From positions 38,465 to 102,464 of the forward strand of contig JAWKSR010000001.1 of the NCBI GenBank assembly GCA_041389005.1: a DNA stretch of 64,000 bases, in the 5' to 3' direction. Positions within the stretch are counted from its first letter, which is position 1, and the number at the start of each line of letters is the position of its first letter. This DNA comes from Minisyncoccota bacterium. GTDB taxonomy: Bacteria > Patescibacteriota > Minisyncoccia > Phycocordibacterales > UBA918. Of this stretch, positions 1 to 64,000 are shown piece by piece. Under the pieces are notes generated by a model. It had not been told where the DNA came from. It worked only from the letters and a program-made list of their open reading frames with translations, and made no database searches. A program made the position numbers and the translations under genes.

Positions 1-1023
1 CACACTCTACCGAGATATTTCCGCTCGCGTGATGAAATTGCTGCGGGAGACAGTAGGTAATGTTGAGCAGTATTCAATTGACGAAGCATTTTTCTATTTG
101 CCAGAATCTAGCGGTGTACTTGAGGAAGTACAGACGCTTAAACATTTGATAGAGCAACAAATCGGTGTGCCGGTGGCGATTGGAGTTGGTAAGACAAAGA
201 CTATTGCTAAGTATGCCTGTGATCTGAAAAAACGACAGGAAGGAGTAGCTATTCTGGTGGGAGAATCATGGCAACAAGAAGCGAAGCAGATACCAATGAC
301 GGTAGTCTGGGGAGTTGGCGCTCGCACTAGTGAAAAATTACGTCAGCATGACATTAAGACCGTGGCAGATTTTTTAGCGGCTGATCCCGCTCGGGTGGCA
401 CAATTGTTTGGTGTATATGGCGAACGGTTGCGTGCAGAGCTCAATGAGATACCTGCTCATCACCATGCACTCAAAGAGACGAAGCAACAAAGCATCATGA
501 GTACTCGTTCTTTCAAAGCCATCATTTCTAAACGTTCTGAATTGGAAGTAGCTGTGGCGTACCACGTTGAACAAGTTGGCAGGGAATTACGGAACAAGGA
601 TTTACACACAAAGCGCATACGAGTACTACTTGAGACGAGTAGACATGGTGATTGGATGCTACAGGAGGCGCCCAGAAGCGAGCCTGCCAGCCCCAACTGC
701 GGACACGCGGGTATGCTACTCAAAACTGCCTGTATGTAGTAGATGCCCTTTATGATACAGAGGTACCTTACAAAAAGGTCGGAATAATTGTTTCTGATCT
801 TACTGCCACGACGGGACAGACCATGACACTTTTCACCCCGACTGAGACAGGAAAGAACAGTACCCTTATGGACGTCATTGATGGTGTAAATAAAAAACTT
901 GGGCGCAATACTATTACGATTGGTCGGACGAACAGTCAAGGAGGTTCTTTTAGCAAACGAGAATTTTCTTCGCCTCAATACACAACGCGGTGGAATGATA
1001 TTGCGGATGTAAAAGCCAGGTGA
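1..1023 (+). pseudogene. Y-family DNA polymerase (UmuC/DinB-like); 5' end outside window; frame broken around 650-740
   Basis: Frame open from base 2: YRDISARVMKLLRETVGNVEQYSIDEAFF (SIDEAF motif), VAIGVGKTKTIAKYA, VWGVGARTSEKL. Continues in ORF 652-1023 (YKKVGIIVSDL ... SPQYTTRWNDIADVKA). A third frame (567-755) carries the expected LPAPTADTR segment, so there are at least two frame changes. Confidence 0.8.
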
Positions 1024-1362
1024 GTATCAAGGTCAGAAAGGACACGTGGATACGATGTCTTACATAATTGTTTTTCTAAAGATTTTTTACTCCGATTGAA
1101 AATACCACACTTTTTAGCTTAATAAAAAAGTCACATATGAAAAAGTTATCAACATTGACCGGCATTTAGGTATTTTAAAACGTTATAATAAGGACAGACG
1201 ATTGACATAGATTAAAGACAAGTTGTGGAAAAGTGGCTGACCATTTTTGTAACCCACACCTTATCTTCTCCACACATCTTGATCAATCGGCGTAGTCACT
1301 CCACGTACAACATATGTAGAGCGACTAAATAGTTATTTAGTAATTTAATAACACAACAGAAC

Positions 1363-2496
1363 ATGTTCGTATTATCACGACAAGGTACTGCGGTGTCTCA
1401 GGCAGTCGCGATGCTTGTTACATCAGCTCTTGTAGTGTGGACCTTCAGTGTCTACACATTTGCCCAAGCGGCAAACGTTACCGATGTAAGTGACACGTTA
1501 AGTGACTCTGACATCAGTGCCGTATCAGATCACACGATTGCTTTCACTGTCCCAACCGGCTCAGCTGGTGTTGAGGCAGGAGAAACGATCACGGTGACCT
1601 TCCCAGCTGGATTCAACATGGGGTCAGTAGCTTTTGGCGACGTTGACCTCGAAGTTAATACTGTTGATGAGACTCTCGCCGGTACTCCATCTGGAGCAAC
1701 CTGGGGAGCAGCTGTAGCAGGTCAAGTCCTTACCATCACCAGTGGTAGTGCCACAATCGACGCAGATGATGACGTGGTCATTAAAATTGGTACCAACGCA
1801 GACGGTGGTACAAACCAGATCACTAACCCAGGATCAGGTGGTTCCTACGAAATTGATATCACCTCGGGGACAGGAGCAAACGGTGACGCAGGTCACACAC
1901 GTGTCGCAATTCTTGATAACGTAGATGTAACCGCTCAAGTGGATACAACCTTTGACTTTGTGGTCTCAGGTGTCAACACCATCGGAGCATCAGTTAATGG
2001 TACATCTACCTCGGCTACATCTTCAGCTACAGAGATTCCATTTGGAACGCTTTCAGCTGGAGTGGTTGAAACAATTGCGCAACGGCTTAACGTAACAACT
2101 AACGCAATCGGTGGATTCGTCGTTACTGTTGAACAAGACCAAAACCTACTTTCATCTACTGGTGCTGATATCGATGGTTTCATCGATGGTGCATACACCA
2201 ACACACCAGCAGCATGGCAAGCTCCAGGTAACAACATTAGTGATGAAGATACATGGGGTCACTGGGGTCTTACTTCAGAAGACTCTGACCTTAACACTGA
2301 TGAGTTTGGCAGCGACTTATGGGTGGCGGCCAGTACGACACCGCGAGAGATTTTCTCTCATGACGGTCCGTCAGATGGAACAACTGATGACGTTGGTTCA
2401 ACAACTGTTGGATACCAAATTGAAATCAGTCCATTGCAGGAAGCGGCTGACGACTACAGTACAACCCTTACATACATCGCGACTCCGACCTTCTAG
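1363..2496 (+). CDS. secreted fibre/surface protein with WxL-like C-terminal domain (function unproven)
   Basis: Intact 377-aa ORF. Signal-like hydrophobic N-terminus ends in FAQA. Cys-free and T/S/G/D-rich. The C-terminal ~190 aa from VDTTFDFVVSGV contains GHWGLTS and ends DDYSTTLTYIATPTF, resembling the two WxL-domain motifs. Paralog at 40612-41749. Strong hairpin directly downstream. Confidence 0.8.
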   Translation: MFVLSRQGTAVSQAVAMLVTSALVVWTFSVYTFAQAANVTDVSDTLSDSDISAVSDHTIAFTVPTGSAGVEAGETITVTFPAGFNMGSVAFGDVDLEVNTVDETLAGTPSGATWGAAVAGQVLTITSGSATIDADDDVVIKIGTNADGGTNQITNPGSGGSYEIDITSGTGANGDAGHTRVAILDNVDVTAQVDTTFDFVVSGVNTIGASVNGTSTSATSSATEIPFGTLSAGVVETIAQRLNVTTNAIGGFVVTVEQDQNLLSSTGADIDGFIDGAYTNTPAAWQAPGNNISDEDTWGHWGLTSEDSDLNTDEFGSDLWVAASTTPREIFSHDGPSDGTTDDVGSTTVGYQIEISPLQEAADDYSTTLTYIATPTF

Positions 2497-2505
2497 TCAA
2501 GTTTC

Positions 2506-2552
2506 GTGTATATAACAAAAAACCTCCGTATGGAGGTTTTTGTTATATACAC
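2506..2552 (+). terminator. long stem-loop (~21 bp, one bulge, loop GTAT) 10 nt after the stop codon
   Basis: GTGTATATAACAAAAAACCTCC-GTAT-GGAGGTTTTTGTTATATACAC read directly from the sequence. Confidence 0.7.
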
Positions 2553-2584
2553 AGTACTAATCTTTAAAGAGCTGATACGGTAAA

Positions 2585-3672
2585 ATGTATGGCATGTTCA
2601 CATTCATACTTTCATTTCGACATTGGCTGGTAGCGTTGTTGTTGTTGGGTGCATGTTTTCCGTACGCGACATACGCAGGAATCTGCGGGGGCAGGATTGG
2701 CACCAACTAACATTGACCCAGGGAGAATTGTGGATCCTGGTGAACAACTACAAGAAGTAATCAGAGTTACAAATCTGAGCGACCGAGAGGAAACATATTA
2801 CCTTTCAGTGCGTGACATTAGTGGTGTTCGGGACAATGGCACTCCAATTTACGCTAAGGAGAATACCGAGCAAACAGGTTTTGAATTATCCGAGTGGGTT
2901 ACTCTTGAGTCCGGTGAGCTAACCCTGGCTTCAGGTGAGGAGCGGGCGGTGGGTGTCATTGTAAACATCCCGGAAAATGCCACACCGGGCAGTCACTTTG
3001 GTGGTATCTTTGTCTCAGCCGTGCCGCCGGAACCTACGACTGTGGGAGCTGGAGTTGGTTTTGAGGTTGCTAACATAGTCCACATACGGATTGCTGGAGA
3101 TGTGGTGGAAAGCGCTCAGATACGTACCTTCGCCACGGACCAACTCTTTTACAGTACACCAGAAGTTGAGTTTTCTGCCCGCGTAGAAAATAAAGGCAAT
3201 GTGCTCGTGCGGCCCTATGGTCCCTTAGAGGTCTACAACATGCTCGGCAATCGCGTATACTCAGAGACATTCAATGAAAATCTTGGCGGGGTATTCCCAG
3301 GTACTATTCGTGATTTTAAATTTATGTGGAGTGACTGATAATTCATTAAGATTTGGACGGTATGAAGCTCGACTAAGTCTTGTTTATGGTCAAGAAGGAG
3401 TGGGACAGTCAACCATGAGCAGCGAGACCTCATTTTGGGTACTACCTTTGGAGATTATAAAACCAGCTGCTATTACACTCGGAGTGTTGTTGCTTGGTAT
3501 TTATATCTTTATACGATTGTATGTGCGGCGTAAAATGTATACCGTCACCCGGGGTAGACGAATCGTTCGCCGACCAGCCCGCCGCGGTACCTCAACGTTT
3601 CTCATTGTGTCAGTAGTGATGCTTAGTGTTGCGGCAGTATTCCTCCTCATATTGTTGCTTCTCTTTGCTTAG
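2585..3672 (+). pseudogene. membrane-anchored two-domain surface protein, WxL-interacting-protein-like (DUF916/DUF3324-type architecture); two frame breaks
   Basis: ATG 2585 gives signal peptide MYGMFTFILSFRHWLVALLLLGACFPYATYA. Body lies in ORF 2649-3338 (PENATPGSHFGGIFV; RVENKGNVLVRPYG). Tail lies in ORF 3274-3672 (GRYEARLSLVYG, TM AAITLGVLLLGIYIFIRLYV, R-rich end). Breaks are near 2680 and 3330 (TGG AGT G ACT). Paralogs at 38036, 54529 and 55421. Confidence 0.7.
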
Positions 3673-3714
3673 CTCTGTCAGGAGAACTCGTGTTAGCATA
3701 TATTCTATAGAGTT

Positions 3715-4140
3715 ATGCGATCAGTGTCTTTGTATCACCGATGTTTGCGTGTTGCCGGAGTTATTTTAGCGGTCGTCTTACTGTTTGACAGTGGGTTACT
3801 TATCCCGGTTACACGTGAGCTCTCGGATCAAACTGGCAAACATGTTGCTTCGGTAATCGGTGTTGGTGCAGCAGTGGAACCAACTGAACTTAACACGCTC
3901 ACAGCAGAACTTACTAAACAAAAGCAAGCACTCGATAAGCGAGAGGCCGCTTTGTCAGAACGAGAGATTGCTGTCGGTCTGTCATCTGATGTAAGTCCAG
4001 CCAACCAATCAGGTTTTTCCACCTATATTCTAAGCGCACTATTGTTTGTGATTGTGTTGTTACTGATTCTTAATTACGTAATGGATTTTTTGCGCGAACA
4101 GCATTTACGTGCTTTAGCGCAACCTCAATCAGTACGTTAG
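3715..4140 (+). CDS. small membrane protein with two TM segments flanking a coiled-coil (hypothetical)
   Basis: Intact 141-aa ORF. TM VAGVILAVVLLFDSGLLIPV, heptad-like LNTLTAELTKQKQALDKREAALSEREIA, TM ILSALLFVIVLLLILNYVMDF. Confidence 0.65.
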   Translation: MRSVSLYHRCLRVAGVILAVVLLFDSGLLIPVTRELSDQTGKHVASVIGVGAAVEPTELNTLTAELTKQKQALDKREAALSEREIAVGLSSDVSPANQSGFSTYILSALLFVIVLLLILNYVMDFLREQHLRALAQPQSVR

Positions 4141-4192
4141 TTGTGTACAGGAACCTCAAGGAGTAAATACAACACGGTACAATACTATTATT

Positions 4193-6076
4193 ATGAGACA
4201 GAGCTGGTTTTACGGGCTGTCAGTATTTTTGTTCGCTGCTGGAGTTTTTTGGCAGGTGGCTTCTTTGGGTACCGTAGAAGCACGTAACGCGCTCTTTTAT
4301 AGCGATACCATCTCAGATTCTAAGCCGGGTGCCTATAGTAATCACACCCTCACTTTTGAACTTGGCACTGATATTGCGGCTGGTGGTTACCTTGAATTCA
4401 CTATGCCCAACCAGTTTGCCATTCTAGCTACTTCAACCTTTGGCATTCGTAATGTGGAAATGTTAGTCAACGGAACACCACGTAGCGCCGCGGGTACGTT
4501 AAGCGCAGTAAATGATCAAGTGCTTATTACTACCGGCAGTCCGGGAGTGATCCGCTACAATTTGAATACATCTACCGGTTTAAGTTCTGGTGATGAAGTG
4601 GAATTTAGAATTGGTAACCATACCAGCAATGCATATGAGCCGTCTGTTATCTTTAGCACCAGTACGGGAACTACTACAGTCTATGCTGATATTGGTGTGC
4701 AAAATGCGTCCAGTACCGGATTACATAAAGTGGCAATGCGTACCGGCGGTGGCACTGAACCAGTGTATGCAGACTTTGTAATCTTTCTCGTTGCTGGCGT
4801 TGGTATCGCTAATGTTGATACTACAGAGGAGATACCGCCGGTACGCTTTAATGCCGCACCAACCGGCACGATTAGTGGAACAGCTCAGATTGTCGAACTC
4901 TCAATTGAGACTGACGAGTTGGCAAACTGTCGTATTGGCACTACACCGGGAGTGGCGTATGCCAGCATGAGCAACTCTTTCGATACCACCGGTCAACTTG
5001 TTCATACCGAGCTTGTTACGGTCACTAATGACACCAGCTATACATTTTACGTACGATGTGTTGACGATGAAGGGAACTACAACATTGATGACTTCTCATT
5101 CACATTCTCAGTACCAAGCGAACCAACTGGTGAACCAGACCCCGATGCGGAGGAAGAAGGTAATGGCGAAGGTACCGGCGGAGATGGCGGTAGCTCTGGC
5201 AGCGGGGAAAATTCAAACAGCGGCAGCGGCAGTGGTTCCTCTGGGAGTAGCGGAGGTGGCGGCGGAGGCGGAGGTGGCGGGGGTGGTTCTGGCGCCGATT
5301 CCGGAGATGATGAGGGAGGTGGCTTTAGCAACGCAGGACCCTACGAAAGTGGCGATGCACAAGTAATTCTCAGTGGGTATGCCTACCCTGGTAGTAAAGT
5401 GATTGTTTTAGTTGATGGTTACCAGTCTGAAACTGCTACCGCAAGAAGCGATGGGCAGTTCACTGCTACTATTGATGAGATCGCGCGTGGTACGTATACC
5501 TTTGGTGTGTATGCAGTTGATGATGATCAGACTAAGTCCACTACGTACAGCACAACTCTGGCGGTACAGGGGGCACGAACTTCTAACATTTCAAACATAC
5601 ATTTAACACCATCTATCTCAGTCCCAGAAGACCCGGTGACTCCTGGGCAGACTGTTGTGATTTCTGGTTATACACTACCGAATGCTGAAGTGACAGTAGA
5701 ACATCAAAAAGACAAATCAAATATTTCACTCAAGACCTATACCACTACCTCAGCTAATGATGGAGCTTGGTCTTTGACTATTGATTCAGGTTCATTTAGT
5801 AACGGTACGTATAAGGTACGTGCCAAAGCTGAGCAAAGCGGCGGAGCCAGTACTGATTTTTCTGGATACGTGGCATACGGTGTTGGGCAAGCAGCAGAGA
5901 GTGCTGGTGGGGCAGACCTTAACGGTGACGGAAGCATGAATCTAATTGACTTCTCTATTTTGTTGTTTTGGTGGAACAGTGATGGCGGCGACTCAGACCC
6001 CTCAGCTGATATCAATGGTGATGGGAGAGTCTCTCTGACTGATTTCTCAATCCTCCTTTTTAACTGGACTGGTTGA
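4193..6076 (+). CDS. secreted protein: fibre-like N-domain, Gly/Ser-rich linker, two Ig-like units, C-terminal dockerin-like pair
   Basis: Intact 627-aa ORF with signal peptide. SDTISDSKPGAYSNHTLTFELG parallels the N-domain of 1363. G/S/E low-complexity stretch at ~5150-5330 includes G14. Two Ig-like repeats (VILSGYAYPGSKVIVLVDG.., VVISGYTLPNAEVTVE..). From 5915: DLNGDGSMNLIDFSILLFWW .. DINGDGRVSLTDFSILLFNWTG, two D.N.DG.....D Ca-loop plus helix segments as in type I dockerins. Confidence 0.8.
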   Translation: MRQSWFYGLSVFLFAAGVFWQVASLGTVEARNALFYSDTISDSKPGAYSNHTLTFELGTDIAAGGYLEFTMPNQFAILATSTFGIRNVEMLVNGTPRSAAGTLSAVNDQVLITTGSPGVIRYNLNTSTGLSSGDEVEFRIGNHTSNAYEPSVIFSTSTGTTTVYADIGVQNASSTGLHKVAMRTGGGTEPVYADFVIFLVAGVGIANVDTTEEIPPVRFNAAPTGTISGTAQIVELSIETDELANCRIGTTPGVAYASMSNSFDTTGQLVHTELVTVTNDTSYTFYVRCVDDEGNYNIDDFSFTFSVPSEPTGEPDPDAEEEGNGEGTGGDGGSSGSGENSNSGSGSGSSGSSGGGGGGGGGGGGSGADSGDDEGGGFSNAGPYESGDAQVILSGYAYPGSKVIVLVDGYQSETATARSDGQFTATIDEIARGTYTFGVYAVDDDQTKSTTYSTTLAVQGARTSNISNIHLTPSISVPEDPVTPGQTVVISGYTLPNAEVTVEHQKDKSNISLKTYTTTSANDGAWSLTIDSGSFSNGTYKVRAKAEQSGGASTDFSGYVAYGVGQAAESAGGADLNGDGSMNLIDFSILLFWWNSDGGDSDPSADINGDGRVSLTDFSILLFNWTG

Positions 6077-6130
6077 TGTTGGGGAAAAAGCGTGCGTTTT
6101 TGCAAAGGTACTCACGTACAATAATGGTGT

Positions 6131-6595
6131 ATGTCCTTTTTGCAACGACTAAAAGGTCGAGGGGTGCGATCAGATCAAAAGCTCCTCTCAAGTGATGAGG
6201 AGACCGCTATTGATAAAGTGGTGCAACTTGATGTTGATGTGTATCAGACTGATGATCTGATTGTTGTCTATGCACAAGCCGCCGGGACCGAATTGTCGGA
6301 CATCAATGTGTCTATTGAGGGGGATGCTGATATCGTACTTATCGAAGGACGACGTCTGCGCCCGGAGTTCTTAGCGTTTCCTAAGAAGAAAATGGCTGGT
6401 GCGTTTGTGAGCGAAGAGTGTATTGGGGAGTAGTTTTACCGCCGTATCATCTTGCCAGATAGCATTGATATCGATCAAGCAGATGCCAAAATTAAAAATG
6501 GTGTTTTGGTTCTCACATTGCCATTGATGCGCCCGGAGGAAAAGCAGAAGGTCAAGCTTAAAATAAAAAAAGCTAACCAACGCAAGCGGATGTAG
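6131..6595 (+). pseudogene. Hsp20/alpha-crystallin family small heat-shock protein with in-frame TAG at 6431-6433
   Basis: VVQLDVDVYQTDDLIVVYAQAAG..NVSIEGD..LIEGRR, then SEECIGE*FYRRIILPDSIDIDQADAKIKNGVLVLTLP in the same frame. The F.R...LP and NGVL.L.LP motifs are Hsp20 hallmarks. Confidence 0.75.
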
Positions 6596-6610
6596 TATAG
6601 TACTAAATAC

Positions 6611-8132
6611 ATGTTCCTTATGAATGTTCTTTTTCAATCCAACATACAAATTAAATTTTTTATACTTGCCAGTTTCTTTGCTGCATTGGGATGTGTGCCA
6701 TTTCTTGCTCAGGCAGCAGATGTCTTCTTAACCCCAGCAACTGGTTCATACGCTGCCAATCAAACGTTTACGGTCACTGTAATGGCTGATCCAAAAGGAG
6801 ATAGCATTAACGCTGTTGAAGCAGAAATGTCTTTTGATACTAGCGCTCTTTCCGTGGTAAGTGTTTCTAAGACTGGTTCCGCCTTTTCACTCTGGACTAC
6901 TGAACCGACGTTCTCCAACACTGCTGGTACGATTGCCTTTGGAGGAGGAAGTCCGACACCATTTTCTAATCGATCAACACTGGTAAGTATTACTTTTCGA
7001 GCAAAAACTGAAGGAGCGGGAGCCGTTGGCTTTACCAACGCTTCGGCTTTGGCAGCGGATGGACAGGGGACAGATGTCTTAGAGTCTTCACCGGGAGCAA
7101 ACTATACTGTGACCGCTGCTACTACCCCAGTTACACCAACCGAAACTCCGAATCAAAATCCGGCACAAACTGCTGATTCAGATGCCGCAATTGCATTTGG
7201 TGATCCGCCACGAGCGCCAGAGGTCGGTTCTCAAACCTTCCTTGATCCTGATTTGTGGTACAACACCGTAGAAGGTATTTTCACCTGGCAATTGCCGTTT
7301 GATGTCAGTGCGGTTGCGGTAGAGATAGCCACTTCTTCAGAGAATGAGCCGAGTGAAGTCTTTGATCCGCCAGTGGAAGAGTTTGAACTTTCCCGTAGAA
7401 ATGCCATTGACGGTGTTCAGTATTTGAGTATTCAATTTAAGAATCAGGTTGGTTGGGGCGCAATTACTAATCGCGTTATTAAAATCGACACCACTCCTCC
7501 AGAAGCCTTCAAGATTGCTGTCCAAGCTTCTAATAGCCAACATGGCTTCCCACTCGTCACTTTCGATGCACAGGATGCCGTTTCAGGAATCGCCCGTTAC
7601 GAACTCTTTGTAGCAGATCGCGAGCCAGTGGAGATTACACCAGAAGAAGCAAAGCTCGGGTATCTGTTGGGTGAACTCGAGGACGGTACCTACACCGTCA
7701 AGGTTATAGCGTACGACTTAGCAGGGAACGCCACAGAAAGTACAACGCCGGTTTTGATTACTGCTGGTTGGAGTAAGGAGGTCGCGTCTGAAGAAGGTGC
7801 CTCATTCTGGTCATTGTTCACTCCAATCAATCTCCTCGTCGCTCTACTGTTTGTAATTGTTCTCTTACTCCTTGGCTACATCTTCTACCAACGACGACTA
7901 CATACTCAAGAGGAAGAAAAGTTGCGAAAAGAAACGAGAGAAATTCAAGATCAAATGGAGAAAATTTTCTCAGCTCTGCGTGATGAAATTTATGATCAAG
8001 TTCGCACTATTACCAAGCGCCCACGACTATCTAAAAGGAAAAAAAGCAGTGGAAGGACTGAATCAAGCCCTGGAGGTCTCAGAGACCTTGATTGAGAAAG
8101 AAATCAATGATGTAAAGAAGATTCTGAAGTAA
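6611..8132 (+). pseudogene. membrane-anchored cohesin-like domain protein (one frame break near A-runs 8033-8045)
   Basis: Signal peptide ends in AQA. Cohesin-like domain: DVFLTPATGSYAANQTFTVTVMADPKGDSINAVEAEMSFDTSALSVVSVSKTGSAFSLWTTEPTFSNTAGTIAFGGG..ITFRAKTEGAG. Ig-like region, TM LLVALLFVIVLLLLGYIF, charged coiled tail that continues in ORF 7857-8132 (KKAVEGLNQALEVSETLIEKEINDVKKILK). Paralog at 42970-44708. Confidence 0.7.
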
Positions 8133-8164
8133 AATTTGTCCTCAATCCACATATTTAAAGAGTC

Positions 8165-8195
8165 TATAACGCGCCCAGTAAAAGGGCGCGTTATA
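8165..8195 (+). terminator. 12-bp perfect stem-loop after the cohesin-like gene
   Basis: TATAACGCGCCC-AGTAAAA-GGGCGCGTTATA. No clear U-run follows. Confidence 0.5.
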
Positions 8196-8253
8196 CTTAT
8201 AATAACCCCGTTTTCTAACAGATTTTGGGGGAATGTAGAACGTGTTCGCATAA

Positions 8254-11109
8254 ATGGATACGAAGAGACACCACCACAATTTAGGATATTTTTTCCTCGT
8301 GCTTCTTACGTTAGGGCTCGCGTCTTTTGCGTATGCGCAACTGACCTTAAAGGAGGCGGTGGAAGTGGAGACAATTCATGTCTTTCCAGAAACTGTCCGA
8401 GCTGATGGCTGGAAGAATGTCGATGCAATTGGTGTACAAAATGTTTCTGAAAACGGTTTGTATCAAGATTTCAATACGATTAACTCAGCTTCGTTTGATC
8501 TCTCAGCCTCACGCCGACTACAACTTATCGATGAGGATTCAGAGGAGGTAGGGCAGCCAGATATTGCTGACGAAGAAAAACTTTCAACAGAAGCAGTTGA
8601 AACAGTAACGGAAACTGACCTTTCCACCACTACTCTGACTGCTCCTAGTAGTTCAACACCCGTAGCTACATCGACAGTAGCTATTCCAACCAGTGCTCCA
8701 GCTCCTGTCGCCAGCACATCTGTTGTAAGTGATGATGCGTCAGAATCGGAAAATGAAGAGAAGTCAATTCCATCAATAGATGAGGGTGCAACAACGACCG
8801 TTATGCGCCGGATTGGGCAAGGCTTCGAGTTTGCCTTTAAAAGCCTGATTGAATTTATGCCGTTTGTTACTAGTGGCACCAGTACAGACGTGACCGCTAC
8901 AAGTTCAGAGACTGTAGAACCGCCACACGATCAGGCAAGTGACGAGCAAACTGAGGGAGAGGAGGAACAAAACTTAGACGTTCAAGAAGCAACGACAACC
9001 GATGTCGGCGTAAGTGACACGCTCGCCAATGATACAGAATCTGTAATTGAAGAAGAAGCTACCAGTTCAGTGTTGAGCGATGTTCCAGTAGCGACAACAA
9101 CACCATTAAGCAGTAACTTACCAGCAACCAGTAGTAGTCATATTCAGCAAAGTGAAGCTAATGAAGAGACTTTAGCGATCGAACCTCAAGCAGAACCATG
9201 TCTTGATAATTGTGTTCCGTACGCGATTGAATTAACTGGCTTTGGGCTTCCTATTTTTGATGATGGACGGGAGCTTTCTGGCGCACAACTGCGGATGTCT
9301 TTTGCGGCTAAACGGAAAAGTACTCGTGATTTAGTTCAGTCATTAGCTATTCGTTATAGTTTTGATGACGGCACAACGTGGGAATCTGCGGGAGAAATCA
9401 TAATCGATGATGAAGCGTCTAATAGTCTTAACGGCGGTTATTATCTTTTTGCCTTACCACACATAACAGATCCACTAGCACTAGAAAAACTTTCGGTTCA
9501 GTTATTCTATAAAGCCGACCCAGCTGAGCTCGAGGCGTTGTATGTAGACAGCGTCTGGCTTGAGTTGTTTACCACTAAAGGTTTGACTCTTGACGCAACT
9601 GAGCTCTATGAGAATTTTGATGACGGCTTTACAGAAGGTCCACTAACAGGGGATGAACTACGTTTACCAGATGGTGAAATAATCGATTTTGACTTCACTG
9701 ACAGTACTCAAGACGAAACCTTAATCATTAAGTCAAATGAGATCACCTATAGCGGCTTGTCGAGAAGTACCATTTACTTTAATGTCACTAACGAAGGTAA
9801 CCGTCCTGATGATTTCAGCCTTGTTACACACTTTCCAGATGGAGTTGGTACGGTTACTGCACTTGAAGAATGGAATCGTAACAAACCAAAACAAGTGGTG
9901 TTGCCTGAGTATCGCCCGTACGTGTATCACTGTGAAGCGGGGTGGGAAGTGACCGATGAGCCGATAACAACCACTGCATTTAGCCCACTTCCAGTCATTC
10001 AATCTGAATCACAGTCTGAAGTAACAGCAGATACAACAGCTACCACTACAACCAGCACTTCTTCGACTGTCTTAATTTCTGACAAAGAAACTGTTCTAGA
10101 GGAAGGTGCGTCTGAAGAACTCAGCATACCGCCAATATCTGAACCATCCTCGACCTCCAAGACAACGGAACCAACAATCAATCCAGAGCCAGTAAGCAAT
10201 GAGTCAGACGAGGCGTTGCCTGCTGCAAATGGGACAGCCGAGTTTCTGCAAGCATCTACCAGTGAACCGCTTGCTCGTTCAACATCATTCACATTAGACA
10301 CTGCTACAAGTAGTGTGGAGATAGACGAAGAACGCTACCGTTGTCCTGATACCCAAGTTGTCCGTACTTGTGAGACTATTGCCGGAGAGGGTTCAGAGTG
10401 TCGAATTGAAAATGTGAAAGTTGCTGAGCATGCACTGACTGCCTATGCCGGCGGCTGGGAAGAACAGGACTTTAGCACGGCTGCGCTTGGTGATAGTCGT
10501 TCATTCTTTAAGAAAGTTACTGACTTGCTTGGTTTTGGTCCAGACCGTAAAGACATTCCAGAAGCATTTGAACCACGGGCACATACTGATTCAATCTTTA
10601 CTATTGCTCCCGGAGAGACAAAATACTTTAAACTTGAAATCGAGTACCCAGTGCTCAGCCGTGGTGAGTTCTGGATTGAAACAATTGGTGACCGTGAATA
10701 TGGACTCCTCGATCCTTTCTGGTCATCAAATTGGCAGTACCGAATTCCGATTCTAGTTGATAACACAAATGGTACTGAACCATTGTATGAACAACAAATC
10801 TTTTTAGAGCTTGATAGTTCTTTGAGTGACTTCTGGAGCAATGTAAATAATGATGGTAGTGATATTCGCTTTGTGCAAGAAACTACAGCGGGGAATCTTT
10901 ATACTGAAACAGGCGCAAGTTATCAAAATCCATTTAACCAGAATTGGCAGGGAAGAATTGCGATTTCTATTCCTGCATCTAGTGTAAGTGAAGCGGTGAG
11001 AGACTACCCAGTCTTTGTAGACTTGAGTACTTTAGGAAGTGCGTTTTGGTCAGGTGTTTGCTACAGATGGTCGCGACATACGTGTAACAAAACAAGACGG
11101 AGCAACTGA
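8254..11109 (+). CDS. giant protein fragment 1: signal peptide, acidic S/T-rich region, first DUF2341-like segments
   Basis: MDTKRHHHNLGYFFLVLLTLGLASFAYAQ, followed by a long E/D/S/T-rich stretch. NWQYRIPILVDN (10728) and NWQGRIAISIP..YPVFVDLSTLGSAFWSGV (10942). The ORF ends because of an extra T at 11067-11069. Confidence 0.8.
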   Translation: MDTKRHHHNLGYFFLVLLTLGLASFAYAQLTLKEAVEVETIHVFPETVRADGWKNVDAIGVQNVSENGLYQDFNTINSASFDLSASRRLQLIDEDSEEVGQPDIADEEKLSTEAVETVTETDLSTTTLTAPSSSTPVATSTVAIPTSAPAPVASTSVVSDDASESENEEKSIPSIDEGATTTVMRRIGQGFEFAFKSLIEFMPFVTSGTSTDVTATSSETVEPPHDQASDEQTEGEEEQNLDVQEATTTDVGVSDTLANDTESVIEEEATSSVLSDVPVATTTPLSSNLPATSSSHIQQSEANEETLAIEPQAEPCLDNCVPYAIELTGFGLPIFDDGRELSGAQLRMSFAAKRKSTRDLVQSLAIRYSFDDGTTWESAGEIIIDDEASNSLNGGYYLFALPHITDPLALEKLSVQLFYKADPAELEALYVDSVWLELFTTKGLTLDATELYENFDDGFTEGPLTGDELRLPDGEIIDFDFTDSTQDETLIIKSNEITYSGLSRSTIYFNVTNEGNRPDDFSLVTHFPDGVGTVTALEEWNRNKPKQVVLPEYRPYVYHCEAGWEVTDEPITTTAFSPLPVIQSESQSEVTADTTATTTTSTSSTVLISDKETVLEEGASEELSIPPISEPSSTSKTTEPTINPEPVSNESDEALPAANGTAEFLQASTSEPLARSTSFTLDTATSSVEIDEERYRCPDTQVVRTCETIAGEGSECRIENVKVAEHALTAYAGGWEEQDFSTAALGDSRSFFKKVTDLLGFGPDRKDIPEAFEPRAHTDSIFTIAPGETKYFKLEIEYPVLSRGEFWIETIGDREYGLLDPFWSSNWQYRIPILVDNTNGTEPLYEQQIFLELDSSLSDFWSNVNNDGSDIRFVQETTAGNLYTETGASYQNPFNQNWQGRIAISIPASSVSEAVRDYPVFVDLSTLGSAFWSGVCYRWSRHTCNKTRRSN

Positions 11110-11292
11110 AGTACCATTTGACTTAGTAGAAATAAATAGCAGTGCGCAAACTGGAGAGTTGCACTTTTAGCAGATGAGTTAAGTGCCGCGTCAGACAACG
11201 TATTTCATCTTTACTTCAATAATACAAACGCCAACGCTTATGCTTCTACCAGTCCATGCGGTTCACAGGCGGTATGGGCAAACTATGAAGCG

Positions 11293-12348
11293 GTGTATCA
11301 CTTCTCTGATGATACGACTGCGGTTAATAATATTGTCGTTGATCATACTGGAAATGGTCAAGAATTAGATGTGCAAGACGCTGGCATTGCCACCACAACC
11401 GGTGCCATGGGAACCGCTCTTGATCTCACTTCTTCTTCTGGTTACCTCCGGGACGTAGGTAATGACTGGGCGTGGGCTTCGGGTGATGATCATGTGTCTA
11501 CTGGTCTGTATTATCAGACTGCTGCGAGCTCGGAAGCTTTGTGGGAGTGGGGAACCAGTAACAATCCAAACTGGCTTTCTTACATGCCGTGGTATACCAA
11601 CGCCGCAGCGACTGGACGCGGGTATTTGTATTTTGGTTTGAACCAGAATGGAACGTGGTCTCGAGATACAGGTGTATGGCATCACTTCACTACCGTTGCG
11701 CCAGCTACGGTGGGTCAATTACATGGAATTTATGACAACGGTGTGCTTGAACTCAGTAGCACACAAAATACAACGGATCCATCAAACGCCGGCGGTTTAC
11801 AAGTTGGGCGGTACACAACCGGTGGTTCGTACAATGGTATTGTTGATGAACTTCGCTTTGCCAGTAGCGATGCTGCTTTTGATAGCGGATGGATCGCGAC
11901 TGAATATTTGAACCACACTGATCCAACTACGTTTTACGCTACCAGTACAAATATTCTGCCTGGCGGCGATGTTGTAGAAGGTTGGTTCTCAACCAGTTGG
12001 AATAATCGGCAAAAAATAACTATTCCAGCTGGCGGCGCAGTCAGTGATTTCCCAGTCTATGTTGACCTGAGTACACTTGGTGCTGCTTTCTTTAGTGAAG
12101 TTGCTAGCGATGGTAAAGATATACGAGTCGTAGACGCTGCCACTAACACAGAACTCCCGTATGAACTGGTAGCCATCGATACGGGCGCTGAGACTGGCGA
12201 GTTATATTTTAAAACAGATTTAGTCACCACTGAAAATCGTGATTATTACATCTACTTTAATAATCCTGATGCACAAACTTACACTCGGGTGATACCTATG
12301 GTGCACATAATGTGTGGTCAAATAACTTTATTGCGGTGTACCACTTAG
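11293..12348 (+). CDS. giant protein fragment 2: LamG-like jelly roll + DUF2341-like segment
   Basis: Frame is open upstream to ~11170. YEAVYHFSDD, WHHFTTV, VDELRFASSDAAFDSGWIATEY. Then SWNNRQKITIPAG..DFPVYVDLSTLGAAFFSEVASDGKDIRVVD..YYIYFNNPDA. Confidence 0.8.
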   Translation: MYHFSDDTTAVNNIVVDHTGNGQELDVQDAGIATTTGAMGTALDLTSSSGYLRDVGNDWAWASGDDHVSTGLYYQTAASSEALWEWGTSNNPNWLSYMPWYTNAAATGRGYLYFGLNQNGTWSRDTGVWHHFTTVAPATVGQLHGIYDNGVLELSSTQNTTDPSNAGGLQVGRYTTGGSYNGIVDELRFASSDAAFDSGWIATEYLNHTDPTTFYATSTNILPGGDVVEGWFSTSWNNRQKITIPAGGAVSDFPVYVDLSTLGAAFFSEVASDGKDIRVVDAATNTELPYELVAIDTGAETGELYFKTDLVTTENRDYYIYFNNPDAQTYTRVIPMVHIMCGQITLLRCTT

Positions 12349-13421
12349 GCGAAGACGCGAGCGGAACCGGTAATGCAGATGTATATAAAGACTCGACCGC
12401 GAATGGTTTTGATGGTGATGACTACAATACTTCAAACGACAAAACAGGCTTCTTAGGCGCTGGTCAGGAATTTGGTGATGACCAAAATGACTATATTCGT
12501 CTACCGAAAGAGGTGCTAAACGGGCGAACCGACATCACCACTTCATGGTGGCACCAAACGTCAAATGCGGGAGATATGACGATTATCAGTGGTGCTAATT
12601 CCGGGCAAGCCAATGAGTACTGGACGCGCTTTGATAACGATACATTACTGCGTATTTACGCTCAGGGGGGACAGGAGACCACCACTTTAGATGATGGAGC
12701 TACATATAACGATGGACAGTGGCAGCACTATGTGGCAGTTTCAGATGATGCCGCCGATGAAATCAGTGTGTATCGTAATGGAGAGAGTGACACTGAGAAC
12801 CCAGATCCGCAGGCAATTTCTGCGTACACCATAGATACGGGAGGGCTTATTATCGGGCAAGACCAAGATAGCGTTGGAGGTAGCTTCTCTACCGCAGAAA
12901 ACTTTGAAGGTCAGTTGGATGAGTTGCGTTTTGCCAGTACGGTACGTACTGCTGCTTGGGCAGCCGCTGAGTATGCGAACCAAGCTAACCCAGGTGGATT
13001 CTATGCTACGTCAAGTATGGAGACTCTCAACGCTACTGATTTTTCTGAACTTGATTTTTGGGTACAGCACTTCAGCACTTCAACAGACGAAGCGGACATT
13101 TGGGTCCAGGTTGATTATGTCCCCGCCGGTTCACAAACTATTATTTATTTGTATTACGGCAATAGTGCGGCCAGCTCTGCCAGTGATGAACTCGAAACAT
13201 TTACCTACAGCACCACCACCGACTTGTACTATGTAGTTGATGATAGTGCTGCCACTGATATATCAGTAGTGAGTTTGATTGACAGTAATGAGGTACGTAT
13301 TGATGGTGGTGCAGCGGTGGCTCTAGATCAGGGAGAGAGTACATCGTTTACCACCTTTAGTGGGCAATTCCGTCATCAGTGCTCTTGGTCCAATCTCTGC
13401 CACAGTGGCAGATGCTGGTAA
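12312..13421 (+). CDS. giant protein fragment 3: LamG-like domain + DUF2341 C-terminal-like piece
   Basis: VWSNNFIAVYHLGED, QWQHYVAVSDD..ISVYRNG, LDELRFASTVRTAAWAAAEY, IWVQVDYVPAGSQTIIYLYYGNSAA. Confidence 0.8.
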   Translation: MWSNNFIAVYHLGEDASGTGNADVYKDSTANGFDGDDYNTSNDKTGFLGAGQEFGDDQNDYIRLPKEVLNGRTDITTSWWHQTSNAGDMTIISGANSGQANEYWTRFDNDTLLRIYAQGGQETTTLDDGATYNDGQWQHYVAVSDDAADEISVYRNGESDTENPDPQAISAYTIDTGGLIIGQDQDSVGGSFSTAENFEGQLDELRFASTVRTAAWAAAEYANQANPGGFYATSSMETLNATDFSELDFWVQHFSTSTDEADIWVQVDYVPAGSQTIIYLYYGNSAASSASDELETFTYSTTTDLYYVVDDSAATDISVVSLIDSNEVRIDGGAAVALDQGESTSFTTFSGQFRHQCSWSNLCHSGRCW

Positions 13422-14700
13422 CGACAACCACGACTCGCTGGTGCCAATCTCATACGCTACTACTAGTTTTGTTGGGGCTACAGACCGAGATACCAACCGT
13501 TGGTATGTGCATGCTCCTTTTGCGACATCCTCTGTGCAGTCATATATTGGTACGTCCGGATCTGCTAATCAGTCACAGACTGTAAATACTGGTTCAGTCG
13601 TCACTTTTACTGCCAACCCGTCAGACGCTGGCGCTACCAATGACGGCAGTGGTGTTGTTATTGAATCTGATAACCCAGTTCTGGTCTTTCACCGCTCCAC
13701 CTCACCAGGGGACGGTATTGGTCTCTACCCACCTACGATGCGAGATCTGTTTGGTTTTGATTCTAACTACGCCTATGCTGGGGCACTACAGAGTGGTGAT
13801 GACATTGACTACTACTGTAGTAGTGGAGGTAGTGGTACTGAGAGTAGTGTTAATCGCGGAGAAAAGCGTGTGGTTGATGGTTGTAATGCCGCTACTCATA
13901 TGACCGGAGATAGTGTGCGCTTAGTGGCTGGGGCAGTGCCAATTGCTGCTATGCAGCAAGCTGACTCAGATGGTCGAGAAGCGACTGCATTTTTGCCACA
14001 ACATGAATTTGGTACCCGTTATGTGATGACCAATGACGCGCAATATGCAGCGATTGCTTGTTCACCACGGTTTGGGGAAGTGGAAGTGAGTATCTTGGCA
14101 CCAGGTGGTGGCTCAACGGTTACGAGTGGGGTGTGTACACCAGGGGTGGCAACACCAGGAGCACTGCATTTTGGAGATACGTCTGGCAGTTCTGTGGTTT
14201 ATACAGCAGGGCATCAGATTGTGTCAACAAATGGGGTGCCGTTCTATGCAGTGTATGAGGATAACGCAGGAGATACTGACGAAAAGAATATTTTGTCGCC
14301 TGTGCAGGCACGTAAGTATGGAGCGGAAAACTTCAGTGTGGTGTATGGAGAACAAGAACTTACTATTGACGCAGAGTATGAACAACTTTCATATGGGTGG
14401 TATCAAAATATAGATGCAAATACACCCACTAGTACGTGGACACTTGGTAGTGGTGAGTATGTCTCTGAAGCGCAAGCAATTACCGGCGCCGGTGCTGTAG
14501 ATGATGGAGATGTGTTGCGGTTGCGAATGAATATGCTTACCAGTAACGCTACTGGTAGCAAAGATGTCACTGCCTTTAAACTTCAGTATGCGAGTGCTGC
14601 CACAGATCAGTGTAATACGGCGAGTGTTTGGAGTGATGTCGGAGAGTTAAGTAGTACCACAGCTGTGTTCCGGAGGTTACAACAATGTGAGTGTAGGTGA
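13360..14700 (+). CDS. giant protein fragment 4: unassigned beta-rich region + first half of a YCFR-type module
   Basis: 446-aa ORF continuous with fragment 3. Ends with GDVLRLRMNMLTSNATG..FKLQYASAATDQCNTASVWSDVG, the module also seen in 48376-54526. Confidence 0.7.
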   Translation: MGNSVISALGPISATVADAGNDNHDSLVPISYATTSFVGATDRDTNRWYVHAPFATSSVQSYIGTSGSANQSQTVNTGSVVTFTANPSDAGATNDGSGVVIESDNPVLVFHRSTSPGDGIGLYPPTMRDLFGFDSNYAYAGALQSGDDIDYYCSSGGSGTESSVNRGEKRVVDGCNAATHMTGDSVRLVAGAVPIAAMQQADSDGREATAFLPQHEFGTRYVMTNDAQYAAIACSPRFGEVEVSILAPGGGSTVTSGVCTPGVATPGALHFGDTSGSSVVYTAGHQIVSTNGVPFYAVYEDNAGDTDEKNILSPVQARKYGAENFSVVYGEQELTIDAEYEQLSYGWYQNIDANTPTSTWTLGSGEYVSEAQAITGAGAVDDGDVLRLRMNMLTSNATGSKDVTAFKLQYASAATDQCNTASVWSDVGELSSTTAVFRRLQQCECR

Positions 14701-15481
14701 TGGTAATACGCTTGCCACCACTACTTTGGCATCAAGTACCGTTCTGGGAACATATGAAGAGCGAAACCTGAGTAATTTCCCGCCGAATGATCTGTTAGTG
14801 GGTGACATTTCCGAATGGGATTGGGCACTGGAGGCATACGATGTTGGTTTAAATACAAATTATTGTTTCCGTATGGTACGTGCTGATGGTCGTGAATTGG
14901 CTACCTATACTAACTATCCTCAATTAGTAACCGTAGGTCCACCGAATGTGCCAACGTTACTATTGCACTTTGATAATGAACGTACAGCGGTATTCAACTC
15001 TGTACTGGAGTTTACGTCTATCGATATTGCTGGTGATGACATCCACTATGAAGTAGAAATTGATGATGACCGTGACTTCAGCTCTCCAGAAGTCAATAGA
15101 GATTCAGCTGCTAATTTCTTAGAGTTTGAGAATCTAACTAACCCATCTGACAAGGCACCGTTTAACAGTGGTCAACGAATTCGCTTCACATCACCAACTA
15201 CATTAAGTGCCAGTACTACTTATTATTGGCGCGTGCGGGCTAGTGATCCTGACGGCTCTGCGGTTGATAGTGATTGGTCAGCACCGTTTAGTTTTACGAC
15301 CGATGGGTCGGTTACTGTGAGTGAATGGTATCAGACAACTGGACATCAGTTTGGCTCCAACAGTTTGACAAGCATGAGTACGACAAGTGGCGGCGTAAGT
15401 GTTAGTGCTACTGGAGGAGCCGTCACTAGTTCAGCTATTGATTTCAGTGATGCTAGCGTTGGTAACGCCTGGGGTCGTTAG
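14687..15481 (+). CDS. giant protein fragment 5: second half of YCFR-type module + FN3-like unit
   Basis: EWDWALEAY..NYCFRMVRADG..YTNYPQLVT, then TTYYWRVRASDPDGS..WSAPFSFTT. Ends at G-run 15471-15474, and the next frame continues with SLAWNDTETSG. Confidence 0.75.
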   Translation: MSVGDGNTLATTTLASSTVLGTYEERNLSNFPPNDLLVGDISEWDWALEAYDVGLNTNYCFRMVRADGRELATYTNYPQLVTVGPPNVPTLLLHFDNERTAVFNSVLEFTSIDIAGDDIHYEVEIDDDRDFSSPEVNRDSAANFLEFENLTNPSDKAPFNSGQRIRFTSPTTLSASTTYYWRVRASDPDGSAVDSDWSAPFSFTTDGSVTVSEWYQTTGHQFGSNSLTSMSTTSGGVSVSATGGAVTSSAIDFSDASVGNAWGR

Positions 15482-15717
15482 CTTGGAATGATACTGAAAC
15501 CAGCGGAACTATTTACTATCAAATTGAATACAACAATAACGGAACGTGGGAACTCATTCCCGACAGTGATCTTGCGGGCAATAGTGTCGGAGCGACCGTT
15601 TCTCCAGTAAGTCTCATAAACCTTAATACCAACACGTACGATGAGATTCGATTAATTGCAACCGCGAGCGGCACCACGTTATCAATTGAAGATTGGACGC
15701 TCACGTGGGGGCAGCGT

Positions 15718-18700
15718 GTGGAAACACCGACATTGGGTGATCCTTTTGATAACGAAAAAGTGGCCACTACCCAGCCAACCTTTGATTTTGTCTCAGCTGA
15801 TCCACAAAACGATGACTTGGAGTACGAAATTTCTTGGAGCACCGATAATACATTTACCGTCAGCTCTACAACTCGTAATTCAAACGCCAGCGCTGGTTTT
15901 GCTAATAGCAACAACGGTGGAGATACAAATCCATTTACGTCTGGAGACACGATCACCTACACAGTCCAAGCGGGTGACGCGCTTACCAACGGAGAAACTT
16001 ATTGGTGGCGCGTGCGGGCACGTGATCCAGGCGGCGACAATGCTTGGTCACCATGGGCTTTGGCAGATTCATTCACTGTAGATACAAGTGTGACGGTTTC
16101 TACGTGGTATCAAACGACTGCTGAACAATTCGTAGAGGGAGAGCTGACTGGTTTGACGGCATCTACTTCAGGTAGTGTTGAGATTGCCGGGACGATCGGA
16201 GAATATGGAACAGCGACACTCACTGATAATAATTGGACTACAATCAATACTGATAATGAGTATATTGATATGGTAGTGGTGGCGTCTCCCGAGTTTAATG
16301 CCGCCACCTATAATACGAACCGCAACACTCGCGTACGTAACAAAACCGCTGGTTCTTTTGAAATTAAGGTTGATAACTATAATCAAAACATCACCGGCTC
16401 GACCGTCGTTGACTATATTGTGATGGAGGCTGGTACCTGGACACTTGATGACGGTGGAGCTGGAACGCAAGTTATCGCAGGAACGTATGCTGATGTAGAT
16501 GAAGTGCAATCTAACAACTACACACCGGGAATTGGTGTGGTGGTGCCGTTTTCGCCAAGTTTTTCTAGCCCACCAGTTCCTATCTTGACGGTCTCATCAG
16601 ACAACGATACCAGTTGGGTAGGGACTCACGTTGATGGCAACGGCGCCGATCACGATGTTGAGGTCGGCACCGATGAAATGCAAATCGCGCTGGCTCGAAG
16701 TCTTGCCACCGGTGTGCATGATCCTGAGGATATTGATTATGTGGTCTTTGGTGTAGCTGATGGCACCATAAATGGAGCAGCGTTTGAAGCCTTTAATTCA
16801 TCTGACTCAGTAGACGATACGCAAAGTAATGGTGGTCATGCACAAAGTTTCCAGACAGGTTTTGCGACAACGCCGGGTGTGACACTTGTACAAAATAACG
16901 CGGAAGACGGAGGAAATGGTGGTTTTGCCATTAAAGATACCTCTGGAACCAGTAATGCAAGTCAGATTTTCCTAAGTATCTTGGAAGACGGACCATCGCC
17001 AGATCAGCATACCCAGGAAGTAGTATCCATCGTCGCCTTTGAAGCTAACTCAGGTAATCTGACTCGAGCGGGAGCTGAAAGCTTTGTCGGTTCCATTGTC
17101 AGTGAAGATATCATCTTTTCTGATGGAGCTGGTCCTAAGTTTGAATCGTTCTCATGGTCAGACAATGAGCCTGGTGCTAGTGAAATTCTTTACCAGGTAG
17201 AATACAAAGTAGATGACACCACGTATGCATTAGTCCCCGATGGAGTCATTCCTGGTAATAGTAGTGGAACGACCACTTCTCCAATCGATTTGACCGGTAT
17301 CGATATTGAGACGTATCCGATTATTCGTATTGCTGCCAATTTCTCGTGCGTTTCCGGTGATTGCCCAACGCTTGATGACTGGCAAGTGACCTGGAGTGAG
17401 GGGGTAAACATGAGTGGAACGCTGCAGGCCTATGACCGTAGCACCAATATTGCTACAGGTACCATCCGTGTTGCCGTCAACGGCTCGTTGCTACCAAGTA
17501 CGGGGACAGTGGCAGCGGGCTTGTGGACACTTTCTAATGTGACAGCTTTTGCTGGAGACGTAGTGACGGTATGGGTTGATGGTGTCGCCGATAGCGAGGA
17601 AGCCGTTACCGTATTTGTGTACGATGGGGTTGGTGATATGACCGGCGTTTCGTTGTATCAACGTCATCTTACTAATTTGGCAGGAGATAAAGAGACCATT
17701 ACCAATACTCTGTTCGGCTCATATGACAATAGTGTTTCCGGAGACGAGGACATTTTCTTTGACGTAGATGGATTCAATAATTTGACAGTCTGCGCCACGG
17801 GAAGTTGTGAGGATGCCAATCTATATATTGGTGCTGGTCATACCTACATAACAGCAACCAGTACTCCTACCAGTGTCACCACTCACGATTTTGTAAATGA
17901 AGGCACCGTTCTACTCGATGCAAATACCTATTACGTCAGTGGTTCGTGGCTTAACTACGCTACTTCCACTACTGACACATCCACATTGGTAATGACAGCC
18001 AGCACGACCGATGAGCTTATTGTTAGTACTGAATCTCCATTAAACTTCCATCATCTGACGCTTGGCGCTGGTTCAGGGACGAGTACGTATAGCCTTACTG
18101 CACCATTAGATTTATCAGGTAATCTCTCGGTTGTCAGTGGCATGTTTGATAGGGCTTCGTACGATATCCACGTTGCTGGAAACATTAACACTGATGCGCA
18201 AGGGATATGGGTGGGATACGCCACGACTACGTTTGACGGCACTGTGGCTGCCACTTGGAATGACAACCATGCAAGCACTTCGCTACAAAATATCGGTAAC
18301 GTTTTGATTGATGGTACAAGCAAGTCAGTATCTATCACTAGCAATGTCTTAGCCTACGATATCACCATCGGGAGCAATGATACGCTAATCGGTGGTAACG
18401 GAAACCACGTTAATGTCGCCGGCGACTGGACAAATGACGGCAACTTTACTGCTAACACAAGCCAGGTAGTTATTGTGAATGATGATCGTGTGTATCCAGA
18501 TCCTGTCCCTGGTACTGCCGGCTGGTACGCGGATACGAACTTCACTGAACGTATCGCGGTGGTTGTTGATGACAGTGAAGTTCCAGGCGATTTAACTAAT
18601 TATCCGCTGTACATTGATTTGTCTGGACTGGGCACGACGTTTTGGTCAGCTGTACAAAGTGACGGAAGTGATATCAGAGTCACTGCAGGAGATGGGCAGA

Positions 18701-19392
18701 CGGAATTACCAATTGACCTGGTTGAAATAGACCAAACCGCACAAACGGGAGAATTGCATACCTTAGCTACCAGTATCTCAAGTAGTGCCACGACAACGTT
18801 TTATGTATATTTTGGCAACGCGACCGCCACCACTTATGCTGTAAGCGACACGTATGGTGCGCAGAATGTGTGGGCTGATTATGAGGCGGTGTATCACTTC
18901 CATGATGATCCAGCGGTGCTTATCACTGATGAAACTGGGCGCGGACGGAATCTCTTACCAGCCGTGGGTACTGCTGCGACAACCACTGGTCTGATTGGAA
19001 CGGCGCTTGATACTACCGCCAGCAATGTCATGCTGCAAAGTAGTAGTTGGACCTGGCCAGCTGGGTATAATTTGATTTCATCTGGTCTGTATTTCCAATC
19101 CGCCATTGATAATGGAGCCTTGTGGCAGTTCGGTGATGGTAGCGGAAGCAATAATGGTACGTACTTGTCATTTATGCCGTGGTATAGCAATGGTACAAGA
19201 GGGTATCACTATTTTGGTGTTACTTCTGGCGGCGATTATGCTTTCACTCGCGATAATAGTATATGGCATCACTTCACTACTATTGGTCGCGCGGCAAGTG
19301 GTGAAAGTAATCAAATTTACGAAGACAATATCTTGCGCGTGATACCACACCGATGCAAGTTAACGATCCTGCCGCCGGTCCATTGCAGATAG
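15718..19392 (+). CDS. giant protein fragment 6 (1224 aa): FN3-like unit, unassigned domains, beta-helix-like repeats, DUF2341-like + LamG-like cassette
   Basis: Frame is open back to ~15475. GETYWWRVRARDPGG..WSPW. GWYADTNFTERIAVVVDD..YPLYIDLSGLGTTFWSAVQSDGSDIRV..FYVYFGN (18521). YEAVYHFHDD..WHHFTTIGRA. Confidence 0.85.
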   Translation: METPTLGDPFDNEKVATTQPTFDFVSADPQNDDLEYEISWSTDNTFTVSSTTRNSNASAGFANSNNGGDTNPFTSGDTITYTVQAGDALTNGETYWWRVRARDPGGDNAWSPWALADSFTVDTSVTVSTWYQTTAEQFVEGELTGLTASTSGSVEIAGTIGEYGTATLTDNNWTTINTDNEYIDMVVVASPEFNAATYNTNRNTRVRNKTAGSFEIKVDNYNQNITGSTVVDYIVMEAGTWTLDDGGAGTQVIAGTYADVDEVQSNNYTPGIGVVVPFSPSFSSPPVPILTVSSDNDTSWVGTHVDGNGADHDVEVGTDEMQIALARSLATGVHDPEDIDYVVFGVADGTINGAAFEAFNSSDSVDDTQSNGGHAQSFQTGFATTPGVTLVQNNAEDGGNGGFAIKDTSGTSNASQIFLSILEDGPSPDQHTQEVVSIVAFEANSGNLTRAGAESFVGSIVSEDIIFSDGAGPKFESFSWSDNEPGASEILYQVEYKVDDTTYALVPDGVIPGNSSGTTTSPIDLTGIDIETYPIIRIAANFSCVSGDCPTLDDWQVTWSEGVNMSGTLQAYDRSTNIATGTIRVAVNGSLLPSTGTVAAGLWTLSNVTAFAGDVVTVWVDGVADSEEAVTVFVYDGVGDMTGVSLYQRHLTNLAGDKETITNTLFGSYDNSVSGDEDIFFDVDGFNNLTVCATGSCEDANLYIGAGHTYITATSTPTSVTTHDFVNEGTVLLDANTYYVSGSWLNYATSTTDTSTLVMTASTTDELIVSTESPLNFHHLTLGAGSGTSTYSLTAPLDLSGNLSVVSGMFDRASYDIHVAGNINTDAQGIWVGYATTTFDGTVAATWNDNHASTSLQNIGNVLIDGTSKSVSITSNVLAYDITIGSNDTLIGGNGNHVNVAGDWTNDGNFTANTSQVVIVNDDRVYPDPVPGTAGWYADTNFTERIAVVVDDSEVPGDLTNYPLYIDLSGLGTTFWSAVQSDGSDIRVTAGDGQTELPIDLVEIDQTAQTGELHTLATSISSSATTTFYVYFGNATATTYAVSDTYGAQNVWADYEAVYHFHDDPAVLITDETGRGRNLLPAVGTAATTTGLIGTALDTTASNVMLQSSSWTWPAGYNLISSGLYFQSAIDNGALWQFGDGSGSNNGTYLSFMPWYSNGTRGYHYFGVTSGGDYAFTRDNSIWHHFTTIGRAASGESNQIYEDNILRVIPHRCKLTILPPVHCR
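18892..19339 (+). repeat. copy 1 of a 448-bp near-identical direct repeat
   Basis: Compared base by base with 22493-22939. It differs only around 19066-19074. Confidence 0.9.
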
Positions 19393-19775
19393 GTCGGTAT
19401 ACAACTGCTGGCTCTGTTGATGCGGTTTTTTATGATGAGTTGCGATTTGCGACTACAGAACGAAGTACTGATTGGATTGAGGCTGAATATAGTAACCATC
19501 GCACTCCACACACCTTTTACGCGACCACTACTGCACAAAGCTACCAGGCACCATATATCATTGATGCTGCGACCCATAACATCACAACCGGAGGTTCTGC
19601 TTTCTTTGATATCACGTTCAATGATGCTACTACCTCTCCGGTGTTTGTTGACTCTACGCTGGTAGTGAATGGTGACTTTGTCATTGCTACTGGTACTGTG
19701 GCGATGCCAACGACTAGGACTACTATTAAAGGATCATTTACCAACAATGGTTTCTTTATGCACAATAACTCTTGA
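19353..19775 (+). CDS. giant protein fragment 7: end of LamG-like domain
   Basis: PLQIGRYTTAGSVDAVFYDELRFATTERSTDWIEAEYSNH completes the LamG-like domain begun in fragment 6. Break at ~19340. Confidence 0.75.
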   Translation: MQVNDPAAGPLQIGRYTTAGSVDAVFYDELRFATTERSTDWIEAEYSNHRTPHTFYATTTAQSYQAPYIIDAATHNITTGGSAFFDITFNDATTSPVFVDSTLVVNGDFVIATGTVAMPTTRTTIKGSFTNNGFFMHNNS

Positions 19776-22485
19776 GTTTAAGTTTACGGGTGCGGGTAGT
19801 GAAACCATCACACTCAATGGGACAGGTTTTCTTAACTACCTCTACGATGTGACGTTTGATGGTTCTGGCAGCTGGACTTTTACTGACAGTCATGCGACAG
19901 CAACGGGCGCAGTGGTTATTGATAATGGAGCTGTTACGTTCCCGAGCAGTGTTTTAACTATTGGTGATACGTTACAAACCGATGGTTCATTTAACAGCAA
20001 CGGTGGCACTGTGCGATTCATCTCTGCTGAGTCAGAAACTATTACAACTAATGGATCTAGCTTCACAAATGTTGTGTTCGGTGATGGATCGCTGGGCTGG
20101 TACGGAGAAGATTGGACAGACAGAATAGTTTTGACTGTTGGTCCAGACGTAGTCGATGCTGATTTATTTGACTATCCGTTGTACGTTGACTTGTCTCTGC
20201 TTGGCAGTTCGTTCTGGAGTACGGTTGAGCCAACGGGGGCGGATATTCGGATTACGAGTGCTGATGGTGAAACCGAATTGCCTTTTGAAATCGTATCTAT
20301 TGATTACACAGGACAGACAGGAGAACTCCATTTCCTCACCCCAACTATTTCAGCGACTGCCAGTACTACGTTTTACATATATGTTGGTAACGCAGATGCT
20401 GAGTCTTACGCCGCTAGTGATACGTATGGCTCAGAAAATGTATGGACAGGTTATGAAGCGGTGTATCACTTTGAAGATGAACCGGGTAGTGCAGCCGATG
20501 CTACAGCCAATAATCGCGATATGGTGGCGACCGTTGGTACTCCAGCCACTACCACTGGTCAAATTGGTAAAGCCCTTGATACTACTGCAAGCAGTGTCAT
20601 GCTCGAGGATAATGACTGGACGTGGGTGTCAGGAGATAATCTATGGTCCTCAGGTCTCTACTTCCAGTCAGCTACTGATAACGGAGCGCTTTGGCAGTTC
20701 GGAGACGGTAGCGGTAGTAACAACGGCACCTACTTGGCATTTTTGCCAGATTATGACGGCAATGGCGGTCGCCACTTCTTCGGCATCACAACAGGAGGTG
20801 ACTATGACTTTACGCGGGATAATGGTAGCTGGCATCATTTCACAACCATTGGTAGGGCTACTGATGGTGAGCAAAATGAGATTTATGAAGACGATGTGTT
20901 ACGTGATGCGGTTACTCAGATTAGTTCATCACAGAACCCAACCAACACCGGACTCAAGATTGGGCGCTACCAGACCAATACCTACATGGATGTCGATGTT
21001 GATGAACTTCGCTTCGCAACGACAACACCATCACGCGCTTGGATTTCATTTGAGTATACAAACTTCTTGAATCCAGCTGCTACCTACAGTGTCGATAGTG
21101 AAAGTTTCTCCGGTTCGGTAACAACGTACACGCTTGATGAAGCAAACGTGAATGTTGCCGGGGACCTCATCGTTTCCGGAGTTCGTCTGGTAGCTCCTAC
21201 CGATACTTTGAGCATCGGTGGATCAGCACTCAATACATCAGGTGTATTCGATCCGAATAATGCTACTACTACCTTTAATAGTACTGATACGGGAGAAACC
21301 TTTGATTTTGGTGACGTGACATTTTATAACTTGTCATTTAATGGAGTTGGTGGTGGCTGGACCGTCAGTACAACGAGTGTGGCAAATAATCTTAGTCTGG
21401 TGACTGGGGCGAGCTTTGCGATGAGTCCAAACACCACTCTTTCAGTAGGGGGTCGCTTCAGCAACACATTTACCGCCACCTCCACAACCTGGACAGATAG
21501 CACATTGGTGTTGACAGGGGGAGATTATACCGTGACAGACCGTCTTGATAACGGGGACGACTATGCCACGCTTGTAGTCGGCAACGACACAGATATTGTG
21601 TTGTGGAATTCTACGATTAGCACCTCCACAGTGCGTGATACGTCTTCAATTTACATGCCCGACTTCGGTGGAGTGGACGGACACCTACGTATTTATGGTG
21701 ATTATGAACGAACCAGTGGAAACGAATATTGGAGTTATGCTACTGACTTTGATGGAACTGACTTGACTGGCGGAAGTGAGCGAGCGGTCACTGTTACTAT
21801 GAAAAATGGTAGCGCTGTGACAATCGGTACCAGTTCAGCATTATATATGCTCGGTTCGGTAGGTGCTTCTACCACCGTACAAGTTGATTTTGGTATTTAT
21901 GATCTTGAGTTACGTAATGCCACGTTAGCCGCAGCGTATGCTGAACTGAGTGGAGGCGGCGCGTCAGGACTCGAACTGCTCGATAACACCACCGTTTCTA
22001 CTTTCAATAACGTACAGTTTGCTGTAGCAGCGGGACGAACCGGTTTGACATTGGATGCGGCAACAATGAATGCGCAACCTTCATCAGAGTGGACCAACAT
22101 CGATTTTGCCTCAACAACTGGTACCAACATTTACCAGGCTGATTGGACTGGACAGATGGTAGTCACCGTCGCAGCGAGTGCAGTTGATGAGTCATTATCT
22201 GATTTTCCTGTTTATGTAGATCTTTCACGCCTTGGCGCAGACTTCTGGAGTGCGGTTAATAGCAATGGAAGTGATATTCGTATCACTACTGCTGGGGGAC
22301 GGGAGTTGCCAATTGATCTAGTGGAAATTGATGTAAGTACAGAGACCGGGGAATTACACTTCTTAGCCGATGAGCTGTCTTCGGTAAGTGACACAGCATT
22401 CTATCTACACTATGGAAATGGTAGCGCCGCGTCTTACGCTGATAGTGATGGAGTATGGAACGCAAGCAGTTTGGAATGCGTATGA
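19669..22485 (+). CDS. giant protein fragment 8 (938 aa): DUF2341-like + LamG-like cassette, ~1-kb beta-helix-like block, next DUF2341-like segment
   Basis: The correct frame begins ~19765. GWYGEDWTDRIVLTVG..YPLYVDLSLLGSSFWSTVEPTGADIRI (20095). VDELRFATTTPSRAWISFEY. EYWSYATDFDGTDLTGG. YQADWTGQMVVTV..FPVYVDLSRLGADFWSAVNSNGSDIRI (22132). Confidence 0.85.
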   Translation: MVTLSLLLVLWRCQRLGLLLKDHLPTMVSLCTITLEFKFTGAGSETITLNGTGFLNYLYDVTFDGSGSWTFTDSHATATGAVVIDNGAVTFPSSVLTIGDTLQTDGSFNSNGGTVRFISAESETITTNGSSFTNVVFGDGSLGWYGEDWTDRIVLTVGPDVVDADLFDYPLYVDLSLLGSSFWSTVEPTGADIRITSADGETELPFEIVSIDYTGQTGELHFLTPTISATASTTFYIYVGNADAESYAASDTYGSENVWTGYEAVYHFEDEPGSAADATANNRDMVATVGTPATTTGQIGKALDTTASSVMLEDNDWTWVSGDNLWSSGLYFQSATDNGALWQFGDGSGSNNGTYLAFLPDYDGNGGRHFFGITTGGDYDFTRDNGSWHHFTTIGRATDGEQNEIYEDDVLRDAVTQISSSQNPTNTGLKIGRYQTNTYMDVDVDELRFATTTPSRAWISFEYTNFLNPAATYSVDSESFSGSVTTYTLDEANVNVAGDLIVSGVRLVAPTDTLSIGGSALNTSGVFDPNNATTTFNSTDTGETFDFGDVTFYNLSFNGVGGGWTVSTTSVANNLSLVTGASFAMSPNTTLSVGGRFSNTFTATSTTWTDSTLVLTGGDYTVTDRLDNGDDYATLVVGNDTDIVLWNSTISTSTVRDTSSIYMPDFGGVDGHLRIYGDYERTSGNEYWSYATDFDGTDLTGGSERAVTVTMKNGSAVTIGTSSALYMLGSVGASTTVQVDFGIYDLELRNATLAAAYAELSGGGASGLELLDNTTVSTFNNVQFAVAAGRTGLTLDAATMNAQPSSEWTNIDFASTTGTNIYQADWTGQMVVTVAASAVDESLSDFPVYVDLSRLGADFWSAVNSNGSDIRITTAGGRELPIDLVEIDVSTETGELHFLADELSSVSDTAFYLHYGNGSAASYADSDGVWNASSLECV

Positions 22486-22669
22486 AGCGTTGTATCACTT
22501 CCATGATGATCCAGCGGTGCTTATCACTGATGAAACTGGGCGCGGACGGAATCTCTTACCAGCCGTGGGTACTGCTGCGACAACCACTGGTCTGATTGGA
22601 ACGGCGCTTGATACTACCGCCAGCAATGTCATGCTGCAAAGTAGTAGTTGGACCTGGCCAGCTGGGTAA
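22388..22669 (+). CDS. giant protein fragment 9: start of LamG-like domain (copy 2 of the 448-bp repeat)
   Basis: YEALYHFHDDPAVLITDETGRGRNLLPAVG... matches 18892-19070 nucleotide for nucleotide. Ends at a TAA created by a 1-nt deletion. Confidence 0.7.
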   Translation: MTQHSIYTMEMVAPRLTLIVMEYGTQAVWNAYEALYHFHDDPAVLITDETGRGRNLLPAVGTAATTTGLIGTALDTTASNVMLQSSSWTWPAG

Positions 22670-22939
22670 ATTGGATTTCATCTGGTCTGTATTTCCAATC
22701 CGCCATTGATAATGGAGCCTTGTGGCAGTTCGGTGATGGTAGCGGAAGCAATAATGGTACGTACTTGTCATTTATGCCGTGGTATAGCAATGGTACAAGA
22801 GGGTATCACTATTTTGGTGTTACTTCTGGCGGCGATTATGCTTTCACTCGCGATAATAGTATATGGCATCACTTCACTACTATTGGTCGCGCGGCAAGTG
22901 GTGAAAGTAATCAAATTTACGAAGACAATATCTTGCGCG
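22493..22939 (+). repeat. copy 2 of the 448-bp direct repeat (1-nt deletion + 1 substitution)
   Basis: GGGTAAATTGGATT here versus GGGTATAATTTGATT in copy 1; otherwise identical as read. Confidence 0.9.
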
Positions 22940-23466
22940 ACAGTGTGACGCAATTAGGTTCATCAAGAAAATCCAACCAACACCGGACTCAAGATTGGAC
23001 GCTACCCGAACTGGTACCTATATGGATATTGAAGTGGATGAATTGCGTTTCTCTTCTACTCCAACTGATGCGGCGAGCTGCTGAATTTACAAACTTAACC
23101 GATCAAGCGAACTTCATCAGTACCAGTACAACGCCAACTGAGCGATTCAACGTGGCAGTGGTTGGTGCACCAACTACGTATTGGCGATTCTCCCAGGGTA
23201 ATGACACCCTCTATGGTGAATCGTTTGACAGCGATGATGGTGACCCAGGATCAGTACAATGGGATGATAGTAGCTTCAGCATTACTATCTCAGGTGTGGT
23301 GTATGCAGATGATGGAGTAACGCCGATGAGCGCACCAGTATGTAATGGCTCTACTGATGTGGTAAAGATCGCTTTAGACAATGTCGTTTCTTATGTCACT
23401 CCTTGTGATCCGCGCGATGGTACCTATGAAGTACCGGCGTTGCCTATACCGGTGAACCTAAAATAA
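22648..23466 (+). CDS. giant protein fragment 10: rest of LamG-like domain + start of a repeated module
   Basis: SSGLYFQSAIDNGALWQFGDGSGSNNGTY..WHHFTTIGRA. About 22960-23090 is read out of frame; the expected NPTNTGLKIGRY..DIEVDELRFSS lies in another frame. Then TYWRFSQGND..VQWDDSSF, parallel to 26880-27000. Confidence 0.7.
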   Translation: MDLASWVNWISSGLYFQSAIDNGALWQFGDGSGSNNGTYLSFMPWYSNGTRGYHYFGVTSGGDYAFTRDNSIWHHFTTIGRAASGESNQIYEDNILRDSVTQLGSSRKSNQHRTQDWTLPELVPIWILKWMNCVSLLLQLMRRAAEFTNLTDQANFISTSTTPTERFNVAVVGAPTTYWRFSQGNDTLYGESFDSDDGDPGSVQWDDSSFSITISGVVYADDGVTPMSAPVCNGSTDVVKIALDNVVSYVTPCDPRDGTYEVPALPIPVNLK

Positions 23467-24666
23467 CAACCTACATTGATAGTAATGCGTCTGAAACGCA
23501 AGTTAATGTCAGTCTATATGATCAGACAACGGGGACGGGTACAGTTTCCGGGAGCACTATCACTGTATCTCGTCCAAATGTAGTTGATGGTTCAGTACTG
23601 GTTGCCATAATCGGTAAGGACGATGATCCGGCCATTTCAGGAGCGGCAGGGTGGACAGAGATAGATTCCCTTGGAAACACAACTGGAGATGATCTTTATA
23701 CAACCGCTTGGTACAAAGTGGTTGCCGATGCCAGTACTGAACCGGCCAGCTATGATTTCGGGGGCGACAATGGTGAGGGGTATAGCTATTGGGTAGGGTC
23801 ACTTCTTAACGTTGACACCAGTACGCCAGTTGACGTTGCTTCTAGTTGGACGAAGTACCAAAATGACCAAAACCCTACTGCTGCTGAAGGACGACTGTCA
23901 CCAATGGTGCATTGGTCTTAGCAAGTTGGTATACCTTCAGGGACGGAGACCTGACCCTGCCGTTCTCTGACTGGACAAATGTTGCACCGAATATCACTGG
24001 TCCGGAAGGCAATGGATTGTCAGTAAGTACTAAGTTGCAGGCAACAGCGGGTGCTACAGGTGACGCAATAGCCTTAACCTTGAAATAAACTACGAATCCC
24101 ATGCCGCCCAATTTGCTATTCGACCAGCTAGCTCACCGACCGCTACCAGTTCGGTCACTGCTGTTGTAGTGACGCAAACACCGCTGGGTAGCAGCGGAGC
24201 TGCATATGAAACCATTACCCAAAGAGATCAAGCGGTTGGTGACGGTACGGTAGGTGCCGGAGCTGATATTGCAGTCACCCGTCCAGTAGTTGAAAACAGT
24301 GACACACTGGTGGCTATTATTGGAAAGGAAGATACCTATGATATAACCCCACCATCAGGATGGGTAAAGATTGACGATTATAGCTCCGTAACCGGTTCTG
24401 TTATGCACAGTAGTATCTGGTATAAAGTTGTTACAAATGCGGGTAGCGAACCAGCCAGTTACAACTTCACCAGCAACGACACAAGCGTTGAAGAGTATGC
24501 CTACTGGATAGGATCGTTCAGTGGCGTAGATACTAGTAGTCCGTTGATGTTACTACAACATGGAGCAATGTGCAGAACACTTCCTCACCAGTGCTCAGTA
24601 TCACTACCAATACTCCTGGTGCATATGTCTTGGCGGCGTGGAATATCATGTATGACAACGCAGTGA
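23463..24666 (+). CDS. giant protein fragment group 11: tandem pair of an unassigned ~190-aa domain (several frame breaks)
   Basis: Copy 1: ITVSRPNVVDGSVLVAIIGKDDDPAISGAAGWTEID..WYKVVADASTEPASYDF..VDTSTPVDV. Copy 2: IAVTRPVVENSDTLVAIIGKEDTYDITPPSGWVKID..WYKVVTNAGSEPASYNF..VDTSSP. Confidence 0.55.
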
Positions 24667-24767
24667 CCATGCCGGGTGGTAGCTGGCAAACACTCGCTGA
24701 GGATGTATAACAACAGCCGGGCTATTAACGTTGCCGGACAGCGGCCGCTGCCGGGGCTACAGGTCTA

Positions 24768-25412
24768 GTGACAGTCACCGATGCCAGTACCGATGACGTA
24801 AACGTTGGACAATTTGCCTTGCGTCCAGCACCGATTTCTGTTGCCAGCGGTGTGTATGATATGGACTTGTATCAGGACCGAGTAATTGTACGTCATGAAG
24901 ACGTGACCCCAATGGATATTGCGGGATTGGTGCACTTTGACAATACTGTTGATACCGACATTCCGTTTATAGCTGCTACCGGTACGCCATGGACACTCGA
25001 TGTGTTGTCAGGGAGCGGACTGATGGTATGGGATGCGATACGTTTGTGCCAAACGGGGAAGTTGATCTGCAAGGCACCGGCACTGATACAAGATGGCTCA
25101 CCGCTACTTGGTACTGGTGCTGTCTACACTGCCAGCACCTATCCGTTAACTATCGGCGGTTCTTTCTTTGCTCGTAGCGGTGCTACATACACACCAGCAA
25201 CCAGTCAAGTGACCTTCGCTGCCACGACAAGCGGTCAGTCAATTGGCGCCATTGGTGGTTCTACTATTACATTTAACAGTCTCGTATTTGACGGCGGAGG
25301 AGGGGAATGGAATATCCAAACTCCGATTGTGTCTCAGGCAGGCATTACTGTAGCCACTGGTACGGTTCGGGGTAGCATCAGTGACAATCGAAAATGGTTC
25401 ATTTGCTGGTAA
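24768..25412 (+). CDS. giant protein fragment 12
   Basis: MDLYQDRVIVRHEDVTPMDIAGLVHFDNTVDTDIPFIAATG parallels MDIYEDHVIVRHESGASQTIADMAVWDSSDGADIPFTAIDAG at ~27235. Confidence 0.65.
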   Translation: MTVTDASTDDVNVGQFALRPAPISVASGVYDMDLYQDRVIVRHEDVTPMDIAGLVHFDNTVDTDIPFIAATGTPWTLDVLSGSGLMVWDAIRLCQTGKLICKAPALIQDGSPLLGTGAVYTASTYPLTIGGSFFARSGATYTPATSQVTFAATTSGQSIGAIGGSTITFNSLVFDGGGGEWNIQTPIVSQAGITVATGTVRGSISDNRKWFICW

Positions 25413-26106
25413 TGGTTTGGTTGATATGACCGGTGGTACGGTTGTTATTGAACAGACAAATACCTTGGGTGGGGTGCAACCATGGTTGTTTAACAATCTA
25501 ACACTGGGTGACGGCAGTAGTGCGAGGATTACTACGCCAAGTGGCACTGCCACCACTACTGTCCGAGGAGTACTTACTATTGCCGCCGGACACTTCTTAG
25601 ATGCCGGCAGTTCACACTGGACGCTTTCCGGTACGGGTAATCCATTTATAGAGACCGGAACCTTCCTTGAAGACACAAGTTCGTTTACCTATAGTGGTAA
25701 TGGAGCAAACATTCGGCGCACCGCGTATTACAATCTAGCGGTTGATACCACAACTGGTACCGCATATGCCACCGCCCCAACAACTGGGTTGCAGGTTCTC
25801 AATAATCTTGCGGTTGGTAAAAATGGTACTTCAACACTTAACGTTAATACAAATGATCCGTTGTTAGCAGTGGGTGGTGACGTATATATTGGAAATCTCG
25901 GTACGCTATTGGCAAGTGATACCAATCTCATTGAGGTGTATGGTGGTTGGAATAATGACGGAGTCTTTACTGCCAACGGCAGCTTAGTTGAGTTCTATCA
26001 AGTATCAGGTAGCAGTACGATTGCGGCAGGTAACAGTAGTTTTGCGGATGTCTCATTCCTCGGCAATGCTGACTTTACTATTAGAACATGCTACGGCAAC
26101 CGGTAA
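25381..26106 (+). CDS. giant protein fragment 13: beta-helix-like repeat block
   Basis: Repeats of the type NLTLGDGSSARITTPSGTATTTVRGVLTIAAG, YNLAVDTTTGTAYATAPTTGLQVLNNLAVG, GGDVYIGNLGTLLAS. Confidence 0.65.
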   Translation: MTIENGSFAGNGLVDMTGGTVVIEQTNTLGGVQPWLFNNLTLGDGSSARITTPSGTATTTVRGVLTIAAGHFLDAGSSHWTLSGTGNPFIETGTFLEDTSSFTYSGNGANIRRTAYYNLAVDTTTGTAYATAPTTGLQVLNNLAVGKNGTSTLNVNTNDPLLAVGGDVYIGNLGTLLASDTNLIEVYGGWNNDGVFTANGSLVEFYQVSGSSTIAAGNSSFADVSFLGNADFTIRTCYGNR

Positions 26107-26516
26107 CGTTTTGCTTGATGGTGAGAATGACTTCACGCTTGCCAGTGGTTTGAGTCTGGCAGTGGGTGGCACGTTCACTAACCGTATGGGTGGCGCCCAG
26201 ACTACATGGAGTGACACAACCCTCTATCTTTTCAGCGGTACTGATTACACCGTCAGTAATAAATCAATCACTGACACCTACGGTACGTTGCTCGTTGGCG
26301 CTCAACACACAGCCACGCTTCTGGAATTCATCAGCAGCCACTACCACGGTACGTACCGGCGGCTCAGTCTACTCAATGGATCATGCTAATGTGACGGGAG
26401 ATCTCTATATCTTTGGTGATTATGTAAACAAACGTTATGACGATGCGTGGAGCTACGCCAATGATTTTGATGGTGCTGTGCTTGGCACAGCACGTGCTGC
26501 CCAACGTGTACATTGA
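25988..26516 (+). CDS. giant protein fragment group 14 (two overlapping ORFs)
   Basis: GGAQTTWSDTTLYLFSGTDYTV.. and FWNSSAATTTVRTGGSVYSMDHANVTGDLYIFGDYVNKRYDDAWSYANDFDGAVLG parallel 28480-28770. Confidence 0.6.
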
Positions 26517-26742
26517 GGACAATGGTTCGGTGTTATACCAAGGCGGTTCCTTGACTGTGCTGGGTAGCAGTACCGCTTCCACTACAGTTGTTTCTCAGAA
26601 CGGGGTACCTACGCACTCACCATTGGGGGTACTACTACCGCTTTGATGAATCATTGTGTTACGTGATACTGACATTAATGGACTGACATTTAGTGGCAGT
26701 CCGACCGTAACGACATCTCGTATGGTGACTTTGTAGTAGCGA

Positions 26743-27627
26743 TTGATGGCGGTTCAGCTATTACAGTCGGTGGCACAGCGATCAATGCCAATCAAGCTCA
26801 AAATTATATCAAACAACCGCTTCGCCACTACCACCGCTATCAGTGCCAGTAACGTTACTGCCACTGGCACCAGTGTCAGCTCATGGCGGTTTGTAAATGC
26901 GCCGGGTAATCTTTCCGGAGAAGCTAAGGATAATGATCCGGGTGGAGACCCAGGTTATATTGTGTGGGAAGACTCAGCTGCCATTATCAATATTTCCGGA
27001 AATGTATATCAAAACGATGCTGCCACCGCCTCTCTGGTTTGTAACGGGGTGACGAATAATATTTTCCTTATGGATGGTCTGACGTTTGCGAGCACGAGTT
27101 GTGCCGCAGTAACAGGTGCCTACACGTTCTCTGGAATCGCGTATGGAGCGGGAGACACAGTCACAGTGTATATAGATGGCGCGCTGGTGCAAGGAGCCAC
27201 GGTCTCAAAGGACCCAGTCTCATCAATTGGGAACATGGATATCTATGAGGATCATGTCATTGTGCGACATGAAAGTGGAGCATCGCAGACGATAGCAGAC
27301 ATGGCTGTGTGGGATAGTTCTGACGGCGCAGACATTCCATTTACCGCCATTGATGCTGGTACTGATGGTCTCATTGTCCCTGCTGATGTAAAACTATTGG
27401 TTTGGACCGATAAAACATTTGCACCTGGGGGTGATGTTACTGTGGCTGGCGGTGGTGGTGGTAGCGCCTTTGACGGAACCTTAGAGATACTAGATGACGC
27501 AACATTCACAGCCGTGGATGGTGAATCTCACAGTATTGGCGGTAGCTTACTAACAGGTAGTGGAGCAGTATTTAATGCGGCCTCAGTACTACCACCTTTA
27601 CTACTACCGGTGCGAGTCGCACCATAG
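26743..27627 (+). CDS. giant protein fragment 15
   Basis: SSWRFVNAPGNLSGEAKDNDPGGDPGYIVWEDSAAIINISGNVY..CNGVTNN..TGAYTFSGIAYGAGDTVTVYIDG repeats the 23160-23480 module. Confidence 0.7.
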   Translation: MMAVQLLQSVAQRSMPIKLKIISNNRFATTTAISASNVTATGTSVSSWRFVNAPGNLSGEAKDNDPGGDPGYIVWEDSAAIINISGNVYQNDAATASLVCNGVTNNIFLMDGLTFASTSCAAVTGAYTFSGIAYGAGDTVTVYIDGALVQGATVSKDPVSSIGNMDIYEDHVIVRHESGASQTIADMAVWDSSDGADIPFTAIDAGTDGLIVPADVKLLVWTDKTFAPGGDVTVAGGGGGSAFDGTLEILDDATFTAVDGESHSIGGSLLTGSGAVFNAASVLPPLLLPVRVAP

Positions 27628-27629
27628 AT

Positions 27630-28579
27630 ATCAATGCCGCCAACCTATACAACGTTTCATTCACTGGTAGCGGTAGCTGGACTATTACTGACGCGACATT
27701 TACCGCGCTTGGTGATGTGACTATTACAAATGGAACAGTAACACTACCAACCGGGACGGCAACATTTGGTGGTGACTTTATCAATAGTGGTGGGTCATTC
27801 ACTGGCGCGGACACAACCACTTTGTTCAATGGTACGGGAGCTGGTCAAGTGGTTACCTTTGGAGGTTCAGATCTTGCCACTACTACATTTGATGGAGTTG
27901 GCGGCAGTTGGACTATTACCGATACCGGCGCCACTACCACTGGGTCATTCACTGTTAGTAATGGAGCAGTCACTCTGCCACCGGGCGTGTTGGCAGTAGC
28001 GAATGACTTTGTTATTGAAGATACTATTTCACATAATGGCGGCACCATCAGACTTTATGACCCAAGTGCTGGGCACGCTACTAACCCTATCAGGTAATGA
28101 TCTTAACTCTGTCACGATAGCCGGAGCTGCAGACGCTGTTGTGACTGACACCAGTGCGGCATTGTTGGGAGATCTTACAATTGTCACTGGTTCCTTTACT
28201 GCTGCGAGTGGTACGCTTTCCGTTGGCGGTTCGTTTGATGCTACTGGCGGATTATTTAATCACAGTTCGGAACTATACTCTTTAATTCGGCAGACACTGG
28301 TGAAGTGGTGAATGCTGGTAACAATGATTTCTATAACGTTGTATTTAATAACGCAGGCGGTGGTTGGACACTTACCAGCGCCACGAGCACTCAAAATTTC
28401 ACTCTCACTGCCGCCAGTAGCTTTACCCTTAATACCGGTGAGGTCTTGTCAGTTGAAGGGGTGTTCATGAACGCTGTGGGGGTGCAAACACTACCTGGAG
28501 CGGGACGGCGCTTAAATTACTCTCCGGTACAGATTATTCAGTAAACACAAAGGCAACTGGTGGTGATGTATACGATACG
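27630..28579 (+). CDS. giant protein fragment group 16: beta-helix-like repeat block (ORFs 27717-28097, 28003-28311, 28305-28544)
   Basis: Repeated units: NLYNVSFTGSGSWTITDATFTALGDVTITNGTVTLPTG.., TTTFDGVGGSWTITDTGATTTGSFTVSNGAVTLPPG.., FYNVVFNNAGGGWTLTSATSTQNFTLTAAS. Confidence 0.65.
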
Positions 28580-31573
28580 TTGGTCACCGCAAACGGTACT
28601 GACGTACGCTTCTGGAACAGCTCTTTTGCCTCTACTTCACTACCCGGCACTTCCTCAATATACTCACAAGACCATGCTGCGGTTGACGGTAGTCTCTATG
28701 TGTATGGTAACTTCATTAATGGAACCACAACTGAGTATTGGAATTATGCTAACGATTTTGATGGCTCCGTACTGACTGGCGGCTCTCGCCGTGCTGTCAC
28801 CGTCTCATTTGCCACTAGTACTGCGAGTACGCTCACCATGTCGGGCGGTGTCTTGCAATTGCTCGGTGATAGCACTGCCACCACCACCGTACAAAGTGTT
28901 GGCAATGGAACCTATGTTATGACGGTAACAGGCGGTGTCTTTAACGCGGACGAATACGCTTTCCGTGATCTGGCGAGCGGCGGGTTAACGTTTACTGGCA
29001 CACCGACTATAACGTCACTCTCAAATGGTGATTTTGAACAGACAGCAGATAGCGTCACCTTGATTACGCTGGCTTCTACAACCTTAGATACCAACGCTTC
29101 ATTGATTATCGATGGCATGCGCTTTGCTAACGGAGGATTCGTCAGCGGCACTAATGTCGCACTTGATGCTACGACAACAAACAGTTGGAGTTTTACAAAC
29201 CATCGCGGCAATATCGCGGGTGAAGACTATGACGCTGACGGGACTGATGAGTGTAGCTCCCTGCGTTGGGAGGACAGTCAGTGTTTGCTAACTGAGCAGA
29301 CTCATTACCGCTGGCGTAACGATGATGGAGGGGAAGGAGCTCCAGATAGTAGTTGGTATGATACCAACTGGAGTGCCCGCCAACGCGTTCGAATTATCAA
29401 CGATGACGCTACTGCGTATGCGAGCACTGCCGTCAAAATGACGGTGGCATATGACGCAGATATGCAATCTGACTTTGAAGATTTACGCTTTACCGATAGC
29501 ACCGGCACAACAACTATTCCGTTCTGGGTAGAACGCTTCAGTACTGGTGTCTCAGCTCAGGTGTGGGTACAAACTCCACTGGTTGCTGAAGATGTAACTG
29601 AGGTGTTTATGTACTACGGAAATGTGACCGCTACGAGTACCAGTGATGTGAGCTTAGTGTTTGATGTGTATGACGACTTTGAGGATGGTGATGACATTGA
29701 ATATGCTGGCGATATCGGACTCTTTTCACAAGATGGTGACTTTGCTTACGGTGGAGGATATGGCGTTGACACCGAAGGTTTTGTATCCAATCGTGCCACT
29801 GACGGTATGTTCCGTACTGATCAAACTATCAGTCAAGGGCAGATTATTCGCTACCTACATTATGTCGATACGACAGCTGGAGCGGCAGACGAAGCGTGTG
29901 TACTCTTTGGTGTTCAATCACCAGGAACCGACAATAATAACTATGGTGTGTGTCTCGAGTTGTTCTTAACTGACCGCATGAGCCTCGTTAAAGATGCTGA
30001 AAGTACCGACTCTTACGGAGGGGTGAGCATACTCGCTTCTACAACAGTCTCATACACAACCGGCTGGTATGAAGTGGAAGTAGATTGGCGTACTGATAAT
30101 TCAATCTTTGTATCACTATTTGATGGCAGTGGTTCTCTAGTGGCTACCACCTCCGCCAGTGATGCTAGCTACACATCAGGTGGCTATGGCTTCACGTATT
30201 GGGGCTTTAATGGTGGTTGGGACTCCTTTACCGCTCGAAACCGCACTGACAGTACACCAGCAGTCTACTTCGGTGCAGAGCAGGGGGATGGCGGAGCTAC
30301 GTGGGCAGCTCCTCAAGACACTGCCATCGGTGGCTTTGTCTTTGGTGAGACTGCTCGTTTGCGTATTGCAATTGAAAATTCAGGTTTAGATATCGAAAAT
30401 CAACAATTCCAATTAGAATTTGCACCAAAGCTGACAGCACCTACCTGTCAGGCGGTCAGTGGTGGCAGCTTCAGTGCTGTCCCGACAGCAGCGGGTTGTG
30501 GTTCTTCCGCTGTCTGTATGACCGCTTCTACTACGGTGAGCAATGGGGATCCGACAACCGATCATTTGGCAGTGACTGGTGGGGACTTCGTAGCGGGTGA
30601 AATAATCGAGGGAGCTTCAAATCAAACTGGGTCACTCGACATAAATCAGAATCAGTACACTGAACTTGAATACGCGATCAATCTGACCGCCAATGCAACC
30701 AATGACGCTTATTGTTTCCGAGTCACTGATGGCGGTAGTGTTCTTGACTCTTACGCTCGGTTACCTGAATTGACTTTAGCCTTCGATCCAATTGTGAGTG
30801 GAGTAACACTGAACAATGGCGCTGACATAAACCTTACTCTTGGTACTACCACACGAGTGTATGCCACTGGTACCGTGACTGACTTTAACGGATACGCTGA
30901 TCTCTCAACTGCCACCGCAACTATCTATCGTAGTGGTGCCGGCGCTGCGTGTAGTGCGGACAATAATAATTGTTATATCAGTGCTGGTGCACCACAATGT
31001 ACGTTTACGGGTTGTGCTGGATCGAGCTGTACACTTTCGTGTTATGCAGACATTTACTACCATGCTGACCCGACTGATTCTGGCAGTGCGTTTGATGGGC
31101 AAGAGTGGTTAGCGTATGTCGAGGTTGAAGATATGAGTGGTGGGTATGATTTTGGTTCTGCTCTCGGTGTGGAGATGATGACGCTCCGAGCCCTTGAGGT
31201 AGATACGACCATCAACTACGGTACGCTCGATGTTAACCAAAACAGTGGCTCTACCAATGCTGATACCACGTTGTATAACCTAGGAAATGAAGCCATAGAC
31301 GTGCGTATCGCCGGAACTGATATGACAGATGGAGCGGCGTCTGTAATTGATGCCAGCGAACAAGTATTTGCCACGAGTACGTTTGACTATGAAACCTGCA
31401 CCAACTGTAGTTCACTGTCAGTGCTTGGTAGTGATCTAGAAGTTGACTTGACTAAACCGGCTACTACAAGCCCACCGGTAACCGATGAAGTGTATTGGGG
31501 AATTAATATTCCATTTGGCACAGCTTCAAAACCACACACCGGTAACAACACCTTTATGGCAATTGGAGATTAA
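28580..31573 (+). CDS. giant protein C-terminal fragment (997 aa): classical DUF2341-like segment, ConA-like domain, YCFR-type module, C-terminal domain shared with 36068-37927
   Basis: HYRWRNDDGGEG; NWSARQRVRIIND..FEDLRFTDSTGTTTIPFWVE..VWVQTPLVAEDVTEVFMYYGN; ARLRIAIENSG..FQLEFAP..ELEYAINLTANATNDAYCFRVTDGG. Cys-rich domain ends VYWGINIPFGTASKPHTGNNTFMAIGD. TAA stop, then a hairpin. Confidence 0.85.
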   Translation: MVTANGTDVRFWNSSFASTSLPGTSSIYSQDHAAVDGSLYVYGNFINGTTTEYWNYANDFDGSVLTGGSRRAVTVSFATSTASTLTMSGGVLQLLGDSTATTTVQSVGNGTYVMTVTGGVFNADEYAFRDLASGGLTFTGTPTITSLSNGDFEQTADSVTLITLASTTLDTNASLIIDGMRFANGGFVSGTNVALDATTTNSWSFTNHRGNIAGEDYDADGTDECSSLRWEDSQCLLTEQTHYRWRNDDGGEGAPDSSWYDTNWSARQRVRIINDDATAYASTAVKMTVAYDADMQSDFEDLRFTDSTGTTTIPFWVERFSTGVSAQVWVQTPLVAEDVTEVFMYYGNVTATSTSDVSLVFDVYDDFEDGDDIEYAGDIGLFSQDGDFAYGGGYGVDTEGFVSNRATDGMFRTDQTISQGQIIRYLHYVDTTAGAADEACVLFGVQSPGTDNNNYGVCLELFLTDRMSLVKDAESTDSYGGVSILASTTVSYTTGWYEVEVDWRTDNSIFVSLFDGSGSLVATTSASDASYTSGGYGFTYWGFNGGWDSFTARNRTDSTPAVYFGAEQGDGGATWAAPQDTAIGGFVFGETARLRIAIENSGLDIENQQFQLEFAPKLTAPTCQAVSGGSFSAVPTAAGCGSSAVCMTASTTVSNGDPTTDHLAVTGGDFVAGEIIEGASNQTGSLDINQNQYTELEYAINLTANATNDAYCFRVTDGGSVLDSYARLPELTLAFDPIVSGVTLNNGADINLTLGTTTRVYATGTVTDFNGYADLSTATATIYRSGAGAACSADNNNCYISAGAPQCTFTGCAGSSCTLSCYADIYYHADPTDSGSAFDGQEWLAYVEVEDMSGGYDFGSALGVEMMTLRALEVDTTINYGTLDVNQNSGSTNADTTLYNLGNEAIDVRIAGTDMTDGAASVIDASEQVFATSTFDYETCTNCSSLSVLGSDLEVDLTKPATTSPPVTDEVYWGINIPFGTASKPHTGNNTFMAIGD

Positions 31574-31591
31574 CGAGCCTGGCGGCTCGTT
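31572..31591 (+). terminator. 8-bp stem-loop overlapping the stop codon of the giant gene
   Basis: AACGAGCC-TGGC-GGCTCGTT. No strong U-run follows. Confidence 0.45.
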
Positions 31592-31595
31592 ATCT

Positions 31596-31687
31596 CCGGT
31601 CCTGCCGAGAGGCAGGAATTCCCGATGCCGTCTCGGCGAGGGAATAGGTGGGACCCAGTATTAAACGAAGATACTCTTGCCCAGAAG
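31596..31687 (+). repeat. intergenic repeat element, copy A (structured; two hairpins)
   Basis: About 90% identical by manual alignment to 40104-40195. Contains CCTGCC-GAGA-GGCAGG and ATTCCC..GCCG-TCT-CGGC..GGGAAT. Its 3' part, AAACGAAG.TACTCTTGCCCAGA.GA..TTCT.CCTCACA, recurs at 57858-57900. Confidence 0.75.
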
Positions 31688-31833
31688 ATTTTCTACCTCA
31701 CAGAATGTGCCTTTTTCTATATTTAATGAAAGGCACCCCAAGCTTAACTCGCTTATTTCACCGCAGACTCCTTCACCTGTTTGGGATAACCAACCCACAT
31801 CACTAAAACCTGAATGATAAAATATTAATAAAT

Positions 31834-33327
31834 ATGTGTACCCGGTTTGTAGCAGCCGTTGTGGCGTTTTCTGTTGTGGGTTTGACCACGTTTCCAACAG
31901 TGGCTTTTGCTGATACTGACGCACCCGTCATTAGCGATGTCGAAGTGACTAAAGACAGCTCTGATACCATTACAGTTACTTGGACAACTGATGAGGAGGC
32001 TGATTCCCTCATTAACTATGGTCTCAAAGAAGATTATGGGATTGTGCGTGATCCGGTGACTGATAAGACGAGTCACTCGATCACACTTGAAAATCTTGAA
32101 GCGGGACGAACGTACTATTTTCGGGTTGTCTCTTCTGATGAAAGTGGGAACCAAGGTATCTCCGCTGACTACAAAGTGCAGCTAGATACCGCTCCAACTC
32201 AAGATGGTACGGGAGTTGGTCCGGGACAAACCAATAACCAGACGGAAAGTGAGACACAGACTGAAAGTCAAACCACTCAAGAGATTGTCGAAAAAATTCA
32301 GCAAATAACAAACCCGCAGCAGATTAAAGAGATCCAAAACGAACTTATCAAAGCAGTGGAAGGCATCACGGAGGACCTCACTATTGTTGGTCCACCAACC
32401 GTTATTCCAGAAACCATTACCGCTATTGTTAAGTGGACAACTGACCGACCAGCTAGTTCTGAGGTTCAGTTTTCTTCCGTTGATCAATACACACCTGGGC
32501 AATACGCTTTCTCACAACAGGGAACGGGAGCTGACGCAACTGAGCATGAAGTACAACTCATTGGTCTTGAGCCGTTTACTGAATATCATTTTAGAGTACG
32601 CTCTACCGATGAATACGGTATAACAGGCGAGAGTCGCGATTTCACCTTTACCACCAAAGCGTCGTTGCCAGAAATTCGTAATCTCCGCATTGTAAAGGTA
32701 GAAGAGAATGCAGCTACTCTTGCCTGGGATACCACCGTACCCGCCAAGGCAACTATTGAATATCAAGACCTCACCACCGGAGAGAAGAATTCCAAAGGAC
32801 GCCCAACCTTAGCATCTACTCACCAAATGCGAATAGCTGATCTTACGCTTGGTACTCGCTATGTTGCTTTTGTTATTGCTGAAAATGCCGGCGGTGACCG
32901 AGTCAAGAGCCAACCGATCACATTTATTACAGTGCGCGATACCTCGCCACCGATTATTTCTAATGTAACCAACGAATCAACATTGTTTCCTGGTAGTGAG
33001 TCACGAATCCAAACTATCGTAGAGTGGGCGACTGATGAAGCTGCTTTCTGTCGGATGTCATATCGGGAAGGAGTAGCCAGTGGTGTTGATCCAATCACCA
33101 TTGAACCAGAACAGATCAATTATACTGAGAAGCACGTAGAAGTGATTGTAGATTTTGCTCCGGCAACGGTGTATCAATTTTGGTTGAATTGTGAAGACGA
33201 GGCAGGGAATGGTGTCCAGTCAGAGAATTTTGTGCTTTTCACGCCGATTCAAGAAAAAAACATTATCGATCTTATCCTTGAGAACTTTGAAAGCACCTTC
33301 GGCTGGGTTAAGAATATTAGTGGGTAG
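31834..33327 (+). CDS. secreted protein with four FN3-like (purple-acid-phosphatase-N-like) repeats
   Basis: Intact 497-aa ORF; signal peptide ends in VAFA. Repeats such as PVISDVEVTKDSSDTITVTWTTDEEADSLINYG..HSITLENLEAGRTYYFRVVSSDESGN and TAIVKWTTDRPASSEVQF..HEVQLIGLEPFTEYHFRVRSTDEYG. Confidence 0.8.
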   Translation: MCTRFVAAVVAFSVVGLTTFPTVAFADTDAPVISDVEVTKDSSDTITVTWTTDEEADSLINYGLKEDYGIVRDPVTDKTSHSITLENLEAGRTYYFRVVSSDESGNQGISADYKVQLDTAPTQDGTGVGPGQTNNQTESETQTESQTTQEIVEKIQQITNPQQIKEIQNELIKAVEGITEDLTIVGPPTVIPETITAIVKWTTDRPASSEVQFSSVDQYTPGQYAFSQQGTGADATEHEVQLIGLEPFTEYHFRVRSTDEYGITGESRDFTFTTKASLPEIRNLRIVKVEENAATLAWDTTVPAKATIEYQDLTTGEKNSKGRPTLASTHQMRIADLTLGTRYVAFVIAENAGGDRVKSQPITFITVRDTSPPIISNVTNESTLFPGSESRIQTIVEWATDEAAFCRMSYREGVASGVDPITIEPEQINYTEKHVEVIVDFAPATVYQFWLNCEDEAGNGVQSENFVLFTPIQEKNIIDLILENFESTFGWVKNISG

Positions 33328-33329
33328 TT

Positions 33330-34637
33330 ATGGCAAAACCTCTTATCATCGCTCGAGATCTCGAGATCATATATAACAAAGGAAAGAGCAACGAGTTCAA
33401 GGCGCTGACTGGCGTTAATACTGATATCTATGAAGGGGAGTACATTATCCTCTTTGGAGCATCGGGGTCAGGTAAGTCTACGCTGATGTATTCCATCCAG
33501 GGTTCATTACCACCGGGGAATGGTACGTTATTGATTCGTGGTGATGATATTTACAGTTATCCCCCAGAAGAACGTGTCTACTTTCAGCGACACGTCATGG
33601 GAATCATCTTCCAGCAATTTAACTTAATCCCATCACTAACTGTTTTGGACAACGTAGCGCTCCCCATGATCTTTTGTGACGCTGATAAGAAGACCCGTGA
33701 TCGGCGCGCTCAGTCTTTGCTCGATCGCTTTGGTGTCGGTATGGTTTCTCACAAGATTCCGGCCATGCTTTCTGGTGGTCAGCAACAGCGCGTTTCAGTA
33801 GCGCGTTCAATGGTAAACGATCCAAAGATTCTGTTGGCTGATGAGCCAACTGGTAACCTCGACTCTGTCTCAACGCAACAAGTTATGGATAAGATAGATG
33901 AGATTAATACATTTGACCGGCGTACTATTATTATGGTGTCTCATAACGCTGCCCATCTTTCTTATGCTCATCGCGTGTACTATCTTAAAGACGGACGCAT
34001 TGTGCGCGAAGTTGTGAACCCGCAGCGTAAGCAGATTAAGCCGGTCAAAGAAGGGGAGACCATTGTGACAGAATTAGAGCAGTTGGCTCGTTTGTTCCCG
34101 TATGATTCGATTGAGACTCTGCGGGTAAAAAGCTTGACTAATTATCTGACCCAAGATTACACGTATGATCAGCTTATACGGCTCGAGCGGTCACTGCGCT
34201 TTTTGATTACCGGTAAGGTAGACAGGCGAGCCTTTATCCGTTCCTTAATCTTACCGTACGAAGAAGGGGGAGTTGGAGTCGACCAAAAGACCGCTAAAGA
34301 AATGGCCGCCCGATCTACACGGATTATCGACCAGGCGGATGATATCAGGCGGTATCGTGCTCGCCCAGAAAATGACAAGATGTTCTTCAACCAACACCAT
34401 TTTGCAGAACGGATGCAGGAGCATTTACTGAAGACTTTTCACATGAAGCTGAAGAAGGCACAAGATGAGAATCTGATTGAATTGATTGCCGATCGAGTGA
34501 CTGGTGTGGCGAGTGATGACGAATTTAATGAGCGACTTATGAAAGGTGTCACTGTCGGAGGTTTAGGTTTGGCAGAAAAGCAAGCTGACGAATTAACACG
34601 CTATTTTGAAAAACTTATGCCCAGGGTGTGGATGTAA
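33330..34637 (+). CDS. ABC transporter ATP-binding protein (MacB/LolD/FtsE-like) with ~200-aa C-terminal extension
   Basis: Walker A GASGSGKSTLM, Q-loop, signature LSGGQQQRVSVARS, Walker B ILLADEPTGNLD, H-loop VSHN. The ATG lies 2 nt after the upstream stop. Residues ~225-435 are an unassigned helical extension. Confidence 0.9.
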   Translation: MAKPLIIARDLEIIYNKGKSNEFKALTGVNTDIYEGEYIILFGASGSGKSTLMYSIQGSLPPGNGTLLIRGDDIYSYPPEERVYFQRHVMGIIFQQFNLIPSLTVLDNVALPMIFCDADKKTRDRRAQSLLDRFGVGMVSHKIPAMLSGGQQQRVSVARSMVNDPKILLADEPTGNLDSVSTQQVMDKIDEINTFDRRTIIMVSHNAAHLSYAHRVYYLKDGRIVREVVNPQRKQIKPVKEGETIVTELEQLARLFPYDSIETLRVKSLTNYLTQDYTYDQLIRLERSLRFLITGKVDRRAFIRSLILPYEEGGVGVDQKTAKEMAARSTRIIDQADDIRRYRARPENDKMFFNQHHFAERMQEHLLKTFHMKLKKAQDENLIELIADRVTGVASDDEFNERLMKGVTVGGLGLAEKQADELTRYFEKLMPRVWM

Positions 34638-34675
34638 GCTACAAAAGCTAATTAATGTATAGATAATATAAAAGT

Positions 34676-35881
34676 ATGCGTACACAAGACCTAGGACAAC
34701 TATCGACTCGAGCATTTAAGACCAATCCAATGCGTACCTGGTTGACCATTCTTGGTATGGGTGTTGGAACTGGCGCGGTCGTGGTCTTGGTAGGTTTAGG
34801 TTTTGGTCTGCAACAGATAATCTTGGAGCAGATTGTCTTTGGAGACCTTGCTTTCTTTGGGTGTTACCGCCACTGGCGCCCAGAATTTAAAGCTTACCCC
34901 AGAAACAGTCGAGCGGTTTGAACAACATGAAAATGTTCTTGATGCGGCACCGTTGGCTCGCTTCCCGGCTTTAATCACCTTCAAGGGTCTGACTGGGAAT
35001 GTATTCATTCAGGGAGTCGAGCCGCCGTACATTCGCTACGCTGGTATTACGGCGACTGCCGGGAGGTCTTTACTGACGATGATGCGGGAGATGAGAACAC
35101 CGTTATGCTTTCACCAGCGGTTTTAAAACTCTTTGGTATTGAAGATACAGAATCATTTGTCGGGCAAAAAGTGAGTTTTCGTATTCTAGTGCCACTCGGA
35201 GATGGTAGTGAAGAGGTGAGTGAGGTGATTGTAGACAAAGAATACACTGTCCGGGGTATTACTAAAGAAGAGGGAGTCTTAAATGCACTGATTATGTTAC
35301 CCGAGTTGCGTAATCATGTTGGTATCACTGAGTTTGAGCGTATTCAAGTACGCGTTGATACCAATGAGTCGTTGCCAATTGTCGAGAATGATTTAATCGA
35401 GCAAGGGTATCGGGTCACCGCTCTTTCTAAGACGGTGGAACAAGCTTCTAAAATCTTCCAAGGTGTTCAGATCGTGTTAGCGACCTTCGGTGGCATCGCG
35501 CTCCTGGTGTCCGCCATTGGTATGTTCAACACGATGACCGTGACGTTGCTTGAGCGAACCAAAGAGATTGGTATTATGCGCACCATCGGAGCGTCGCCGT
35601 CTGATATTAAATACCTGTTTGTGTCTGAATCTATTATCGTAGGTTTTTTGGGCGGTCTTTCAGGGATTATTATGGGTGTAGTATTGGGAGTGAGTATCAA
35701 CATCTTGCTCAACGTGGTCGCCAGTCAGTTTGGTGGACAAGCCGTCAAATTATTCTCGTTCCCGCTCACATTTCTGTTTTTTATCGCGCTTTTCTCTGCG
35801 ATCGTAGGATATCTAACGGGTATTTTCCCAGCCCGCCGTGCGTCAGCACTGAATCCGCTTGATGCTATTCGGTACGAATGA
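34676..35881 (+). pseudogene. ABC transporter permease, FtsX/MacB type (two frame breaks)
   Basis: N-terminus RAFKTNPMRTWLTILGMGVGTGAVVVLVGLG (ORF 34676), periplasmic-domain part in ORF 34833, and C-terminus in ORF 35105 (LERTKEIGIMRTIGASPSDIKYLFVSESIIVGFLGGLSGIIMG..PARRASALNPLDAIRYE). The three ORFs overlap end to end. Confidence 0.85.
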
Positions 35882-36067
35882 TGTCTGTGTATTACCCTGT
35901 GTATAACCTGTTCTTAATTAAGAGGGTCTTTTTACGCAAAGAAGAGAGCATCCCCAGTATTTATTGAGTGTTTTACGCTTTATGCGTGGTTTAAGAACTG
36001 TGTATAACTAGCAAAATAGATGGGTTTTTAGGTAAAATTATTCTAAAGCTTAATTTATTAAAATTTT

Positions 36068-37927
36068 ATGTACAACAACAACGAGCACCCGTCGTATATA
36101 CACACGGCCGGGAAAGTCACTGTGGTCACCACCCTCCTGGGGACTGCAGTATTTGCCTTGGTGTTTCTTTTGAACATTGGTCAGAAGGAATTTCAAACGG
36201 CAGAAGCACAAAGTCAGGCAACCACATCTGTTTTGGTATTGAATACACCACCACAGTGGACGCTTAATGCGTATGAAGTGACAGAGTCTTCAACCTCCAC
36301 ACCAACCAATTCCGGTGATGATGTGCAGTGGTCAGCGATTGCAACAGACTCCAATGCTGAACCATACTGGCTTTTGGTTTGTAGCAACAATGCCACTCCA
36401 ACTCCAGGAACCAGTACCTCTACTCCAACCTGTGGAACTGGTGCTACCCAGTGGGCAGTCTCAGCTACTACCACTAGCGGTGCGCTGGCGGTCGCAGCAA
36501 CTACTACCACTGAAGTAGCACCGTTTGCAGAAAAGCAAGATTGGTACGCCTGGATCTGTGACGCGATTGACTTAAACGCTCGTTGTAACAACACTCCAAC
36601 CAATGGTCTCTCCGCCACTAACTCATCACCTTTCCATGTAAACAGCCGACCAGTCTTCACCGCGTTCTATGATGACTCACCGGCGGTGCCAGGATCGGTT
36701 GTTACTTTTACCTCAACTTCGTCTGATTCCGATACAGTGGGTGGAGCAGATACACTGCAGCTCATTGTTTGTAACGAGGCAGACTACAACAGTGCTACCA
36801 ATGCCTGTGGAGCTGGCGGTACTTTAGCGACTTCAACCTTTGTTGTGAGTGACGCAACCGCTACCTATACCATAGTTATCCCTACTCAAGATCAGGACTA
36901 TACTGCCTATGGGTACGTTGTTGACGAACATGGTCATGAGGCATCTGGCGGTTCACAAGGAACTGACGCTACGTTGACGGTAGACAATATTGCACCAACA
37001 GTTGCCGCTGCATCAATTGTTATCAACGGTGGTTCTGACATGGTTCTTACCACTGAATCAGGAGAAACTACCGGCTTTACCCTTGATTTCGTTGCTACTG
37101 ATAATAACAGTTGTGAAAATGCCGCCACTACTGACGAGATTGTAGACTATACCGTGTCCCTCTATCGAAATGGCTCTGGTGTGAGTAGTACCACTTGTGA
37201 TGCAGAAGGTAGTGGTGCGTATGATCCCAACAACTGTTATCAAAGTGAAGTGGGAGCAGCCGTCTGGAATCTTTCTTGTACGGCTTCATCAACTAGCTGT
37301 ACAGGACCGACTGACACTACACAGTTATTCGAATGTACGTTCCCGTTGTGGTATGTAGCTGATCCAACTGATGGTGGTGCTACTAACACCGTACACTTTG
37401 CCCTAGACTGGTCAGCGGAAGTAAATGCTGTTGATGATGATAATGCCACTGGTACTGATTCAGAAGCTTCAACCGGACAAGAATTAAATAGTTTGCTTGC
37501 CTTTGCCCTCAACACGCTCCAGATTCCGTATGGAGAACTTGAACCGGGCAACGATACCGGCACGCTTTCAGCCACCACTTCGATTGCAGCAACTGGTAAC
37601 GTTGGTCTTGATGAAGAGTTGACTGGTGAGTCTATGTGTACAACCTACAGTGGTGTGACGCCATGTCCAACTTCAGCTACCTCTACCATCCCCGAAACTG
37701 AGCAAGAGTTTGCAACCTCAGAGTTGGCGTACGGGCTAGGGACGGCACTTTCTTCAAGTACGCAGCAAGAATTGGAGATCAATGTCTCTAAGACCACCAG
37801 TACTTCGACACCAGCAACCGGGCTCACCTATTGGGGTATTGCAGTACCGGCTACCATTAGTCTTGCCGGTCTCTATACCGGAGAAAACACTTTCTACGCT
37901 GTCGTGAGCGAACCGGGTGACTGGTAA
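36068..37927 (+). CDS. membrane-anchored/secreted surface protein sharing its C-terminal domain with the giant protein
   Basis: Intact 619-aa ORF with N-terminal TM VTVVTTLLGTAVFALVFLLNI; T/S-rich. The C-terminal ~300 aa (IAPTVAAASIVINGG .. LTYWGIAVPATISLAGLYTGENTFYAVVSEPGDW) align by eye with 30790-31573. Confidence 0.8.
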   Translation: MYNNNEHPSYIHTAGKVTVVTTLLGTAVFALVFLLNIGQKEFQTAEAQSQATTSVLVLNTPPQWTLNAYEVTESSTSTPTNSGDDVQWSAIATDSNAEPYWLLVCSNNATPTPGTSTSTPTCGTGATQWAVSATTTSGALAVAATTTTEVAPFAEKQDWYAWICDAIDLNARCNNTPTNGLSATNSSPFHVNSRPVFTAFYDDSPAVPGSVVTFTSTSSDSDTVGGADTLQLIVCNEADYNSATNACGAGGTLATSTFVVSDATATYTIVIPTQDQDYTAYGYVVDEHGHEASGGSQGTDATLTVDNIAPTVAAASIVINGGSDMVLTTESGETTGFTLDFVATDNNSCENAATTDEIVDYTVSLYRNGSGVSSTTCDAEGSGAYDPNNCYQSEVGAAVWNLSCTASSTSCTGPTDTTQLFECTFPLWYVADPTDGGATNTVHFALDWSAEVNAVDDDNATGTDSEASTGQELNSLLAFALNTLQIPYGELEPGNDTGTLSATTSIAATGNVGLDEELTGESMCTTYSGVTPCPTSATSTIPETEQEFATSELAYGLGTALSSSTQQELEINVSKTTSTSTPATGLTYWGIAVPATISLAGLYTGENTFYAVVSEPGDW

Positions 37928-37949
37928 AAATAGAACAAAACAAAACTCC

Positions 37950-37987
37950 ACAACCGCCGTTATCCCAATGGCGGTTGTTGCGTTTTA
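37950..37987 (+). terminator. rho-independent-type terminator
   Basis: ACAACCGCC-(11-nt loop)-GGCGGTTGT followed by TGCGTTTT. Confidence 0.65.
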
Positions 37988-38035
37988 GCGTTATTTTTCC
38001 GATAATTATAAACAAGGCGCTTCGCGCATATTTTC

Positions 38036-38987
38036 ATGCTTAGGAAAAGTACAGCCCTGTTGCTTTGTTTGTTGCTACTCAGTTGATTGGTTGAATCTTG
38101 CCCATGCTGGTTTTGGTATAACTCCTCCCTATGTACACGCAGCACGAGTCTGACCAGGAATTCTGTGTATGAACAAGAAATCCTTATGGTCCGTAGCGAC
38201 CCGACACGGGATCTTAAAGCTGTTATGAAGTAGATGCTCCGGAGATTGCTTCCTGGATTGAGATGTCGGAGAAAAGTATTCCATTACCAAAAGGAAACCA
38301 AAGTGTACCACTAACTGTACGGGTGACTGTGCCAGCAAATGCTGACTTCACCCGGTACGAAGGGGTGATGCGCATTAAGACGGCTACTCCTGATGACTCT
38401 GTTTCAGCTGGAGCGGTAAGTATTTCTCTGGGCGCGCAAGTAGATATCGATCTAACGGTAATTGACAAAGAGATTGAAGATTTTCGAGTCCGCAAGATAT
38501 CACTACCAGATCTAAACGAAGGACATAAACTCGGCTGGCTCTACTTCCCAGGCAAGATACGTTTTAAGATGCTCCTTGAAAACACTGGAAACGTAGATGT
38601 GGCACCATCTGAAGTTGCTTTCAATATCTATGATGCCTCGGGCAAAGCTCTGCTGAAGAGACTGCCCACACAAACCGTATAACTAAGGTGGCACCGTTTG
38701 CAACTGAGGAAGTGGAAGCGCATGTACCAACTCGTTTACCAGCTGGTAGCTATATTGCCCGCTATACCATTATGAATGGCGAGGAGGTGAAACAAGAAGG
38801 GGAATTGTCACTCAGTATATTGCCATATGGCAGTGTACAGGCGGCTGGTTATGGTTTCTTGGTTTCTCACACACCAACTTACATTATCTTTGATCGGTTT
38901 CTGTTATTGCGCTCATTTCACTGTTGTTCTGGTATTCACGGCGCGTGCCGCGCGGTTGATCATCATGTTGTTAAAACGGTCCTATAG
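38036..38987 (+). pseudogene. WxL-interacting-protein-like two-domain membrane protein, heavily frame-broken
   Basis: ATG 38036 gives MLRKSTALLLCLLLL. Fragments: GITPPYVHAA, VYEQEILMVRSDPTRDLKAV, ORF 38263-38682 (IPLPKGNQSVPLTVRVTVPANADFTRYEGVMRI; LENTGNVDVAPSEV), and ORF 38688-38987 (PAGSYIARYTI), followed by a hydrophobic C-terminal segment. At least 5 frame changes. The 3' end is uncertain. Confidence 0.55.
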
Positions 38988-40079
38988 TTCAGTGGCGCAT
39001 GTGCCTTCTGGTATTTCATCGCAGTAGCGGGGCAATTTGCACACGCGCAGTATGTTGCTACCACGACGCTGCAGCTGAGTAATTGTGGAGACTCCGTGGT
39101 ATCTGGGTCGGAGGCATGTGATGTGCCGGGTGAAACAGGTGAGTACAGTACCACTATTGCTGGTCGGCAGTGTGATGTAGATTGTCAGTTCGGACCATAT
39201 TGCGGCGATGGTATTTTACATACTATTTACAATGAAGAGTGTGATGACGCCAACAACACCAGCAATGACTTTTGTAGTGCTGAATGCAAGATCGAGTTTT
39301 CTGGTTCCGGTGGAGGCGGTGGAGGCGGTGGAGGCGGTGGTTCTGGTGGTAGTAACACGGAAATTGGAGATACCAGTGTGCAGGTAGGAGGTCTTGCCTA
39401 CCCGCAACGGACGGTCAACGTCCTTTTAGATGGTGAGTCTGTTGGCGATGTACGAGCTGATAGTGATGGAGAGTTTTCACTGTCAATAGATGCAGAGCCG
39501 GGTACTGCGACCTTGGGTTTTTGGTCAACTGACGCCTTTGGCACTCGTTCTATAACCTATTCAACAACGTTTGACGTCACGCAAGGTGCAGTAACAAACG
39601 TCAACGGCGTGTTATTGCCGCCAACAGTACGAGTGAATGATAATGAAATAAATCCAGGTGATATAGTCACTATCTCTGGTCAGGCACCACCCAACCGAGA
39701 GGTCAGTGTGTATGTAAATGACAGTGTAATTGCTGAAACGACTGCCAGTGGGGATGGTGATTGGTCAATTGCTTTTGACACTACTTCACTCACGCCAGCG
39801 GAGTACACGATTAAAGCTCGCTATACCACTGGTTCTAGCGCTCTCAAAACGGAAAGTGGCTTTAGTAGTGCGGTCGCGTTATTTGTTGGAGTTGATGGTA
39901 CCGTGGCACGTCCGTCTGACTTGAATCGCGATACGCGTATTAACCTGATTGATTTCTCCATCCTTATTTTTTGGTGGGGCACAGCAGGTGGTGATTCTGA
40001 TCCTCCGGCTGATATCAGCCAAAATGGGCGTGTGGGTCTCGAGGACTTTTCTATCCTTCTCTTTAACTGGACTGGTTAA
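38965..40079 (+). pseudogene. secreted protein: Cys-rich repeats, poly-Gly linker, two Ig-like units, dockerin-like pair (paralog of the 4193-6076 C-terminus)
   Basis: ORF 39096-40079 is open upstream to ~38990, encoding FSGACAFWYFIAVAGQFAHAQ (signal peptide). The nearest ATG, 38965, is in another frame. CGDSVVSGSEACD..CGDGILHTIYNEECDDANNTSNDFCSAECK resembles Myxococcus-type Cys-rich repeats. G12 linker. DLNRDTRINLIDFSILIFWW..DISQNGRVGLEDFSILLFNWTG. Confidence 0.75.
39309..39341 (+). repeat. tandem 9-bp repeat (GGTGGAGGC x3 plus partial) encoding poly-Gly
   Basis: Read directly. In-frame, so copy-number change would only alter linker length. Confidence 0.8.
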
Positions 40080-40100
40080 AACCCGACTAATGTCGGGTTT
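40077..40100 (+). terminator. rho-independent-type terminator overlapping the stop codon
   Basis: AAAACCCGAC-TAAT-GTCGGGTTTT. Confidence 0.7.
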
Positions 40101-40103
40101 TAA

Positions 40104-40195
40104 CCGATCCTGCCGAGAGGCAGGAATTCACGATGCCGTCTAGGCGAGGGAATAGGTGGGATCCAGTATTAAACGAAGGCACTTTCGCCAAGAAG
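40104..40195 (+). repeat. intergenic repeat element, copy B
   Basis: Aligns with 31596-31687 with about 9 mismatches. Hairpin 1 is conserved; hairpin 2 carries two non-compensated changes. Confidence 0.75.
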
Positions 40196-40611
40196 AAACT
40201 CTATACTTACGTATCTTTCGTTCAAAATCATCCGTTCGCGCTGAGAAACGTCTCCCCATGCGCTTTGCACACCGGTGTTTTCACGTATATTCTGTGCATA
40301 AGTAACCCACTCTTTTCTTTAGTGACAAGCTACAATGTACGAGTACTTGCCTTAGAAGATGGCCTTTAGACCGTCGTGTCTGGCGTCACTTTTAGCAAGA
40401 TGGGAACAAAAAATTGTGTGTTGTCGCATTGCTAGACGTGGCGCTGGAAGACACCAACAGCCGGGTGTTATGAGTGCAAGTATGCTTACGCTGTTTTTAA
40501 GATTCGGAGTGGAGACCGAATCTTATCCGGGGCACCCACCACGTGCTCCATTGGTACTGCTGTTGTCGCACAGACAGTATCCTGCTGTAAGCTAATATAT
40601 GTAGAGCTAAT

Positions 40612-41749
40612 ATGTTTCGCACGGGAACAACGTCCGTTCGAATGCTCCAAGCTGTATCGCTCACATTGAGTCTCGCTGTCCTTGTTTGGTCATTGGGACT
40701 CTCACCAGTATCGTTAGCCCAAGCGGCTAGCCTTACCGATGTCAAAAATACACTCACTGATTCAGATATCAGTGCAGCATCAGATCATGCTATCCAGTTT
40801 GTTATCCCCTCCGGCTCTGCCGGAGTGGAAGCAGGGGAGACCATTGTGGTCACCTTTCCAGCTGGGTTCACTATGGGGTCAGTCGGCGTAGCTGACATAG
40901 ATCTCGAGGTAGATGGTGTTGATGAGACACTTGCTGGTTCTCCTTCAGGAGCAACCTGGGGTGTCGGTGTAGCTGGACAGGACATCACCTTCACTAGTGG
41001 TAGTGCTACCATTGGTGCGAATGCAACGGTGACCGTAAAGTCGGCACCAACGCTGATGGTGGTTCAAATCAGGTAACCAACCCTGGTTCGTCTGGCTCGT
41101 ATGAGTTTGACATCGTATCAGGTAGTGGGGCGAATAACGACACCGGTTCAACCCAGTCGCTATCCTCGACAATGTCGGCGTAACTGCAAGTGTTGATACT
41201 ATTTTCAACTTCACTGTTGGCGGATTCCCATCTGTCACCGGTGTAGCGGTTAACGGCACCACTACCACAGCAACTTCTTCAGCTACGGAAATACCATTTG
41301 GCACGCTTAGTGCGGGTGAAGTGGTAACCGCAGCACAACTCTTGAATGTTTCAACTAACGCCAGTCAAGGTTTTGTTGTGACTATCGAGCAAGATCAAAA
41401 CTTACTATCGTCTACTGGCGCTGACATTGATGGCTTCGCAAATGGTGCGTACACCAACACACCAGCAGCGTGGTCTTCACCAAGTGCCACCATCGGTAAT
41501 GAAGATACCTATGGTCACTGGGGTATCACATCAAGTGATGACCTTAATGGCGGTGAGTTCAGTGCTGATCTATGGGTTGCTGCTAGTACGACCCACGGGA
41601 AATCTTCGAAGAATGATGGACCAGCTGACGGTGTGACCGACAGTGTTGGTTCCACCACCGTTGGTTTCCAGATTGAGGTGTCATCACTCCAGGAAGCTGG
41701 AGATGATTACTCCACAACGCTGACGTACATCGCGGCACCAACGTTCTAA
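40612..41749 (+). pseudogene. paralog of the 1363-2496 fibre protein (WxL-like C-terminus), at least 2 frame breaks at 41040-41320
   Basis: ORF 40612-41076 (LTDVKNTLTDSDISAASDHAIQFVIPSGSAGVEAGETIVVTFPAGF) and ORF 41321-41749 (GHWGITSSD..GDDYSTTLTYIAAPTF). The bridging residues (KIGTNADGGSNQVTNPG; VAILDNVGVTASVDTIFNF) lie in other frames. Confidence 0.75.
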
Positions 41750-41776
41750 CCACTACGTACACAGTACGTAGTACAT

Positions 41777-41799
41777 GCGATCAAGCTATGCTTGATCGC
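41777..41799 (+). terminator. 10-bp stem-loop after the fibre paralog
   Basis: GCGATCAAGC-TAT-GCTTGATCGC. No U-run follows. Confidence 0.4.
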
Positions 41800-41943
41800 A
41801 GGAAATCCATATACGTTTCCTAAAACGGTAAATAGCTTCGGAGCATACAAAAGTCCTATCTCCCACCACGAGAGGGGCTTTTTGCTTATTACTTTACACA
41901 CGAGTAACGTAAGGAGACCTTAGTAAAAGGCTATAATAGACCC

Positions 41944-42938
41944 ATGAGAAGTGTACTCGGTGGTGTTTCTTTAGCGGTATGTCTTTTGGTTTTGGCGGTG
42001 CCTGCACACGCGGCTACCTTGTACTTCGATCCGTACCAAAGTGAAATATATCCTGGAGATACGGTCTCCGTGGCGGTGCAGTAGATACCGATGAGGAGAG
42101 TGTATCAATGTTGTCGGCGCAGTGATAACGTATGATCCAACTATTGTGCCAGTCGATGTCTCGCGCGGACAATCGAATTACTCCAATCTGGGTGGAAGAA
42201 CCGACAATTGATACCGAAAATCACCAGATTACATTTGCCAGCGGTATTCCGAATGGCTATTGCGGACGGATTGCTGGAGACCCCCGATTGAGCAATATAG
42301 TACTCGAATTACTATTCCAAGCACCAGCATTTACCATTAAAACGGTAGAGAGTGAAAACACAGATATTGCCACCATTGCTTTTACAGATGCAACTCAAGT
42401 ACTTTTAAATGACGGCACGGGCACTCCAGCGCCTTTAACCACACTGGCAGCTGAGATATACAAACACGCTAAGCCACGAAGTGAGCCAGTTGATGAGTGG
42501 TTGCAGCGAGTACTGCAGGATACTATTCCACCAAATAAATTTAGTGTTACGCTTGATAGCAATGCGTCTATTTACGCTGGTCGTTATTACGTCACTTTCA
42601 ATACTACCGATAAGCAGTCAGGAATTGACCACTACGAGATTATGGAAGAACCAATTGACGACTTCGATCTCTTTGCGTGGGGTGGTGTTGATGCTCCGTG
42701 GCGTGAAGCTCGTAGGTCCTACTTATTGAAGGACCAAAGTCTTAATAGCACCATTCGCGTAAAAGCAGTTGATAAAGCCGGGAATGAATACGTGGCGGTG
42801 TATGTACCAGAAGAAGATATGCGAGGGGCGTCTGATCGCGATTTGGCAGGTTGGGGGTTGATTGTTGCAGGACTACTTTTGATTGGAGCAGCGATTGCTG
42901 CCGTGGTGTCAGTACCGCATACGATTGCGTCGTTATGA
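41944..42938 (+). pseudogene. membrane-anchored cohesin-like protein (frame breaks at ~42080-42130)
   Basis: ATG 41944 gives MRSVLGGVSLAVCLLVLAVPAHAATLYFDPYQSEIYPGDTVSVAV. Then GAVITYDPTIVPVDVSRG.. and ORF 42132-42938 (ITPIWVEEPTIDTENHQITFASGIPNGYCG), with C-terminal TM GLIVAGLLLIGAAIAAVV. Confidence 0.6.
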
Positions 42939-42969
42939 AACAACATTCCCAGATGAAACATAATATTAC

Positions 42970-44708
42970 ATGACCCGTACCTTTCATTTCAGCATAAAAA
43001 TGCTATTCATCGTTAGTATGCTATTAAGCTGGCAGGCAGTTGAAGCAGCGACACTCTCGCTTTCTCCCGGGACTGGCGTCTATACTGCCGGCGGCACTTT
43101 TACCGCTCGAGTAGTAGTAAACACTGCTGGTGAGTCTGTAAACGCCGCTGAGGAACCTTACGGTTTGATACGAATAGTCTCTCAGTAGTTGGTCTGACCA
43201 AGGGTTCGATTTTTAGTTTGTGGGCAGTTGACCCGACTTATTCCAATAGTGCTGGGACGATTAGTTTCGGCGGAGGATCACCAAGTGGGTATAGTGGCGG
43301 TGCGGGTACGGTTCTCTCGGTGACATTTCGAGCTAAGACAGCCGGGACTGGTAAGGTGACGTTTTCTAACGGCTCAGTCTTAGCAGCGGATGGTCGTGGT
43401 ACTAATGTGCTTACATCAATGAACAGTGGTTCGTACACTATCGCCGCCGCTGAAGTGCCCGCTGAACCAGAAATAATCGAGTATGTTGCTCCACCTGACA
43501 CCCCGGGTGCAGCTACTATCACCTCAACCACGCACCCTAACAGTGACGGCTGGTTCTTGAGCAACACAGCGGAACTGGAATGGACCGTACCAAGTGATGT
43601 GACTGCTGTGCGTACACTGCTTAGTGATAGCGCTGGCAGTATTCCTACCAAAGTATATGAACCCCCAATTAGCAGTCTTACAATCAACGATTTGGAGGAA
43701 GGGGTGCAGTATTTCCACTTGCAGTTAAGAAATGCTGATGGGTGGGGGCGTGTCGCACACTATCGCCTAGCGGTCGACACAACAGACCCAATCTTTGATC
43801 TTGAGTTACCAGAGGCAGCAGACCTCTCCAATCCAACTCAGATATTTAACTTTAGCGCGAGCGATACACCGTCCGGGATAGCCAAATATACTGTGCAGAT
43901 AGATGGTGGGGAGGTAGTGGATTTCATACCGCAGTCTGCTACTAGTAGTTATGTGACGCCGGCGCTCTTGCCTGGACAGCACAGTATGGTGGTTGAGGCA
44001 TTTGACCAAGCGGGAATAGTGTAGTTGACACCATTACATTTACTGTATTGGCGTTTGACCGTCCTGAATTCACTGAGTATCCAGTTCGTCTGAATGCTGG
44101 TGTGATTCCAGTGATTAAAGGTGTGACTAGACCACAGTCAGTAGTAACTATCTCACTAGAAAAGCAAGATGGTAGTGTTGCGCAAGAATACGAGGTCACC
44201 GCTGACGCGGCGGGAGTCTTTACATTTATCCCTGACGGCGCGTTGACCAACGGAGTGTATGAATTAACTGCCACTGCCATAGACACATATGGAGCCGCAA
44301 AGTGAGCGGTCTGAACCTGTGCGTATTGTCGTTGAAAAACCTGGGTACTTAACAATTGGAACTTGGGCAGTAAATGTATTGTCCGTATTGATACCACTCC
44401 TTGCGTTAGCAGGTTTTACTGCTGTTTGGAGTACTCTACGTGTGGCGGCGAAGCAAAGCTGTTGGTGTGGTGGTTAAGAAAGAGACAGCTGAGGCACTCC
44501 AGGTAGTTGAGAAACAGTTTGTAAACATGCACAAGGTGCTCGAGAAAGAAGCTAAAAATATGGCGGCTTCTCGGCGAACAAAAAAACTTACCAAAGCCGA
44601 GACTTCACTCATTGAGTCGGTGCGGATGGGACTTGCTGATGCTGAAAAAACTATCAAAAGGAGGTAGCAGATGTCGATGATATTATAGAAAAAATAAACT
44701 CACCATGA
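42970..44708 (+). pseudogene. membrane-anchored cohesin-like protein, paralog of 6611-8132 (at least 5 frame breaks)
   Basis: ATLSLSPGTGVYTAGGTFTARVVVNTAGESVNAAE; FSLWAVDPTYSNSAGTISFGGGSPSGY..VTFRAKTAGTG; Ig-like units; TM in ORF 44289-44477; charged tail. With one A added at 44656-44659 the frame ends in TGA 44706-44708, overlapping the next ATG (ATGA). Confidence 0.65.
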
Positions 44709-45355
44709 AATCCACACCGGTAATTAGTATTGTTGCTCTAATAGTATTTTGTCTAGTACTTTCCTACGGTTACGTTCGTTACACACAGGCTGCTACTCGA
44801 GCAACACTCGAAGCTCATATAGGGGAAGTCGAGTTAACCTTACGCGAAACCGCAGAAAATCTAAAGAACAACACTGAAGATGAGTTGGTTGCAACTTATG
44901 TTACTGATTGTTCTAATCGTACGAGAACTCAATTTGACATGCATCTTGATACACTGGCTTCATTATCCACGGCAGAATTAGAACAAACCGAGCTATTGTT
45001 TGAAGCGTGCGCTGACTATTTTGCTCACAAAAAACGAGCTGAAGTCGAAAAACTGCGGATGGAATTACGTTCATATGAACATTTAGTAGATACGTATGAT
45101 GTTATTGCACCAACAGCAAATCGTGTATGGCAACTTGAGGATTGGCACTTGTTTTTAAGTTTCCAGGAACAACTGGCCGCTCTTCTAGAGGCACAGGTCC
45201 CAATTCAGCAAGAAATTATTATCTTACTCAAGTCAGGTGTCCCAGAAGGTGATCCAGCGATTAAAAGTCAGGTTGAAGCAGCCCAGGAAATTACTCAAAC
45301 TGCCACAGTTACTACACGGCAGATGAGTAGTGTCTACACACGGCTGAGCCAATAG
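44705..45355 (+). CDS. hypothetical N-terminally anchored helical protein
   Basis: Intact 216-aa ORF. TM PVISIVALIVFCLVLSYGYV, then a helical E/L/Q-rich sequence. The start overlaps the upstream stop. Confidence 0.65.
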   Translation: MKSTPVISIVALIVFCLVLSYGYVRYTQAATRATLEAHIGEVELTLRETAENLKNNTEDELVATYVTDCSNRTRTQFDMHLDTLASLSTAELEQTELLFEACADYFAHKKRAEVEKLRMELRSYEHLVDTYDVIAPTANRVWQLEDWHLFLSFQEQLAALLEAQVPIQQEIIILLKSGVPEGDPAIKSQVEAAQEITQTATVTTRQMSSVYTRLSQ

Positions 45356-45360
45356 TACGT

Positions 45361-46106
45361 ATGCTTCGAGTACTGCAACGTTGGTTATACTACACATCAT
45401 TCATTTTTCGCACCCGCCGGTTTCGTACGGTTCGCTATGCATTCCCGGTTTTGATAACTGCTTTCTCGTTGATTGGCGCTGCCGTTTTGTTGCAAGGCAA
45501 TGCATCATATTTACGTATTGAATCTTCTCGTAGTGCGGTACAGCCAGGAGAAACTTTTTCTTTAGATTTGTATGCCGGGGCTCACGTACCAGTAAATGCT
45601 ATAAATATTGAGATTACATACCCAGATGAAGTTATTTCAGTTGAAAGTATCGATATTGGTAAGTCAGTAATCACTATCTGGACACAGGATCCGCATGTAG
45701 AGGGTGATCGTATAATTTTTAGTGGCGGAACCTACCGCAAGGGTTTTATTGGTGAGCATCTTATCGCCACCATTGATGTAAAAGCTCGCGAAGATGGTAC
45801 CGCTGTCTTTAGTGCTGAAAACATCACGTTTTTGGCTGGAGATGGCACTGGAGAGGCGGTTTCACTCTATGCCAGCAAAGATCAGACGGTAGCCGTAGCG
45901 GTAAACGCTACAGAAGGAACCTTGACCGGTACCGTTGACGTCTATGTATACACTGATATAGATGCTGACGGTGTCGTGACGATGACAGATATTCGGCTTT
46001 TATGGCAGCTTGGCACGATAAAGACCGCACGTTTGATTTTAATGGTGATAATCGAATGAGTTTTCGGGATTTTGCCATTATTTTGGCAGATTCTTTTAAT
46101 CGTTAG
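45361..46106 (+). pseudogene. membrane-anchored protein with cohesin-like domain and dockerin-like C-terminus (one frame break ~46020)
   Basis: TM VLITAFSLIGAAVLL. LRIESSRSAVQPGETFSLDLYAGAHVPVNAINIEITYPDEVISVESI..ITIWTQDP..IIFSGG..IDVKAREDG. DIDADGVVTMTDIRLLW, then in another frame FDFNGDNRMSFRDFAIILADSFNR with stop at 46104-46106. Confidence 0.65.
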
Positions 46107-46243
46107 AGCTGGCCCATTCCCATATTCATGCCTGTTGATAACTAAAGCGCGAAAGCGGGATATTTAGTAAAATTAGTAGTGTGATGGGCGAGTCTCGGGT
46201 GCCGAGACGACCTCTCGATACCCGAGATATGGCGTAAACAACG

Positions 46244-46658
46244 AATGCCATGCTCGAACAACGTGAAACCCAACAAAAAAGGTTACATAACGCTCGAAGA
46301 AGCAGCTAGTTTGCTGGATACACTCCCGACTACATCGGGCAGTTAATACGTGCTGGCAAAATCAAAGGTCAGCAGGTTTATGAGTGGTGTCACTTGGATG
46401 ACCACCGAAGAGGGTCAAGCATACAAAACTGCCCAACAAAAAGGCGTGCCCGCCAGTAGCAGACAAACTGGTTCAAGTGAACGTTATCGTTACTCCATAC
46501 CATTTTTGGGTGAGCGGTCTACACTGCTCTTGTTTGTCGTGCTTTTTGGTACGGCAATTTTGCTTATGCAATATGCCATTTATGTGGCGTTGACGGGTGA
46601 GCGTGCTTTTGGTGTCGAGACGCGTAATACCGAAATTGCTCTGCATGAGGATGTTTAA
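46244..46658 (+). pseudogene. HTH (excisionase/MerR-like) + TM protein (one frame break ~46310)
   Basis: KKGYITLEEAASLL, then after a frame change ...DYIGQLIRAGKIKGQQV..GVTWMTTEEGQAYK, then TM LLLFVVLFGTAILLMQYAIYVAL. Confidence 0.5.
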
Positions 46659-46661
46659 ATC

Positions 46662-48358
46662 ATGAAGCGAAAACAGACACAACCGAAGAAACATTTTAGT
46701 ACGCTGTATCAATTAGTGTTTGTTAATCGTGCACCTCGTTTGGCTACGTATGTGATGATTGTGGCATTACTAATCCAACCAATCATACCATTGTTCGCGG
46801 CAGAGGAACCGGATGCAACCCCAGCTACTATCACTGATGAACAAGAGTGAAGGACTCCACCACAGAGGTGTCGCCTACGGTAGAAGAGGTAATTGGACAG
46901 GGACGAACCTGATGAAACGGAAGAAGCGCTAGAGCTGGCTACTGCATCAAAGATTCAGATGCTATGGGAAACCACGGCAGACAGTATGACTGCTGAAGAG
47001 TCAAACGAAGCACCTGATGACTCCAGAAGAGGCATACGTGGTTTCGCAAGATGATTCGATAGTGGTGACAGCTAGCTCTTCTTTAGGTACTGATCCTGAG
47101 GCGGAGGAGCAGGATGTTGATGAATCTGCCACTTCAGCTAATCCTGTGGAGAATGAGGCACCTGCCACTACCAGCTCAACAAATAGTGGAGGAGGTGAGA
47201 CTTTGGAGTAGCGGCGAGAAGCAGAGACTGCTGAGGAGAAAATAATGGATTCACAGAAAACAGTGCAACAAGAGCAGAGACCGATGCGTCAGTTGAAGAC
47301 CTGCTGAGCACCAGTACCCTGACGTACGTTGCGAGCAACACCGAAGAGTATAGAGAGGAAACTGAAGCGCACGTGGTGTATAACAACGAAATGTCATTTG
47401 GTGCTAACGAGTGTACTGCAGTCGCTGATGGCTCTTACTACTGTGCTAATCCGTGGAGACGCCAGCCATAGAGACTGACGCTATTTTTGCCAAGTCAGAC
47501 AAAGATGGTGATACCGAGATCTTTATTCAAAAAAATGGAGAGCTCACCCAATTAACTGATAATCAGGTTGATGATCATGCGCCGTACTATGATCAGTAAG
47601 CGAAACGATTGTATGGCACCGACTTATTAACGATCGGTATCAAATTGTCTCCTACGATCTGACTGACGGCTCACGAACACGTGTTAAACCGAGTACAACA
47701 AATAATATGGAGCCAAGTCGTATTGGTGAGCTTACCGTATAAGCAACGTTGGATTGAAGACAACTGGGGAGATTATGCTCTTTGATGGTTCTGGAATTAT
47801 CCAGGTGACATAATTCGGCTCAAGATATTGCTCGAAATACGAGACGGGCATATACTATGGCAAACGATCGAAACTAATGGTGAACGTAGAGTCAGTGTGT
47901 ATGAAATTGCTACCGGACGGCTCTCGCTATTAGTGATACTGACACGGCGGAGTTATCGGTAATCCACGACTGGTACTTTTGTATGAAAAGACCTTCGCCA
48001 ATGGTGATGTAGTCGCGCGGGTATGATTTTGCTACTGGTGAAATCGTTTCCATAGCTGCGCTCCTGCTGAGCGCAGACGAGATACCAGATGGTGATAGTA
48101 CGGGAGAAACACGCGCACTAGCCACAACCAAAAATGAACCGAAAACTGACGTAGAACCAGTAGATGATGATGATACTCCTACCGGTCAAGCAACCACACA
48201 GCTAACAATGCGGTAGCATCATCCTCGACTTTAGCCCTTGATCTTTCCAACAGTACCGATGCAACGACTGAGGTAATGGCTACCAGTAGTCAAAAAAACG
48301 TAATTCTGATGTAGTTATCCCACCTAACGTAGCCAGTTCAAGCGCAGAAACGGGTTAA
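46662..48358 (+). pseudogene. membrane-anchored protein with acidic linker and beta-propeller-like repeats; the most degraded reading frame in the window
   Basis: MKRKQTQPKK..TM ATYVMIVALLIQPIIPLF, then an E/D/T-rich stretch. Fragments across all three + frames: AKSDKDGDTEIFIQKNGELTQLTDNQVDDHAPYYD, IVWHRLINDRYQIVSYDLTDGS, GYDFATGEIVSIAA. No ORF of 75 aa or more over ~1.5 kb. Confidence 0.4.
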
Positions 48359-48693
48359 AATAAGCGTACAACGTTATGAACGAACGTGTTCGCGAAGTTC
48401 GTGTTTTTGGCGATAGGAAAATTTGCTGTGCTTTTTAGCAGCGGCTATTTTCGTGTTTATGAGCATTGCGGACACTTTTTAACAGCACATGCAGCTGAAG
48501 TAACCATCAATGACTCAGTAAAGAAACACCAATGGTACTCGCCATACTCATGTAAATGCCGCTACCGTTTTTGTCAGCAATCAAGTGGGGTATAAATTTG
48601 CCGTTGACTCCGGAGCAGGGGGCGGAACCAATAACACCTGTGTGTATTTCAAAACTACCGATGGTGGTGCTACGTGGGGTTCAGAAGTGGTAG

Positions 48694-49623
48694 TTGATAG
48701 CCAAACCGACTGTCGGGGTAGTGGTTTGGTACGATCAGTGGACAGCAGGAGACACCGGCGATTATATCCATATTGCTACCTATGACAGTGGCTCTGATGC
48801 TATTTGGTACAACCGACTTGATACGGCGAGTGACACTTTACTGATGGGAAGTTCACCAGTTAATGCATCAACAAATTCTGGACAGGGTGGATCGTTTGCT
48901 TCAGGGGCAAACAAACCTTCTATTGCAAAGGGAACTGATGGCACGGTTTATGTTGCCATTGCTGATAATACCGATTCGTTTGTCATCGAGTGTAGTGCCA
49001 GTTGTAACAACACGACCGGTTGGACAGAAACCGGCACCAGCCCCCTTGACGCTACACCAGACTGGCCGTACCTACTACCACTTTCTGGAGGTGACATATT
49101 ACTTATAAACCGTGACGTATCAACCAACGATCTTGAATCCAAAGTATGGAATAACAGTAGTTGGGACGCTACGTTTACCAGTATTGATATCAATGCCCCA
49201 GAAAATAGCACCTACGATGTTGGTATGGCAGCCGTGTACAATCCAAATACCGATGAGGTGTATTTGGCTTACGCTGCTGATAATGCCACTTTAGGAACAG
49301 ACAATGATATTCGTACGGCAGTCTACTCAAGCGGTTCTTGGACTAGTGGACCAGATATCTTAACGGATGATGCTCGTGGTGTTCTTCAAGTAGCAATGAG
49401 TATTGACGAAAATACTGATGATATTTACGTTGCCTACACTATCGGTACTGGCACTACCCATGATGTCTACTGGGCGAGTTCAACATCAGCCTTTAATAGT
49501 TGGGGAGCAGAACAAGGACCGGTCAACGCTAGTAGCGATAACATTTATGGTATCGATCTGAACTATCTCGATGATCAACGTATGTTTGTATCCTGGTACG
49601 AAGCTAGTACGGACGGGATGTAG
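48694..49623 (+). CDS. second giant protein fragment: beta-propeller-like domain
   Basis: Just upstream, in another frame: CVYFKTTDGGATWGSEVVVD (Asp-box S/T.DGG.TW). The ORF carries repeated beta-strand motifs (DIYVAYT, EVYLAYAAD, TVYVAIADN). Confidence 0.65.
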   Translation: MIAKPTVGVVVWYDQWTAGDTGDYIHIATYDSGSDAIWYNRLDTASDTLLMGSSPVNASTNSGQGGSFASGANKPSIAKGTDGTVYVAIADNTDSFVIECSASCNNTTGWTETGTSPLDATPDWPYLLPLSGGDILLINRDVSTNDLESKVWNNSSWDATFTSIDINAPENSTYDVGMAAVYNPNTDEVYLAYAADNATLGTDNDIRTAVYSSGSWTSGPDILTDDARGVLQVAMSIDENTDDIYVAYTIGTGTTHDVYWASSTSAFNSWGAEQGPVNASSDNIYGIDLNYLDDQRMFVSWYEASTDGM

Positions 49624-49659
49624 GGAGACACGATTGCCAACATCGCGCCGGCAACCGTT

Positions 49660-51051
49660 GTGGCAGCAGCAGGCACTCAGCTCAGTACAGTGCGCGCCAG
49701 TTCGAGCGATGTGTATGTGGGTGGACAGTTTGTGGTCACAGAAGCGTCGTTGGCACGAAACGTCACCGATATCACTATCACTGAAAGCGGTACTGTAGAC
49801 GCTACTACTTATTTGAATAACATTCGTCTTTACTACGACCTCGATACTTCAGCCCCTTATGATTGTGCGAGTGAATCATACAGCGGCGCAGAGTCAACGT
49901 TTGGTGCCACCGACACCAATGGTTTCAGCGGTGCTAACGGAGTATCAAGTTTTAGTGACTCAGTGTCTATCACACCGACTCAAGCGTTATGTCTTTACCC
50001 AGTTATGGATGTGTTAAAAGACGCAGCTGATGGAGCAACTATCGAATTAGAAATAAGCAATCCAGCGGGTGACCTCTTGGTCACTGGCGGAGTGGTCGCT
50101 AAACCAAATGAAGTGGTGGCACTTGATGGCACGACTACCATTGTTGACTCTGACCTTACGCAAACTCATTATCACTGGCGAAATGATAATGGTCTGGAAA
50201 CCACTGCAACATCACGAACCAGCGGGAATCAGGACACCCCATTGTCTTCAGTCTTACAAGAAGTGCCAGTGCGGTTGCGCTTTGGTGTATCAAACGAAGG
50301 TTCTACTACGAGTGTACCAACTACCTTTCGGCTTGAGTACGCGCCTACAACTGAAACCTGTGATCTTGCTACCGGTTGGGTGGATGTTGGTGCCACTGAT
50401 GATGATTGGAACCTGTATGACTCAACCTTCTTGGTGAATGGACTTGATACTACTGATATCGCCAATGGTAGCGGTGGTGTTGATAACGAAAACAGCGTTT
50501 TCTTAAGTAGTAACGGCGGTCAACGCGATACCACCTCTGAAACGGGTGCGTTAACACTGGCAACCAATAACTGGGTGGAACTCGAGTATGCCATTGTTGC
50601 GTCTACGACTGCCTCAGAAGGTACCTCATACTGTTTTCGCTTGACCGACCAAGGTGAGACATTAGGTGCTTATAATAATTATCCACGAACAACCGTCGCG
50701 GCCGATGTGCGCGTGGCAGCTACCGGAACACAGGTAGCTAGTGTTGGAGTTGGGGCTAAGGATTTTCATATTGGTGGTGCTTTTACAATCAAAGAAAACA
50801 CCAGTTCGCGCAACGTTACGAGTATTACCATTGGGGAAACTGGTACGGCAGATGGTACCAGTGATATCTCAAGTACGACTTTATACTACGACCTCGATAC
50901 TTCAGCCCCTTATGATTGTGCGAGTGAATCATACAACGGTGCAGAGTCAACGTTTGGTACTCACTCGCTGTCTTTACTACTGATAATGGCACGACAACAT
51001 TTACTGATTCAGTGGGCATATCCACCACTGCTACTATGTGTGTCTACGTAG
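49660..51051 (+). CDS. second giant protein fragment: repeat unit 1 plus start of unit 2
   Basis: VYVGGQFVVTEASLARNVTDITITESGTVD..LYYDLDTSAPYDCASESYSGAESTFG; THYHWRNDNGLE..VRLRFGVSNEG..FRLEYAP..C..WVDVG..WVELEYAIV..SYCFRLTDQGETLGAYNNYP. The unit then restarts at ~50700. Confidence 0.75.
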   Translation: MAAAGTQLSTVRASSSDVYVGGQFVVTEASLARNVTDITITESGTVDATTYLNNIRLYYDLDTSAPYDCASESYSGAESTFGATDTNGFSGANGVSSFSDSVSITPTQALCLYPVMDVLKDAADGATIELEISNPAGDLLVTGGVVAKPNEVVALDGTTTIVDSDLTQTHYHWRNDNGLETTATSRTSGNQDTPLSSVLQEVPVRLRFGVSNEGSTTSVPTTFRLEYAPTTETCDLATGWVDVGATDDDWNLYDSTFLVNGLDTTDIANGSGGVDNENSVFLSSNGGQRDTTSETGALTLATNNWVELEYAIVASTTASEGTSYCFRLTDQGETLGAYNNYPRTTVAADVRVAATGTQVASVGVGAKDFHIGGAFTIKENTSSRNVTSITIGETGTADGTSDISSTTLYYDLDTSAPYDCASESYNGAESTFGTHSLSLLLIMARQHLLIQWAYPPLLLCVST

Positions 51052-51460
51052 TGACAAATGTGGCAGTGCTTGCCCCAAAATATGGCACTACCATTGATTT
51101 CAATTTACCAGATGGAGGCAATGATGTAGTGGTCTCAGGCAACGGCTCAACCGCTCCGTCAATATAATTGACATTACGGGGTCTACCACGATTGCTGGAC
51201 CGATTGTAACCCAGACTCATTACCACTGGCGTAATGAGTAATGGTTCAGAAACCAGCGCCACTTCTGCTACTGGCGGAGTGGAGGTTACCGTTCTTACTG
51301 ACTTTGCGCTTTCTACTCCTGTGCGTGTACGCTTTGGTCTCTCCAATAAAGGCGCGACTTCCACGCAAGCGGCGCAGTATCAGCTCGAACCACGGTATCA
51401 AACTCACATCGTGCAGTAATGTGGTACGGTATGGACGGCTGTTGATACTCTCAGTGATGC

Positions 51461-53092
51461 GTGGGATATGTTGACTCCAGTAATCTTACCAACGGTGAGA
51501 CGACAACCAATATCCCAGAGGGAGACGGTGGTGTTAGTAACGAAAACACCAGCTTCCTTAGTAGTAACGGTGGGGTGCGTGATACTGAGGCGCTTTCAGG
51601 CACTACAACTTTGACGGAAGCGCAGTATGTCGACTTAGAATTTAGTATCGCCTCGACCAAAGACACCAGCAACGATACTGCATATTGTTTTCGAGTTACT
51701 GACCAAGGAAATCCATTGCCGGTGTATGACACCTACGCAGAACTCGAGACCGTATCGCGCCGGGACTTTTTCGTACAACGTGCCACTACAACTGTTAGTG
51801 GTACTTCGACTGTCCTTGTCGCTGGTGTGGATTACACAGCACCAAGTTCAACTGCCAGTGCTTTCATTCGTATCACCAATACTCACCATACCGGGGCTGG
51901 TCAAGATGGGACGTTAGCTGCACCTGGTGGTAGTCAAAATGCCGATGACTATGGTGTGTATATTGAAAATCCTGATAACTTACTCACCTCTATCACCCTC
52001 GCGCGCGATGGAGACTCAATTAACAACTCGTATGTTGCTTGGGAGATTGTCGAGTATATCGGTGCAGCTGGTTCCGATAACGAAATGATCGTTCGCGATA
52101 GTGGAGTTGTGACTTATGCAGGAACTGATACTGTAGCGACCGGCACCACAGTCGCCACAGTGTCTGATGATAGCGATGTTGTGGTCTTCATTACGGGACA
52201 AAACCATCGTGGTGGTAACCGGACAGAGGCGTTTGCCCATCAGTCCACCGCATCATGGAATACAAGTAGCGCGGTGCCGGTGTTTGAACGCGGCGCAAGT
52301 GGTAACAATGCCGGACAAGTGAGTTACGCGGTGGTGGAGTTTACGGGACTGAATTGGAAGGTACAACGGGCAGAACATACGTACAGTGCTGCCGGGGTGG
52401 CTGAGACTGAAGATATTACAGCAGTCAATAGTCTCGAACGGACTTTTCTACATACGCAAAAACGCTACGGACTAATTGATGACCTTGATGACTTCGGACA
52501 CGAAGTCTATCTCTCAAGTTTGGGGGCAGTCACATTTTTGCTGGAGACTGACGCTGACATTGCACAAAACCATATATCCGTTGCCTGGGTCATCGAAAAC
52601 ACGCAGACAGGAACTGGTGCTATGGAAGTCAGACGTAATAACGGTATAACCCTTGGGGGAACGGAGCCGCTTTCCATATCGGTGTCTTTCCCATCTGGAG
52701 TAAACGCGATTAACAATGCGTCTATCTTCGGTATGTCGTACCATGATCAAACAGGAACAGCATACCCGAGAGTATTAGCAGGTTTGATACTGACCTCTAC
52801 TTCAACCTACGAAGTGTGGCGCAGTGATACAGGGGGCGCCTTAAACTACCGGGTAGAAGTGGTGCAGTGGCCAGTTGCTGACTTGGCAATACGACAGAAT
52901 GACTATCGCTTTTATGTTGATAATGATCAACTATTGCCAGTCGATGCCTGGCCACCAGGAGCCGCTAGCATTGGTGAAAACACGCCGATTACCGCTGTAG
53001 ATGAGCCCTTGGCAGAAGGAGACGTGGTGCGTATTCGGATGACGGTGCAAGCTAATAACGCTACGCTACCAGCTGGTCTTAAGGCTTTTTAA
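51461..53092 (+). CDS. second giant protein fragment: end of module 2, unassigned ~380-aa region, start of module 3
   Basis: YVDLEFSIASTKDTSNDTAYCFRVTDQGNPLPVYDTYAE, then a long unassigned region, then DYRFYVDNDQLLPVDAWPPG..GDVVRIRMTVQANNATLPAG. Confidence 0.75.
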   Translation: MGYVDSSNLTNGETTTNIPEGDGGVSNENTSFLSSNGGVRDTEALSGTTTLTEAQYVDLEFSIASTKDTSNDTAYCFRVTDQGNPLPVYDTYAELETVSRRDFFVQRATTTVSGTSTVLVAGVDYTAPSSTASAFIRITNTHHTGAGQDGTLAAPGGSQNADDYGVYIENPDNLLTSITLARDGDSINNSYVAWEIVEYIGAAGSDNEMIVRDSGVVTYAGTDTVATGTTVATVSDDSDVVVFITGQNHRGGNRTEAFAHQSTASWNTSSAVPVFERGASGNNAGQVSYAVVEFTGLNWKVQRAEHTYSAAGVAETEDITAVNSLERTFLHTQKRYGLIDDLDDFGHEVYLSSLGAVTFLLETDADIAQNHISVAWVIENTQTGTGAMEVRRNNGITLGGTEPLSISVSFPSGVNAINNASIFGMSYHDQTGTAYPRVLAGLILTSTSTYEVWRSDTGGALNYRVEVVQWPVADLAIRQNDYRFYVDNDQLLPVDAWPPGAASIGENTPITAVDEPLAEGDVVRIRMTVQANNATLPAGLKAF

Positions 53093-53173
53093 ATTACAAT
53101 ACGGCGTGCAGGACACAACCTGTTCAGCGGTGGCAAGTTGGATTGATGTTGGGGCAGTTGGCTCAGGCGAAAT

Positions 53174-53629
53174 TTGGCGCGGGTACGATACCGCTTTGTC
53201 AGACGGTACTGCACGTCTCTGGTGATCCCCCCAACTGGCGGAGACTTACTTATTGCTACTGCTGATGTTGCGGGGCGATTTGAAGAACAGAATCCTTCAA
53301 CTGCTAACCCGTACTCAGCTGGAGATGGGGAAGACACCGAGTATGACTGGGTGGTCGAACAAAATGGCGCGCGACAGCGTACCACCTACTGCTTCCGCAT
53401 GATCAACAGCGGCGATTCACCGCTTGACGGGTATCTTGATTACCCACAATTGCGTACAGAAGGTTATACCCCCGTAACACAAGATTGGCAGTGGTTCGAT
53501 GATGAAACGAATGAAACACCAAGCAGTCCACTGGCTGCCACGAACACAGCACCTTCAGCTACTGAAAAAGGAAATACCATTAAACTACGTGTTTCTGTAG
53601 CAGAGCTCAAGGAACTTACCCCAAGCTGA
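53174..53629 (+). CDS. second giant protein fragment: end of module 3, start of module 4
   Basis: EYDWVVEQNGARQRTTYCFRMINSGDSPLDGYLDYPQLRT, then DWQWFDDETNE..NTIKLRVSVAE. Confidence 0.7.
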   Translation: MARVRYRFVRRYCTSLVIPPTGGDLLIATADVAGRFEEQNPSTANPYSAGDGEDTEYDWVVEQNGARQRTTYCFRMINSGDSPLDGYLDYPQLRTEGYTPVTQDWQWFDDETNETPSSPLAATNTAPSATEKGNTIKLRVSVAELKELTPS

Positions 53630-54328
53630 CGCACGGTTCAAGTTGCAGTTTTCTGAATACGCTGATTTTTACCGTGGCTACTGATGTCGCGGCAACCAGT
53701 AGTTGTATTGCCAGCTCCACTTGGTGTTATGCCATACTGCAGACATCGACAACGCCACCATCACCACCAGTGTACTGACGAACGTGACGGCTGTGTTGCT
53801 GGGTTGGGCGCTGGGTGTGGTGTTCACAATGAATCACCTAATCAGTTAACCGGCTTCACACACAATGGCAGTACAACCATCGAGATGGAGTTTACGGTGT
53901 ATTTCACTAATATGATCATGTGGTTATGGCAAACTCTATTATTTCCGTCTTTTCGACTTGCAAAGTGGAACACCCGTCATACCAAACAGTGGTGAAGCGT
54001 ATCCTTCTATTGTCGGTGAACCGGCGGAGTTAACGTTTACCGTTGATGGAGTTAGTTCTAGTACGGTAACAAGAAGGCATCACCACCGATGTTGATACAA
54101 CAGCCACTTCCATACCATTCGGGCAGATTGCATTAGATACTGAATACGAAGGGGCATATCGACTAACGGTTGATACCAACGCTCTAGAAGGCTACCAGGT
54201 CTTAATGTATAGCACCCAAGACCTCTTAAGCAGTATTGGCGAAGACATTGACCCGATCACGAGTAGCAACAGTACTCCGGTAGCATGGAGTACTGCTTGC
54301 GTGTTTTGGGTACCACGCAGGAGATGAT

Positions 54329-54526
54329 GTGCTAGGAGCAGGTTCAACGCGATTTGCGCCGAATGATAGCTACGCAGCTGCCAGCACAACTCCAGCTGAG
54401 ATTATGTACAGCTCCACCCCGACTACCGACACAGAAGATGTTGTGTATAAATTACAGATCACTGACCAACAGCCAGCCGGAGATTACGCCACGAACATTG
54501 TATACTTAGTAATACCAGTGTTTTAG
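54329..54526 (+). CDS. second giant protein C-terminal fragment (WxL-like tail)
   Basis: YAAASTTPAEIMYSSTPTTDTEDVVYKLQITDQQPAGDYATNIVYLVIPVF parallels WVAASTTPREIFSHDGP..VGYQIEISPLQEAADDYSTTLTYIATPTF of 1363-2496. Confidence 0.7.
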   Translation: MLGAGSTRFAPNDSYAAASTTPAEIMYSSTPTTDTEDVVYKLQITDQQPAGDYATNIVYLVIPVF

Positions 54527-54528
54527 TT

Positions 54529-55533
54529 ATGTGGTATCGCGTATCTTTCAGCCTTTTCTTGCTTGTTTTTCTACCAACGGTAGTAGCTGCGCAAGCTATC
54601 AATCACAAAGTCACACCCCGAGTCATTGATCGAGAGGTTGAACCACGGGAGGCCTACCAGGAAGTGCTTACTATTGAGAACTTTCAGCCGCATAAGATCA
54701 CTCTTTTCCCGTCAGTCAACGCTGTTACGGTTGATGCGGGAGGGGATATTGTGGATTTTGTGCCACCCTCTATGTCAGATAACCGGGTAACAGTCACGAG
54801 CTGGCTCGAAATCAGCCGGGCTGGTATTGAGTTGGGTCCCGGAGCCACCACGTCACTGCCACTAACAATTGACATCCATCCACAAGCAGAACCAGGTGTC
54901 TATCACGCTTTTGTGGGATTTGGTACTGGTAGAAACCGAGATATTGCCGAGCAACAGGTAGCACAAGGCATTGCACCGGGTGTCGTGGTAACGCTTTCGG
55001 TCAGTCAAAATAACTACGAGTCATTGCGTTTAGATGGGTTTTATATTGATCGCTTTATTACGGGTTCGGGAGATAATACAGTTACCTACACACTCAAGAA
55101 TCCTGGTGTAGCAGCAGTAGTACCACGAGGTGAGATCATCGTTTCCAACAACCGAGGTGAGGAAGTGCGAACTATACCAGTCAATCCAGAGGCTTTGGAG
55201 CTTGGCGCAAACGAAACTCGCGTTCACACAGCATCACTTGATACCAGTAATTTATTGGGGAAATACAAGGCTTTTTTAACAGTTGATTACGGTAGCGAGC
55301 AATTGGTCTCAGTGTATGACACCGTTTTCTTTTACGTGGTTCCATGGCGGCAGATCCTGATTTTCTTTGGCGTCATCAGTTTTATCGTTATACTATTGAC
55401 ACTAATCATTTATCGCCGTTATGAGACTGATGAAGAAGAGGATGATGAGCATGGAGCAGATTACATACCACTCTTTATTAAAGCAGATCGCTCGACCGAA
55501 CGAGATCACGATATTGATCTTAAAAATCGTTAG
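54529..55533 (+). CDS. WxL-interacting-protein-like two-domain membrane protein
   Basis: Intact 334-aa ORF. Signal peptide ends in VVAAQA. HPQAEPGVYHAFVGFG; TLKNPGVAAVVPRGEIIV; C-terminal TM ILIFFGVISFIVILLTLIIY + acidic tail. Same architecture as 2585-3672. Confidence 0.8.
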   Translation: MWYRVSFSLFLLVFLPTVVAAQAINHKVTPRVIDREVEPREAYQEVLTIENFQPHKITLFPSVNAVTVDAGGDIVDFVPPSMSDNRVTVTSWLEISRAGIELGPGATTSLPLTIDIHPQAEPGVYHAFVGFGTGRNRDIAEQQVAQGIAPGVVVTLSVSQNNYESLRLDGFYIDRFITGSGDNTVTYTLKNPGVAAVVPRGEIIVSNNRGEEVRTIPVNPEALELGANETRVHTASLDTSNLLGKYKAFLTVDYGSEQLVSVYDTVFFYVVPWRQILIFFGVISFIVILLTLIIYRRYETDEEEDDEHGADYIPLFIKADRSTERDHDIDLKNR

Positions 55534-57142
55534 CCTACTTTTTGTAGTTGTATGGTTTTGGAGTGTGTCAACGGTTTACGCGCAAAATGCCTTAACACTG
55601 TCGGTCACGCCTTCACTCTTTCAAGTTTCAGCAGAACCAGGACAACAATGGCAGAGCTCTGTAAAGATGGTCAACACCAACTCATACCCCATCACCGTCT
55701 ATGCGGAGGCGGTTAACTTTGCACCGCGGGATGAAGCCGGACATGGTAAGTTCATTCCGGTTTTTGCCGAATTAACTGAAGGAACGACGTTGGCCGAATG
55801 GATTCATTTAGACAAAGAGCAAGCCATCACAATCGAACCTGAAGCCAGTGCGGTAATCCCATTAACAATCTTAGTACCCGAAGATGCATCGCCAGTCGGA
55901 CACTTCGGCGCTATCTTGATCGGAACAAGACCACCGGGTGAAGATAGTTCGTTGGCAGTGAAGACATCACAAATTGTTTCGTCTCTTCTGTTCATGCGGA
56001 TTGAAGGTGATGTGGTAGAGAAAGGTGTTATTCGTTCTTTCTCAGTGGCTAAACGTCTGGTTGAGACACCAGACGCCACATTCAACGTGCGGTTTGAAAA
56101 TCGTGGCAATGTTCACTTACAGCCCCAAGGACAGATTGTTATTAGTAATATGTGGGGGAAGCGGCGTGGTGTTATTCCGATCAATTACAGTACTCACTTT
56201 GGTAATGTCTTACCTGATAGTATTCGTACGTTTACCTTTGATTGGCACGGAGAACGATCGTGGCTCGATATTGGTCGCTACCATGCGGAGGTCAGTCTAG
56301 CGTACGGAAACGATCTGAAAAACTTTGAGACTCGGGAGCTTGCCTTTTGGGTTCTACCGCTTAAGCCGTTGTTTATTACGCTCCTCGTCATTGTCTTCAG
56401 TATCTGGTTCCTTACGTGGATGGTGCGACGTTACATCGAACGCATGCTCCTTTTAGCGGGGGTACCAACCCAACAGCGCACCACTACTATCTTACGCCGG
56501 CGCCGGTCACATCTTGTGTACGATGGAGATCTCGATATGCGGTCCTACCGAGCCCTTAGCGCACCAGTACGTAGTGGTGTAAGTGATTTACTTACCAGAT
56601 TACGAGCAATTAAGGCTTTGCCGGACTTAGTTCGTTCGTTAGGGCAGTTTATATATTTATATCAAAAATTCTTTTTTGCCCTTTTTGGAGTCGGGGTACT
56701 GGTGGTATTGGGGTATTGGTATATATATGAAGTGACTACTACGGATCGCCCGTATGATGTAAGTATTCAAAATCCTGACCAAACCGTTGCTCTCAACTCA
56801 GAAGAGATTCAATTCCAAGAGTTAATAAAAAATGAAAATCAATCAGAGACAGGCACTGTGCAATCGTATGACTTACATATCGTTAACACGAGCGGAGTGC
56901 CTGGTGCAGCGGCTCTTGTGTCAGTAGATCTTTATACACAGGGGTACCAGATTAATAAGGTTGGAATAGAAGAAGCGCGGGTACAAGAGCGCACGGTCAT
57001 TGTGTATGACCTCGCGGTACAGGAAGAAGCCCTGTTGCTAAGTAAACGACTTGATAATGCTTTGTTGTCTTCTCGTCCTGGTAGTGAAGACACTTCTAAT
57101 ATCATCACAGTGTTTGTCGGAAAAGACCTCACCTCAAAATAA
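55421..57142 (+). CDS. WxL-interacting-protein-like two-domain membrane protein fused to a cytoplasmic-side LytR_C-like domain
   Basis: The ORF overlaps the upstream gene; the likely start is ATG 55451 or TTG ~55514, before signal peptide ILKIVSLLFVVVWFWSVSTVYAQ. PEDASPVGHFGAILIG; RFENRGNVHLQPQGQIVI; GRYHAEVSLAYG; TM PLFITLLVIVFSIWFLTWMV; second TM. C-terminus YDLHIVNTSGVPGAAALVSVDLYTQGYQINKVG..RTVIVYD..ITVFVGKDL fits the LytR_C pattern. Confidence 0.8.
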   Translation: MRLMKKRMMSMEQITYHSLLKQIARPNEITILILKIVSLLFVVVWFWSVSTVYAQNALTLSVTPSLFQVSAEPGQQWQSSVKMVNTNSYPITVYAEAVNFAPRDEAGHGKFIPVFAELTEGTTLAEWIHLDKEQAITIEPEASAVIPLTILVPEDASPVGHFGAILIGTRPPGEDSSLAVKTSQIVSSLLFMRIEGDVVEKGVIRSFSVAKRLVETPDATFNVRFENRGNVHLQPQGQIVISNMWGKRRGVIPINYSTHFGNVLPDSIRTFTFDWHGERSWLDIGRYHAEVSLAYGNDLKNFETRELAFWVLPLKPLFITLLVIVFSIWFLTWMVRRYIERMLLLAGVPTQQRTTTILRRRRSHLVYDGDLDMRSYRALSAPVRSGVSDLLTRLRAIKALPDLVRSLGQFIYLYQKFFFALFGVGVLVVLGYWYIYEVTTTDRPYDVSIQNPDQTVALNSEEIQFQELIKNENQSETGTVQSYDLHIVNTSGVPGAAALVSVDLYTQGYQINKVGIEEARVQERTVIVYDLAVQEEALLLSKRLDNALLSSRPGSEDTSNIITVFVGKDLTSK

Positions 57143-57173
57143 TAAGACTGAAAACTAGTGAAGAAAGGTTCGT

Positions 57174-57203
57174 TTAAGGGCTTATTACATAAAATGGTAT
57201 ACT
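57174..57203 (+). promoter_or_regulatory. candidate sigma70-type promoter with extended -10
   Basis: TTAAGG-N18-TATACT with TG at the extended -10 position (ATGGTATACT), ~30 nt upstream of ATG 57235. Pattern match only. Confidence 0.3.
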
Positions 57204-57234
57204 AAGTGAAGTTATTTAACTAACCTATATCCAT

Positions 57235-57765
57235 ATGGAAATAGAAGAACAAAAAATGCATACCCCGACGCCTCATCGTGCCAAACACCGCCGCACAGTC
57301 ATTATGATTATTGTGTTGTTTGTGCTACTGGTGGGAGGGATGTTTATGTTTACGTTCCTCAAACAGCAGGAGTTACATGACTCGCAAACTCCAACTACTG
57401 ATACTCCAGTAGGAGAGGATGACGCATACGCTTCAATTACTCGGATTGACGGTAAACACTTCTACATTGATGGTGTGCATACTGTGGTCGGAGAGGTGTC
57501 TCTGCCAACACCATGTGATCTCTTAGAAGTAGAAGCCTTCGTAGCTGAATCATACCCAGAGCAGATCACCCTTGATTTCTCAGTTGTAAATAATGCTGAT
57601 ACGTGTATTCAGGTGGTGACTGCACAGCGTTTTAAAGTAGAGGTAGCAGCTAGTGAAGAAGCAACCTTCAGTGCACTTTTCCAAAATCGTGTGGTTGAGC
57701 TCAATTTAACTCCAGCAGCACCAGGTGAGACTCCAGAAGACTTCGAACTCTTCATTAAAGGATGA
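57235..57765 (+). CDS. hypothetical N-terminally anchored protein
   Basis: Intact 176-aa ORF with TM VIMIIVLFVLLVGGMFMFTFL. Followed by an 11-bp hairpin. Confidence 0.7.
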   Translation: MEIEEQKMHTPTPHRAKHRRTVIMIIVLFVLLVGGMFMFTFLKQQELHDSQTPTTDTPVGEDDAYASITRIDGKHFYIDGVHTVVGEVSLPTPCDLLEVEAFVAESYPEQITLDFSVVNNADTCIQVVTAQRFKVEVAASEEATFSALFQNRVVELNLTPAAPGETPEDFELFIKG

Positions 57766-57788
57766 AAACTGCCTTAAGGCAGTTTTCA
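57763..57788 (+). terminator. 11-bp stem-loop overlapping the stop codon
   Basis: TGAAAACTGCC-TTAA-GGCAGTTTTCA. Confidence 0.6.
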
Positions 57789-57857
57789 TCCGTTCGCGGT
57801 GAGAGCCGCGATGTCCAATCTGAGCGTAGCGAAGCAGGACAAGGCGGGGCTCAGTGT

Positions 57858-57900
57858 CAAACGAAGGCACTCTTGCCCAGAGGAAGTTCTCCTCACAAAA
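57858..57900 (+). repeat. intergenic repeat element, partial copy C (3' part only)
   Basis: CAAACGAAGGCACTCTTGCCCAGAGGAAGTTCTCCTCACAAAAT matches the 3' part of copy A (31663-31706). Nearby, TCATCCGTTCGCGGTGAGAG (57785-57804) matches TCATCCGTTCGCGCTGAGAA at ~40223-40242. Confidence 0.6.
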
Positions 57901-57968
57901 TTTACTTACAGCAAAAATCATCAAATATTGCTATTTGATGTGACTTGGTCTGTTACAATATTCCTCAT

Positions 57969-58517
57969 ATGTATGACAAGCAATCCAGAATTGTGTTGAT
58001 TATTTTAGCTGTAGTTGTTTTGGGTTGTGTCTTGTATACCTGGCATGTAGTACATAATAAAAATGGAGAGACTATTGTCTTAACCCCACAAGAAGACTTT
58101 CTGCTTGCCTCTGGTGCGGCATACACTACACTTGATGGTTCGCCGGTAGATATAAAAAGTTATTTTAATAACACCTTGGTGGTCAGTACCTGGGCAAGTT
58201 GGTGTCCTGCGTGCGGTAATCATTTGAAGGCTCTTCAAAAGTTGGGGGAGCAACATCAAGAAGATGATGTTGTGGTTTTAGCAATCAACCGAAAAGAAGA
58301 CCCAAAGCTTGTCAAAAATTATTTGAAAACCCTCCCGTCTTTCAATCACCTAGTAATGCTTATTGACACCACTGACGGCTTTTTTGCAGCTACAGGTGGT
58401 CAGACTGCACCAGAAACTATTTTCTTTAACCACAATGGGGAAGTGGTAGTACATACGAGAGGAGTCATGACGCAAGTCGAACTCAACAATCATTTGCAAA
58501 CAGCCTTACAGCAGTAA
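57969..58517 (+). CDS. TlpA/ResA-like membrane-anchored thioredoxin-fold thiol-disulfide oxidoreductase
   Basis: The ORF is open from 57945; the likely start is ATG 57969 (MYDKQSRIVLIILAVVVLGCVLY, TM). VVSTWASWCPACGNHLKAL contains the CxxC motif (WCPAC). Confidence 0.85.
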   Translation: MYDKQSRIVLIILAVVVLGCVLYTWHVVHNKNGETIVLTPQEDFLLASGAAYTTLDGSPVDIKSYFNNTLVVSTWASWCPACGNHLKALQKLGEQHQEDDVVVLAINRKEDPKLVKNYLKTLPSFNHLVMLIDTTDGFFAATGGQTAPETIFFNHNGEVVVHTRGVMTQVELNNHLQTALQQ

Positions 58518-58570
58518 ACGTCCATACCGCGTAACTTTACAAAAGCAAAATAAGTAGTATAGTATAGATG

Positions 58571-58600
58571 GTTAGTTCTTTCTGCAGAACTGGCTTTTTT
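58571..58600 (+). terminator. rho-independent terminator
   Basis: GTTAGTTCT-TTCTGC-AGAACTGGC (includes 2 G-U pairs) followed by TTTTTT. Confidence 0.65.
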
Positions 58601-58667
58601 GTTCCACCAGAAACATATTCGCCACTGTACTCGTCATACAGTGGGGTGGAAGTAACAAAAAGTGCCT

Positions 58668-58826
58668 ATGTTCCGCGCTATCGGGGTTCTTATCGTTTTA
58701 TGGGGGTTAAGTCTTCACTTTGGGTCTACCATGAAGGCGTTTGACCGAGCAGCGACAGCCAGTTTCAATACCATTGAGACCGCAGCTATCCTGACTGAGT
58801 ATCGGTTACAAACCATTGAGCAATAA
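58668..58826 (+). CDS. small (52-aa) putative membrane protein, below the ORF-track length cutoff
   Basis: ATG..TAA reads MFRAIGVLIVLWGLSLHFGSTMKAFDRAATASFNTIETAAILTEYRLQTIEQ. Bracketed by terminators at 58571-58600 and 58834-58858. Confidence 0.45.
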   Translation: MFRAIGVLIVLWGLSLHFGSTMKAFDRAATASFNTIETAAILTEYRLQTIEQ

Positions 58827-58833
58827 GAACAAA

Positions 58834-58858
58834 AGCTGGACATATGTCCGGCTTTTTT
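58834..58858 (+). terminator. rho-independent terminator
   Basis: AGCTGGAC-ATAT-GTCCGGCT (one G-U pair) followed by TTTTT. Confidence 0.7.
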
Positions 58859-58886
58859 GCTGTCATAATAATGCTACAATAGTGCC

Positions 58887-59900
58887 ATGTTATCGAGTCG
58901 CATCGTTGAGTACGTCTTCTTTTTTGGCTTTATGGCTGTGGTGGGCTATTTGGTGTGGCTGATGTTTACACCATTTATCTCGGCGTTGGCACTGTCCGCT
59001 ATTATCGTTACCATCTGCTATCCACTCCACGAGTATGTAAAAGCCCGCATGCCGCGCTATCCAACACTCGCCGCCCTCGGGACAACAGCCGTAGTGTTGC
59101 TGATAGTTATTTTGCCGGTGTTTTGGCTTACATCACTGCTGGTGAGCGAAGCGGTATCTATTTACCAAGTCGCTGAGCGGGGTGAGATCACGGTGGTCTC
59201 CAGTGCAGAAGAGTTTGCAGACTATTTGGAAAGGTTTATACCTGGAGTGGAGCTTAGTGTGACGGATTATCTACAACAGGCGGCAGAGTGGTTCGCCTCA
59301 CGCATTGGAGCGGTGTTTGCGGGCACCGCCAGTACTATTTTTCATTTTTCATAGCCATTATTGGCTCGTTCTACTTTTTCGTGATGGACGAGAATTTACG
59401 AAATTGCTCATTAAAATCAGTCCATTACCAGACGATGAAGACACTTTGATACTAAAGCGGATGGCAACCGCAGTCCGATCAGTTGCCACAGGTACCGTTA
59501 TGGTTGCCTTAATTCAGGGTGCACTAACCGCGGTGGGACTTTCGATTGCTGGGTTCGAACGAGCGATTTTGTTTGGCGTGATCGCTGCCTTTGGGGCACT
59601 TATTCCAGGCATTGGCACCACCATTGTCTTCTTACCGGTGATTATCTATCTCATCATAATTGGTTCCTATGGCTGGGCAGTATTTTTGGTAGTGTGGGCA
59701 GCAACAGCAGTTGGGCTGATAGATAACTTGCTCGGTCCGTATTTGATAAGTCGGGGCAATGCCCATCCATTCTTAATACTGCTATCAGTATTGGGTGGGG
59801 TGGGTTGTTTGGACCGATTGGGTTTATTGTTGGTCCGGTAATTGTTAGTTTGTTCATTGTATTGCTTGAGCTGTACTCTCAACACATCGCCACAGAATAG
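58887..59900 (+). pseudogene. AI-2E family transporter (PerM/UPF0118), at least 2 frame breaks
   Basis: Multi-TM N-terminus in ORF 58887-59354. ORF 59305-59841 carries KISPLPDDEDTLILKRMATAVRSVATGTVMVALIQGALTAVGL..GALIPGIGTTIVFLPVIIYL. The tail, LFGPIGFIVGPVIVSLFIVLLELY, is in a third frame and ends at TAG 59898-59900. Confidence 0.75.
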
Positions 59901-59901
59901 T

Positions 59902-60312
59902 ATGATTGACCGCCGTCACATTGAGAAAATATTACGCATTAACGGGTTGTCACCGATAGCAGAAGATGAGGAAATTCGGTCTGTTCTCATTTCCGCCAAG
60001 TGGCATAAAGACGATGTAGAGACAGCCTTAACTGTTTTACGTGAAAACACCACCACCGGACAAGCACATGTTGATGTCCTTCACAACGTATTTAATTCCG
60101 ATGCCCGTCTCTCACCCGAAGCCATTCAGTCTCTGTTAGGTATTGATGTTGAGCTAACCTCTGATCAAGTGGCTGCTTTACATGGTGGAAAGCGCACTGT
60201 TTCTTTGGCAAGTACTCAGCATTATTTTGTATGCCACGGTATTGGCATTTGGTTCTATTATATTAGTGATGTACATTCAAAATGTGGAATCTTCCACCCG
60301 GCAGTTTAATTA
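59902..60312 (+). CDS. hypothetical protein (likely C-terminal TM after a frame break ~60200)
   Basis: ATG 59902 (MIDRRHIEKILRINGLSP...) lies 2 nt after the upstream stop. An alternative frame near the end gives the TM-like WQVLSIILYATVLAFGSIILVMYI. Confidence 0.5.
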
Positions 60313-60327
60313 AGAAACATTCGTAGC

Positions 60328-61428
60328 ATGCAGTCTCGGTCGCGCCAGGTCTATATCTCATTTGCCCTCATTTTTGGTTTGTTGTGTGTATACGTAACAC
60401 TCGTCACTTTTTCAGGTCTGACGCGACCGGTTATTCAATACGCTGCAGCCGGTAATATTTTTACCCGAGTAGTTAAGAGTGAAACAGGCACCCCAGCAAT
60501 CTTGTTTATTGGTGATATATTGCTCGCACGCGACGTAGAGCGAAAGATGTTAGAGCACGGAGTTAGTCATCCGTTTTTGGGAGTCAATTCACTTTTTAAA
60601 GAAGCGGCTGTCGTAGCAAATTTCGAAGCCAGTGTTCCAAACGCTCATCTACCAACACCAGATTTATCTACTGTGTTCTCGGTCGATAGTGAGCTACTAG
60701 ACGGATTAGCGGGTAGTGGGGTTACCCATCTGTCACTAGCCAATAATCACAGCTTTGACTATGGTACAGTTGGATTTAATTCGACCAGTCAAGTCCTAGA
60801 GCGGCGGGGATTCGATGTCTTTGGTCACCCCCAACAAAATGCTACCACTACCTCTGTTTCATACATTTCGCTCGCTGGTACCACCATCGCTTTGATTGCT
60901 TTAAATGATATTGTCCCAGGTGGTGTATCGCATGACTGGCGTGCAGTTTTAACAGAAGCGAGTGCCCACTCTGACCGACAGATAGTATTCATCCATTGGG
61001 GAGAGGAGTATCAGACAACTCACAGCAAGCGCCAAGAAGAGTTAGCGTATGAATTTGTTGCTGCTGGCGTAGATGCCATTATTGGACACCATCCACACGT
61101 AGTGCAAGACATTGGTTTTATACATGACGTCCCGGTCTTTTATTCATTAGGAAACTTTATCTTCGATCAGTACTTTAGCGAAAGTGTGCAGGAAGGGTTA
61201 GTGGTACGTCTTGACGCCAATAATGCGGAGCTTGGTTTTTCTCTAATACCTGTTTCTAGTCTCGCTAGCCGCGCGCAACCGCATCCTATGGGAGAAGCAG
61301 ACCGAAGTAGATTCCTTAGTGAACTTGCCAAACAAAGTGATCAGACACTTTTTAGTGACATTTCCACCGGATTTATTGCCTGGAAGTCTACCAAGCAGCA
61401 GTTTGCAATTTCACCACGAATACGCTAG
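60328..61428 (+). CDS. CapA-family (PGA_cap) metallophosphatase-like protein
   Basis: Intact 366-aa ORF with N-terminal TM. ILFIGDILLARDV, LSLANNHSFDYG, FIHWGEEYQ, IIGHHPHVVQD, YSLGNFIFDQ. Confidence 0.85.
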   Translation: MQSRSRQVYISFALIFGLLCVYVTLVTFSGLTRPVIQYAAAGNIFTRVVKSETGTPAILFIGDILLARDVERKMLEHGVSHPFLGVNSLFKEAAVVANFEASVPNAHLPTPDLSTVFSVDSELLDGLAGSGVTHLSLANNHSFDYGTVGFNSTSQVLERRGFDVFGHPQQNATTTSVSYISLAGTTIALIALNDIVPGGVSHDWRAVLTEASAHSDRQIVFIHWGEEYQTTHSKRQEELAYEFVAAGVDAIIGHHPHVVQDIGFIHDVPVFYSLGNFIFDQYFSESVQEGLVVRLDANNAELGFSLIPVSSLASRAQPHPMGEADRSRFLSELAKQSDQTLFSDISTGFIAWKSTKQQFAISPRIR

Positions 61429-61461
61429 TATGTCGAGACTTTTTAGTTAGATACGAACGCT

Positions 61462-61996
61462 ATGATTAACAAATTTGAAGCAATTGGTGTCGGAGTGAGT
61501 GTAGCGGCAATGGCGCTAGCCCTCTTTTTAATGCGGGTAGATACTACAACTGATAGTCAATCAATAGTGTCTGATGCAAATAATCGTGGTGAAGCAGTTG
61601 TCGTGGCTGACAGCCAATGATCAACAAGCAGCACTTCTCTCAGCCTTTACAGATGCTTCAAATGGACGGTGGCATTACCAAGCTGGTGGTTGACGATGTT
61701 GTACTCGGAATCGGTAATGAAGTGAAACTGGAGATACCGTGACTGTTCACTATGTTGGAACGCTCCAAAATGGTCAGGAAGTTTGATAATAGCCGCAAGC
61801 GTGGCGCACCATTTACCTTTACAGTCGGTGAGGGCAAGGTAATTGCTGGTTGGGAAGAGGGAGTCATTGGTATGAAAGTAGGCGGTCAGCGTATTTAGTC
61901 ATTCCAAGTGATATGGCGTATGGAGACGCCCGGATTCAGTCCCAATCCTGGTGGCGCCACTCTGGTCTTGCTATTGAACTCATCGCTATTAAGTAG
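61462..61996 (+). pseudogene. FKBP-type peptidyl-prolyl cis-trans isomerase, membrane-anchored; at least 4 frame breaks
   Basis: MINKFEAIGVGVSVAAMALALFLM. Across frames: [55 protein letters not shown], then ..PGGATLV..IELIAIK. No ORF of 60 aa or more on the + strand here. Confidence 0.7.
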
Positions 61997-62072
61997 TAAC
62001 ACTACCATATATAGCAGTGTTACATTTTTCTACTAAAGCGAACACTAGTACGATATATCGTACTAATCTTTC

Positions 62073-63268
<1,196 letters not shown>

Positions 63269-63278
63269 TGTAGGAAAC

Positions 63279-63791
63279 ATGAGTAATATTGCATTTATTG
63301 ATGGTCAAAATTTACATTTAGGTACATATGGAATTGACGGCTACGGGTGGAAAGTGGATCTAAATAAATTTAGGGGATTTATCTGAAAGAAAAATACAAT
63401 GTAACTGATGCTTACTATTTTCTCGGATTCGTTACTGAGGAAGAACAAGATTTATATACATCAATTCAGAAAGCAGGCTACATATTGGAGTTTAGAGAAC
63501 ATTCAGCTACATTGAAAGGTAAGAAAAAGGAAATGTTGATTGTGACATTGTTTTTTCCATGATGCGAAGCTTGATTGAAGAAGATAGTGATTTCAACCAA
63601 ATAATTTTGGTATCAGGTGATGGTGACTACAAAAAGCTGTAGATTATTTAGTAAAAAAAGAGAGATTTAAGAAAATTCTTTTTTTCCCAAATACACAGTT
63701 TCGTTCATCCTTGTACAATAGTTTAGGTGGAGAATTTATGGATTTTTTGGATAGAGAAGACATTAGAAGTCTAATTGAATACAAAAAATAA
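63279..63791 (+). pseudogene. NYN/LabA-like domain protein, about 3 frame breaks
   Basis: AGGAAAC precedes ATG 63279. MSNIAFIDGQNLHLGT..GWKVDLNKFR, then YLKEKYNVTDAYYFLGF..LYTSIQKAGYILEF..GKKKGNVDCDIVF..ILVSGDGDYKKL in shifted frames. Confidence 0.65.
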
Positions 63792-63889
63792 AAAAGCCCC
63801 TAGGGCACAAACACCTGTCGGGTCTTTTTTGTATTGATTTAATCTGAGTATACTCTAGACAAACTAAAAAATCAAGGTTATCCACAGTT

Positions 63890-64000
63890 ATGACATTTAA
63901 ACTTTCAACCGAAAAAACCCCGGCCGGAGATCAGCCGCAAGCAATTGAAAAGCTGGTGGCAGGCATACAATCTGGTACCCGTGACCAGACGCTTTTGGGT
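63890..64000 (+). CDS. uvrB: excinuclease ABC subunit B, N-terminal 37 codons (runs off the window)
   Basis: [37 protein letters not shown] matches the conserved UvrB N-terminus (..F.L......P.GDQP.AI..L..G......Q.LLG). Confidence 0.85.

Follow-up and report, generated by a model that had tools for sequence, protein, structure and literature searches.

Probable recent gene conversion between two lectin-like cassettes of a giant surface-protein gene

A near-identical direct repeat lies inside a giant modular surface-protein gene in the window, by which we mean the whole 64-kb stretch of DNA analysed here, from an NCBI MAG of the ultrasmall Paceibacterota (CPR), and we regard it as the likely product of a real, recent and non-reciprocal gene conversion within that one gene. 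About 450 bp of cassette D (22491-22939) would have been copied, in homologous register, over the matching part of cassette B (18890-19339). The copied stretch would represent the first two-thirds of the cassette D LamG-like (ConA-type jelly-roll) domain, with tract edges at the conserved domain motifs EAVYHF and ILRD, where the cassettes are still alike. Cassette B would now carry a chimeric lectin-like domain with a D-type front and a B-type back, leaving the protein with two putative ligand-binding cores that are almost the same and are encoded 3.6 kb apart. On this reading the apparent break-up of the gene and the TAA of copy 2, and probably also the frame shift at the copy 1 junction, would be indel-type consensus errors, while the exchange itself was probably a cellular event rather than a product of the assembler; any functional effect we infer only. 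A patch of this sort is an ordinary, well-known kind of event.

Direct string comparison gave a length of 450 nt for copy 1 and 449 nt for copy 2, and both MAFFT and a repeat search agreed with this extent. Two identical blocks, one of 178 nt (18890-19067 and 22491-22668) and one of 266 nt (19074-19339 and 22674-22939), are separated by the sole difference between the copies, TAATTT (19068-19073) in copy 1 against AATTG (22669-22673) in copy 2, which amounts to a 1-nt deletion plus a T>G substitution in copy 2 relative to copy 1. The original prediction had described a near-identical direct repeat with exactly one such differing spot, and comparison of the window with itself bore this out, with no further differences inside the tract; the ends at 19339 and 22939 were also correct, while the starts, placed at 18892 and 22493, lie 2 nt further left, at 18890 and 22491. 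The deletion in copy 2 does produce the TAA that closes its frame-2 segment, and the identity of both copies does end straight after ATCTTGCGCG, as had been read from the letters. The copies match at 446 of 448 tract positions, compared with 53% identity in the left flank (385 columns) and 43% in the right flank (227 columns), and sliding-window identity drops from 100% to below 65% within ~60 nt at the tract edges. For these columns all other pairings of cassettes give 49-65% identity, including those with the intervening cassette C, which was correctly called diverged (65% nucleotide and 67% protein identity in the tract columns). The repeat search found no other long near-identical repeat in the 64 kb, which excludes chance similarity.

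Comparison with orthologues in three relatives (L002, L003 and L005) revealed a mosaic. The cassette B flanks resemble cassette B of all three (49-61% identical): the left flank matches L002 q2107-2226 (61%), L003 6473-6832 (58%) and L005 10010-10369 (58%), and the right flank matches L002 q2394-2530 (57%), L003 7274-7726 (56%) and L005 10823-11281 (49%). By contrast, the 149 aa encoded by the tract are 67% (L002) and 61% (L003) identical to cassette D cores versus 42% (L002), 36% (L003) and 32% (L005) to cassette B cores. In L003, the segment corresponding to the replaced one adjoins the two flank matches without gap or overlap, at 6832/6833 and 7273/7274. The left flank of cassette D matches its own orthologues (L002 q3311-3417, 59%; L003 10040-10369, 58%). 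Cassette D thus keeps its orthologous identity, whereas the core of cassette B loses it and the flanks of B stay B-type, indicating that the copying was non-reciprocal. From this mosaic we read copy 2 as native and copy 1 as an in-register patch derived from it. Cassettes B, C and D follow the same order in L002 and L003, implying that the layout with two copies was inherited from an ancestor and did not arise by duplication in the assembly; duplication of a whole cassette is ruled out, since copy 1 has flanks whose orthologues belong to another cassette than those of the tract itself. Of the three explanations offered originally, gene conversion, duplication and artefact, the orthologue comparison therefore supports conversion from copy 2 into copy 1 and removes duplication; a gross artefact is unlikely.

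Table 1. Features of the giant gene and of the repeat pair within it.
Feature	Coordinates	Strand	Remarks
Giant modular surface-protein gene	8254..31573	+	~7,770 codons; DUF2341 + LamG-like cassettes A-D, long C-terminal part
Cassette B, native left flank (DUF2341 + linker)	18532..18889	+	best matches are cassette B orthologues
Copy 1, putative recipient	18890..19339	+	D-type LamG-like core, 149 aa, YHFHDD...YEDNILR, within cassette B
Copy 1 right junction	19339..19341	+	2 extra nt move the reading from frame 1 into frame 3
Cassette B, native right flank (last third of LamG-like domain + linker)	19341..19796	+	matches to cassette B orthologues
Cassette C, intact, diverged	20092..21171	+	DUF2341 + predicted LamG-like jelly roll; Pfam DUF2341
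Cassette D, native left flank (DUF2341)	22111..22490	+	+1 insertion at ~22451
Copy 2, putative donor, native cassette D core	22491..22939	+	flanks and core match cassette D orthologues
Copy difference	22667..22674	+	TAA at 22667-22669; frame 2 back to frame 1
Frameshift-dense stretch	22451..28478	+	25 frameshifts in 6 kb, ~1 per 240 nt

Recombination between cassettes also occurs elsewhere in this family of DUF2341/LamG giant genes, as indicated by two observations: cassette number varies between species, and in a distant homologue (L014) two neighbouring cassettes share a patch of 88% identity across their DUF2341 part, between flanks at ~50%. Against this, no inter-cassette repeat above 81% identity was found in the closer relatives L001-L005. 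The closest relatives in any collection are ~60% identical; for the same organism elsewhere, exact look-ups of window ORFs and of the NCBI protein found no protein on record, and a 29-mer from the tract had no exact match in JGI metagenomes.

The giant gene (Table 1) is one open frame in the three relatives. By tblastn, positions 13357 to 31570 are colinear with an open 6464-aa ORF of L002, and in L003 and L005 the locus is open throughout, upstream cassettes included. The contig does not present it as a single ORF: it contains ~30 frame segments, and the right flank of cassette B, for example, stays in frame 3 only up to a second shift at ~19774. The NCBI annotation lists the gene as about a dozen separate proteins, a split for which indel errors are almost certainly to blame. 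Pfam DUF2341 and Laminin_G_3 matches were found in the gene, and DUF2341 (PF10102) matched the segments at 11140, 12270, 15466, 19669 (two stretches) and 28457. A promoter and terminator scan of 18-24 kb gave nothing beyond the shuffled expectation, and the Rfam search of the window yielded neither RNA families nor tRNAs. We also considered a phage origin, which was rejected since megablast of 15-24 kb produced no match to phage records.

The second domain of the cassette is predicted to be a LamG-like/ConA-like jelly roll. An AlphaFold2 model of cassette C (pLDDT 81, pTM 0.83), in which the tract corresponds to residues 125-271, matched domain 4 of AbnA, the trans-sialidase lectin domain, the Hc-N domain of TeNT/BoNT and calreticulin in Foldseek, with a probability of 1.00 for matches to lectin-like jelly rolls. 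There was in addition a PDB profile match to 4qvs, and the sister cassette at 12270-13418 matched Laminin_G_3 at E = 6e-20. The predicted fold is that of the LamG/ConA-like lectin domains (PF13385; AbnA domain 4, trans-sialidase lectin, clostridial neurotoxin Hc-N), from which cassettes B, C and D differ in falling below the Pfam LamG thresholds.

Frameshift-aware alignment to L002 counted at least 29 frameshifts in the giant gene, 25 of them in the dense stretch that starts 40 nt upstream of copy 2, and no frame breaks in the last 3.1 kb. The corrected reading has no in-frame stop in 6,057 codons, identity to L002 stands at 53.5% within the dense stretch against 55.5% outside it, and other genes of the window, namely a MacB/FtsX permease, an AI-2E transporter and a pilin paralogue, are split as well. 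Because correction leaves no in-frame stops, conservation is unchanged and unrelated genes are also split, we infer that the frameshifts are most likely consensus indel errors and not biology. The dense-stretch rate predicts ~2 indels per 450 nt in copy 2, where 1 was seen, and the lone difference between the copies fits this local error density. The idea that the TAA, like the shift of frame at 19340, is specific to the repeat survives only in part: both belong to the at least 29 frameshifts, in a contig where other genes are split too, and the copy 1 junction is the one place where a frame change looks tied to the repeat edge. Stop-codon reassignment was discarded as a cause of the fragmentation, since the segments end with TAA, TAG and TGA alike and also change frame. 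Homopolymer-type errors (454, Ion Torrent, classic ONT) were likewise discarded, as 6 of 29 sites have a run of at least 4 against ~13% expected, without clear enrichment. The orthologue in L001 is broken in the same region; 17 of its 18 shifts are of the single-base-deletion kind and all lie near a contig end, a typical long-read error signature. The practical lesson is that stop codons and frame changes at this locus should not be taken as biology.

The predicted frame change at position 19340 was found, placed at 19341 by the alignment to the intact relative. The junction reads CGCG-TG-ATACC, and an in-frame join would be CGC GAT ACC (R-D-T); cassette B orthologues have ...ERD, ...LRD and ...LRE at this place. 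The register of copy 1 is preserved at the protein level, but the 2 extra nt, which may be an assembly error, break the frame. Given 4-5 shifts in 9 kb, the chance of a frameshift exactly at the right edge of copy 1 is ~1-2%. Homologous gene conversion is expected to leave an in-frame junction, which speaks against conversion. The frameshift at the copy 1 edge and the dense stretch near copy 2 suggest an assembly process that responded to where the repeat begins and ends.

An unlikely alternative holds that the assembler, a gap-filler or a short-read polisher put the cassette D consensus into cassette B, scarring the junction, and that the true core of cassette B differs moderately or strongly from that of D. 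The many indel errors in several genes of the contig are compatible with this, as are the frameshift precisely at 19339-19341, the proximity of the dense stretch to copy 2 and the fact that no independent assembly confirming the junctions was found. Repeat-associated errors of long-read or hybrid metagenome assemblies indeed share with our case the clustering of indel-only errors, errors at repeat edges and the break in the same gene region of L001, an independent long-read-like contig. Such errors alter single bases, however, and leave unexplained a 450-nt in-register swap between cores only ~40% identical in protein. Apart from 2 nt, the exchanged segment keeps homologous register; with B-type cores of the relatives at 32-42% protein identity to the tract, reads of either copy would fail to map to the other and could not polish it; and an assembler following an unbranched native path would have no cause to substitute. 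Long reads, whose use is suggested by the indel-type errors, easily cross a 450-nt repeat with copies 3.6 kb apart, and scars at the edges of the segment between the repeats are equally expected from an assembler meeting a genuine two-copy repeat. No plausible assembler mechanism yields the patch, and a gross artefact is unlikely.

We consider it less likely still that conversion and frameshifts alike, including the 2-nt junction insertion and the TAA of copy 2, are real and that the giant gene is a decaying pseudogene tolerating an imprecise patch. Although its many frame breaks, the L001 orthologue broken in the same region and the pieces listed by NCBI as separate proteins would all suit decay, 29 frameshifts without one nonsense codon in the corrected codons are unlike neutral decay, and the dense stretch shows no loss of conservation. 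The breaks are also clustered (25 in 6 kb, 0 in the last 3.1 kb), even though the first break would already lift the constraint on all that follows it; ordinary genes in other parts of the window are split too, and the shifts in L001 are of the long-read type described above. CPR bacteria are known to be rich in diversity-generating retroelements (DGRs), so that a near-identical direct repeat in a surface-protein gene of such a bacterium could suggest a DGR template/variable repeat pair or two copies of a mobile element. We hold this to be very improbable. The single substitution is T>G on the coding strand, with no adenine-specific mismatch pattern, the 450-nt tract far exceeds usual VR/TR pairs, and both copies are homologous coding cores of cassettes found in relatives. 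A scan of part of the ORFs in the window with Pfam and NCBIfam found no reverse transcriptase. We accordingly rejected a DGR or mobile element, given how the mismatches are distributed and that both copies are homologous coding sequence.

Ultrasmall CPR bacteria are believed to attach to their hosts by means of giant surface proteins. Little is known of how these proteins evolve, since assembling them is difficult. Patescibacteria proteins of giant size (>4000 aa) that contain FhaB and/or DUF2341 domains have been described and speculated to evolve by domain reshuffling via homologous recombination, a reshuffling inferred from the absence of full-length homologues (PMC11809585). They belong to the same phylum and to the same DUF2341 giant predicted surface/adhesion type as the protein studied here. 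Unlike that work, we mapped a specific conversion tract with its probable donor, recipient and boundaries, and this tract would show homologous recombination between internal cassettes operating in a giant surface-protein gene, as speculated. It is doubtful whether conversion between cassettes of an expressed gene is a regular route by which CPR/Patescibacteria remodel the lectin-like cores of DUF2341/LamG adhesins. If it were, it would let the surface vary, or specificity be tuned, with no need for silent donor loci, it could make the central part of the gene so variable among co-existing strains that long-read consensus fails in independent assemblies, and it would lend concrete support to the published recombination hypothesis (PMC11809585).

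Our candidate event can be set beside several established systems. Conversion between cassettes is familiar from other bacterial surface-protein genes, such as Neisseria pilE/pilS, Borrelia vlsE and Mycoplasma genitalium mgpB/MgPar. The event proposed here shares with all three the one-way transfer of a few hundred bp from one paralogous cassette to another that has diverged from it, tract bounds at conserved motifs and an exposed, probably ligand-binding target domain. In contrast to them, we see one event, and nothing points to mosaics in a population or to a process that is programmed or runs at high frequency; donor and recipient, moreover, lie in the same ORF, with no silent donor loci of the pilE/pilS type.

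The repeated tract lies in a giant gene whose product is a modular surface protein, built of repeated DUF2341 domains that each precede a lectin-like domain. Two window ORF products matched the NCBI proteins MEZ4200040.1 and MEZ4200048.1 (locus tag R3B69_, Candidatus Paceibacterota bacterium MAG), which places the organism among the CPR/Patescibacteria. One cassette matched Laminin_G_3 (E = 6e-20), and cassettes B, C and D did not reach the Pfam LamG thresholds. Foldseek aligned the AlphaFold2 model of cassette C (pLDDT 81, pTM 0.83) with ConA-like jelly rolls at probability 1.00, the matches being AbnA domain 4, a trans-sialidase lectin domain, clostridial neurotoxin Hc-N and calreticulin, and a PDB profile match was consistent with this assignment. 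The 149-aa tract product corresponds to residues 125–271 of the 360-residue cassette model, which cover approximately the initial two-thirds of the jelly roll. The orthologous gene is open in L002 (JACKGI010000002.1, a Nomurabacteria MAG) over at least 6,464 codons in one frame, and in the relatives L003 and L005 (MAG contigs) from end to end, upstream cassettes included, which extends the window gene over the whole interval in the table. The seeming 'upstream gene' belongs to the same giant ORF, as the frame of L003 and L005 stays open through the junction, and the in-frame TGA at 11107 is only apparent, reflecting out-of-frame reading between two compensating shifts.

Direct comparison of the copies bore out the original prediction that they differ in one spot only, TAATTT in copy 1 versus AATTG in copy 2, a 1-nt deletion plus T>G that creates a TAA as had been claimed. 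In a four-cassette alignment the copies were identical at 446 of 448 positions, while the same pair shared 53% over 385 upstream and 43% over 227 downstream columns, and all remaining cassette pairs showed 49–65% identity in the tract columns. As also predicted, the shared sequence stops right after ATCTTGCGCG in each copy, and frameshift-aware alignment to L002 placed a frame switch of copy 1 at this very edge. The 64-kb window holds no second long near-identical repeat.

The origin of the tract was apparent from the relatives. With tblastn, the L002 protein aligned colinearly to window 13357–31570. The left flank of cassette B resembled the cassette B orthologues of L002, L003 and L005 (61, 58 and 58%), and so did the right flank (57, 56 and 49%), but the tract between them shared only 42, 36 and 32% with their cores and instead matched the cassette D cores of L002 (67%) and L003 (61%). 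Together with the D-type flanks of copy 2, this mosaic points to copy 2 as native and to copy 1 as patched from it. In L003, the matches of left flank, tract and right flank abut exactly, at 6832/6833 and 7273/7274, suggesting replacement in homologous register. Judged from these comparisons, the tract would be the product of gene conversion from copy 2 to copy 1, through a recent copying of the cassette D core into cassette B of this adhesin-like gene. The original prediction had left conversion and duplication side by side; the mosaic favors the former and rules out duplication of a cassette, as the flanks of copy 1 are B-type. Duplication of a cassette during assembly was likewise ruled out, because B, C and D stand in identical order in the relatives.

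Frameshift-aware alignment to L002 revealed 29 frame changes within 13357–28478, 25 of them in 22451–28478 (about 1 per 240 nt) and 4 in the preceding 9 kb, with none in the final 3.1 kb of the aligned gene; the part upstream adds at least four, near 11055 (+1), 11190 (–1), 12300 and 13355. Shift sites had no clear link to homopolymers, and stop-codon reassignment was excluded as the cause of gene fragmentation. A pseudogene with genuine frameshifts and a genuine conversion could be envisaged, but we consider it improbable. Neutral decay would bring nonsense codons and lower conservation, and neither was found: once the 29 shifts were corrected, 13357–31570 contained no stop in 6,057 codons, and identity to L002 was 53.5% in the shift-dense stretch versus 55.5% elsewhere. 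We therefore infer that the shifts are consensus errors of the indel type seen in long-read or hybrid assemblies. A permease, an AI-2E transporter and a pilin-like gene are also split, showing that base-level quality is limited contig-wide. The corresponding gene part of L001 (718–6697), on an independent JGI contig, carries 18 shifts near a contig end and no in-frame stops; 17 of the 18 are of the single-base-deletion kind. The 25 dense shifts of the window are a mix of insertions and deletions. In both, the shift-dense central part corresponds to L002 residues of about 3100–5450, and the C-terminal 1,000–1,400 codons are free of shifts. The central part seems hard to assemble, perhaps owing to strain-to-strain variation.

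At the tract, the stop and the frame features are most likely assembly errors. Copy 2 sits where about two indels are expected per 450 nt (one was observed), so the lone difference between the copies and its TAA are probably erroneous, and the two actual sequences may not differ at all. At 19339–19341, exactly at the tract edge, copy 1 has two extra nucleotides (CGCG-TG-ATACC), where relatives predict R-D (CGC GAT); with 4–5 shifts per 9 kb in this region, the chance of such a coincidence is roughly 1–2%. The left edge of copy 2 likewise lies 40 nt from the onset of the shift-dense stretch. Most simply, these positions would reflect an assembler or polisher that tripped where a genuine two-copy repeat begins and ends, though the shift at 19339–19341 could also mark an imprecise but real junction. 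That the patch itself is an assembly artefact, as the original prediction had allowed, appears unlikely. The poor base-level quality of the contig speaks for it, and exact-protein look-ups and an exact 29-mer search in JGI metagenomes found no reads or second assembly. However, the relatives point to low similarity between native B-type and D-type cores, with only about 32–42% protein identity to the tract; reads of one copy would not map to the other, leaving polishing unable to overwrite 450 nt; in any assembly graph, a native cassette B would form a path without branches; and a 450-nt repeat at 3.6 kb spacing would be short enough for long reads to bridge. Given these points, we see no plausible mechanism for an artefact. 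A diversity-generating retroelement (DGR) or mobile element is hardly credible, and a real conversion overlaid by erroneous frameshifts is the reading we hold to be likely.

Coordinates of the tract, the giant gene and other features (window positions unless a locus is named)
Feature	Coordinates	Remarks
Giant gene	8254–31573	
Seeming 'upstream gene'	8254–13421	
Copy 1	18890–19339	Cassette B
Copy 2	22491–22939	Cassette D
First identical block	18890–19067 = 22491–22668	178 nt
Second identical block	19074–19339 = 22674–22939	266 nt
TAA	22667–22669	Copy 2
Cassette C	20092–21171	Between the copies
MacB_PCD/FtsX permease, split	34667–35881	Frames 2, 3, then 2
AI-2E transporter, split	58872–59841	Profile positions 2–147 in frame 3, 153–310 in frame 1
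Pilin-like paralogue, split	40591–41749	1-nt change of offset versus sister gene 1333–2496
Intergenic element	31589–31695; 40097–40203	About 100 nt, 86% identity
75-nt direct repeat	49831–49905; 50884–50958	97% identity, 1,053 nt apart, in ORF 49660–51051
Patch in L014	5397–5781 versus 6426–6813	88%, 388 nt; DUF2341 parts of adjacent cassettes; flanks about 50%
Patch in L043	3855–4373 versus 5648–6166	95% over 522 nt; flanks about 50%

Other repeats occur in the window. An intergenic element, with the core CCTGCCGAGAGGCAGGAATTC exact in both copies, follows directly, each time, on the stop and hairpin that end a large surface-protein gene; its predicted fold has two stem-loops. It had no Rfam match, and neither the window nor the first seven loci retrieved contained a third copy. 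The 75-nt direct repeat may be a further small conversion or duplication. The pilin-like paralogues share 72% nucleotide identity across about 600 nt, and the one at 1333–2496 weakly matched the CPR Pam-pilus pilin C-terminal domain (NF058581, below cut-off). Genes around them encode WxL-interacting, cohesin, dockerin and Big-domain proteins, marking the window as a surface-protein island.

Cassette number depends on the species: L002 has an extra DUF2341/LamG cassette (residues 1575–1944) absent from the window, L003 and L005, and L005 is missing cassette D (between 13615 and 13631). JGI metagenomes supplied 79 distant homologous loci, of which L014 and L043 carry patches resembling the tract pair in layout; several loci besides L014 have 87–97% patches elsewhere in the locus. 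No inter-cassette repeat above 81% identity was found in the closer relatives L001–L005. The chief practical value of these results is caution over annotation of the giant-gene locus. Conversion of this kind is well known in other bacterial surface-protein genes. In Patescibacteria, the Patescibacterium danicum paper described giant proteins with FhaB or DUF2341 that have no full-length homologues, and speculated that domains in such proteins are reshuffled through homologous recombination (PMC11809585); the tract would be a concrete case of the process proposed there.

What the first reader, a model, noticed from the sequence alone, without database searches (positions are those of the whole stretch)
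30790..31573. C-terminal Cys-rich domain of the giant protein is shared with the 619-aa protein 36068-37927
Giant protein tail: VTLNNGADINLTLGTTTRVYATGTVTDFNGYADL..CYISAGAPQCTFTGC..CYADIYYHADPTD..W.AYVEVED..LRALEVDTTINYGTLD..VYWGINIPFGTASKPHTGNNTFMAIGD. 36068 tail: IVINGGSDMVLTTESGETTGFTLDFVATDNNSCEN..CYQSEVGAAVWNLSCT..CTFPLWYVADPTD..W.AEVNAVDD..LLAFALNTLQIPYGELE..LTYWGIAVPATISLAGLYTGENTFYAVVSEP. Both tails keep the same order of motifs and the same terminal (L/V)(T)YWGI..P....G.(Y/H)TG.NTF.A(V/I) signature. That signature again resembles WxL-type motifs. A common C-terminal module on a 7,700-aa and a 619-aa protein suggests a shared anchoring or assembly signal.
Basis: partly seen in the sequence, partly recalled or inferred. 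Interest (0 to 1): 0.55.

Follow-up and report, generated by a model that had tools for sequence, protein, structure and literature searches.

The report
Shared C-terminal module in surface-protein triad
A giant surface protein and a 619-residue protein of an ultra-small (Patescibacteria) bacterium end in the same unannotated two-domain module, and this pair always sits next to a membrane-anchored WxLIP-like protein, so the module is probably a cell-surface docking device, though it is not a true WxL domain.

Summary
The last ~265 residues of the giant gene (30782-31570) and the last ~310 of the 619-aa protein (36992-37924) are homologous: BLASTP E=1e-21, 31% identity, z=27 against shuffles.

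The module has no Pfam, NCBIfam or PDB sequence match. AlphaFold2 folds it with high confidence (pLDDT 94) as two tandem Ig-like beta-sandwiches with about 8 cysteines. It defines a family of about 2,400 clusters at 50% identity, almost always at the extreme C-terminus. Carriers are either 2,000-7,700-aa DUF2341 giants or ~550-650-aa proteins. All named carriers are Patescibacteria.

In 65 of 70 assessable loci two module genes co-occur. In 61 of those 65 a signal peptide/two-Ig/C-terminal-TM protein follows directly. That protein is related to the window's Pfam-positive WxLIP (DUF916) protein (hhalign 92%).

The arrangement mirrors Firmicute WxL clusters (large WxL, small WxL, WxLIP). The module itself fails the WxL tests: no PF13731 hit in 80 members, no dual WxL motif, wrong size.

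Best reading: a C-terminal docking module that tethers both proteins to the WxLIP-like anchor. This step is inferred, not shown.

The "7,700-aa protein" is, in this sequence, a gene broken by about 20 frame changes.

The parts
8254..31573 (+). Giant DUF2341/LamG-type surface-protein gene with an N-terminal signal peptide. In this sequence it is interrupted by about 20 frame changes; reconstructed it is about 7,770 codons.
   Evidence: The ORF list is fragmented, with 211 in-frame stops if read in one frame. It is collinear with the intact 7,440-aa P0131 and with the 5,436-aa giant of L001 across frame switches. PF10102 DUF2341 hits.
30782..31570 (+). Module copy 1 (giant-type subfamily): two tandem Ig-like beta-sandwich domains with 8 Cys, ending ...VYWGINIPFGTASKPHTGNNTFMAIGD*
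   Evidence: hmmsearch E=2.9e-102. AF2 pLDDT 94.2, pTM 0.85. BLASTP against copy 2 gives E=1e-21.
31834..33327 (+). Secreted protein with repeated fn3/PAP_N-like domains. It is conserved between the two module genes in the Kaiserbacteria-type locus.
   Evidence: Pfam fn3 E=2e-23. Present in 59 of 60 loci. Absent in L002, L003 and L085.
33330..34637 (+). MacB/LolD/FtsE-type ABC ATPase with a C-terminal extension of about 200 aa.
   Evidence: NCBIfam matches. Present in 58 of 60 loci.
34676..35881 (+). MacB_PCD/FtsX permease, split over three frames in this sequence.
   Evidence: ORFs 34676-34921, 34833-35126 and 35105-35881. NCBIfam LolCE/MacB. Intact 402-aa homologues carry PF12704+PF02687.
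36068..37927 (+). 619-aa protein: N-terminal hydrophobic helix (signal peptide or signal anchor, residues 22-36), two N-terminal Ig-like domains (63-185 and 189-305), then the module.
   Evidence: AF2 pLDDT 87.6 with four beta-sandwich domains. Foldseek finds only generic Ig/fn3/MG strings.
36992..37924 (+). Module copy 2 (small-protein subfamily), ending ...LTYWGIAVPATISLAGLYTGENTFYAVVSEPGDW*
   Evidence: hmmsearch E=1.4e-96. BLASTP against copy 1.
38036..38987 (+). WxLIP-like gene: signal peptide, two Ig-like domains, C-terminal TM helix and a basic tail. Split over at least 3 frames here. It lies directly downstream of module gene 2.
   Evidence: tblastn with the intact L005 homologue gives three collinear pieces in three frames. 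Family HMM E=1.9e-69 and 2.1e-28. Family profile against the PF06030-positive ORF 2649: hhalign 92.4%, E=5e-7.
39096..40079 (+). DUF4215/Big_6/dockerin surface protein, conserved downstream of the triad.
   Evidence: Pfam. Present in 51 of 60 loci.
2649..3672 (+). Second WxLIP-type gene of the window: PF06030 WxLIP_PGBD, a second Ig-like domain, and a TM helix after a frameshift. Used here as the Pfam-anchored reference for the WxLIP-like family.
   Evidence: PF06030 E=4.9e-8, 33.5 bits against a cut-off of 27.3. ORFs 2649-3338 and 3274-3672.

Best explanation
The shared tail is an autonomous extracellular C-terminal module of about 265-310 aa. It consists of two tandem, disulfide-containing Ig-like beta-sandwich domains and is not covered by Pfam or NCBIfam.

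Each locus encodes exactly two paralogous carriers. One is a giant DUF2341/LamG adhesin-like protein and the other is a small (~300-650 aa) secreted protein. A protein with a signal peptide, two Ig-like domains and a C-terminal transmembrane helix (WxLIP-like) follows immediately.

I propose that the module is the docking end of both proteins. Both are exported by Sec via N-terminal signal peptides. The C-terminal module emerges last, next to the membrane, and binds non-covalently to the membrane-anchored WxLIP-like protein, and possibly to the sister module and/or peptidoglycan. The giant protein would then be held by its C-terminus and project outward. This is the same logic as Firmicute WxL clusters (large WxL, small WxL, WxLIP) but uses a different, non-WxL domain.

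Shown: the homology of the tails, the fold class, the strict C-terminal position, the family's size and taxonomic range, and the conserved triad. Inferred: the physical interaction and the anchoring role.
For: - Homology: E=1e-21, z=27.
- Fold: AF2 pLDDT 94.2, two beta-sandwiches. The same unit forms domains 3-4 of the 619-aa model, pLDDT 87.6.
- Strictly C-terminal: 0-4 residues after the HMM end in all 151 hits; about 147 of the 150 top representatives; 0-8 residues in 80 aligned members.
- Family size: 2,399 representatives at E<=1e-3, with bimodal carrier lengths (~550-650 aa and 2,000-7,696 aa).
- Taxonomy: 103 GTDB species genomes match; nearly all of the 80 listed are titled as Patescibacteria lineages (a few only as 'bacterium'), plus one 'Acidimicrobiales' MAG.
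- Triad: 65 of 70 assessable loci have two module genes. In 61 of those 65 a WxLIP-like gene follows at a median gap of 122 nt. The exceptions are loci cut off by the flank limit.
- Distant loci L002, L003 and L085 lack the fn3/ABC/FtsX genes but keep two modules plus the WxLIP-like gene.
- The WxLIP-like family is homologous to the window's PF06030-positive protein: hhalign 92.4%, E=5e-7; hmmsearch E=2e-7.
- In the consensus sequences, the WxLIP-like protein is the only triad member with a clear membrane anchor. Distant small carriers (P0114, P0116) have classical cleavable signal peptides.
- After regressing out ABC/FtsX distances, residual distance correlations are higher within the triad (0.34-0.47) than with fn3 (0.07-0.26). 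This is a weak hint only.
- Published model of WxL clusters: one WxLIP plus two WxL proteins, with the C-terminal domain as anchor (PMC10599100, PMC9772566).
Against: - No interaction was tested. Co-folding was not possible with the tools available.
- The module shows no detectable sequence relation to WxL or to the ORF 1363 family that sits next to the other WxLIP gene.
- The WxLIP-like family itself does not reach Pfam thresholds directly. One of 25 members hits WxLIP_HBD at E=0.036, so its WxLIP status rests on one profile-to-sequence link.
- Foldseek finds only generic Ig-like matches, so the fold gives no functional clue.
- The 619-aa protein may itself be membrane-anchored through its N-terminal helix, which would favour the heterodimer rival.
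- The mirror-tree signal was not tested for significance, and the dockerin-protein control is only slightly lower (0.27-0.34).
Confidence: 0.45

Rival explanations
1. Module-module heterodimer. The two paralogous modules pair with each other. The small protein, held in the membrane by its uncleaved N-terminal helix, is the anchor or adaptor for the giant protein. The WxLIP-like protein is accessory.
For: There are always exactly two paralogous modules per locus, from two ancient subfamilies: about 30% identity between subfamilies against 45-68% within. The window's 619-aa protein has a 15-residue predicted helix followed by a long linker and no clear short c-region. Residual distance correlation between giant tail and 619 tail is 0.34.
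Against: Distant small carriers have classical cleavable signal peptides (VYA|DT in P0114, IFA|ET in P0116), so N-terminal anchoring is not general. The strict adjacency of the WxLIP-like gene then goes unexplained.
Confidence: 0.2
2. Ordinary structural Ig-like stalk domains. The two genes share a terminal domain pair through an old duplication or domain shuffling, and the pair has no specific docking role.
For: Foldseek hits are only generic Ig/fn3/MG strings. Both proteins are built of many beta-sandwich domains. The strand preceding the module is also similar (AYCFRVTD / AYGYVVDE).
Against: Neutral shuffling does not predict the strict C-terminal position in about 2,400 clusters. It also does not predict the high conservation of 38 shared positions including 5 Cys, the exactly-two-per-locus rule, or the obligatory WxLIP-like neighbour across divergent lineages.
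Confidence: 0.15
3. Recognition or processing signal for the neighbouring MacB-type ABC transporter and fn3 protein. For example, mechanotransmission-driven release, maturation or assembly of the two carriers.
For: fn3, ABC ATPase and FtsX/MacB_PCD permease lie between the two module genes in 58-59 of 60 Kaiserbacteria-type loci.
Against: Loci L002, L003 and L085 keep two modules plus the WxLIP-like gene with no ABC/FtsX/fn3 nearby. Both carriers have Sec signal peptides. Residual correlation with fn3 is lowest (0.07 and 0.23).
Confidence: 0.1
4. The module, or its second domain, is a hyper-divergent true homologue of the WxL domain, and the whole triad is an orthologue of Firmicute WxL/Csc clusters.
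For: Same cluster logic with a WxLIP-related partner (PMC10599100). C-terminal position. One invariant W-G-[I/L] strand pairing with the last strand.
Against: No PF13731 hit in 80 members at E<=10. No dual WxL motif at 68/106-aa spacing. Twice the size, with two domains. No significant profile match to the ORF 1363 family.
Confidence: 0.1

Closest known systems
WxL / Csc surface-protein clusters of Firmicutes (small WxL + large WxL + WxLIP = DUF916-DUF3324-TM; PMC9772566, PMC10599100, PMC1534035)
   Same: One large multi-domain and one small secreted protein share a strictly C-terminal domain. A membrane-anchored two-Ig-domain protein related to WxLIP is encoded alongside (hhalign 92% to a PF06030-positive protein). 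The host is a monoderm with peptidoglycan. The proposed role is non-covalent surface anchoring.
   Different: The shared domain is not WxL: there is no PF13731 hit, no dual WxL motif, and it is 260-310 aa in two beta-sandwiches rather than 160-190 aa. The large partner is a 2,000-7,700-aa DUF2341 giant. The phylum is Patescibacteria. In most loci a MacB-type ABC transporter and an fn3 protein are inserted between the two carriers. No LPxTG partner was seen.
Cohesin-dockerin anchoring (also present in this window: cohesin+TM 6611-8095; dockerins 4193-6076 and 39096-40079)
   Same: A C-terminal module shared by different secreted proteins docks onto a membrane-anchored partner encoded nearby.
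   Different: Dockerin is a ~60-aa Ca-binding helical module. The module here is a ~265-aa double beta-sandwich with no Pfam dockerin or cohesin signal.
Giant DUF2341/FhaB-containing proteins of Patescibacteria (PMC11809585)
   Same: The large carrier is a protein of this kind: more than 4,000 aa, with DUF2341 repeats and an inferred role in adhesion or host interaction.
   Different: In the passages of that paper retrieved by term search, no shared C-terminal module, small paralogous carrier or WxLIP-like neighbour is mentioned.
T9SS C-terminal domain (CTD) of Bacteroidota
   Same: A C-terminal Ig-like beta-sandwich serves as a sorting or attachment tag.
   Different: The CTD is a single 70-100-aa domain present on dozens of cargos per genome in diderms and is cleaved by PorU. 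Here there is a double domain on two proteins per locus in a monoderm-like phylum. No Pfam CTD hit.

Membership tests
WxL domain (Pfam PF13731) | Significant match to the WxL family HMM | tested here: not met
   No Pfam or NCBIfam hit for either protein at E<=0.1. None of 80 family members hits PF13731 at E<=10. None of the 120 listed homologues carries a precomputed Pfam domain.
WxL domain (Pfam PF13731) | Two conserved Trp-x-Leu motifs about 68 (large) or about 106 (small) residues apart on adjacent strands (PMC9772566) | tested here: not met
   There is only one invariant W-G-[I/L] (W262). The other invariant Trp is W-x-A (W132), 130 residues upstream. The last strand is F-x-A, about 20 residues after W262.
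WxL domain (Pfam PF13731) | Single domain of 160-190 aa | tested here: not met
   The module is 260-310 aa. AF2 shows two beta-sandwich domains.
WxL domain (Pfam PF13731) | Always the C-terminal domain of the protein | tested here: met
   0-4 residues follow the HMM end in all 151 hits. About 147 of the 150 top representatives carry it at the C-terminus.
WxL domain (Pfam PF13731) | Occurs in a cluster with a second (small or large) carrier and a WxLIP (DUF916-DUF3324-TM) protein | tested here: met
   65 of 70 loci have two carriers, and in 61 of those 65 a WxLIP-like gene follows. The link to PF06030 is hhalign 92.4%, E=5e-7. This holds by analogy only, because the carriers are not WxL.
WxL domain (Pfam PF13731) | 3D similarity to predicted WxL domain models; peptidoglycan binding | not testable with these tools
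   No WxL chain appeared among the PDB Foldseek hits. No AlphaFold DB library was available. No wet-lab work was possible.
WxLIP (PF06030 + PF11797 + TM) - for the downstream gene 38036-38987 | Direct Pfam match to the PGBD and HBD domains | tested here: inconclusive
   Of 25 members, only 1 hits WxLIP_HBD (E=0.036) and none hits PGBD. The family profile does match the window's PF06030-positive ORF 2649 at E=5e-7 and 2e-7.
WxLIP (PF06030 + PF11797 + TM) - for the downstream gene 38036-38987 | Architecture: signal peptide, two Ig-like domains, C-terminal TM helix, 300-380 aa | tested here: met
   Family consensus is 305-336 aa, with an N-terminal hydrophobic leader, two beta-rich halves, and a hydrophobic stretch followed by RR at the C-terminus. 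No structure was predicted.
Ig-like beta-sandwich tandem | All-beta two-domain fold with Foldseek matches to Ig-like domains | tested here: met
   pLDDT 94.2. Hits include Fab light chains, BcpA pilin, the AgI/II C-domain and FXIII at E of about 1e-4 to 1e-3, with low global TM (~0.2) because two domains are compared at once.
Phage fibre-type / trimeric tail-fibre C-terminal domain | Structural match to fibre tip or knob domains | tested here: not met
   BFVD and PDB hits are generic Ig/fn3 repeats of virion proteins. No fibre knob or intramolecular chaperone domain was found.
DUF2341 giant surface proteins (large carrier) | PF10102 repeats in a protein of several thousand aa | tested here: met
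   PF10102 at E=1e-16, 5e-12 and 2.7e-5 in three ORF pieces. Collinear with intact 5,436-aa and 7,440-aa proteins.

The most novel reading that the evidence does not exclude
The double-Ig module, its small paralogous carrier and the WxLIP-like membrane protein form a phylum-wide Patescibacterial surface-anchoring system. It would be evolutionarily linked through the WxLIP component to the WxL/Csc clusters of Firmicutes. It would be the device that holds the 5,000-7,700-aa host-attachment proteins of these episymbionts on the cell. The module would then be the Patescibacterial functional counterpart of the WxL domain, either its replacement or an unrecognisably diverged form.
Probability: 0.3. 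Interest if true: 0.65.

Novelty: new variant of a known kind. Interest (0 to 1): 0.5.

Why it matters
Patescibacteria (CPR) are ultra-small, mostly episymbiotic bacteria. How they hold and deploy their giant surface proteins is unknown. In the passages of the one paper I consulted on these DUF2341 giants (PMC11809585), adhesion is only speculated on.

A strictly C-terminal, phylum-wide module paired with a membrane-anchored WxLIP-like protein gives a concrete hypothesis for anchoring that can be tested with recombinant proteins. It defines an unannotated domain family of about 2,400 clusters at 50% identity that could be added to Pfam. It also extends the WxLIP-based 'two carriers plus one anchor' design from Firmicutes to a distant phylum.

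Tried and rejected
- Alternative genetic code as the cause of the fragmented giant ORF. Rejected: all three stop codons occur in frame, and the reading frame changes at the junctions.
- Homopolymer slippage at the frameshift sites. The sites inspected are not homopolymers, so the cause stays open: unpolished long-read assembly or pseudogenisation.
- tblastn of the tails against the window at E<=0.01 missed the paralogue, although BLASTP, the HMM and the shuffle test all find it. I treated this as a heuristic miss.
- PDB sequence search with the tail found nothing.
- Foldseek on both models (PDB twice, BFVD once) gave only generic Ig-like strings.
- Relation of the module to the ORF 1363 family, the neighbour of the other WxLIP gene. 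hhalign E=0.21 for the single sequence and E=0.04 for profile-profile, so not significant.
- Direct Pfam assignment of the downstream gene. No significant hit.
- The search for related loci with the full 80-sequence alignment failed because no stretch was conserved enough. It was repeated with the giant-type subfamily only, so the genome survey is biased towards Kaiserbacteria-type loci.
- Exact-sequence look-up of the 619-aa protein: not on record.
- Mirror-tree partial correlations gave only a weak hint and were not tested for significance.
- I could not obtain a bona fide WxL sequence or model, so no direct profile-profile or structural comparison with WxL was made.
Full report

Yes. ORF 28580-31573 (997 aa) and ORF 36068-37927 (619 aa) align over their C-terminal ~290-330 residues with 87 bits, E=1e-21 and 31% identity. 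A Smith-Waterman score of 287 compares with 50 +/- 8.8 for 500 shuffles, with a maximum of 84, so z=27. An HMM built from homologues places the shared unit at 30782-31570 and 36992-37924.

Thirty-eight positions are conserved in both subfamilies, and each module has a median of 8 Cys.

**2. The 'giant protein'.**

Under table 11 the region 8254-31573 is not one ORF. Read in one frame it has 211 stops of all three kinds, and the ORF list shows about 20 pieces in alternating frames.

It is nevertheless one gene by homology. The intact 7,440-aa P0131 aligns collinearly from 8257 to 31570, with query coordinates running on seamlessly across each frame switch. The C-terminal 1,672 aa of the intact 5,436-aa giant of locus L001 do the same. 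Intact relatives of 7,456-7,696 aa exist. In 52 of 55 other genomes the ORF upstream of the module is uninterrupted for more than 3,333 codons.

The same window also has frame-split FtsX (34676-35881) and two frame-split WxLIP-like genes. The junctions I inspected are not homopolymers. The sequence therefore carries many single-base indels. These are either residual long-read errors or decay, and I cannot tell which.

A 100%-identical protein (P0264) places the window in an NCBI MAG of 'Candidatus Paceibacterota bacterium', locus tag R3B69_00275, on a contig of 166,940 nt.

**3. What the module is.**

- There is no Pfam, NCBIfam or PDB sequence match.
- AlphaFold2 with an 80-sequence alignment gives pLDDT 94.2 and pTM 0.85. 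The model is all-beta, with two sandwich domains at about residues 27-150 and 160-286 of the query.
- The full 619-aa protein models at pLDDT 87.6. It has an N-terminal helix (22-36) and four beta-sandwich domains, the last two being the module.
- Foldseek finds only generic tandem Ig-like, fn3 or MG strings: Fab light chains, BcpA pilin, the AgI/II C-domain, complement MG domains, SiiE and phage Ig-like decorations.
- No fibre knob and no specific family were found.

**4. Distribution.**

A profile search of 1.84 billion representatives finds 2,399 proteins at E<=1e-3 and 1,159 at E<=1e-30. Carrier lengths are bimodal, at ~550-650 aa and 2,000-7,696 aa. The module sits at the extreme C-terminus in about 147 of the 150 best hits.

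In GTDB species genomes, 103 relatives of the giant-type tail were found. Nearly all of the 80 listed carry Patescibacteria/Paceibacteria-type titles: Kaiser-, Nomura- and Sungbacteria, Paceibacterota, and 'Saccharibacteria' by automatic labelling. A few are titled only 'bacterium', and one is a probably mis-binned 'Acidimicrobiales' MAG.

**5. Context: the decisive result.**

In the Kaiserbacteria-type loci the gene order is:

1. giant protein with module
2. fn3 protein
3. MacB-type ABC ATPase
4. FtsX/MacB_PCD permease
5. small protein with module
6. a ~312-aa protein
7. DUF4215/Big_6/dockerin protein

With HMMs for the module and for the ~312-aa family, 65 of 70 assessable loci have two module genes. 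The other five have insertions that push the second gene beyond the fetched flank. In 61 of the 65, the ~312-aa gene follows the second module gene at a median gap of 122 nt. The other four loci end within 400 nt.

More distant loci keep this triad but lack fn3/ABC/FtsX:

- L002: 550 aa + 552 aa
- L003: 311 aa + 301 aa, which is little more than signal peptide plus module
- L085: a 1,905-aa DUF2341 protein + 546 aa

The core is therefore two module carriers plus the ~312-aa protein.

**6. The ~312-aa protein is WxLIP-like.**

Its consensus is a signal peptide, two beta-rich halves, a C-terminal hydrophobic helix and an RR tail. Direct Pfam scans are not significant; one of 25 members hits WxLIP_HBD at E=0.036.

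The family profile does match window ORF 2649-3335 with hhalign probability 92.4% and E=5e-7 over 143 columns, and by hmmsearch at E=2e-7. That ORF is itself a bona fide PF06030 (WxLIP_PGBD/DUF916) hit, with E=4.9e-8 and 33.5 bits against a cut-off of 27.3.

According to PMC10599100, a WxL cluster is defined by one WxLIP plus two WxL proteins, typically one small and one large. [quoted passage not shown] AlphaFold2 there predicts that a DUF916 hairpin inserts into WxL. PMC9772566 concludes that the C-terminal WxL domain anchors the large protein to the wall.

**7. Is the module a WxL domain?**

By every testable criterion except position and context, no.

- There is no PF13731 hit in 80 members at E<=10.
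- There is only one invariant W-G-[I/L], about 20 residues before the terminal F-x-A, instead of two WxL motifs 68 or 106 residues apart.
- It is twice the size, with two domains.
- It is also not detectably related to the ORF 1363 family. That is a very conserved 377-aa secreted protein next to the other WxLIP gene, and its C-terminus (HWGL ... ~70 aa ... TLTYIATPTF) looks more WxL-like. The profile-profile result is E=0.04, probability 1.3%.

I could not obtain a WxL model or sequence for a direct structural comparison.

**8. Mechanism proposed.**

Both carriers have N-terminal Sec-type leaders. Of the three conserved proteins, only the WxLIP-like one has an unambiguous membrane anchor.

I therefore propose that the module is a docking unit that binds the WxLIP-like protein, and perhaps the sister module or peptidoglycan. 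This would tether the giant protein by its C-terminus so that the DUF2341/LamG array projects outward. The small carrier would be a second subunit of the same platform, analogous to small WxL.

A crude mirror-tree analysis on 52 genomes regressed out ABC/FtsX distances. Residual correlations are 0.39 (giant tail with WxLIP-like), 0.47 (small tail with WxLIP-like) and 0.34 (tail with tail). They are 0.07-0.26 with fn3 and 0.27-0.34 with the dockerin protein. This fits the proposal but is weak and was not tested for significance.

The interaction itself is inferred. Confidence in the mechanism is about 0.45. Confidence in the homology, fold class, C-terminal position and conserved triad is above 0.9.

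**9. Rivals.**

- Module-module heterodimer, with the small protein as an N-terminally anchored adaptor (0.2).
- Plain structural stalk domains (0.15).
- A signal for the MacB-type transporter (0.1). This is weakened by loci that lack the transporter.
- A hyper-divergent true WxL domain (0.1).

**10. Novelty.**

Giant DUF2341 proteins of Patescibacteria are known (PMC11809585). WxL/WxLIP clusters are known in Firmicutes. None of the ten top-ranked papers from a full-text search combining WxL with Patescibacteria/CPR terms contains 'WxL', and the module is in neither Pfam nor NCBIfam.

I rate it a new variant of a known kind: a WxLIP-based 'two carriers plus one anchor' surface system that uses a different carrier domain, in a different phylum, attached to giant adhesin-like proteins.

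Noticed in passing
window 8254-31573; 34676-35881; 2649-3672; 38036-38987: Many single-base frame changes: about 20 in the giant gene, 2 in FtsX, and at least 1 and at least 2 in the two WxLIP-like genes. Neighbouring fn3, ABC ATPase, 619-aa and dockerin genes are intact. The junctions inspected are not homopolymers. The cause is either an unpolished long-read assembly or gene decay.
   Followed up: partly
L001:9322-11236; L004:9534-11335: The homologue of the 619-aa protein is itself split across frames in two independent assemblies. L001 uses 3 frames, with breaks near residues ~105-114 and ~180-186. L004 uses 2 frames, with a break between residues ~108 and 142. The similar position could be coincidence, assembly error in a Thr/Ala-rich stretch, or phase variation.
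   Followed up: no
window 1363-2496 and 2649-3672: A second WxLIP-type pair. ORF 1363 is a very conserved 377-aa secreted protein (60-70% identity across more than 100 Paceibacteria, no Pfam domain) with a WxL-like C-terminus: HWGL, then ~70 aa, then TLTYIATPTF. It lies directly upstream of a PF06030 (DUF916) + TM protein. It may be the genuine WxL counterpart in this phylum.
   Followed up: partly
window 6611-8095; 4193-6076; 39096-40079: A cohesin protein with a C-terminal TM helix and two dockerin-ending surface proteins lie in the same region. This suggests a second, cellulosome-style anchoring system alongside the module/WxLIP-like one. Cohesin and dockerin genes are also conserved downstream in L001, L004 and L086.
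   Followed up: no
window 51350-51757 (ORF 51461-53092): A 543-aa ORF shares the 'AYCFRVTD' beta-sandwich domain that immediately precedes the module in the giant protein (tblastn E=0.004 and 7e-7). It has no Pfam domain.
   Followed up: no
window 33330-34637: The MacB/LolD-type ABC ATPase carries a C-terminal extension of about 200 aa with no family match. The extension is conserved in length in homologues (436-464 aa).
   Followed up: no
window 1363-1500 and 4193-4400: ORF 1363 and the dockerin protein ORF 4193 share an N-terminal motif after the signal peptide: SDT[LI]SDS...HT[IL].F, then a further stretch ending in F..G[FY]. This suggests a common N-terminal domain among several secreted proteins of this locus.
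   Followed up: no
L040 (JBLIMJ010000001.1): A contig with the complete Patescibacteria-type locus is labelled 'Acidimicrobiales bacterium'. This is probably a binning or labelling error rather than horizontal transfer.
   Followed up: no
window 1-64000: Nearly all long ORFs are on the + strand and GC skew is positive throughout, with cumulative skew rising monotonically. This is consistent with one replichore showing strong co-orientation of genes.
   Followed up: no

Follow-up and report, generated by a model that had tools for sequence, protein, structure and literature searches.

Two paralogous surface cassettes within a conserved super-locus of Candidatus Paceibacterota, probably belonging to a Pam-type pilus system

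The window analyzed here is a stretch of 64,000 nucleotides from a Minisyncoccota bacterium (GCA_041389005.1), and the features described below lie on its plus strand except where stated. Two paralogous gene sets, at 1363–8132 (cassette A) and 36068–46103 (cassette B), each contain a fibre gene and genes for a WxLIP-like membrane protein, a dockerin protein and cohesin-TM proteins. Cassette A runs from the fibre gene (1363–2496) through a WxLIP_PGBD protein (2585/2649–3672), a TM protein (3715–4140), a Big_6 and Dockerin_1 protein (4193–6076) and HSP20 to a cohesin protein with a TM helix (6611–8132), while cassette B is ordered WxLIP-like, dockerin protein, fibre, cohesin-like TM protein and cohesin-TM protein. 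Both orders are those given in the preliminary description, which had ended cassette B at 44708; it reaches 46103 and adds a TM protein (44705–45355) and, at 45361–46103, a cohesin-like protein that carries a dockerin at its C-terminus. A third related locus is present at 48.7–57.1 kb (locus C, 48694–57142). It begins with one or more large, fragmented surface proteins, at the end of which lies a segment resembling a pilin C-terminal domain (54073–54523), followed by two chaperone-like WxLIP homologues (54529–55533 and, with LytR_C, 55421–57142). The L013 positional homologue matched the Pam pilin model NF058581 at residues 300–446.

The "fibres" are most likely relatives of the Pam pilin, predicted from sequence and modeling to be secreted two-domain major pilins. 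Pilin A (1363–2496, 377 aa) has a signal peptide, an N-terminal beta-sandwich domain, a linker strand (175–195) and a C-terminal Pam-pilin-like domain. Pilin B (40612–41749, approximately 379 aa) is frameshifted near 41037, in an AAAA to AAA context, and again near 41156. The NF058581 model (CPR_Pam_pilin_C, "Pam pilus system pilin subunit") matched pilin A at model positions 3–148 of 148 (E=2.6e-5, 24.4 bits) and pilin B over all 148 positions (E=7.1e-5, 22.9 bits). Both scores fall below the curated NCBIfam cut-off of 55 bits, and membership among the Pam pilins is thus assigned by transitive homology. The model is matched by 19 of 22 fibre-family members, and full-length homologues at three other loci (L015, L016 and L017) exceed the cut-off with 72.9, 80.7 and 149.6 bits. 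More than 2,100 homologues of pilin A were found. Its AF2 model (pLDDT 81.6) showed a signal helix and two beta-sandwich domains, and Foldseek matched this model to two-Ig adhesins and pilins; PamA and PamB were not among the best 50 PDB matches listed, and searching PDB chains by sequence profile gave no match. Conservation was highest in the linker strand (0.85), followed by the C-terminal domain (0.80) and the N-domain (0.69), and the same pattern has been described for Pam pilins (bioRxiv 2026).

Next to the pilins lie chaperone-like proteins. WxLIP homologue A (2585–3672, frame breaks near 2650 and 3335) has a signal peptide, two Ig-like domains and C-terminal TM helices, and scored 33.5 bits against Pfam WxLIP_PGBD (cut-off 27.3). 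An AF2 model of its orthologue P0122 (pLDDT 85.2) consists of two beta domains and C-terminal helices; with this model, Foldseek returned the Enterococcus faecium WxLIP structures 9i25/9i1y as best matches (9i25_C, E=7e-13), then CfaA, Caf1M, FimC, PapD and CsuC. The family profile also matches EfmWxLIP1 (E=3.3e-5). Homologue B (38036–38960) contains at least four frameshifts and, when stitched, is 64–76% identical to intact orthologues of 312–349 aa. The two homologues share 23% identity over approximately 205 aa, with an E-value of about 1e-6 that refers to a tiny database, and tblastn at 1e-3 did not recover the pairing. PamC and PamD have been described as chaperones that resemble PapD and end in a TM helix (bioRxiv 2026), and the architecture of the proteins examined here agrees with that description. 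Sequence and models therefore suggest membrane-anchored chaperones with a PapD/WxLIP fold and a putative capping role. In all three loci of the window and at L015–L017, the chaperone-like gene adjoins a fibre-like gene or domain.

These matches bear on an alternative in which the cassettes encode a non-filamentous WxL/Csc-type complex, with the fibre as a divergent WxL-like wall protein held by WxLIP and with cohesin–dockerin pairs adding surface proteins. It draws on the WxLIP_PGBD score above the Pfam cut-off, on E. faecium WxLIP as the best structure and sequence match of the chaperone-like protein, and on the common fibre domain, which is always C-terminal in small and large proteins beside WxLIP-like genes, as in WxL clusters. 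However, none of the 22 fibre-family members matched Pfam WxL, also when matches up to E≤10 were allowed. The family does match the C-domain model of the Pam pilin, in some members above the cut-off, and an extremely conserved linker strand is consistent with polymerization. We therefore regard the WxL/Csc arrangement as quite unlikely. The earlier label "WxLIP-like" was fair as a domain call, while its functional frame is better replaced by that of a pilus made of pilin and chaperone.

The dockerin proteins differ markedly in their N-terminal halves. DockA (4193–6076) has a signal peptide, a pilin-type N-domain with linker strand, an Ig domain, a G/S linker, two Big_6 domains and a dockerin (Dockerin_1 30.5 bits, cut-off 22.9; Big_6 also matched in Pfam), and it lacks the pilin C-terminal (acceptor) domain. 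In hhalign, the fibre and DockA families aligned at 99.1% (E=1.3e-18), with fibre 32–189 corresponding to DockA 26–205, a match that takes in the N-domain and linker and nothing further. This composition would suit a pilus terminator and anchor adaptor, the role that we propose for DockA. DockB (38965–40079, with an N-terminal frame break) has a signal peptide, DUF4215 Cys-rich repeats, a G linker, two Big_6 domains and a dockerin, and is 59–67% identical to its orthologues. The two proteins share 43.5% identity limited to the last 250 aa or so, and both end in DFSILLFNWTG, as had been noticed previously; their N-terminal halves are unrelated. Since DockB has no pilin N-domain, the terminator model is not directly transferable to cassette B. 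The L017 locus has genes for a Dockerin_1 protein and cohesin-like proteins downstream of a bona fide Pam pilin.

CohA (6611–8132) has a signal peptide, a cohesin (Pfam Cohesin, 29 bits; cut-off 24.1), Ig-like domains, a TM helix and a charged cytoplasmic tail with a frame break between about 8040 and 8090; it is 57–60% identical to its orthologues and is proposed as a membrane anchor. CohB (42970–44667, at least four frame breaks) likewise has a signal peptide, a cohesin, Ig-like domains, a TM segment and a cytoplasmic tail. It is 49–57% identical to intact orthologues of 577–591 aa and 37.6% identical to CohA over 372 aa, and the L020 orthologue carries PF00963; the motif FSLW..P.(F/Y)SN(T/S)AGTI(A/S)FGGGSP reported earlier is indeed common to both. 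Coh2B (41944–42938, its frame broken two or three times close to the 5′ end) has a signal peptide, a divergent cohesin-like domain, an Ig-like domain and a C-terminal TM segment, and is 44–58% identical to orthologues and 25–34% to CohA. Coh3 (45361–46103, frame break near 45993), with an N-terminal TM segment or signal peptide, a cohesin-like domain and a C-terminal dockerin (a weak Dockerin_1 match in the L020 orthologue), is a possible adaptor.

Cohesin and Dockerin_1 scores above the Pfam cut-offs, together with the cohesin-like and dockerin domains of Coh3, which resemble an adaptor scaffoldin, could be taken to indicate a cellulosome-like display, in which membrane cohesins present dockerin-bearing carbohydrate-active enzymes and the fibre is unrelated cargo. 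Yet the dockerin proteins contain just Ig-like, DUF4215 and pilin-N domains, with no catalytic or carbohydrate-binding domain in any of them, and in every locus the cohesin and dockerin genes sit between pilin and chaperone genes, which makes such a display very improbable.

Four further proteins are kept in the cassettes. The small TM protein of A-type cassettes (3715–4140; TM segments at both ends, a central helical region) is 44–56% identical to positional orthologues, and the helical protein Y of B-type cassettes (44705–45355; N-terminal TM) is 25–36% identical to its own; neither matched a family, the former in Pfam and NCBIfam. Protein X (36068–37927), the first conserved gene of cassette B, has an N-terminal TM segment, is Thr/Ser- and Cys-rich and had no Pfam or NCBIfam match. 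Its identity is 51–71% to orthologues and 32% to window 30788–31555, and it is thereby related to the C-terminal region of the giant protein described below. The HSP20 small heat-shock protein (6131–6595), conserved within cassette A, is 80% identical to its L024 orthologue over 154 aa; orthologues match PF00011, and an in-frame TAG results from paired −1/+1 indels.

Each cassette had been reported to lie beside a giant surface protein gene. They do not have one each: A and B flank the same gene (8254–31573, approximately 7,770 codons), which has DUF2341 repeats in Pfam and is broken into many frames by this assembly; the orthologous gene calls measure 7,729 aa (L018) and 6,997 aa (L024/L020). 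Between it and cassette B, genes for an fn3 protein, an ABC ATPase and a MacB_PCD/FtsX permease (Pfam; 31834–35881) are kept, with 68–78% identity to L014 orthologues and matching order in L009 and L020. The A order was found again in L001–L004, L018, L021 and L024, and the full B order (X-WxLIP-dock-fibre-coh2-coh-Y-coh3) in L009, L012, L014 and L020; L005, L010, L011 and L022 are shorter contigs and show the parts of the B order that fit. Both orders occur with intact genes in other Paceibacteria. In two other genomes, cassette A, the same giant gene (approximately 7,000–7,700 aa), a MacB-type ABC transporter and cassette B stand on one contig, which argues for a conserved super-locus of approximately 45 kb and against a lineage-specific rearranged copy. 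Judged from these gene orders, A and B are modules of one such super-locus, conserved in related genomes of Candidatus Paceibacterota.

The open reading frames of cassette B are not intact: about 15 frame disruptions affect WxLIP-B, the DockB N-terminus, pilin B, Coh2B, CohB and Coh3, and the gene starts proposed earlier are valid only when these are read through. They are most likely assembly errors. A decaying, non-functional copy, with pseudogenes left by redundancy with cassette A, would account for the uneven count (approximately 15 over some 8 kb in B and about 5 over 6.8 kb in A, while gene X next to B, 1.86 kb long, has none), but this is a rather improbable reading. First, frame breaks are found all along the window, with HSP20, the FtsX-type permease and the giant gene among the genes affected. 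Second, the HSP20 indels lie nine bases apart (ATTGGGGAGTAGTTT instead of the expected ATTTGGGGAGAGTTT), typical of consensus errors, and the pilin B break at 41037 falls in an A-run. Third, the broken B genes are 55–76% identical to intact orthologues, similar to neighbors counted as intact (X 71%, DockB 67%), and the B-type loci of other genomes are all intact.

The regions upstream of the pilin genes are also conserved. A short motif said to precede both genes, ATATGTAGAGC, does have exactly two occurrences, one at 1312 and the other at 40597 instead of approximately 40592, and comparison with other genomes indicates that it is part of a conserved leader element. Ahead of pilin A, the upstream region with the leader (1145–1362) contains blocks conserved in eight A-type loci, namely GTTATCAACA at 1145, TATAAT at 1184, GGCTGA at 1235, TCTCCACA at 1267, ATATGTAGAGC at 1312 and TAGTTATTTA at 1330; no consensus RNA structure was found. 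The leader of pilin B (40458–40611) has the blocks CAGCCGGGTGTTATG and GTATGCTTAC, a hairpin at 40498–40525 and GCTAATATATGTAGAGC immediately before the ATG. This hairpin, seen in eight genomes, has an invariant loop (N-GUGGAGA) and compensatory changes at eight of ten stem pairs; its covariation score was 0.679, compared to 0.249 for shuffled alignments (0 of 500 reached 0.679) and at most 0.196 for slid controls. Terminator-like hairpins follow pilin A (2518–2541, no strand assigned) and DockB (40080–40103; AACCCGAC-TAAT-GTCGGGTT, then T-rich, as read from the sequence).

The preliminary description had interpreted cassette B as a rearranged copy produced by an ancient segmental duplication. 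The paralogy of each pair is recognizable as claimed, at 68% identity for the fibre, 43.5% for the dockerin (C-terminal half), 37.6% for the cohesin and 23% for the WxLIP-like proteins, and the ancient split agrees with the trees, in which cohesin, dockerin and WxLIP-like proteins cluster by cassette type with positional orthologues and not by genome. What does not stand is a copy arising in this genome, as the orders recur elsewhere. Clade supports were 93% and 60% for cohesin A and B, 90–100% and 100% for dockerin A and B, and 100% for both WxLIP types, in neighbor-joining bootstrap trees with few taxa and some weak key nodes (CohB clade, 60%). Of the two locus C paralogues, one is the closer relative of WxLIP-A (33%, with a split support of 60%) and the other groups with WxLIP-B (74%); the two locus C types formed clades at 100% (C1) and 88% (C2). 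A simple en-bloc duplication is contradicted by these different pairings and by the unrelated dockerin N-terminal halves. On these comparisons, A and B are paralogous modules of ancient origin, and the locus at 48.7–57.1 kb is a third such module.

A block duplicated in this lineage, with one copy later rearranged and the modules diversifying at the surface, would explain why every main component type has recognizable paralogues in the two loci, why the loci share the dockerin C-terminal motif, the cohesin motif and the upstream 11-mer, and why cohesins A and B are mutually closest paralogue types (split support 90%). We consider it unlikely, and its lineage-specific version has failed: both orders are intact in other genomes and both cassettes share single contigs elsewhere, orthologue identity far exceeds paralogue identity for dockerin, cohesin and WxLIP-like proteins, the WxLIP-like and dockerin relationships just described do not fit a block, and the pilin is conserved instead of diversifying.

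The fibre pair is as similar as had been noticed (68% amino-acid identity in pairwise alignment, 72% in the mature part; 66% in nucleotides). By its N-domain, pilin B falls together with P0086, an orthologue from a B locus (98%), and the C-domains of the window pilins are sisters with weak support (46%, NJ); in one genome elsewhere, the A and B pilins are sisters with 100% bootstrap and 78% identity. Tandem pilin genes are, in nucleotides, 94–100% (L006) and 82–99% (L008) identical in the 3′ half and 46–74% in the 5′ half of both pairs. From such patterns, gene conversion is demonstrable in the pilin family, where it homogenizes the C-terminal domain of tandem copies elsewhere. Among the A/B pairs, only the pilins are unusually close. 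This similarity probably reflects a constrained linker and C-terminal domain, together with gene conversion or copy replacement, and not a young duplication. The notion of a diversifying surface system does not suit the fibre, which keeps 60–70% identity across genera and whose C-terminal domain is homogenized in tandem copies.

Collectively, the homologies, predicted folds, synteny and trees suggest that both cassettes are probably modules of a Pam-type thin pilus system apparently tied to the cell membrane by cohesin–dockerin pairs, in which filament formation, chaperone action, termination and anchoring are predicted steps. The linker strand of one pilin would complete the open C-terminal Ig-like domain of the neighboring subunit, and the WxLIP-like chaperones would keep the groove of the pilin capped up to the point of strand exchange. 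Insertion of the DockA strand into the last pilin would stop growth, after which its dockerin could dock the pilus base to a membrane cohesin. CohA, CohB and Coh2B would be cohesins anchored in the membrane by their C-terminal helix, and DockB and Coh3 may supply further dockerin-borne parts.

The Pam system has recently been described as a chaperone-assisted, donor-strand-exchange pilus of the ultra-small CPR bacteria (bioRxiv 2026). Several points weigh against assigning the present cassettes to it. The pilins of that preprint come mainly from Saccharimonadia and Microgenomatia (bioRxiv 2026), whereas the genome studied here belongs to Candidatus Paceibacterota. Cohesin and dockerin, present here, are not mentioned in the preprint (bioRxiv 2026), and neither a PamT-like tip pilin nor a PamR-like terminator was identified in the window. 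In the described system, PamR is a single-protein terminator and anchor; here, DockA together with a membrane cohesin would replace PamR.

Cassette A (1363-8132) proved, by its open reading frames (ORFs) and domain matches, to have the gene order given in the preliminary description. It opens with the gene of the fibre protein, treated here as a pilin (pilin A, 1363-2496), followed by that of a chaperone-like, WxLIP-like membrane protein, whose signal peptide begins from 2585 in another frame, and by that of a small transmembrane (TM) protein. Next come the gene of the dockerin protein DockA (627 aa; Big_6 and Dockerin_1 domains, the latter with 30.5 bits against a cut-off of 22.9), a gene of the small heat-shock protein HSP20, a cytoplasmic chaperone (6131-6595), and the gene of CohA (494 aa), in which a C-terminal TM helix accompanies a cohesin domain that scores 29 bits against a cut-off of 24.1. 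HSP20 occupies the same position in cassette A of L002-L004, L018 and L024 (69-80% identity), these being fibre-homologue loci of other genomes. A gene for a DinB/IMS-family polymerase (29-1023) lies directly upstream of the cassette, as it does in L018 and L021. Two A-type cassettes carry lineage-specific insertions between the TM protein and DockA, namely a CBS+MgtE Mg2+ transporter-like gene in L018 (12807-13799) and two FGE-sulfatase-like genes in L024 (2932-4587). A CorB-like Mg2+ transporter has been reported near the operon for Pam, the donor-strand-exchange pilus system of Candidate Phyla Radiation (CPR) bacteria (bioRxiv 10.64898/2026.03.03.709456).

For cassette B, the order proposed earlier held, and the genes are not intact: all are interrupted except those of two conserved proteins, X (36068-37927) and Y (44705-45355), and the others were stitched together with intact orthologues as guides. 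The cassette runs on to 46103, and its last gene (Coh3, 45361-46103) encodes a small protein that has a TM or signal segment at the N-terminus, then a cohesin-like domain and finally, at the C-terminus, a pair of dockerin-like calcium-binding repeats, which is an adaptor-type arrangement. Both cassettes had been placed immediately beside a very large surface protein gene; they flank one and the same giant gene (8254-31573), which is probably a single gene of about 7,770 codons with DUF2341 and Ig-like repeats. The C-terminal part of the giant protein (30788-31555) and protein X are 32% identical. Between the giant gene and cassette B lie genes for a protein with fn3 repeats, an ABC ATPase that is long (435 aa) and a permease of the MacB_PCD/FtsX type (31834-35881). 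This block is kept at the same place in several genomes, and may serve in export or mechanotransmission for surface proteins. Locus C (48694-57142) is a third locus related to A and B. It encodes one or more fragmented large surface proteins with repeats related to those of the giant protein and with an end segment resembling the pilin C-domain (54073-54523), and then two chaperone-like WxLIP homologues, the second with a C-terminal LytR_C domain. WxLIP-like genes thus number one each in cassettes A and B and two in locus C. Close to where the window ends on its 3′ side there is a gene of the PGA_cap capsule-synthesis type (60328-61428).

Pilin A is identical to a protein in NCBI, and the window accordingly comes from a metagenome-assembled genome of CPR/Patescibacteria. 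Coding in the window is nearly all on the + strand, and many of its long genes appear as successive ORFs in differing frames. Reassignment of a stop codon was considered as the cause of the split ORFs. No single stop codon read as sense restores long ORFs; the breaks are frame changes. In the HSP20 gene, which is 80% identical to an intact orthologue, ATTGGGGAGTAGTTT is present where the orthologues imply ATTTGGGGAGAGTTT; a −1 indel and a +1 indel, separated by nine bases, produce an in-frame TAG. In the FtsX-type permease gene, about 200 nt are out of frame between two indels. The damage in these two genes probably reflects errors of the assembly consensus. Frame disruptions are densest in cassette B, with about 15 over 8 kb, and the orthologous loci in other assemblies are intact. 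The contexts of the frameshifts were inspected for homopolymers, with only some of the sites being precisely placeable. Disruptions occur throughout the window, for example at 6421-6445, 34900-35100, 8254-31573 and 38036-46103, and include −1/+1 indel pairs whose members are separated by a few bases, as well as one break in a run of A.

The preliminary description had interpreted cassette B as an ancient, rearranged duplicate of cassette A. The members of each pair are indeed recognizable paralogues, and the peptide motifs quoted in support are present in the window proteins. The two pilins are 68% identical (72% in the mature part; 66% at the nucleotide level), CohA and CohB 37.6% over 372 residues, and the two WxLIP-like proteins 23% over about 205 residues; the 43.5% identity of DockA and DockB is restricted to their last ~250 residues, and their N-terminal halves are unrelated. 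A scan with one genome per species recovered 17 loci with a fibre homologue, and looking up the contigs of five fibre homologues added seven more (L018-L024). Loci L001-L004, L018, L021 and L024 also have the gene order of cassette A, namely fibre, WxLIP-like, TM, dockerin protein, HSP20, cohesin-TM and giant gene. That of cassette B, with fn3, ABC ATPase and MacB/FtsX permease ahead of X, WxLIP-like, dockerin protein, fibre, Coh2B, CohB, Y and Coh3, also recurs, within the reach of each contig, in L005, L009-L012, L014, L020 and L022. The genes of both cassette types are intact in all other genomes compared. In two other genomes, cassette A, the giant gene, the transporter and cassette B lie on one contig (CAYXYJ010000001.1, carrying L018 and L009, and Logan SRR26268931_35386, carrying L024 and L020); in both, a gene called as 6,997 or 7,729 aa, orthologous to the giant gene, stands between the cassettes, and order and spacing match those of the window. 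The more distant loci L015-L017 have one cassette with an A-like order of fibre, WxLIP-like, dockerin protein and cohesin-like genes.

Positional orthologues are far more alike than paralogues within the genome: 49-59% against 43% (over half the length) for DockA, 57-60% against 38% for CohA, and 46-57% and 64-76% against 23% for the WxLIP-like proteins of cassettes A and B, respectively. Neighbor-joining trees with bootstrap, built from few taxa, grouped the proteins by cassette type and not by genome. Because orthologues surpass paralogues and the trees sort by cassette type, the paralogy of A and B is old and real. It does not, however, stem from a rearranged copy made in this lineage, since both orders recur elsewhere. 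The WxLIP-like proteins of A and B pair with different paralogues in locus C (split support 60% and 74%). Taken together, the window holds a conserved multi-module super-locus, the modules of which appear to have come from several old duplications and domain swaps.

The pilin pair departs from this pattern. The A and B fibres of CAYXYJ01 share 53% identity. Typical B-locus fibres form a separate clade, but fibre B of the window (40612-41749) nests among the A-type sequences. Its N-domain groups at 98% bootstrap with the orthologue P0086, whose B-locus context was confirmed, and its C-domain is closest to that of fibre A of the window (72.6%), with a sister support of only 46%. In the Logan genome, fibres A and B are sisters (100% bootstrap; 78% identity). 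Gene conversion is clear in two other loci: the tandem pilin genes of L006 (9962-12491) and L008 (9962-12509) have 94-100% and 82-99% nucleotide identity over the 3′ half but just 46-74% over the 5′ half, a pattern of recent conversion limited to the part coding for the C-terminal domain. For the pilin genes of the window, recent conversion was rejected, as their identity is uniform at ~66% with no high-identity tract; any homogenization is therefore old, and only older homogenization or copy replacement is arguable.

The Pam system was described in a preprint of June 2026, the source of the NF058581 model, from a single species of Saccharimonadia, Ca. Mycosynbacter amalyticus (bioRxiv 10.64898/2026.03.03.709456; NF058581, NF058579), and comprises the pilins PamA and PamB, identified by cryo-EM of the filament, the chaperones PamC and PamD, and PamT, PamE and PamR (bioRxiv 10.64898/2026.03.03.709456). 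Pam pilins are built from a signal peptide, a beta-sandwich N-domain, a linker strand and an Ig-like C-domain that is truncated and takes up the linker of the neighboring subunit by donor-strand exchange (bioRxiv 10.64898/2026.03.03.709456). Residues 222-377 of pilin A match NF058581 (CPR_Pam_pilin_C) over model positions 3-148 of 148 (E=2.6e-5, 24.4 bits), and pilin B does so over the same positions (22.9 bits, E=7.1e-5); both scores are below the curated cut-off of 55 bits. This model is matched by 19 of the 22 fibre family members, and the fibres of L015, L016 and L017, which are full-length homologues with 35-41% identity, pass the cut-off with 72.9, 80.7 and 149.6 bits. Collectively, these matches make the Paceibacteria fibre family a putative member of the Pam pilin superfamily. 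The Paceibacteria pilins have gone unnamed because the curated NCBIfam cut-off exceeds their scores. Their family, highly conserved and very widespread in Paceibacteria, counts more than 2,100 relatives, and the source record calls the protein hypothetical.

The predicted structure has the same two-domain layout. An AlphaFold2 model of pilin A (pLDDT 81.6) has a helix at 8-31, strands at 40-183, a low-confidence stretch at 188-192 and strands at 197-375, giving two predicted beta domains, and an AQA motif precedes the mature N-terminus. Conservation within the pilin family is highest in the linker and the C-domain (column means of 0.85 and 0.80, compared to 0.69 for the N-domain), the same pattern as reported for Pam pilins, and the linker block RVAILDNVDVTA is one of the five best-conserved blocks. 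Pfam gave no match to the fibre at E<=0.01 or at E<=10 and none in the 22 family members, WxL, TasA and pilin families included, and the fibre profile retrieved nothing among PDB sequences at E<=10. Foldseek with the fibre model returned generic two-Ig adhesins and pilins with low full-length TM-scores, which are not diagnostic alone.

The partner of the pilin was called WxLIP-like in the preliminary description, and this call is right at the domain level. The protein of cassette A passes the Pfam model PF06030 (WxLIP_PGBD, DUF916) with 33.5 bits against a cut-off of 27.3; its second Ig-like domain matches no Pfam model, and the copy in cassette B has no Pfam match. The family profile matches EfmWxLIP1 by sequence (E=3.3e-5). 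In the AlphaFold2 model of the orthologue P0122 (pLDDT 85.2), two beta domains are accompanied by helices at 284-316 and 335-358, and the best PDB matches of this model in Foldseek are the WxLIP of E. faecium (9i25_C, 9i1y), followed by CfaA, Caf1M, FimC, PapD and CsuC (E 1e-10 to 1e-8). The Pam chaperones PamC and PamD are PapD-like, with a TM helix at the C-terminus as membrane anchor (bioRxiv 10.64898/2026.03.03.709456). As modeled, the WxLIP-like protein appears to correspond functionally to these chaperones.

The dockerin and cohesin proteins provide a possible link of the filament to the membrane. Profile-profile comparison aligned fibre residues 32-189 with residues 26-205 of DockA (99.1%, E=1.3e-18), so that DockA contains the N-domain and linker of the pilin without its C-domain; beyond the linker come Ig-like domains and a Gly/Ser linker, and then a pair of Big_6 domains ahead of the dockerin. 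Because it would donate a strand and accept none, as do PapH and PamR, DockA is terminator-like. DockA and DockB each have two DxNxDG...DFSIL repeats; the Dockerin_1 (PF00404) match of DockB (20.9 bits) is just under the cut-off of 22.9, and the homologue in L017 scores 35.9 bits. Among the cohesins of cassette B, the CohB orthologue in L020 carries PF00963, and Coh2B and Coh3 have remote cohesin similarity only (24-27%). Domain-family scans of DockA, DockB and Coh3 detected no catalytic or carbohydrate-binding (CBM) domain.

Hairpins lie after the genes of fibre A, X and DockB, and each pilin gene seems to form a transcription unit of its own. Consensus scans for sigma-70 promoters and terminators gave counts equal to chance, and were therefore used for individual hairpins only. 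A-type loci have in common a TATAAT box, which is placed some 175 nt upstream of the ATG, and a number of conserved leader blocks, for which RNAalifold found no consensus structure. In the B-type leader, a hairpin (40498-40525; 85-115 nt upstream of the ATG) with an invariant N-GUGGAGA loop and a G-C closing pair is also present in L005, L009, L010, L012, L014, L020 and L022. Compensatory changes affect eight of its ten stem pairs, and its covariation score of 0.679 compares to 0.249 in shuffles, with 0 of 500 reaching 0.679. Rfam reported nothing on the whole window. The hairpin is a candidate cis-regulatory RNA element. The motif noted earlier upstream of both fibre genes, the 11-mer ATATGTAGAGC, has two exact copies, the second slightly displaced from its first placement at about 40592 (1312 and 40597), and is the version in the window of a conserved (T)ACAACGTAGAG(C) block. 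In B-type loci this block immediately precedes the ATG, and in the closest A-type loci it is found about 40-50 nt upstream. TCTCCAC in the A-leader (1267-1273) is the exact reverse complement of the loop GTGGAGA in the B-leader (40509-40515), and GGCTGA in the A-leader complements TCAGCC in the B-leader. These complementary blocks could be sites of a shared regulator or could be due to chance; they are short, and a 7-mer match is too weak to decide.

From domain logic we infer the following scheme for all steps of assembly and anchoring. Pilins A and B would be secreted, held by their own membrane-bound chaperones and then polymerized through strand exchange, perhaps as a single mixed filament, as the pilin linkers are nearly identical. 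DockA would cap the filament as a terminator-like subunit, and the capped filament would be kept at the membrane by cohesin-dockerin binding of DockA to CohA or CohB. DockB (DUF4215, Big_6 and dockerin) and Coh3 (cohesin-like and dockerin) would attach further parts, and the locus C protein, with large N-terminal domains and a C-terminal domain of the acceptor type, is a possible tip adhesin. That the pilus in Paceibacteria has its base fixed non-covalently in membrane cohesins through a terminator-like dockerin subunit, and that the WxL/WxLIP and Pam systems share an ancestor, is offered as a joint proposal only tentatively, and we consider it rather doubtful that both parts hold. If they do, cohesin-dockerin pairs would have a non-cellulosomal, structural use in anchoring a pilus that has no dedicated TM terminator. 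In addition, WxL/WxLIP and Pam would be homologous systems, each made of a chaperone and an acceptor domain, and would be related to chaperone-usher pili as usher-free forms in monoderm envelopes.

Patescibacteria are mostly uncultured epibionts, and their attachment to hosts is a central open question. In the window, the putative chaperone that partners the Paceibacteria pilin is a WxLIP/DUF916 homologue. The putative pilus genes of Paceibacteria belong to one conserved super-locus, which also encodes cohesin-dockerin components, the giant surface protein and an ABC transporter. The scheme yields testable predictions, as the proteins that would form, cap and anchor the filament are named, and it suggests a possible evolutionary bridge between the WxL clusters of Firmicutes, the Pam pili of CPR bacteria and chaperone-usher pili. 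Literature searches retrieved nothing on cohesin-dockerin in pilus loci of Patescibacteria, apart from unrelated papers on rumen and lake metagenomes, nothing on WxL in the CPR, nothing relevant on giant surface proteins of Paceibacteria and no paper on the WxLIP structure. The Pam preprint makes no mention of Paceibacteria, cohesin, dockerin, DUF916 or WxL (bioRxiv 10.64898/2026.03.03.709456).

Compared to the cellulosomes of Clostridia (types I and II), the window resembles them at the Pfam level in combining cohesins with duplicated calcium-binding dockerin repeats (DxNxDG...DFSILL), and in having one adaptor-like protein with both module types. However, its cohesins are anchored by a C-terminal TM helix and not by SLH domains or sortase, its dockerin proteins carry no enzymes, and the context is a pilus locus.

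With the chaperone-usher pili of Gram-negative bacteria (Pap, Fim, CFA/I, Caf1, Csu), the window has the fold of the chaperone in common, and donor-strand complementation or exchange, with a terminator that donates a strand and accepts none (PapH), would be a further likeness. Patescibacteria are monoderm. The system in the window differs in having neither outer membrane nor usher, usher-type families being absent among the cassette proteins scanned, and in having a membrane-tethered chaperone. Furthermore, its pilin carries an additional N-domain and donates a strand from an internal linker instead of an N-terminal extension (bioRxiv 10.64898/2026.03.03.709456).

WxL/WxLIP (Csc) clusters are known from Enterococcus, Lactiplantibacillus and Listeria (PMC10599100, PMC9772566; PDB 9i25, 9i1y), and are defined by a minimum of one WxLIP together with two WxL proteins within four genes (PMC10599100). 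The membrane-anchored protein with two Ig domains in the window is a homologue of WxLIP in sequence and structure. However, the window has no LPXTG protein, the partner matches a pilin model, and the gene content falls outside the cluster definition. Pfam found no WxL domain in pilin A at E<=10 or in any of the 22 fibre family members (0/22). The pilin has only one conserved W-x-L (HWGL, residues 300-303), and its C-terminal TLTYIATP may resemble the second of the dual WxL motifs.

Of the known systems, the Pam pilus comes closest. The window was likened to it through the family model and the published description. Both are found in CPR bacteria and have Sec-secreted two-domain pilins, several pilin paralogues per locus and no usher, and both have two-domain PapD-like chaperones with a C-terminal helix in the membrane. 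The tip pilin PamT is a single truncated Ig-like domain without linker (NF058579). Among the window proteins submitted to NCBIfam none had this match, and NF058579 gave just a weaker overlapping match on the pilin C-domains of L015-L017, far under its cut-off of 240 bits; the large protein of locus C with the C-terminal pilin-like domain may take the tip position in place of PamT. PamR is a TM-anchored terminator with an N-terminal strand, an RbmA-like pair of FnIII domains and a C-terminal TM helix (bioRxiv 10.64898/2026.03.03.709456). No PamR-like protein was recognized in the window, and DockA together with the cohesin-TM proteins are candidate functional substitutes for it. The window further differs from Pam in lacking ATP-synthase genes among the proteins scanned, a subset of the ORFs, and in belonging to Paceibacteria, with pilins under the curated family cut-off. 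Finally, the locus includes cohesin-TM proteins and dockerin proteins as integral parts, one of the latter having the N-domain and linker of the pilin, and the modules are duplicated around a gene for a surface protein of ~7,700 aa and a MacB-type transporter.

Follow-up and report, generated by a model that had tools for sequence, protein, structure and literature searches.

Cohesin-like and dockerin-like modules interleaved with a Pam-type pilin gene in a putative surface island of a CPR bacterium

The window analysed here is a stretch of 64,000 nucleotides. Its region 38965–46106, on the plus strand, holds six genes, named gA to gF. Genes of this region are split by single-base frameshifts; they were rejoined before analysis, with homopolymer frameshifts repaired. 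The many frameshifts of the window copy were counted against expression in this particular genome. After rejoining, the modules of gA to gF were found at essentially the coordinates assigned to them in a preliminary description of this DNA, and its calls of three cohesin-fold proteins, two dockerin-like tails and one protein with both are all confirmed. The products of the region are all predicted to have Sec signals or signal-anchors, and no sortase signal is evident in these proteins. The six genes and their two neighbours are as follows.

38010–38984, plus strand: candidate pilus chaperone, ~310 amino acids (aa) in relatives; signal peptide, two β-sandwich domains, C-terminal transmembrane (TM) segment; start approximate
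38965–40079, plus strand: gA, ~370 aa; signal peptide, Cys-rich repeats, Gly-rich linker, two Ig-like domains, C-terminal dockerin-like module
40612–41749, plus strand: gB, Pam-type pilin, ~380 aa; signal peptide, N-terminal β-sandwich, linker strand, C-terminal acceptor domain
41944–42938, plus strand: gC, ~330 aa; signal peptide, cohesin-fold domain ~42013–42464, Ig-like domain ~42546–42803, C-terminal TM segment ~42834–42932
42970–44667, plus strand: gD, ~565–580 aa; signal peptide, cohesin ~43084–43442, three Ig-like stalk domains, TM segment, ~75-aa cytoplasmic coiled-coil tail
44705–45355, plus strand: gE, intact, 216 aa; TM segment at the N-terminus, then a helical region; directly before gF
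45361–46106, plus strand: gF, ~249 aa; basic stretch and TM anchor at the N-terminus, cohesin-fold domain ~45505–45903, dockerin-like module ~45949–46103
46250–46658, plus strand: small HTH_17 and TM protein, ~133 aa, frameshifted; located by tblastn of L006:10944-11345

The gA gene encodes a soluble secreted protein, in which Cys-rich repeats and Ig domains precede a dockerin-like tail. The gene has one frameshift, near 38992, which leaves its start region uncertain. The Cys-rich acidic repeats (~39168–39296) score 47.6 bits with TIGR02232 (cut-off 20.8), the repeat type already proposed for this protein, and 33.9 bits with DUF4215 (cut-off 27); the Ig part scores 44.4 bits with Big_6. The dockerin-like module, 39915–40076, has two loops, at 39918–39956 and 40011–40049. 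The window copy reaches 20.6 bits with Dockerin_1, ~2 below the gathering score of 22.9, while the intact orthologue L004:1925-3034, which shares 70% identity with gA, reaches 26.4 bits.

Both gC and gD encode type I membrane proteins, in each of which an Ig-like stalk bears one cohesin-fold domain at its outer end. There are two frameshifts in gC, at ~42081–42095 and 42176. Pfam Cohesin has no match to the window copy of gC; orthologues score 14.6–16.5 bits, and Cohesin, the sole recurrent Pfam family, matches 25 of 120 family members. None of the >1,288 members of the gC family has a precomputed Pfam domain. The AF2 model of gC has a pLDDT of 90.3, and its best match in a Foldseek search of the PDB is 2xdh, a non-cellulosomal cohesin from A. 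fulgidus (E 5e-8, TM 0.74). The next matches are 6kgf/6kge, 4wi0, 3fnk, 1zv9 and 1tyj, with CaCohA2 and type II cohesins among them. The gC and gF families align by hhalign with a probability of 96% (E 2.8e-9). The gD gene has four frameshifts, at 43152, 44015, 44297 and 44415, the first two of which lie in GGG and AAA runs. Its product scores 40.2 bits with Pfam Cohesin (gathering score 24.1) and 45.6 bits with Big_13 in the Ig part, and it is 54–55% identical to its counterparts in the related loci L001–L003.

No Pfam or NCBIfam match was found for gE, either in the window copy or in orthologues. These orthologues, of 217–221 residues, are placed like gE in L001, L002 and L004–L009, and in three of these loci (L001, L002 and L004) the gE stop overlaps with the start of gF. 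The gF protein combines a cohesin-fold domain with a dockerin-like tail, whose loops lie at 45955–45993 and 46035–46073. Pfam Cohesin does not match the window copy of gF, and it matches 28 of the 111 members of the family. The AF2 model of gF has a pLDDT of 81.8, exceeding 90 across the β-sandwich, and nearly all of the top 50 Foldseek matches in the PDB are cohesin modules (E 2e-8 to 6e-6), with 2xdh, 2vo8 and 2jh2 among the best. In the model, the tail consists of two helices, and a non-helical loop segment precedes each of them. Dockerin_1 scores 23.3 bits on gF, barely over the threshold, and matches 96 of the 111 members of the family, at best with E 2.8e-10; the generic EF-hand_1 also matches 100 of 111 relatives. 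The tail, with the family consensus TDIDGDGxVTLxDISxFMxAW...YDFNGDGRMTFRDFxIILADSF and the invariant residues D199, D210, D226, D230 and D237, is among the best-conserved segments of gF. The single frameshift of the gene lies in a T run at ~46003–46005, where orthologues imply TTTTT in place of TTTT. The preliminary description had singled out loss of the tail on resolving this break as an outcome that would speak against it; the tail survives and is in frame in every relative, so that the break looks like an assembly error. The support from profiles and models that it had called for is likewise at hand: Pfam for gD, AF2 and Foldseek for gC and gF, and Dockerin_1 for the tails. It had missed gB, which lies between the modules.

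The gB protein can be described as a Pam-type donor-strand-exchange pilin. Its gene has two frameshifts, at ~41037 and 41153. The NCBIfam model NF058581 (CPR_Pam_pilin_C) covers its last 150 residues with 23.6 bits and full model coverage, and scores 19.9–31.8 bits on the paralogue at 1363–2496 and on orthologues; all matches here (about 20–32 bits) fall well short of the curated cut-off, 55 bits, so that the window pilins are at best a divergent Pam branch. In total, three window proteins, and orthologues, are matched over the full model. The Pam system of Candidatus Mycosynbacter amalyticus consists of PamA/PamB pilins, TM-anchored PamC/PamD chaperones, a PamR anchor and a PamT tip, and PamR, which is RbmA-like and TM-anchored, is the proposed assembly platform or membrane anchor (10.64898/2026.03.03.709456). 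Upstream of gA, the architecture of the candidate chaperone appears to match that of PamC/PamD as described there. Its gene has at least three frameshifts in the window; the intact orthologues L004:989-1921, L006:2337-3287 and L008:6155-7099 tile 38058–38858 in three frames with 55–78% identity (tblastn). No significant Pfam match was found for the window copy, WxLIP_PGBD included.

Elsewhere in the window, there are a paralogous module and a third acceptor domain.

1363–3672, plus strand: first genes of the paralogous module, a Pam-type pilin (1363–2496), then a WxLIP-type protein ending in a TM helix (2649–3672, one frameshift)
4193–6076, plus strand: paralogue of gA, 627 aa, intact; pilin-like N-domain and linker strand, Ig-like domains, dockerin
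6611–8095, plus strand: intact gene for a 494-aa paralogue of gD; signal peptide and cohesin, then Ig-like domains, a TM segment and a tail on the cytoplasmic side
54070–55533, plus strand: third Pam acceptor (C-terminal) domain (54070–54526), then a WxLIP-like TM protein (54529–55533)

The pilin at 1363–2496 is 68% identical to gB and scores 24.4 bits with NF058581. The following gene is a paralogue of the candidate chaperone, and its segment 2649–3335 scores 33.5 bits with WxLIP_PGBD (gathering score 27.3); the same pilin/WxLIP gene order is found in L010 and L011. The 4193–6076 protein, which shares 43% identity with the C-terminal 256 residues of gA, scores 30.5 bits with Dockerin_1 and 30.5 bits with Big_6. 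Its family has at least 499 members of ~635 residues, with a precomputed PF00404 in 120 of the 120 listed. A fibre-like N-domain had been proposed for this paralogue; the domain can now be named as a pilin N-terminal domain with linker strand (hhalign to the pilin family 98.8%, E 4.6e-17, 242 columns including the linker). The pilin C-terminal domain is absent from this protein. The 6611–8095 protein, 37% identical to gD over 372 residues, scores 29.0 bits with Pfam Cohesin and is matched by the cohesin profiles of the gF (E 2e-16) and gC (E 5e-11) families; its orthologues adjoin a 4193-type gene in L010 and L011. Segment 54070–54526 forms the terminal part of a giant surface protein (~2,100 residues), of which L006:13222-19548 (2,108 aa) tiles 49657–54523 (tblastn). 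Both halves of this segment match NF058581 (18.1 and 22.1 bits).

At least four cohesin-like and three dockerin-like modules had been expected in the 64 kb. A scan of 940 six-frame fragments with family HMMs gave exactly four of the former (6611–8095, gC, gD and gF) and three of the latter (4193–6076, gA and gF). A six-frame search for the loop pattern found the four loops of gA and gF, the two of the 4193–6076 protein and one isolated chance match, and nothing else; pairs of D-x-N/D-x-D-G...D loops, followed by helices, occur at these three protein C-termini only. The module set is kept in related genomes, as the preliminary description had proposed to check. The same gene order, intact, is found in eleven related loci (L001–L011), which sample four distinct lineages, have CPR-type genomes of ~1 Mb and include contigs of 0.99 and 1.08 Mb. 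Cohesin-fold and dockerin-like modules share an operon in every locus reaching far enough upstream (L004–L011). From the paralogies, dockerin and cohesin genes appear to have been duplicated together, 4193–6076 with 6611–8095 and gA with gD.

With moderate confidence, we describe the region as the middle part of a conserved CPR (Saccharibacteria-like) surface island, in which a Pam-type donor-strand-exchange pilus module is combined with a non-cellulosomal cohesin–dockerin set. Since a pilin lies among the modules, the cluster belongs to a conserved CPR pilus/adhesin island and is not a free-standing cohesin–dockerin system. The sequences suggest that these cells keep adhesins, and perhaps pili, at their surface by means of the plug-and-socket pair of cellulosomes. 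The dockerin-like tails would bind the membrane-anchored cohesins through two putative calcium loops, and the secreted gA and 4193–6076 proteins would be held non-covalently outside a cell that has no outer membrane. As gF has an anchor as well as a dockerin, it could form a bridge to gC or gD or associate with itself. The two modules carry paralogous dockerin genes and paralogous cohesin genes, and on this basis gA with gD, and 4193–6076 with 6611–8095, would be the likely cognate pairs. The set probably serves to attach the bacterium to a host cell, as one would expect of a CPR epibiont. A display network, as proposed earlier, is a reasonable reading if cohesins and dockerins bind as we infer: anchored cohesins stand beside secreted dockerin-tailed proteins, and their genes are apparently co-duplicated. 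Counted against this reading are the window copies of gC and gF, which miss Pfam Cohesin, that of gA, which is under the Dockerin_1 threshold, and the sub-threshold Pam scores.

Dockerin-like EF-hand pairs are also found in proteins that do not bind cohesins. It is possible, if doubtful, that the two module types are unpaired here, the cohesin-like modules acting as independent spacers or ligand binders and the tails as calcium-stabilised EF-hands, in adhesins that merely share an operon. Several window-copy scores are marginal or sub-threshold, EF-hand models match the gF tail as often as Dockerin_1, a tandem-cohesin scaffoldin is absent, and non-cellulosomal cohesin and dockerin modules are mostly without assigned function (PMC9012536). 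However, both module types co-occur in the L004–L011 operons and are duplicated as a pair, the topology puts them on one side of the membrane, and strong conservation of the gF tail also argues for pairing.

An unlikely reading is that the cohesin-fold membrane proteins form a pilus assembly platform or anchor that binds pilins, or only the 4193–6076 protein, and not dockerins, their cohesin likeness reflecting a shared β-sandwich fold. The genes gC and gD lie directly 3' of the pilin gene in every relative, gC has the gross architecture of PamR (signal peptide, two β-sandwich domains and C-terminal TM segment), and the 4193–6076 family, with pilin N-domain and linker and without acceptor, is as expected of a chain terminator. 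However, the fold search with gC ranks cohesins first, with neither RbmA nor a PapD-type chaperone in the top 50, while gD and 6611–8095 pass Pfam Cohesin; these operons also conserve dockerin-like tails, and this reading leaves those of gA and gF unexplained.

The locus of this genome could also consist of decaying pseudogenes, with modules that are functionless relics here, in keeping with the frame breaks, of which the interval 38.0–46.7 kb has at least 13, and with truncated products in the deposited annotation, R3B69_00475 (260 aa) and, for gF, R3B69_00505 (232 aa). This is quite improbable: the three breaks that can be resolved against an orthologue protein are single-base homopolymer errors (GGG to GG, AAA to AA and TTTTT to TTTT), 50–78% amino acid identity to relatives is retained on either side of each break (tblastn), and the relatives are all intact, a pattern that fits long-read consensus errors.

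A polysaccharide-degrading complex of the cellulosome kind, in which gF would be the adaptor scaffoldin, is effectively refuted, since Pfam and NCBIfam scans found no glycoside hydrolases or multi-cohesin scaffoldins among the proteins of the region, and the window has neither dockerin-tailed enzymes nor tandem cohesins. The adaptor-scaffoldin logic suggested earlier stands in that gF has both modules and the other cohesins are anchored like anchoring scaffoldins; the similarity is formal only, as the dockerin-bearing proteins have no glycoside hydrolase, carbohydrate esterase, lyase or CBM, their other domains being Ig-like, Cys-rich or pilin-like, and each cohesin protein has one cohesin; the genomes, of ~1 Mb, are CPR-type. 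Cellulosome anchoring and adaptor scaffoldins (such as the type I cohesins of C. thermocellum OlpA/OlpC, 3ul4 and 4dh2, and the adaptor ScaA of Acetivibrio cellulolyticus, 3l8q) are among the top fold matches, with only 11–18% sequence identity. The shared logic would be the capture of dockerin-tailed secreted proteins by cell-bound cohesins, with TM anchoring here instead of SLH domains or sortase.

The proposed surface island can also be compared with non-cellulosomal systems. Cohesin and dockerin modules are known outside cellulosomes (PMC9012536), and those of A. fulgidus (2xdh), Clostridium perfringens (2vo8, 2jh2, 2w1n) and ANME archaea are likewise single cohesin-fold and duplicated-loop modules in hosts that do not degrade cellulose, without cellulosomal-type glycoside hydrolase cargo. 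Most archaea also lack a multi-cohesin scaffoldin (PMC9012536). In contrast, the present modules lie in a strictly conserved CPR operon, interleaved with a donor-strand-exchange pilin, and the cohesins are on TM-anchored stalks. According to PMC9012536, which cites Peer 2009 and Haimovitz 2008, archaeal cohesin–dockerin pairs bind each other, and it is the archaeal cohesin 2xdh that gC resembles most in structure. The Pam system shares the CPR/Saccharimonadia-type genomes, the pilin composed of N-terminal β-sandwich, linker and C-terminal acceptor, and neighbouring two-domain proteins with a C-terminal TM segment, and the window protein with an acceptor domain alone at its end follows tip-subunit logic. 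However, the anchor of the preprint is a TM-bearing RbmA-like protein and not a dockerin-tailed pilin-like protein, and neither cohesin nor dockerin is mentioned there (10.64898/2026.03.03.709456). No paper describing a cohesin–dockerin/pilin operon arrangement of this kind was found in a literature search. The locus suggests a non-cellulosomal setting, in an ultra-small CPR bacterium, for a cohesin–dockerin set next to the recently described Pam-type pilin.

The WxL-interacting proteins encoded in the WxL operons of Firmicutes (Pfam WxLIP_PGBD/DUF916) have a TM helix at the C-terminus. So do the 2649–3672 protein and the orthologue of 54529–55533 (28.9 bits), both of which score above the gathering threshold of WxLIP_PGBD. 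Proteins with a WxL domain were not detected here, and the 38010–38984 copy has no WxLIP match. The small gene at 46250–46658, whose orthologue scores 25.7 bits with HTH_17, has its counterpart directly 3' of gF in most relatives (L001, L002, L005–L007).

Here, we establish the domain identities and the membrane topology of the proteins encoded at 38965-46106, together with the conservation of this island in related genomes. Once their frameshifts are joined, the genes resolve into six, named gA to gF, which lie between a candidate chaperone gene and the gene of a small HTH-TM protein.

Genes at 38.0-46.7 kb after repair of the reading frames.
~38010-38984, + strand, candidate chaperone: two domains, TM helix at the end
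38965-40079, + strand, gA: secreted; Cys-rich repeats, Ig domains, dockerin tail
40080-40611, non-coding gap of 530 bp between gA and gB
40612-41749, + strand, gB: pilin
41944-42938, + strand, gC: cohesin fold, Ig-like domain, C-terminal TM
42970-44667, + strand, gD: cohesin, Ig-like stalk, TM, cytoplasmic tail
44705-45355, + strand, gE: TM and helical region
45361-46106, + strand, gF: N-terminal TM, cohesin fold, dockerin tail
46250-46658, + strand, HTH-TM protein: small, frameshifted

The gap between gA and gB, which has no match to an Rfam family, carries a GC-rich hairpin (~40082-40103) directly after the gA stop. At the same position, orthologous loci of relatives have a NUDIX gene (L004) or an ORF of 101 aa (L006 and L007).

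All genes of the window are on the + strand and its G+C content is about 46%, and many reading frames are broken. Single-base frameshifts are dense at 38000-47900, 11100-31600 and 50900-54500, but none occur at 31.8-37.9 kb or at 4.2-8.1 kb. Because of these dense frameshifts, the deposited products R3B69_00475 (260 aa) and R3B69_00505 (232 aa), both annotated as truncated, are shortened; the R3B69 MAG is labelled 'Candidatus Paceibacterota bacterium' in NCBI, with a contig of 166,940 bp. Three of the breaks could be resolved against an orthologous protein, and each of them is a missing homopolymer base.

Frame breaks resolved by comparison with an orthologue.
43152: GAG GGA read as GAGGA
44015: GGA AAT read as GGAAT
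~46003: CTTTTT read as CTTTT

Since homopolymer bases are lost at these three breaks and the identity to relatives is 50-78% on either side of every break, the breaks are treated as assembly errors. An alternative genetic code was ruled out as the origin of the broken ORFs, because the frames shift, with no in-frame stops, and the three resolvable shifts are in homopolymers. Rfam and tRNA scans of the window gave no match, and a scan of the window for promoter and terminator consensus sequences was uninformative.

A cohesin was recognized as a β-sandwich (jelly-roll) of about 140 residues that matches solved cohesins, and the gathering score of the Pfam family Cohesin (PF00963) is 24.1 bits. 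This score is passed by gD, with 40.2 bits, and by its cohesin-TM paralogue, the protein at 6611-8095, with 29.0 bits. The window copies of gC and gF are below it, gF being without a Pfam Cohesin match, and the orthologues of gC score 14.6-16.5 bits; at E<=0.01, the family is matched by 25 of 120 gC relatives and by 28 of 111 gF relatives. The AlphaFold2 model of gF, built with 111 sequences, has a mean pLDDT of 81.8, which exceeds 90 across the sandwich, and nearly all of its top 50 Foldseek matches in the PDB are cohesins, cellulosomal and non-cellulosomal alike (E 2e-8 to 6e-6, target TM 0.65-0.80). The model of gC (pLDDT 90.3) shows a domain with the cohesin fold, then an Ig-like one, and ends in a long helix. 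Its best PDB match is 2xdh, a non-cellulosomal cohesin of Archaeoglobus fulgidus (E 5e-8, TM 0.74); other top-ranked cohesins are 6kgf/6kge, 4wi0, 3fnk, 1zv9 and 1tyj, and the remaining fold matches are to generic two-domain Fab. Profile-profile alignment relates the domains of gC and gF with a probability of 96% (E 2.8e-9). The name 'archaellum component FlaF', which JGI auto-annotation gives to one gF relative, was disregarded, and the fold result lends it no support.

A dockerin is built from two consecutive segments, some 22 residues long, in which an EF-hand-like calcium loop leads into a helix. The dockerin-like pairs claimed previously in gA and gF have this composition, with loops at 39918-39956 and 40011-40049 in gA, and at 45955-45993 and 46035-46073 in gF, in which positions 1, 3, 5 and 12 are occupied by acidic or amide residues. 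The scores against Pfam Dockerin_1 (PF00404), whose gathering score is 22.9 bits, are listed below, with those of the protein at 4193-6076, a paralogue of gA.

Scores of the dockerin modules on Dockerin_1.
4193-6076 protein: 30.5 bits
gA, intact orthologue: 26.4 bits
gF: 23.3 bits, barely above the gathering score
gA, window copy: 20.6 bits, below the gathering score

Dockerin_1 is matched at E<=0.01 by 96 of the 111 gF relatives. In their alignment, the tail is the best conserved part after the β-sandwich core and its loop aspartates are invariant. The model of gF has two helices in this tail, 208-220 and 235-246, and a non-helical loop segment precedes each of them. The preliminary description feared that this tail might disappear once the break at ~46020 was resolved; it is in frame in every relative, and the loss therefore does not occur. 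The Cys-rich repeats reported in gA were likewise recovered, as matches to TIGR02232 (47.6 bits, cut-off 20.8) over two stretches and to DUF4215 (33.9 bits, cut-off 27).

When the family profiles were run against all 940 six-frame fragments of the window, only four cohesin domains were found, one in each of gC, gD, gF and the 6611-8095 protein. A six-frame scan for the pattern of the loop and helix start gave six loops, which form three C-terminal pairs (4193-6076, gA and gF), and one further isolated match, which is due to chance. By these two scans, the earlier count of four cohesin-like and three dockerin-like modules in 64 kb is exact.

The closest genomes found are MAGs of Patescibacteria and Saccharibacteria, with about 55% protein identity, and the contigs of further relatives reach 0.99 and 1.08 Mb. 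The module that contains gA to gF has the order fn3 protein, ABC ATPase, FtsX permease, 620-aa secreted protein, candidate chaperone, gA, a variable small gene, pilin, gC, gD, gE and gF. This order is intact, at 42-63% identity, in four other sampled lineages from marine and other metagenomes, so that relatives do keep gA, gC, gD and gF together, a point that the preliminary description had left to be checked. The order of the other module is also conserved, including in a complete 0.99-Mb genome, and consists of DinB, pilin, WxLIP protein, a small TM protein, the pilin-like dockerin protein, HSP20, the cohesin-TM protein and a giant gene of about 7,800 aa. Both the dockerin gene and the cohesin-TM gene are duplicated between the two modules, with identities of 43% and 37%, respectively, a pattern that would be expected if the two work as a pair. 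That the operon is widespread shows in the size of its families. More than 1,288 proteins belong to that of gC, which has no precomputed Pfam domain; for the pilin-like dockerin protein there are at least 499 members, about 635 aa long, and all 120 of those listed match Dockerin_1; and for gF there are at least 288.

Several neighbours of these genes can be described. The ORF fragment 6125-6430, between the dockerin and cohesin-TM proteins, is probably a frameshifted HSP20, judging from the 155-aa HSP20 found there in the orthologous loci L010 and L011. The fragmented region 8254-31573, directly 3' of the first cohesin-TM gene, corresponds to a single ~7,800-aa gene of relatives, with DUF2341 and pentaxin matches in L010 and L011. 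On its 3' side, the operon is followed in the window and in other relatives by the HTH-TM protein, an acidic protein and the giant adhesin, and in L004 (11078-20759) by a HAMP protein, a PAS histidine kinase, a response regulator and the type IV pilus genes PilB, PilC and PilM.

The module calls of the preliminary description were correct; what it overlooked is the pilus context of gB. Pam, a pilus system described in a 2026 preprint on Ca. Mycosynbacter amalyticus, has two-domain pilins that polymerise by giving an inter-domain linker strand to the C-terminal domain of a neighbour, along with TM-anchored PapD-like chaperones, a single-domain tip subunit and a TM-anchored terminator; the anchoring of the pilus is so far a model (10.64898/2026.03.03.709456). 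The proteins gB and 1363-2496, which are 68% identical, match at their C-termini the NCBIfam model NF058581 ('CPR_Pam_pilin_C, Pam pilus system pilin subunit'). These matches and those of orthologues always span positions 3-148 of the 148 in the model. Their E-values, 1e-7 to 6e-4, are significant, and their scores, 19.9-31.8 bits, are far from reaching the curated cut-off of 55, which is consistent with the window pilins being distant Pam relatives that are outside the family by the NCBI threshold. The named relatives are all MAGs of Patescibacteria or Saccharibacteria with genomes of about 1 Mb, in keeping with a restriction to CPR. Sequence searches of the PDB, from which PamA and PamB are not retrievable, returned nothing meaningful, whether by phmmer with gB or a gD orthologue or by hmmsearch with a 7-sequence pilin profile.

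Several other products of the window could fit the Pam scheme. Each of the three pilin-type genes is adjoined by a gene for a protein of two β-sandwiches with a C-terminal TM helix. Two of these three TM-anchored proteins match Pfam WxLIP_PGBD above threshold, and the copy at 38010-38984 matches no family. The giant surface protein at ~46900-54526, which has about 2,100 aa in relatives and carries many frameshifts here, has at its end only the acceptor domain of a Pam pilin (54070-54526) and is a candidate tip adhesin. It is followed in 3' by a WxLIP-like TM protein (54529-55533) and a LytR_C protein (55421-57142). The N-domain of the 4193-6076 protein, previously called fibre-like, is more exactly a Pam-pilin N-terminal domain with its linker strand, since in hhalign the first 290 residues of its family match the N-domain and linker of the pilin (probability 98.8%, E 4.6e-17). 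After the linker, Ig-like domains and the dockerin are found in place of the acceptor domain, which makes this protein a candidate for both terminator and anchor of the pilus.

The cohesin/dockerin observation is solid, and its interpretation as a tethering system is plausible. The TM-anchored cohesins would serve as sockets on the outer face of the membrane, into which gA, gF and the 4193 protein would plug with the calcium loops of their dockerin tails, so that these proteins would be held non-covalently at the surface for host attachment. We give this mechanism an even chance. The support for the proposed pairing of cohesins and dockerins here is the co-location and co-duplication of their genes; archaeal cohesin-dockerin pairs do bind, their physiological role being mostly unknown (PMC9012536). 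It is rather improbable that the modules do not pair, in which case the result would be the correct domain annotation of a conserved adhesin operon and no more.

A more specific proposal, which we consider tentative and somewhat doubtful, is that the cohesin-dockerin pair itself anchors a Pam-type pilus in the membrane. Proteins of the 4193-6076 family, which have the pilin N-domain and donor strand, would donate this strand to close the fibre at its cell-proximal end and, as they are without an acceptor domain, could thereby stop growth. Their C-terminal dockerin would plug into a TM-anchored cohesin, either 6611-8095 or gD, the giant protein ending at 54526, with an acceptor domain only, would be the tip adhesin, and gA and gF would use the same sockets to show further adhesins. 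The Pam preprint does not mention cohesin or dockerin (10.64898/2026.03.03.709456), and a full-text literature search gave no paper that ties these modules to CPR pili. If true, this would be a new bacterial pilus anchoring, non-covalent and calcium-dependent, without usher, sortase or TM pilin, and a new physiological role for cohesin-dockerin pairs. An overlapping alternative, in which the cohesin proteins bind pilin strands and serve to assemble or anchor the pilus, is unlikely. A cellulosome is excluded in practice: the dockerin and cohesin proteins of the window include no carbohydrate-active enzyme or CBM, the dockerin proteins carrying instead Cys-rich repeats, Ig-like domains, a pilin-like domain or a cohesin, and the window has no tandem cohesins or multi-cohesin scaffoldin.

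CPR bacteria account for much of bacterial diversity and seem to live attached to host cells; to our knowledge, how they keep adhesins and pili on an envelope that has a wall and no outer membrane is largely unknown. Encoded right beside a pilin gene, the cohesins of this operon would be sockets at the membrane, and its dockerins plugs on proteins that are secreted or pilin-like. If the modules pair, tethering by them would be a simple account of how surface proteins, perhaps pili, are held in CPR, would extend cohesin-dockerin biology far past polysaccharide degradation and would offer orthogonal pairs for protein engineering. The closest known kind is the non-cellulosomal cohesin-dockerin sets of archaea and some clostridia (PMC9012536), from which the present set differs in that it is found in CPR bacteria, that its operon is strictly conserved and includes a predicted donor-strand-exchange pilin, and that its cohesins are on TM stalk proteins.

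SEML1_0315, the 'essential dockerin-domain protein' of Southlakia epibionticum (Cell 2023), was considered as a functional link and gives no direct support, because it has 927 aa, is antisense to its hydrolase neighbours in an unrelated neighbourhood and has only Ig/PapD-like annotation. The cytoplasmic tails of gD (44416-44664) and of its paralogue (7800-8092) are coiled-coil-like, with faint family matches only (FlaX-like, SLATT_6). The tail of gD and of its orthologues (e.g. L001:4100-4318) shares a basic motif, SRKTKKLTKAEA..L, whose conservation may point to a partner in the cytoplasm.
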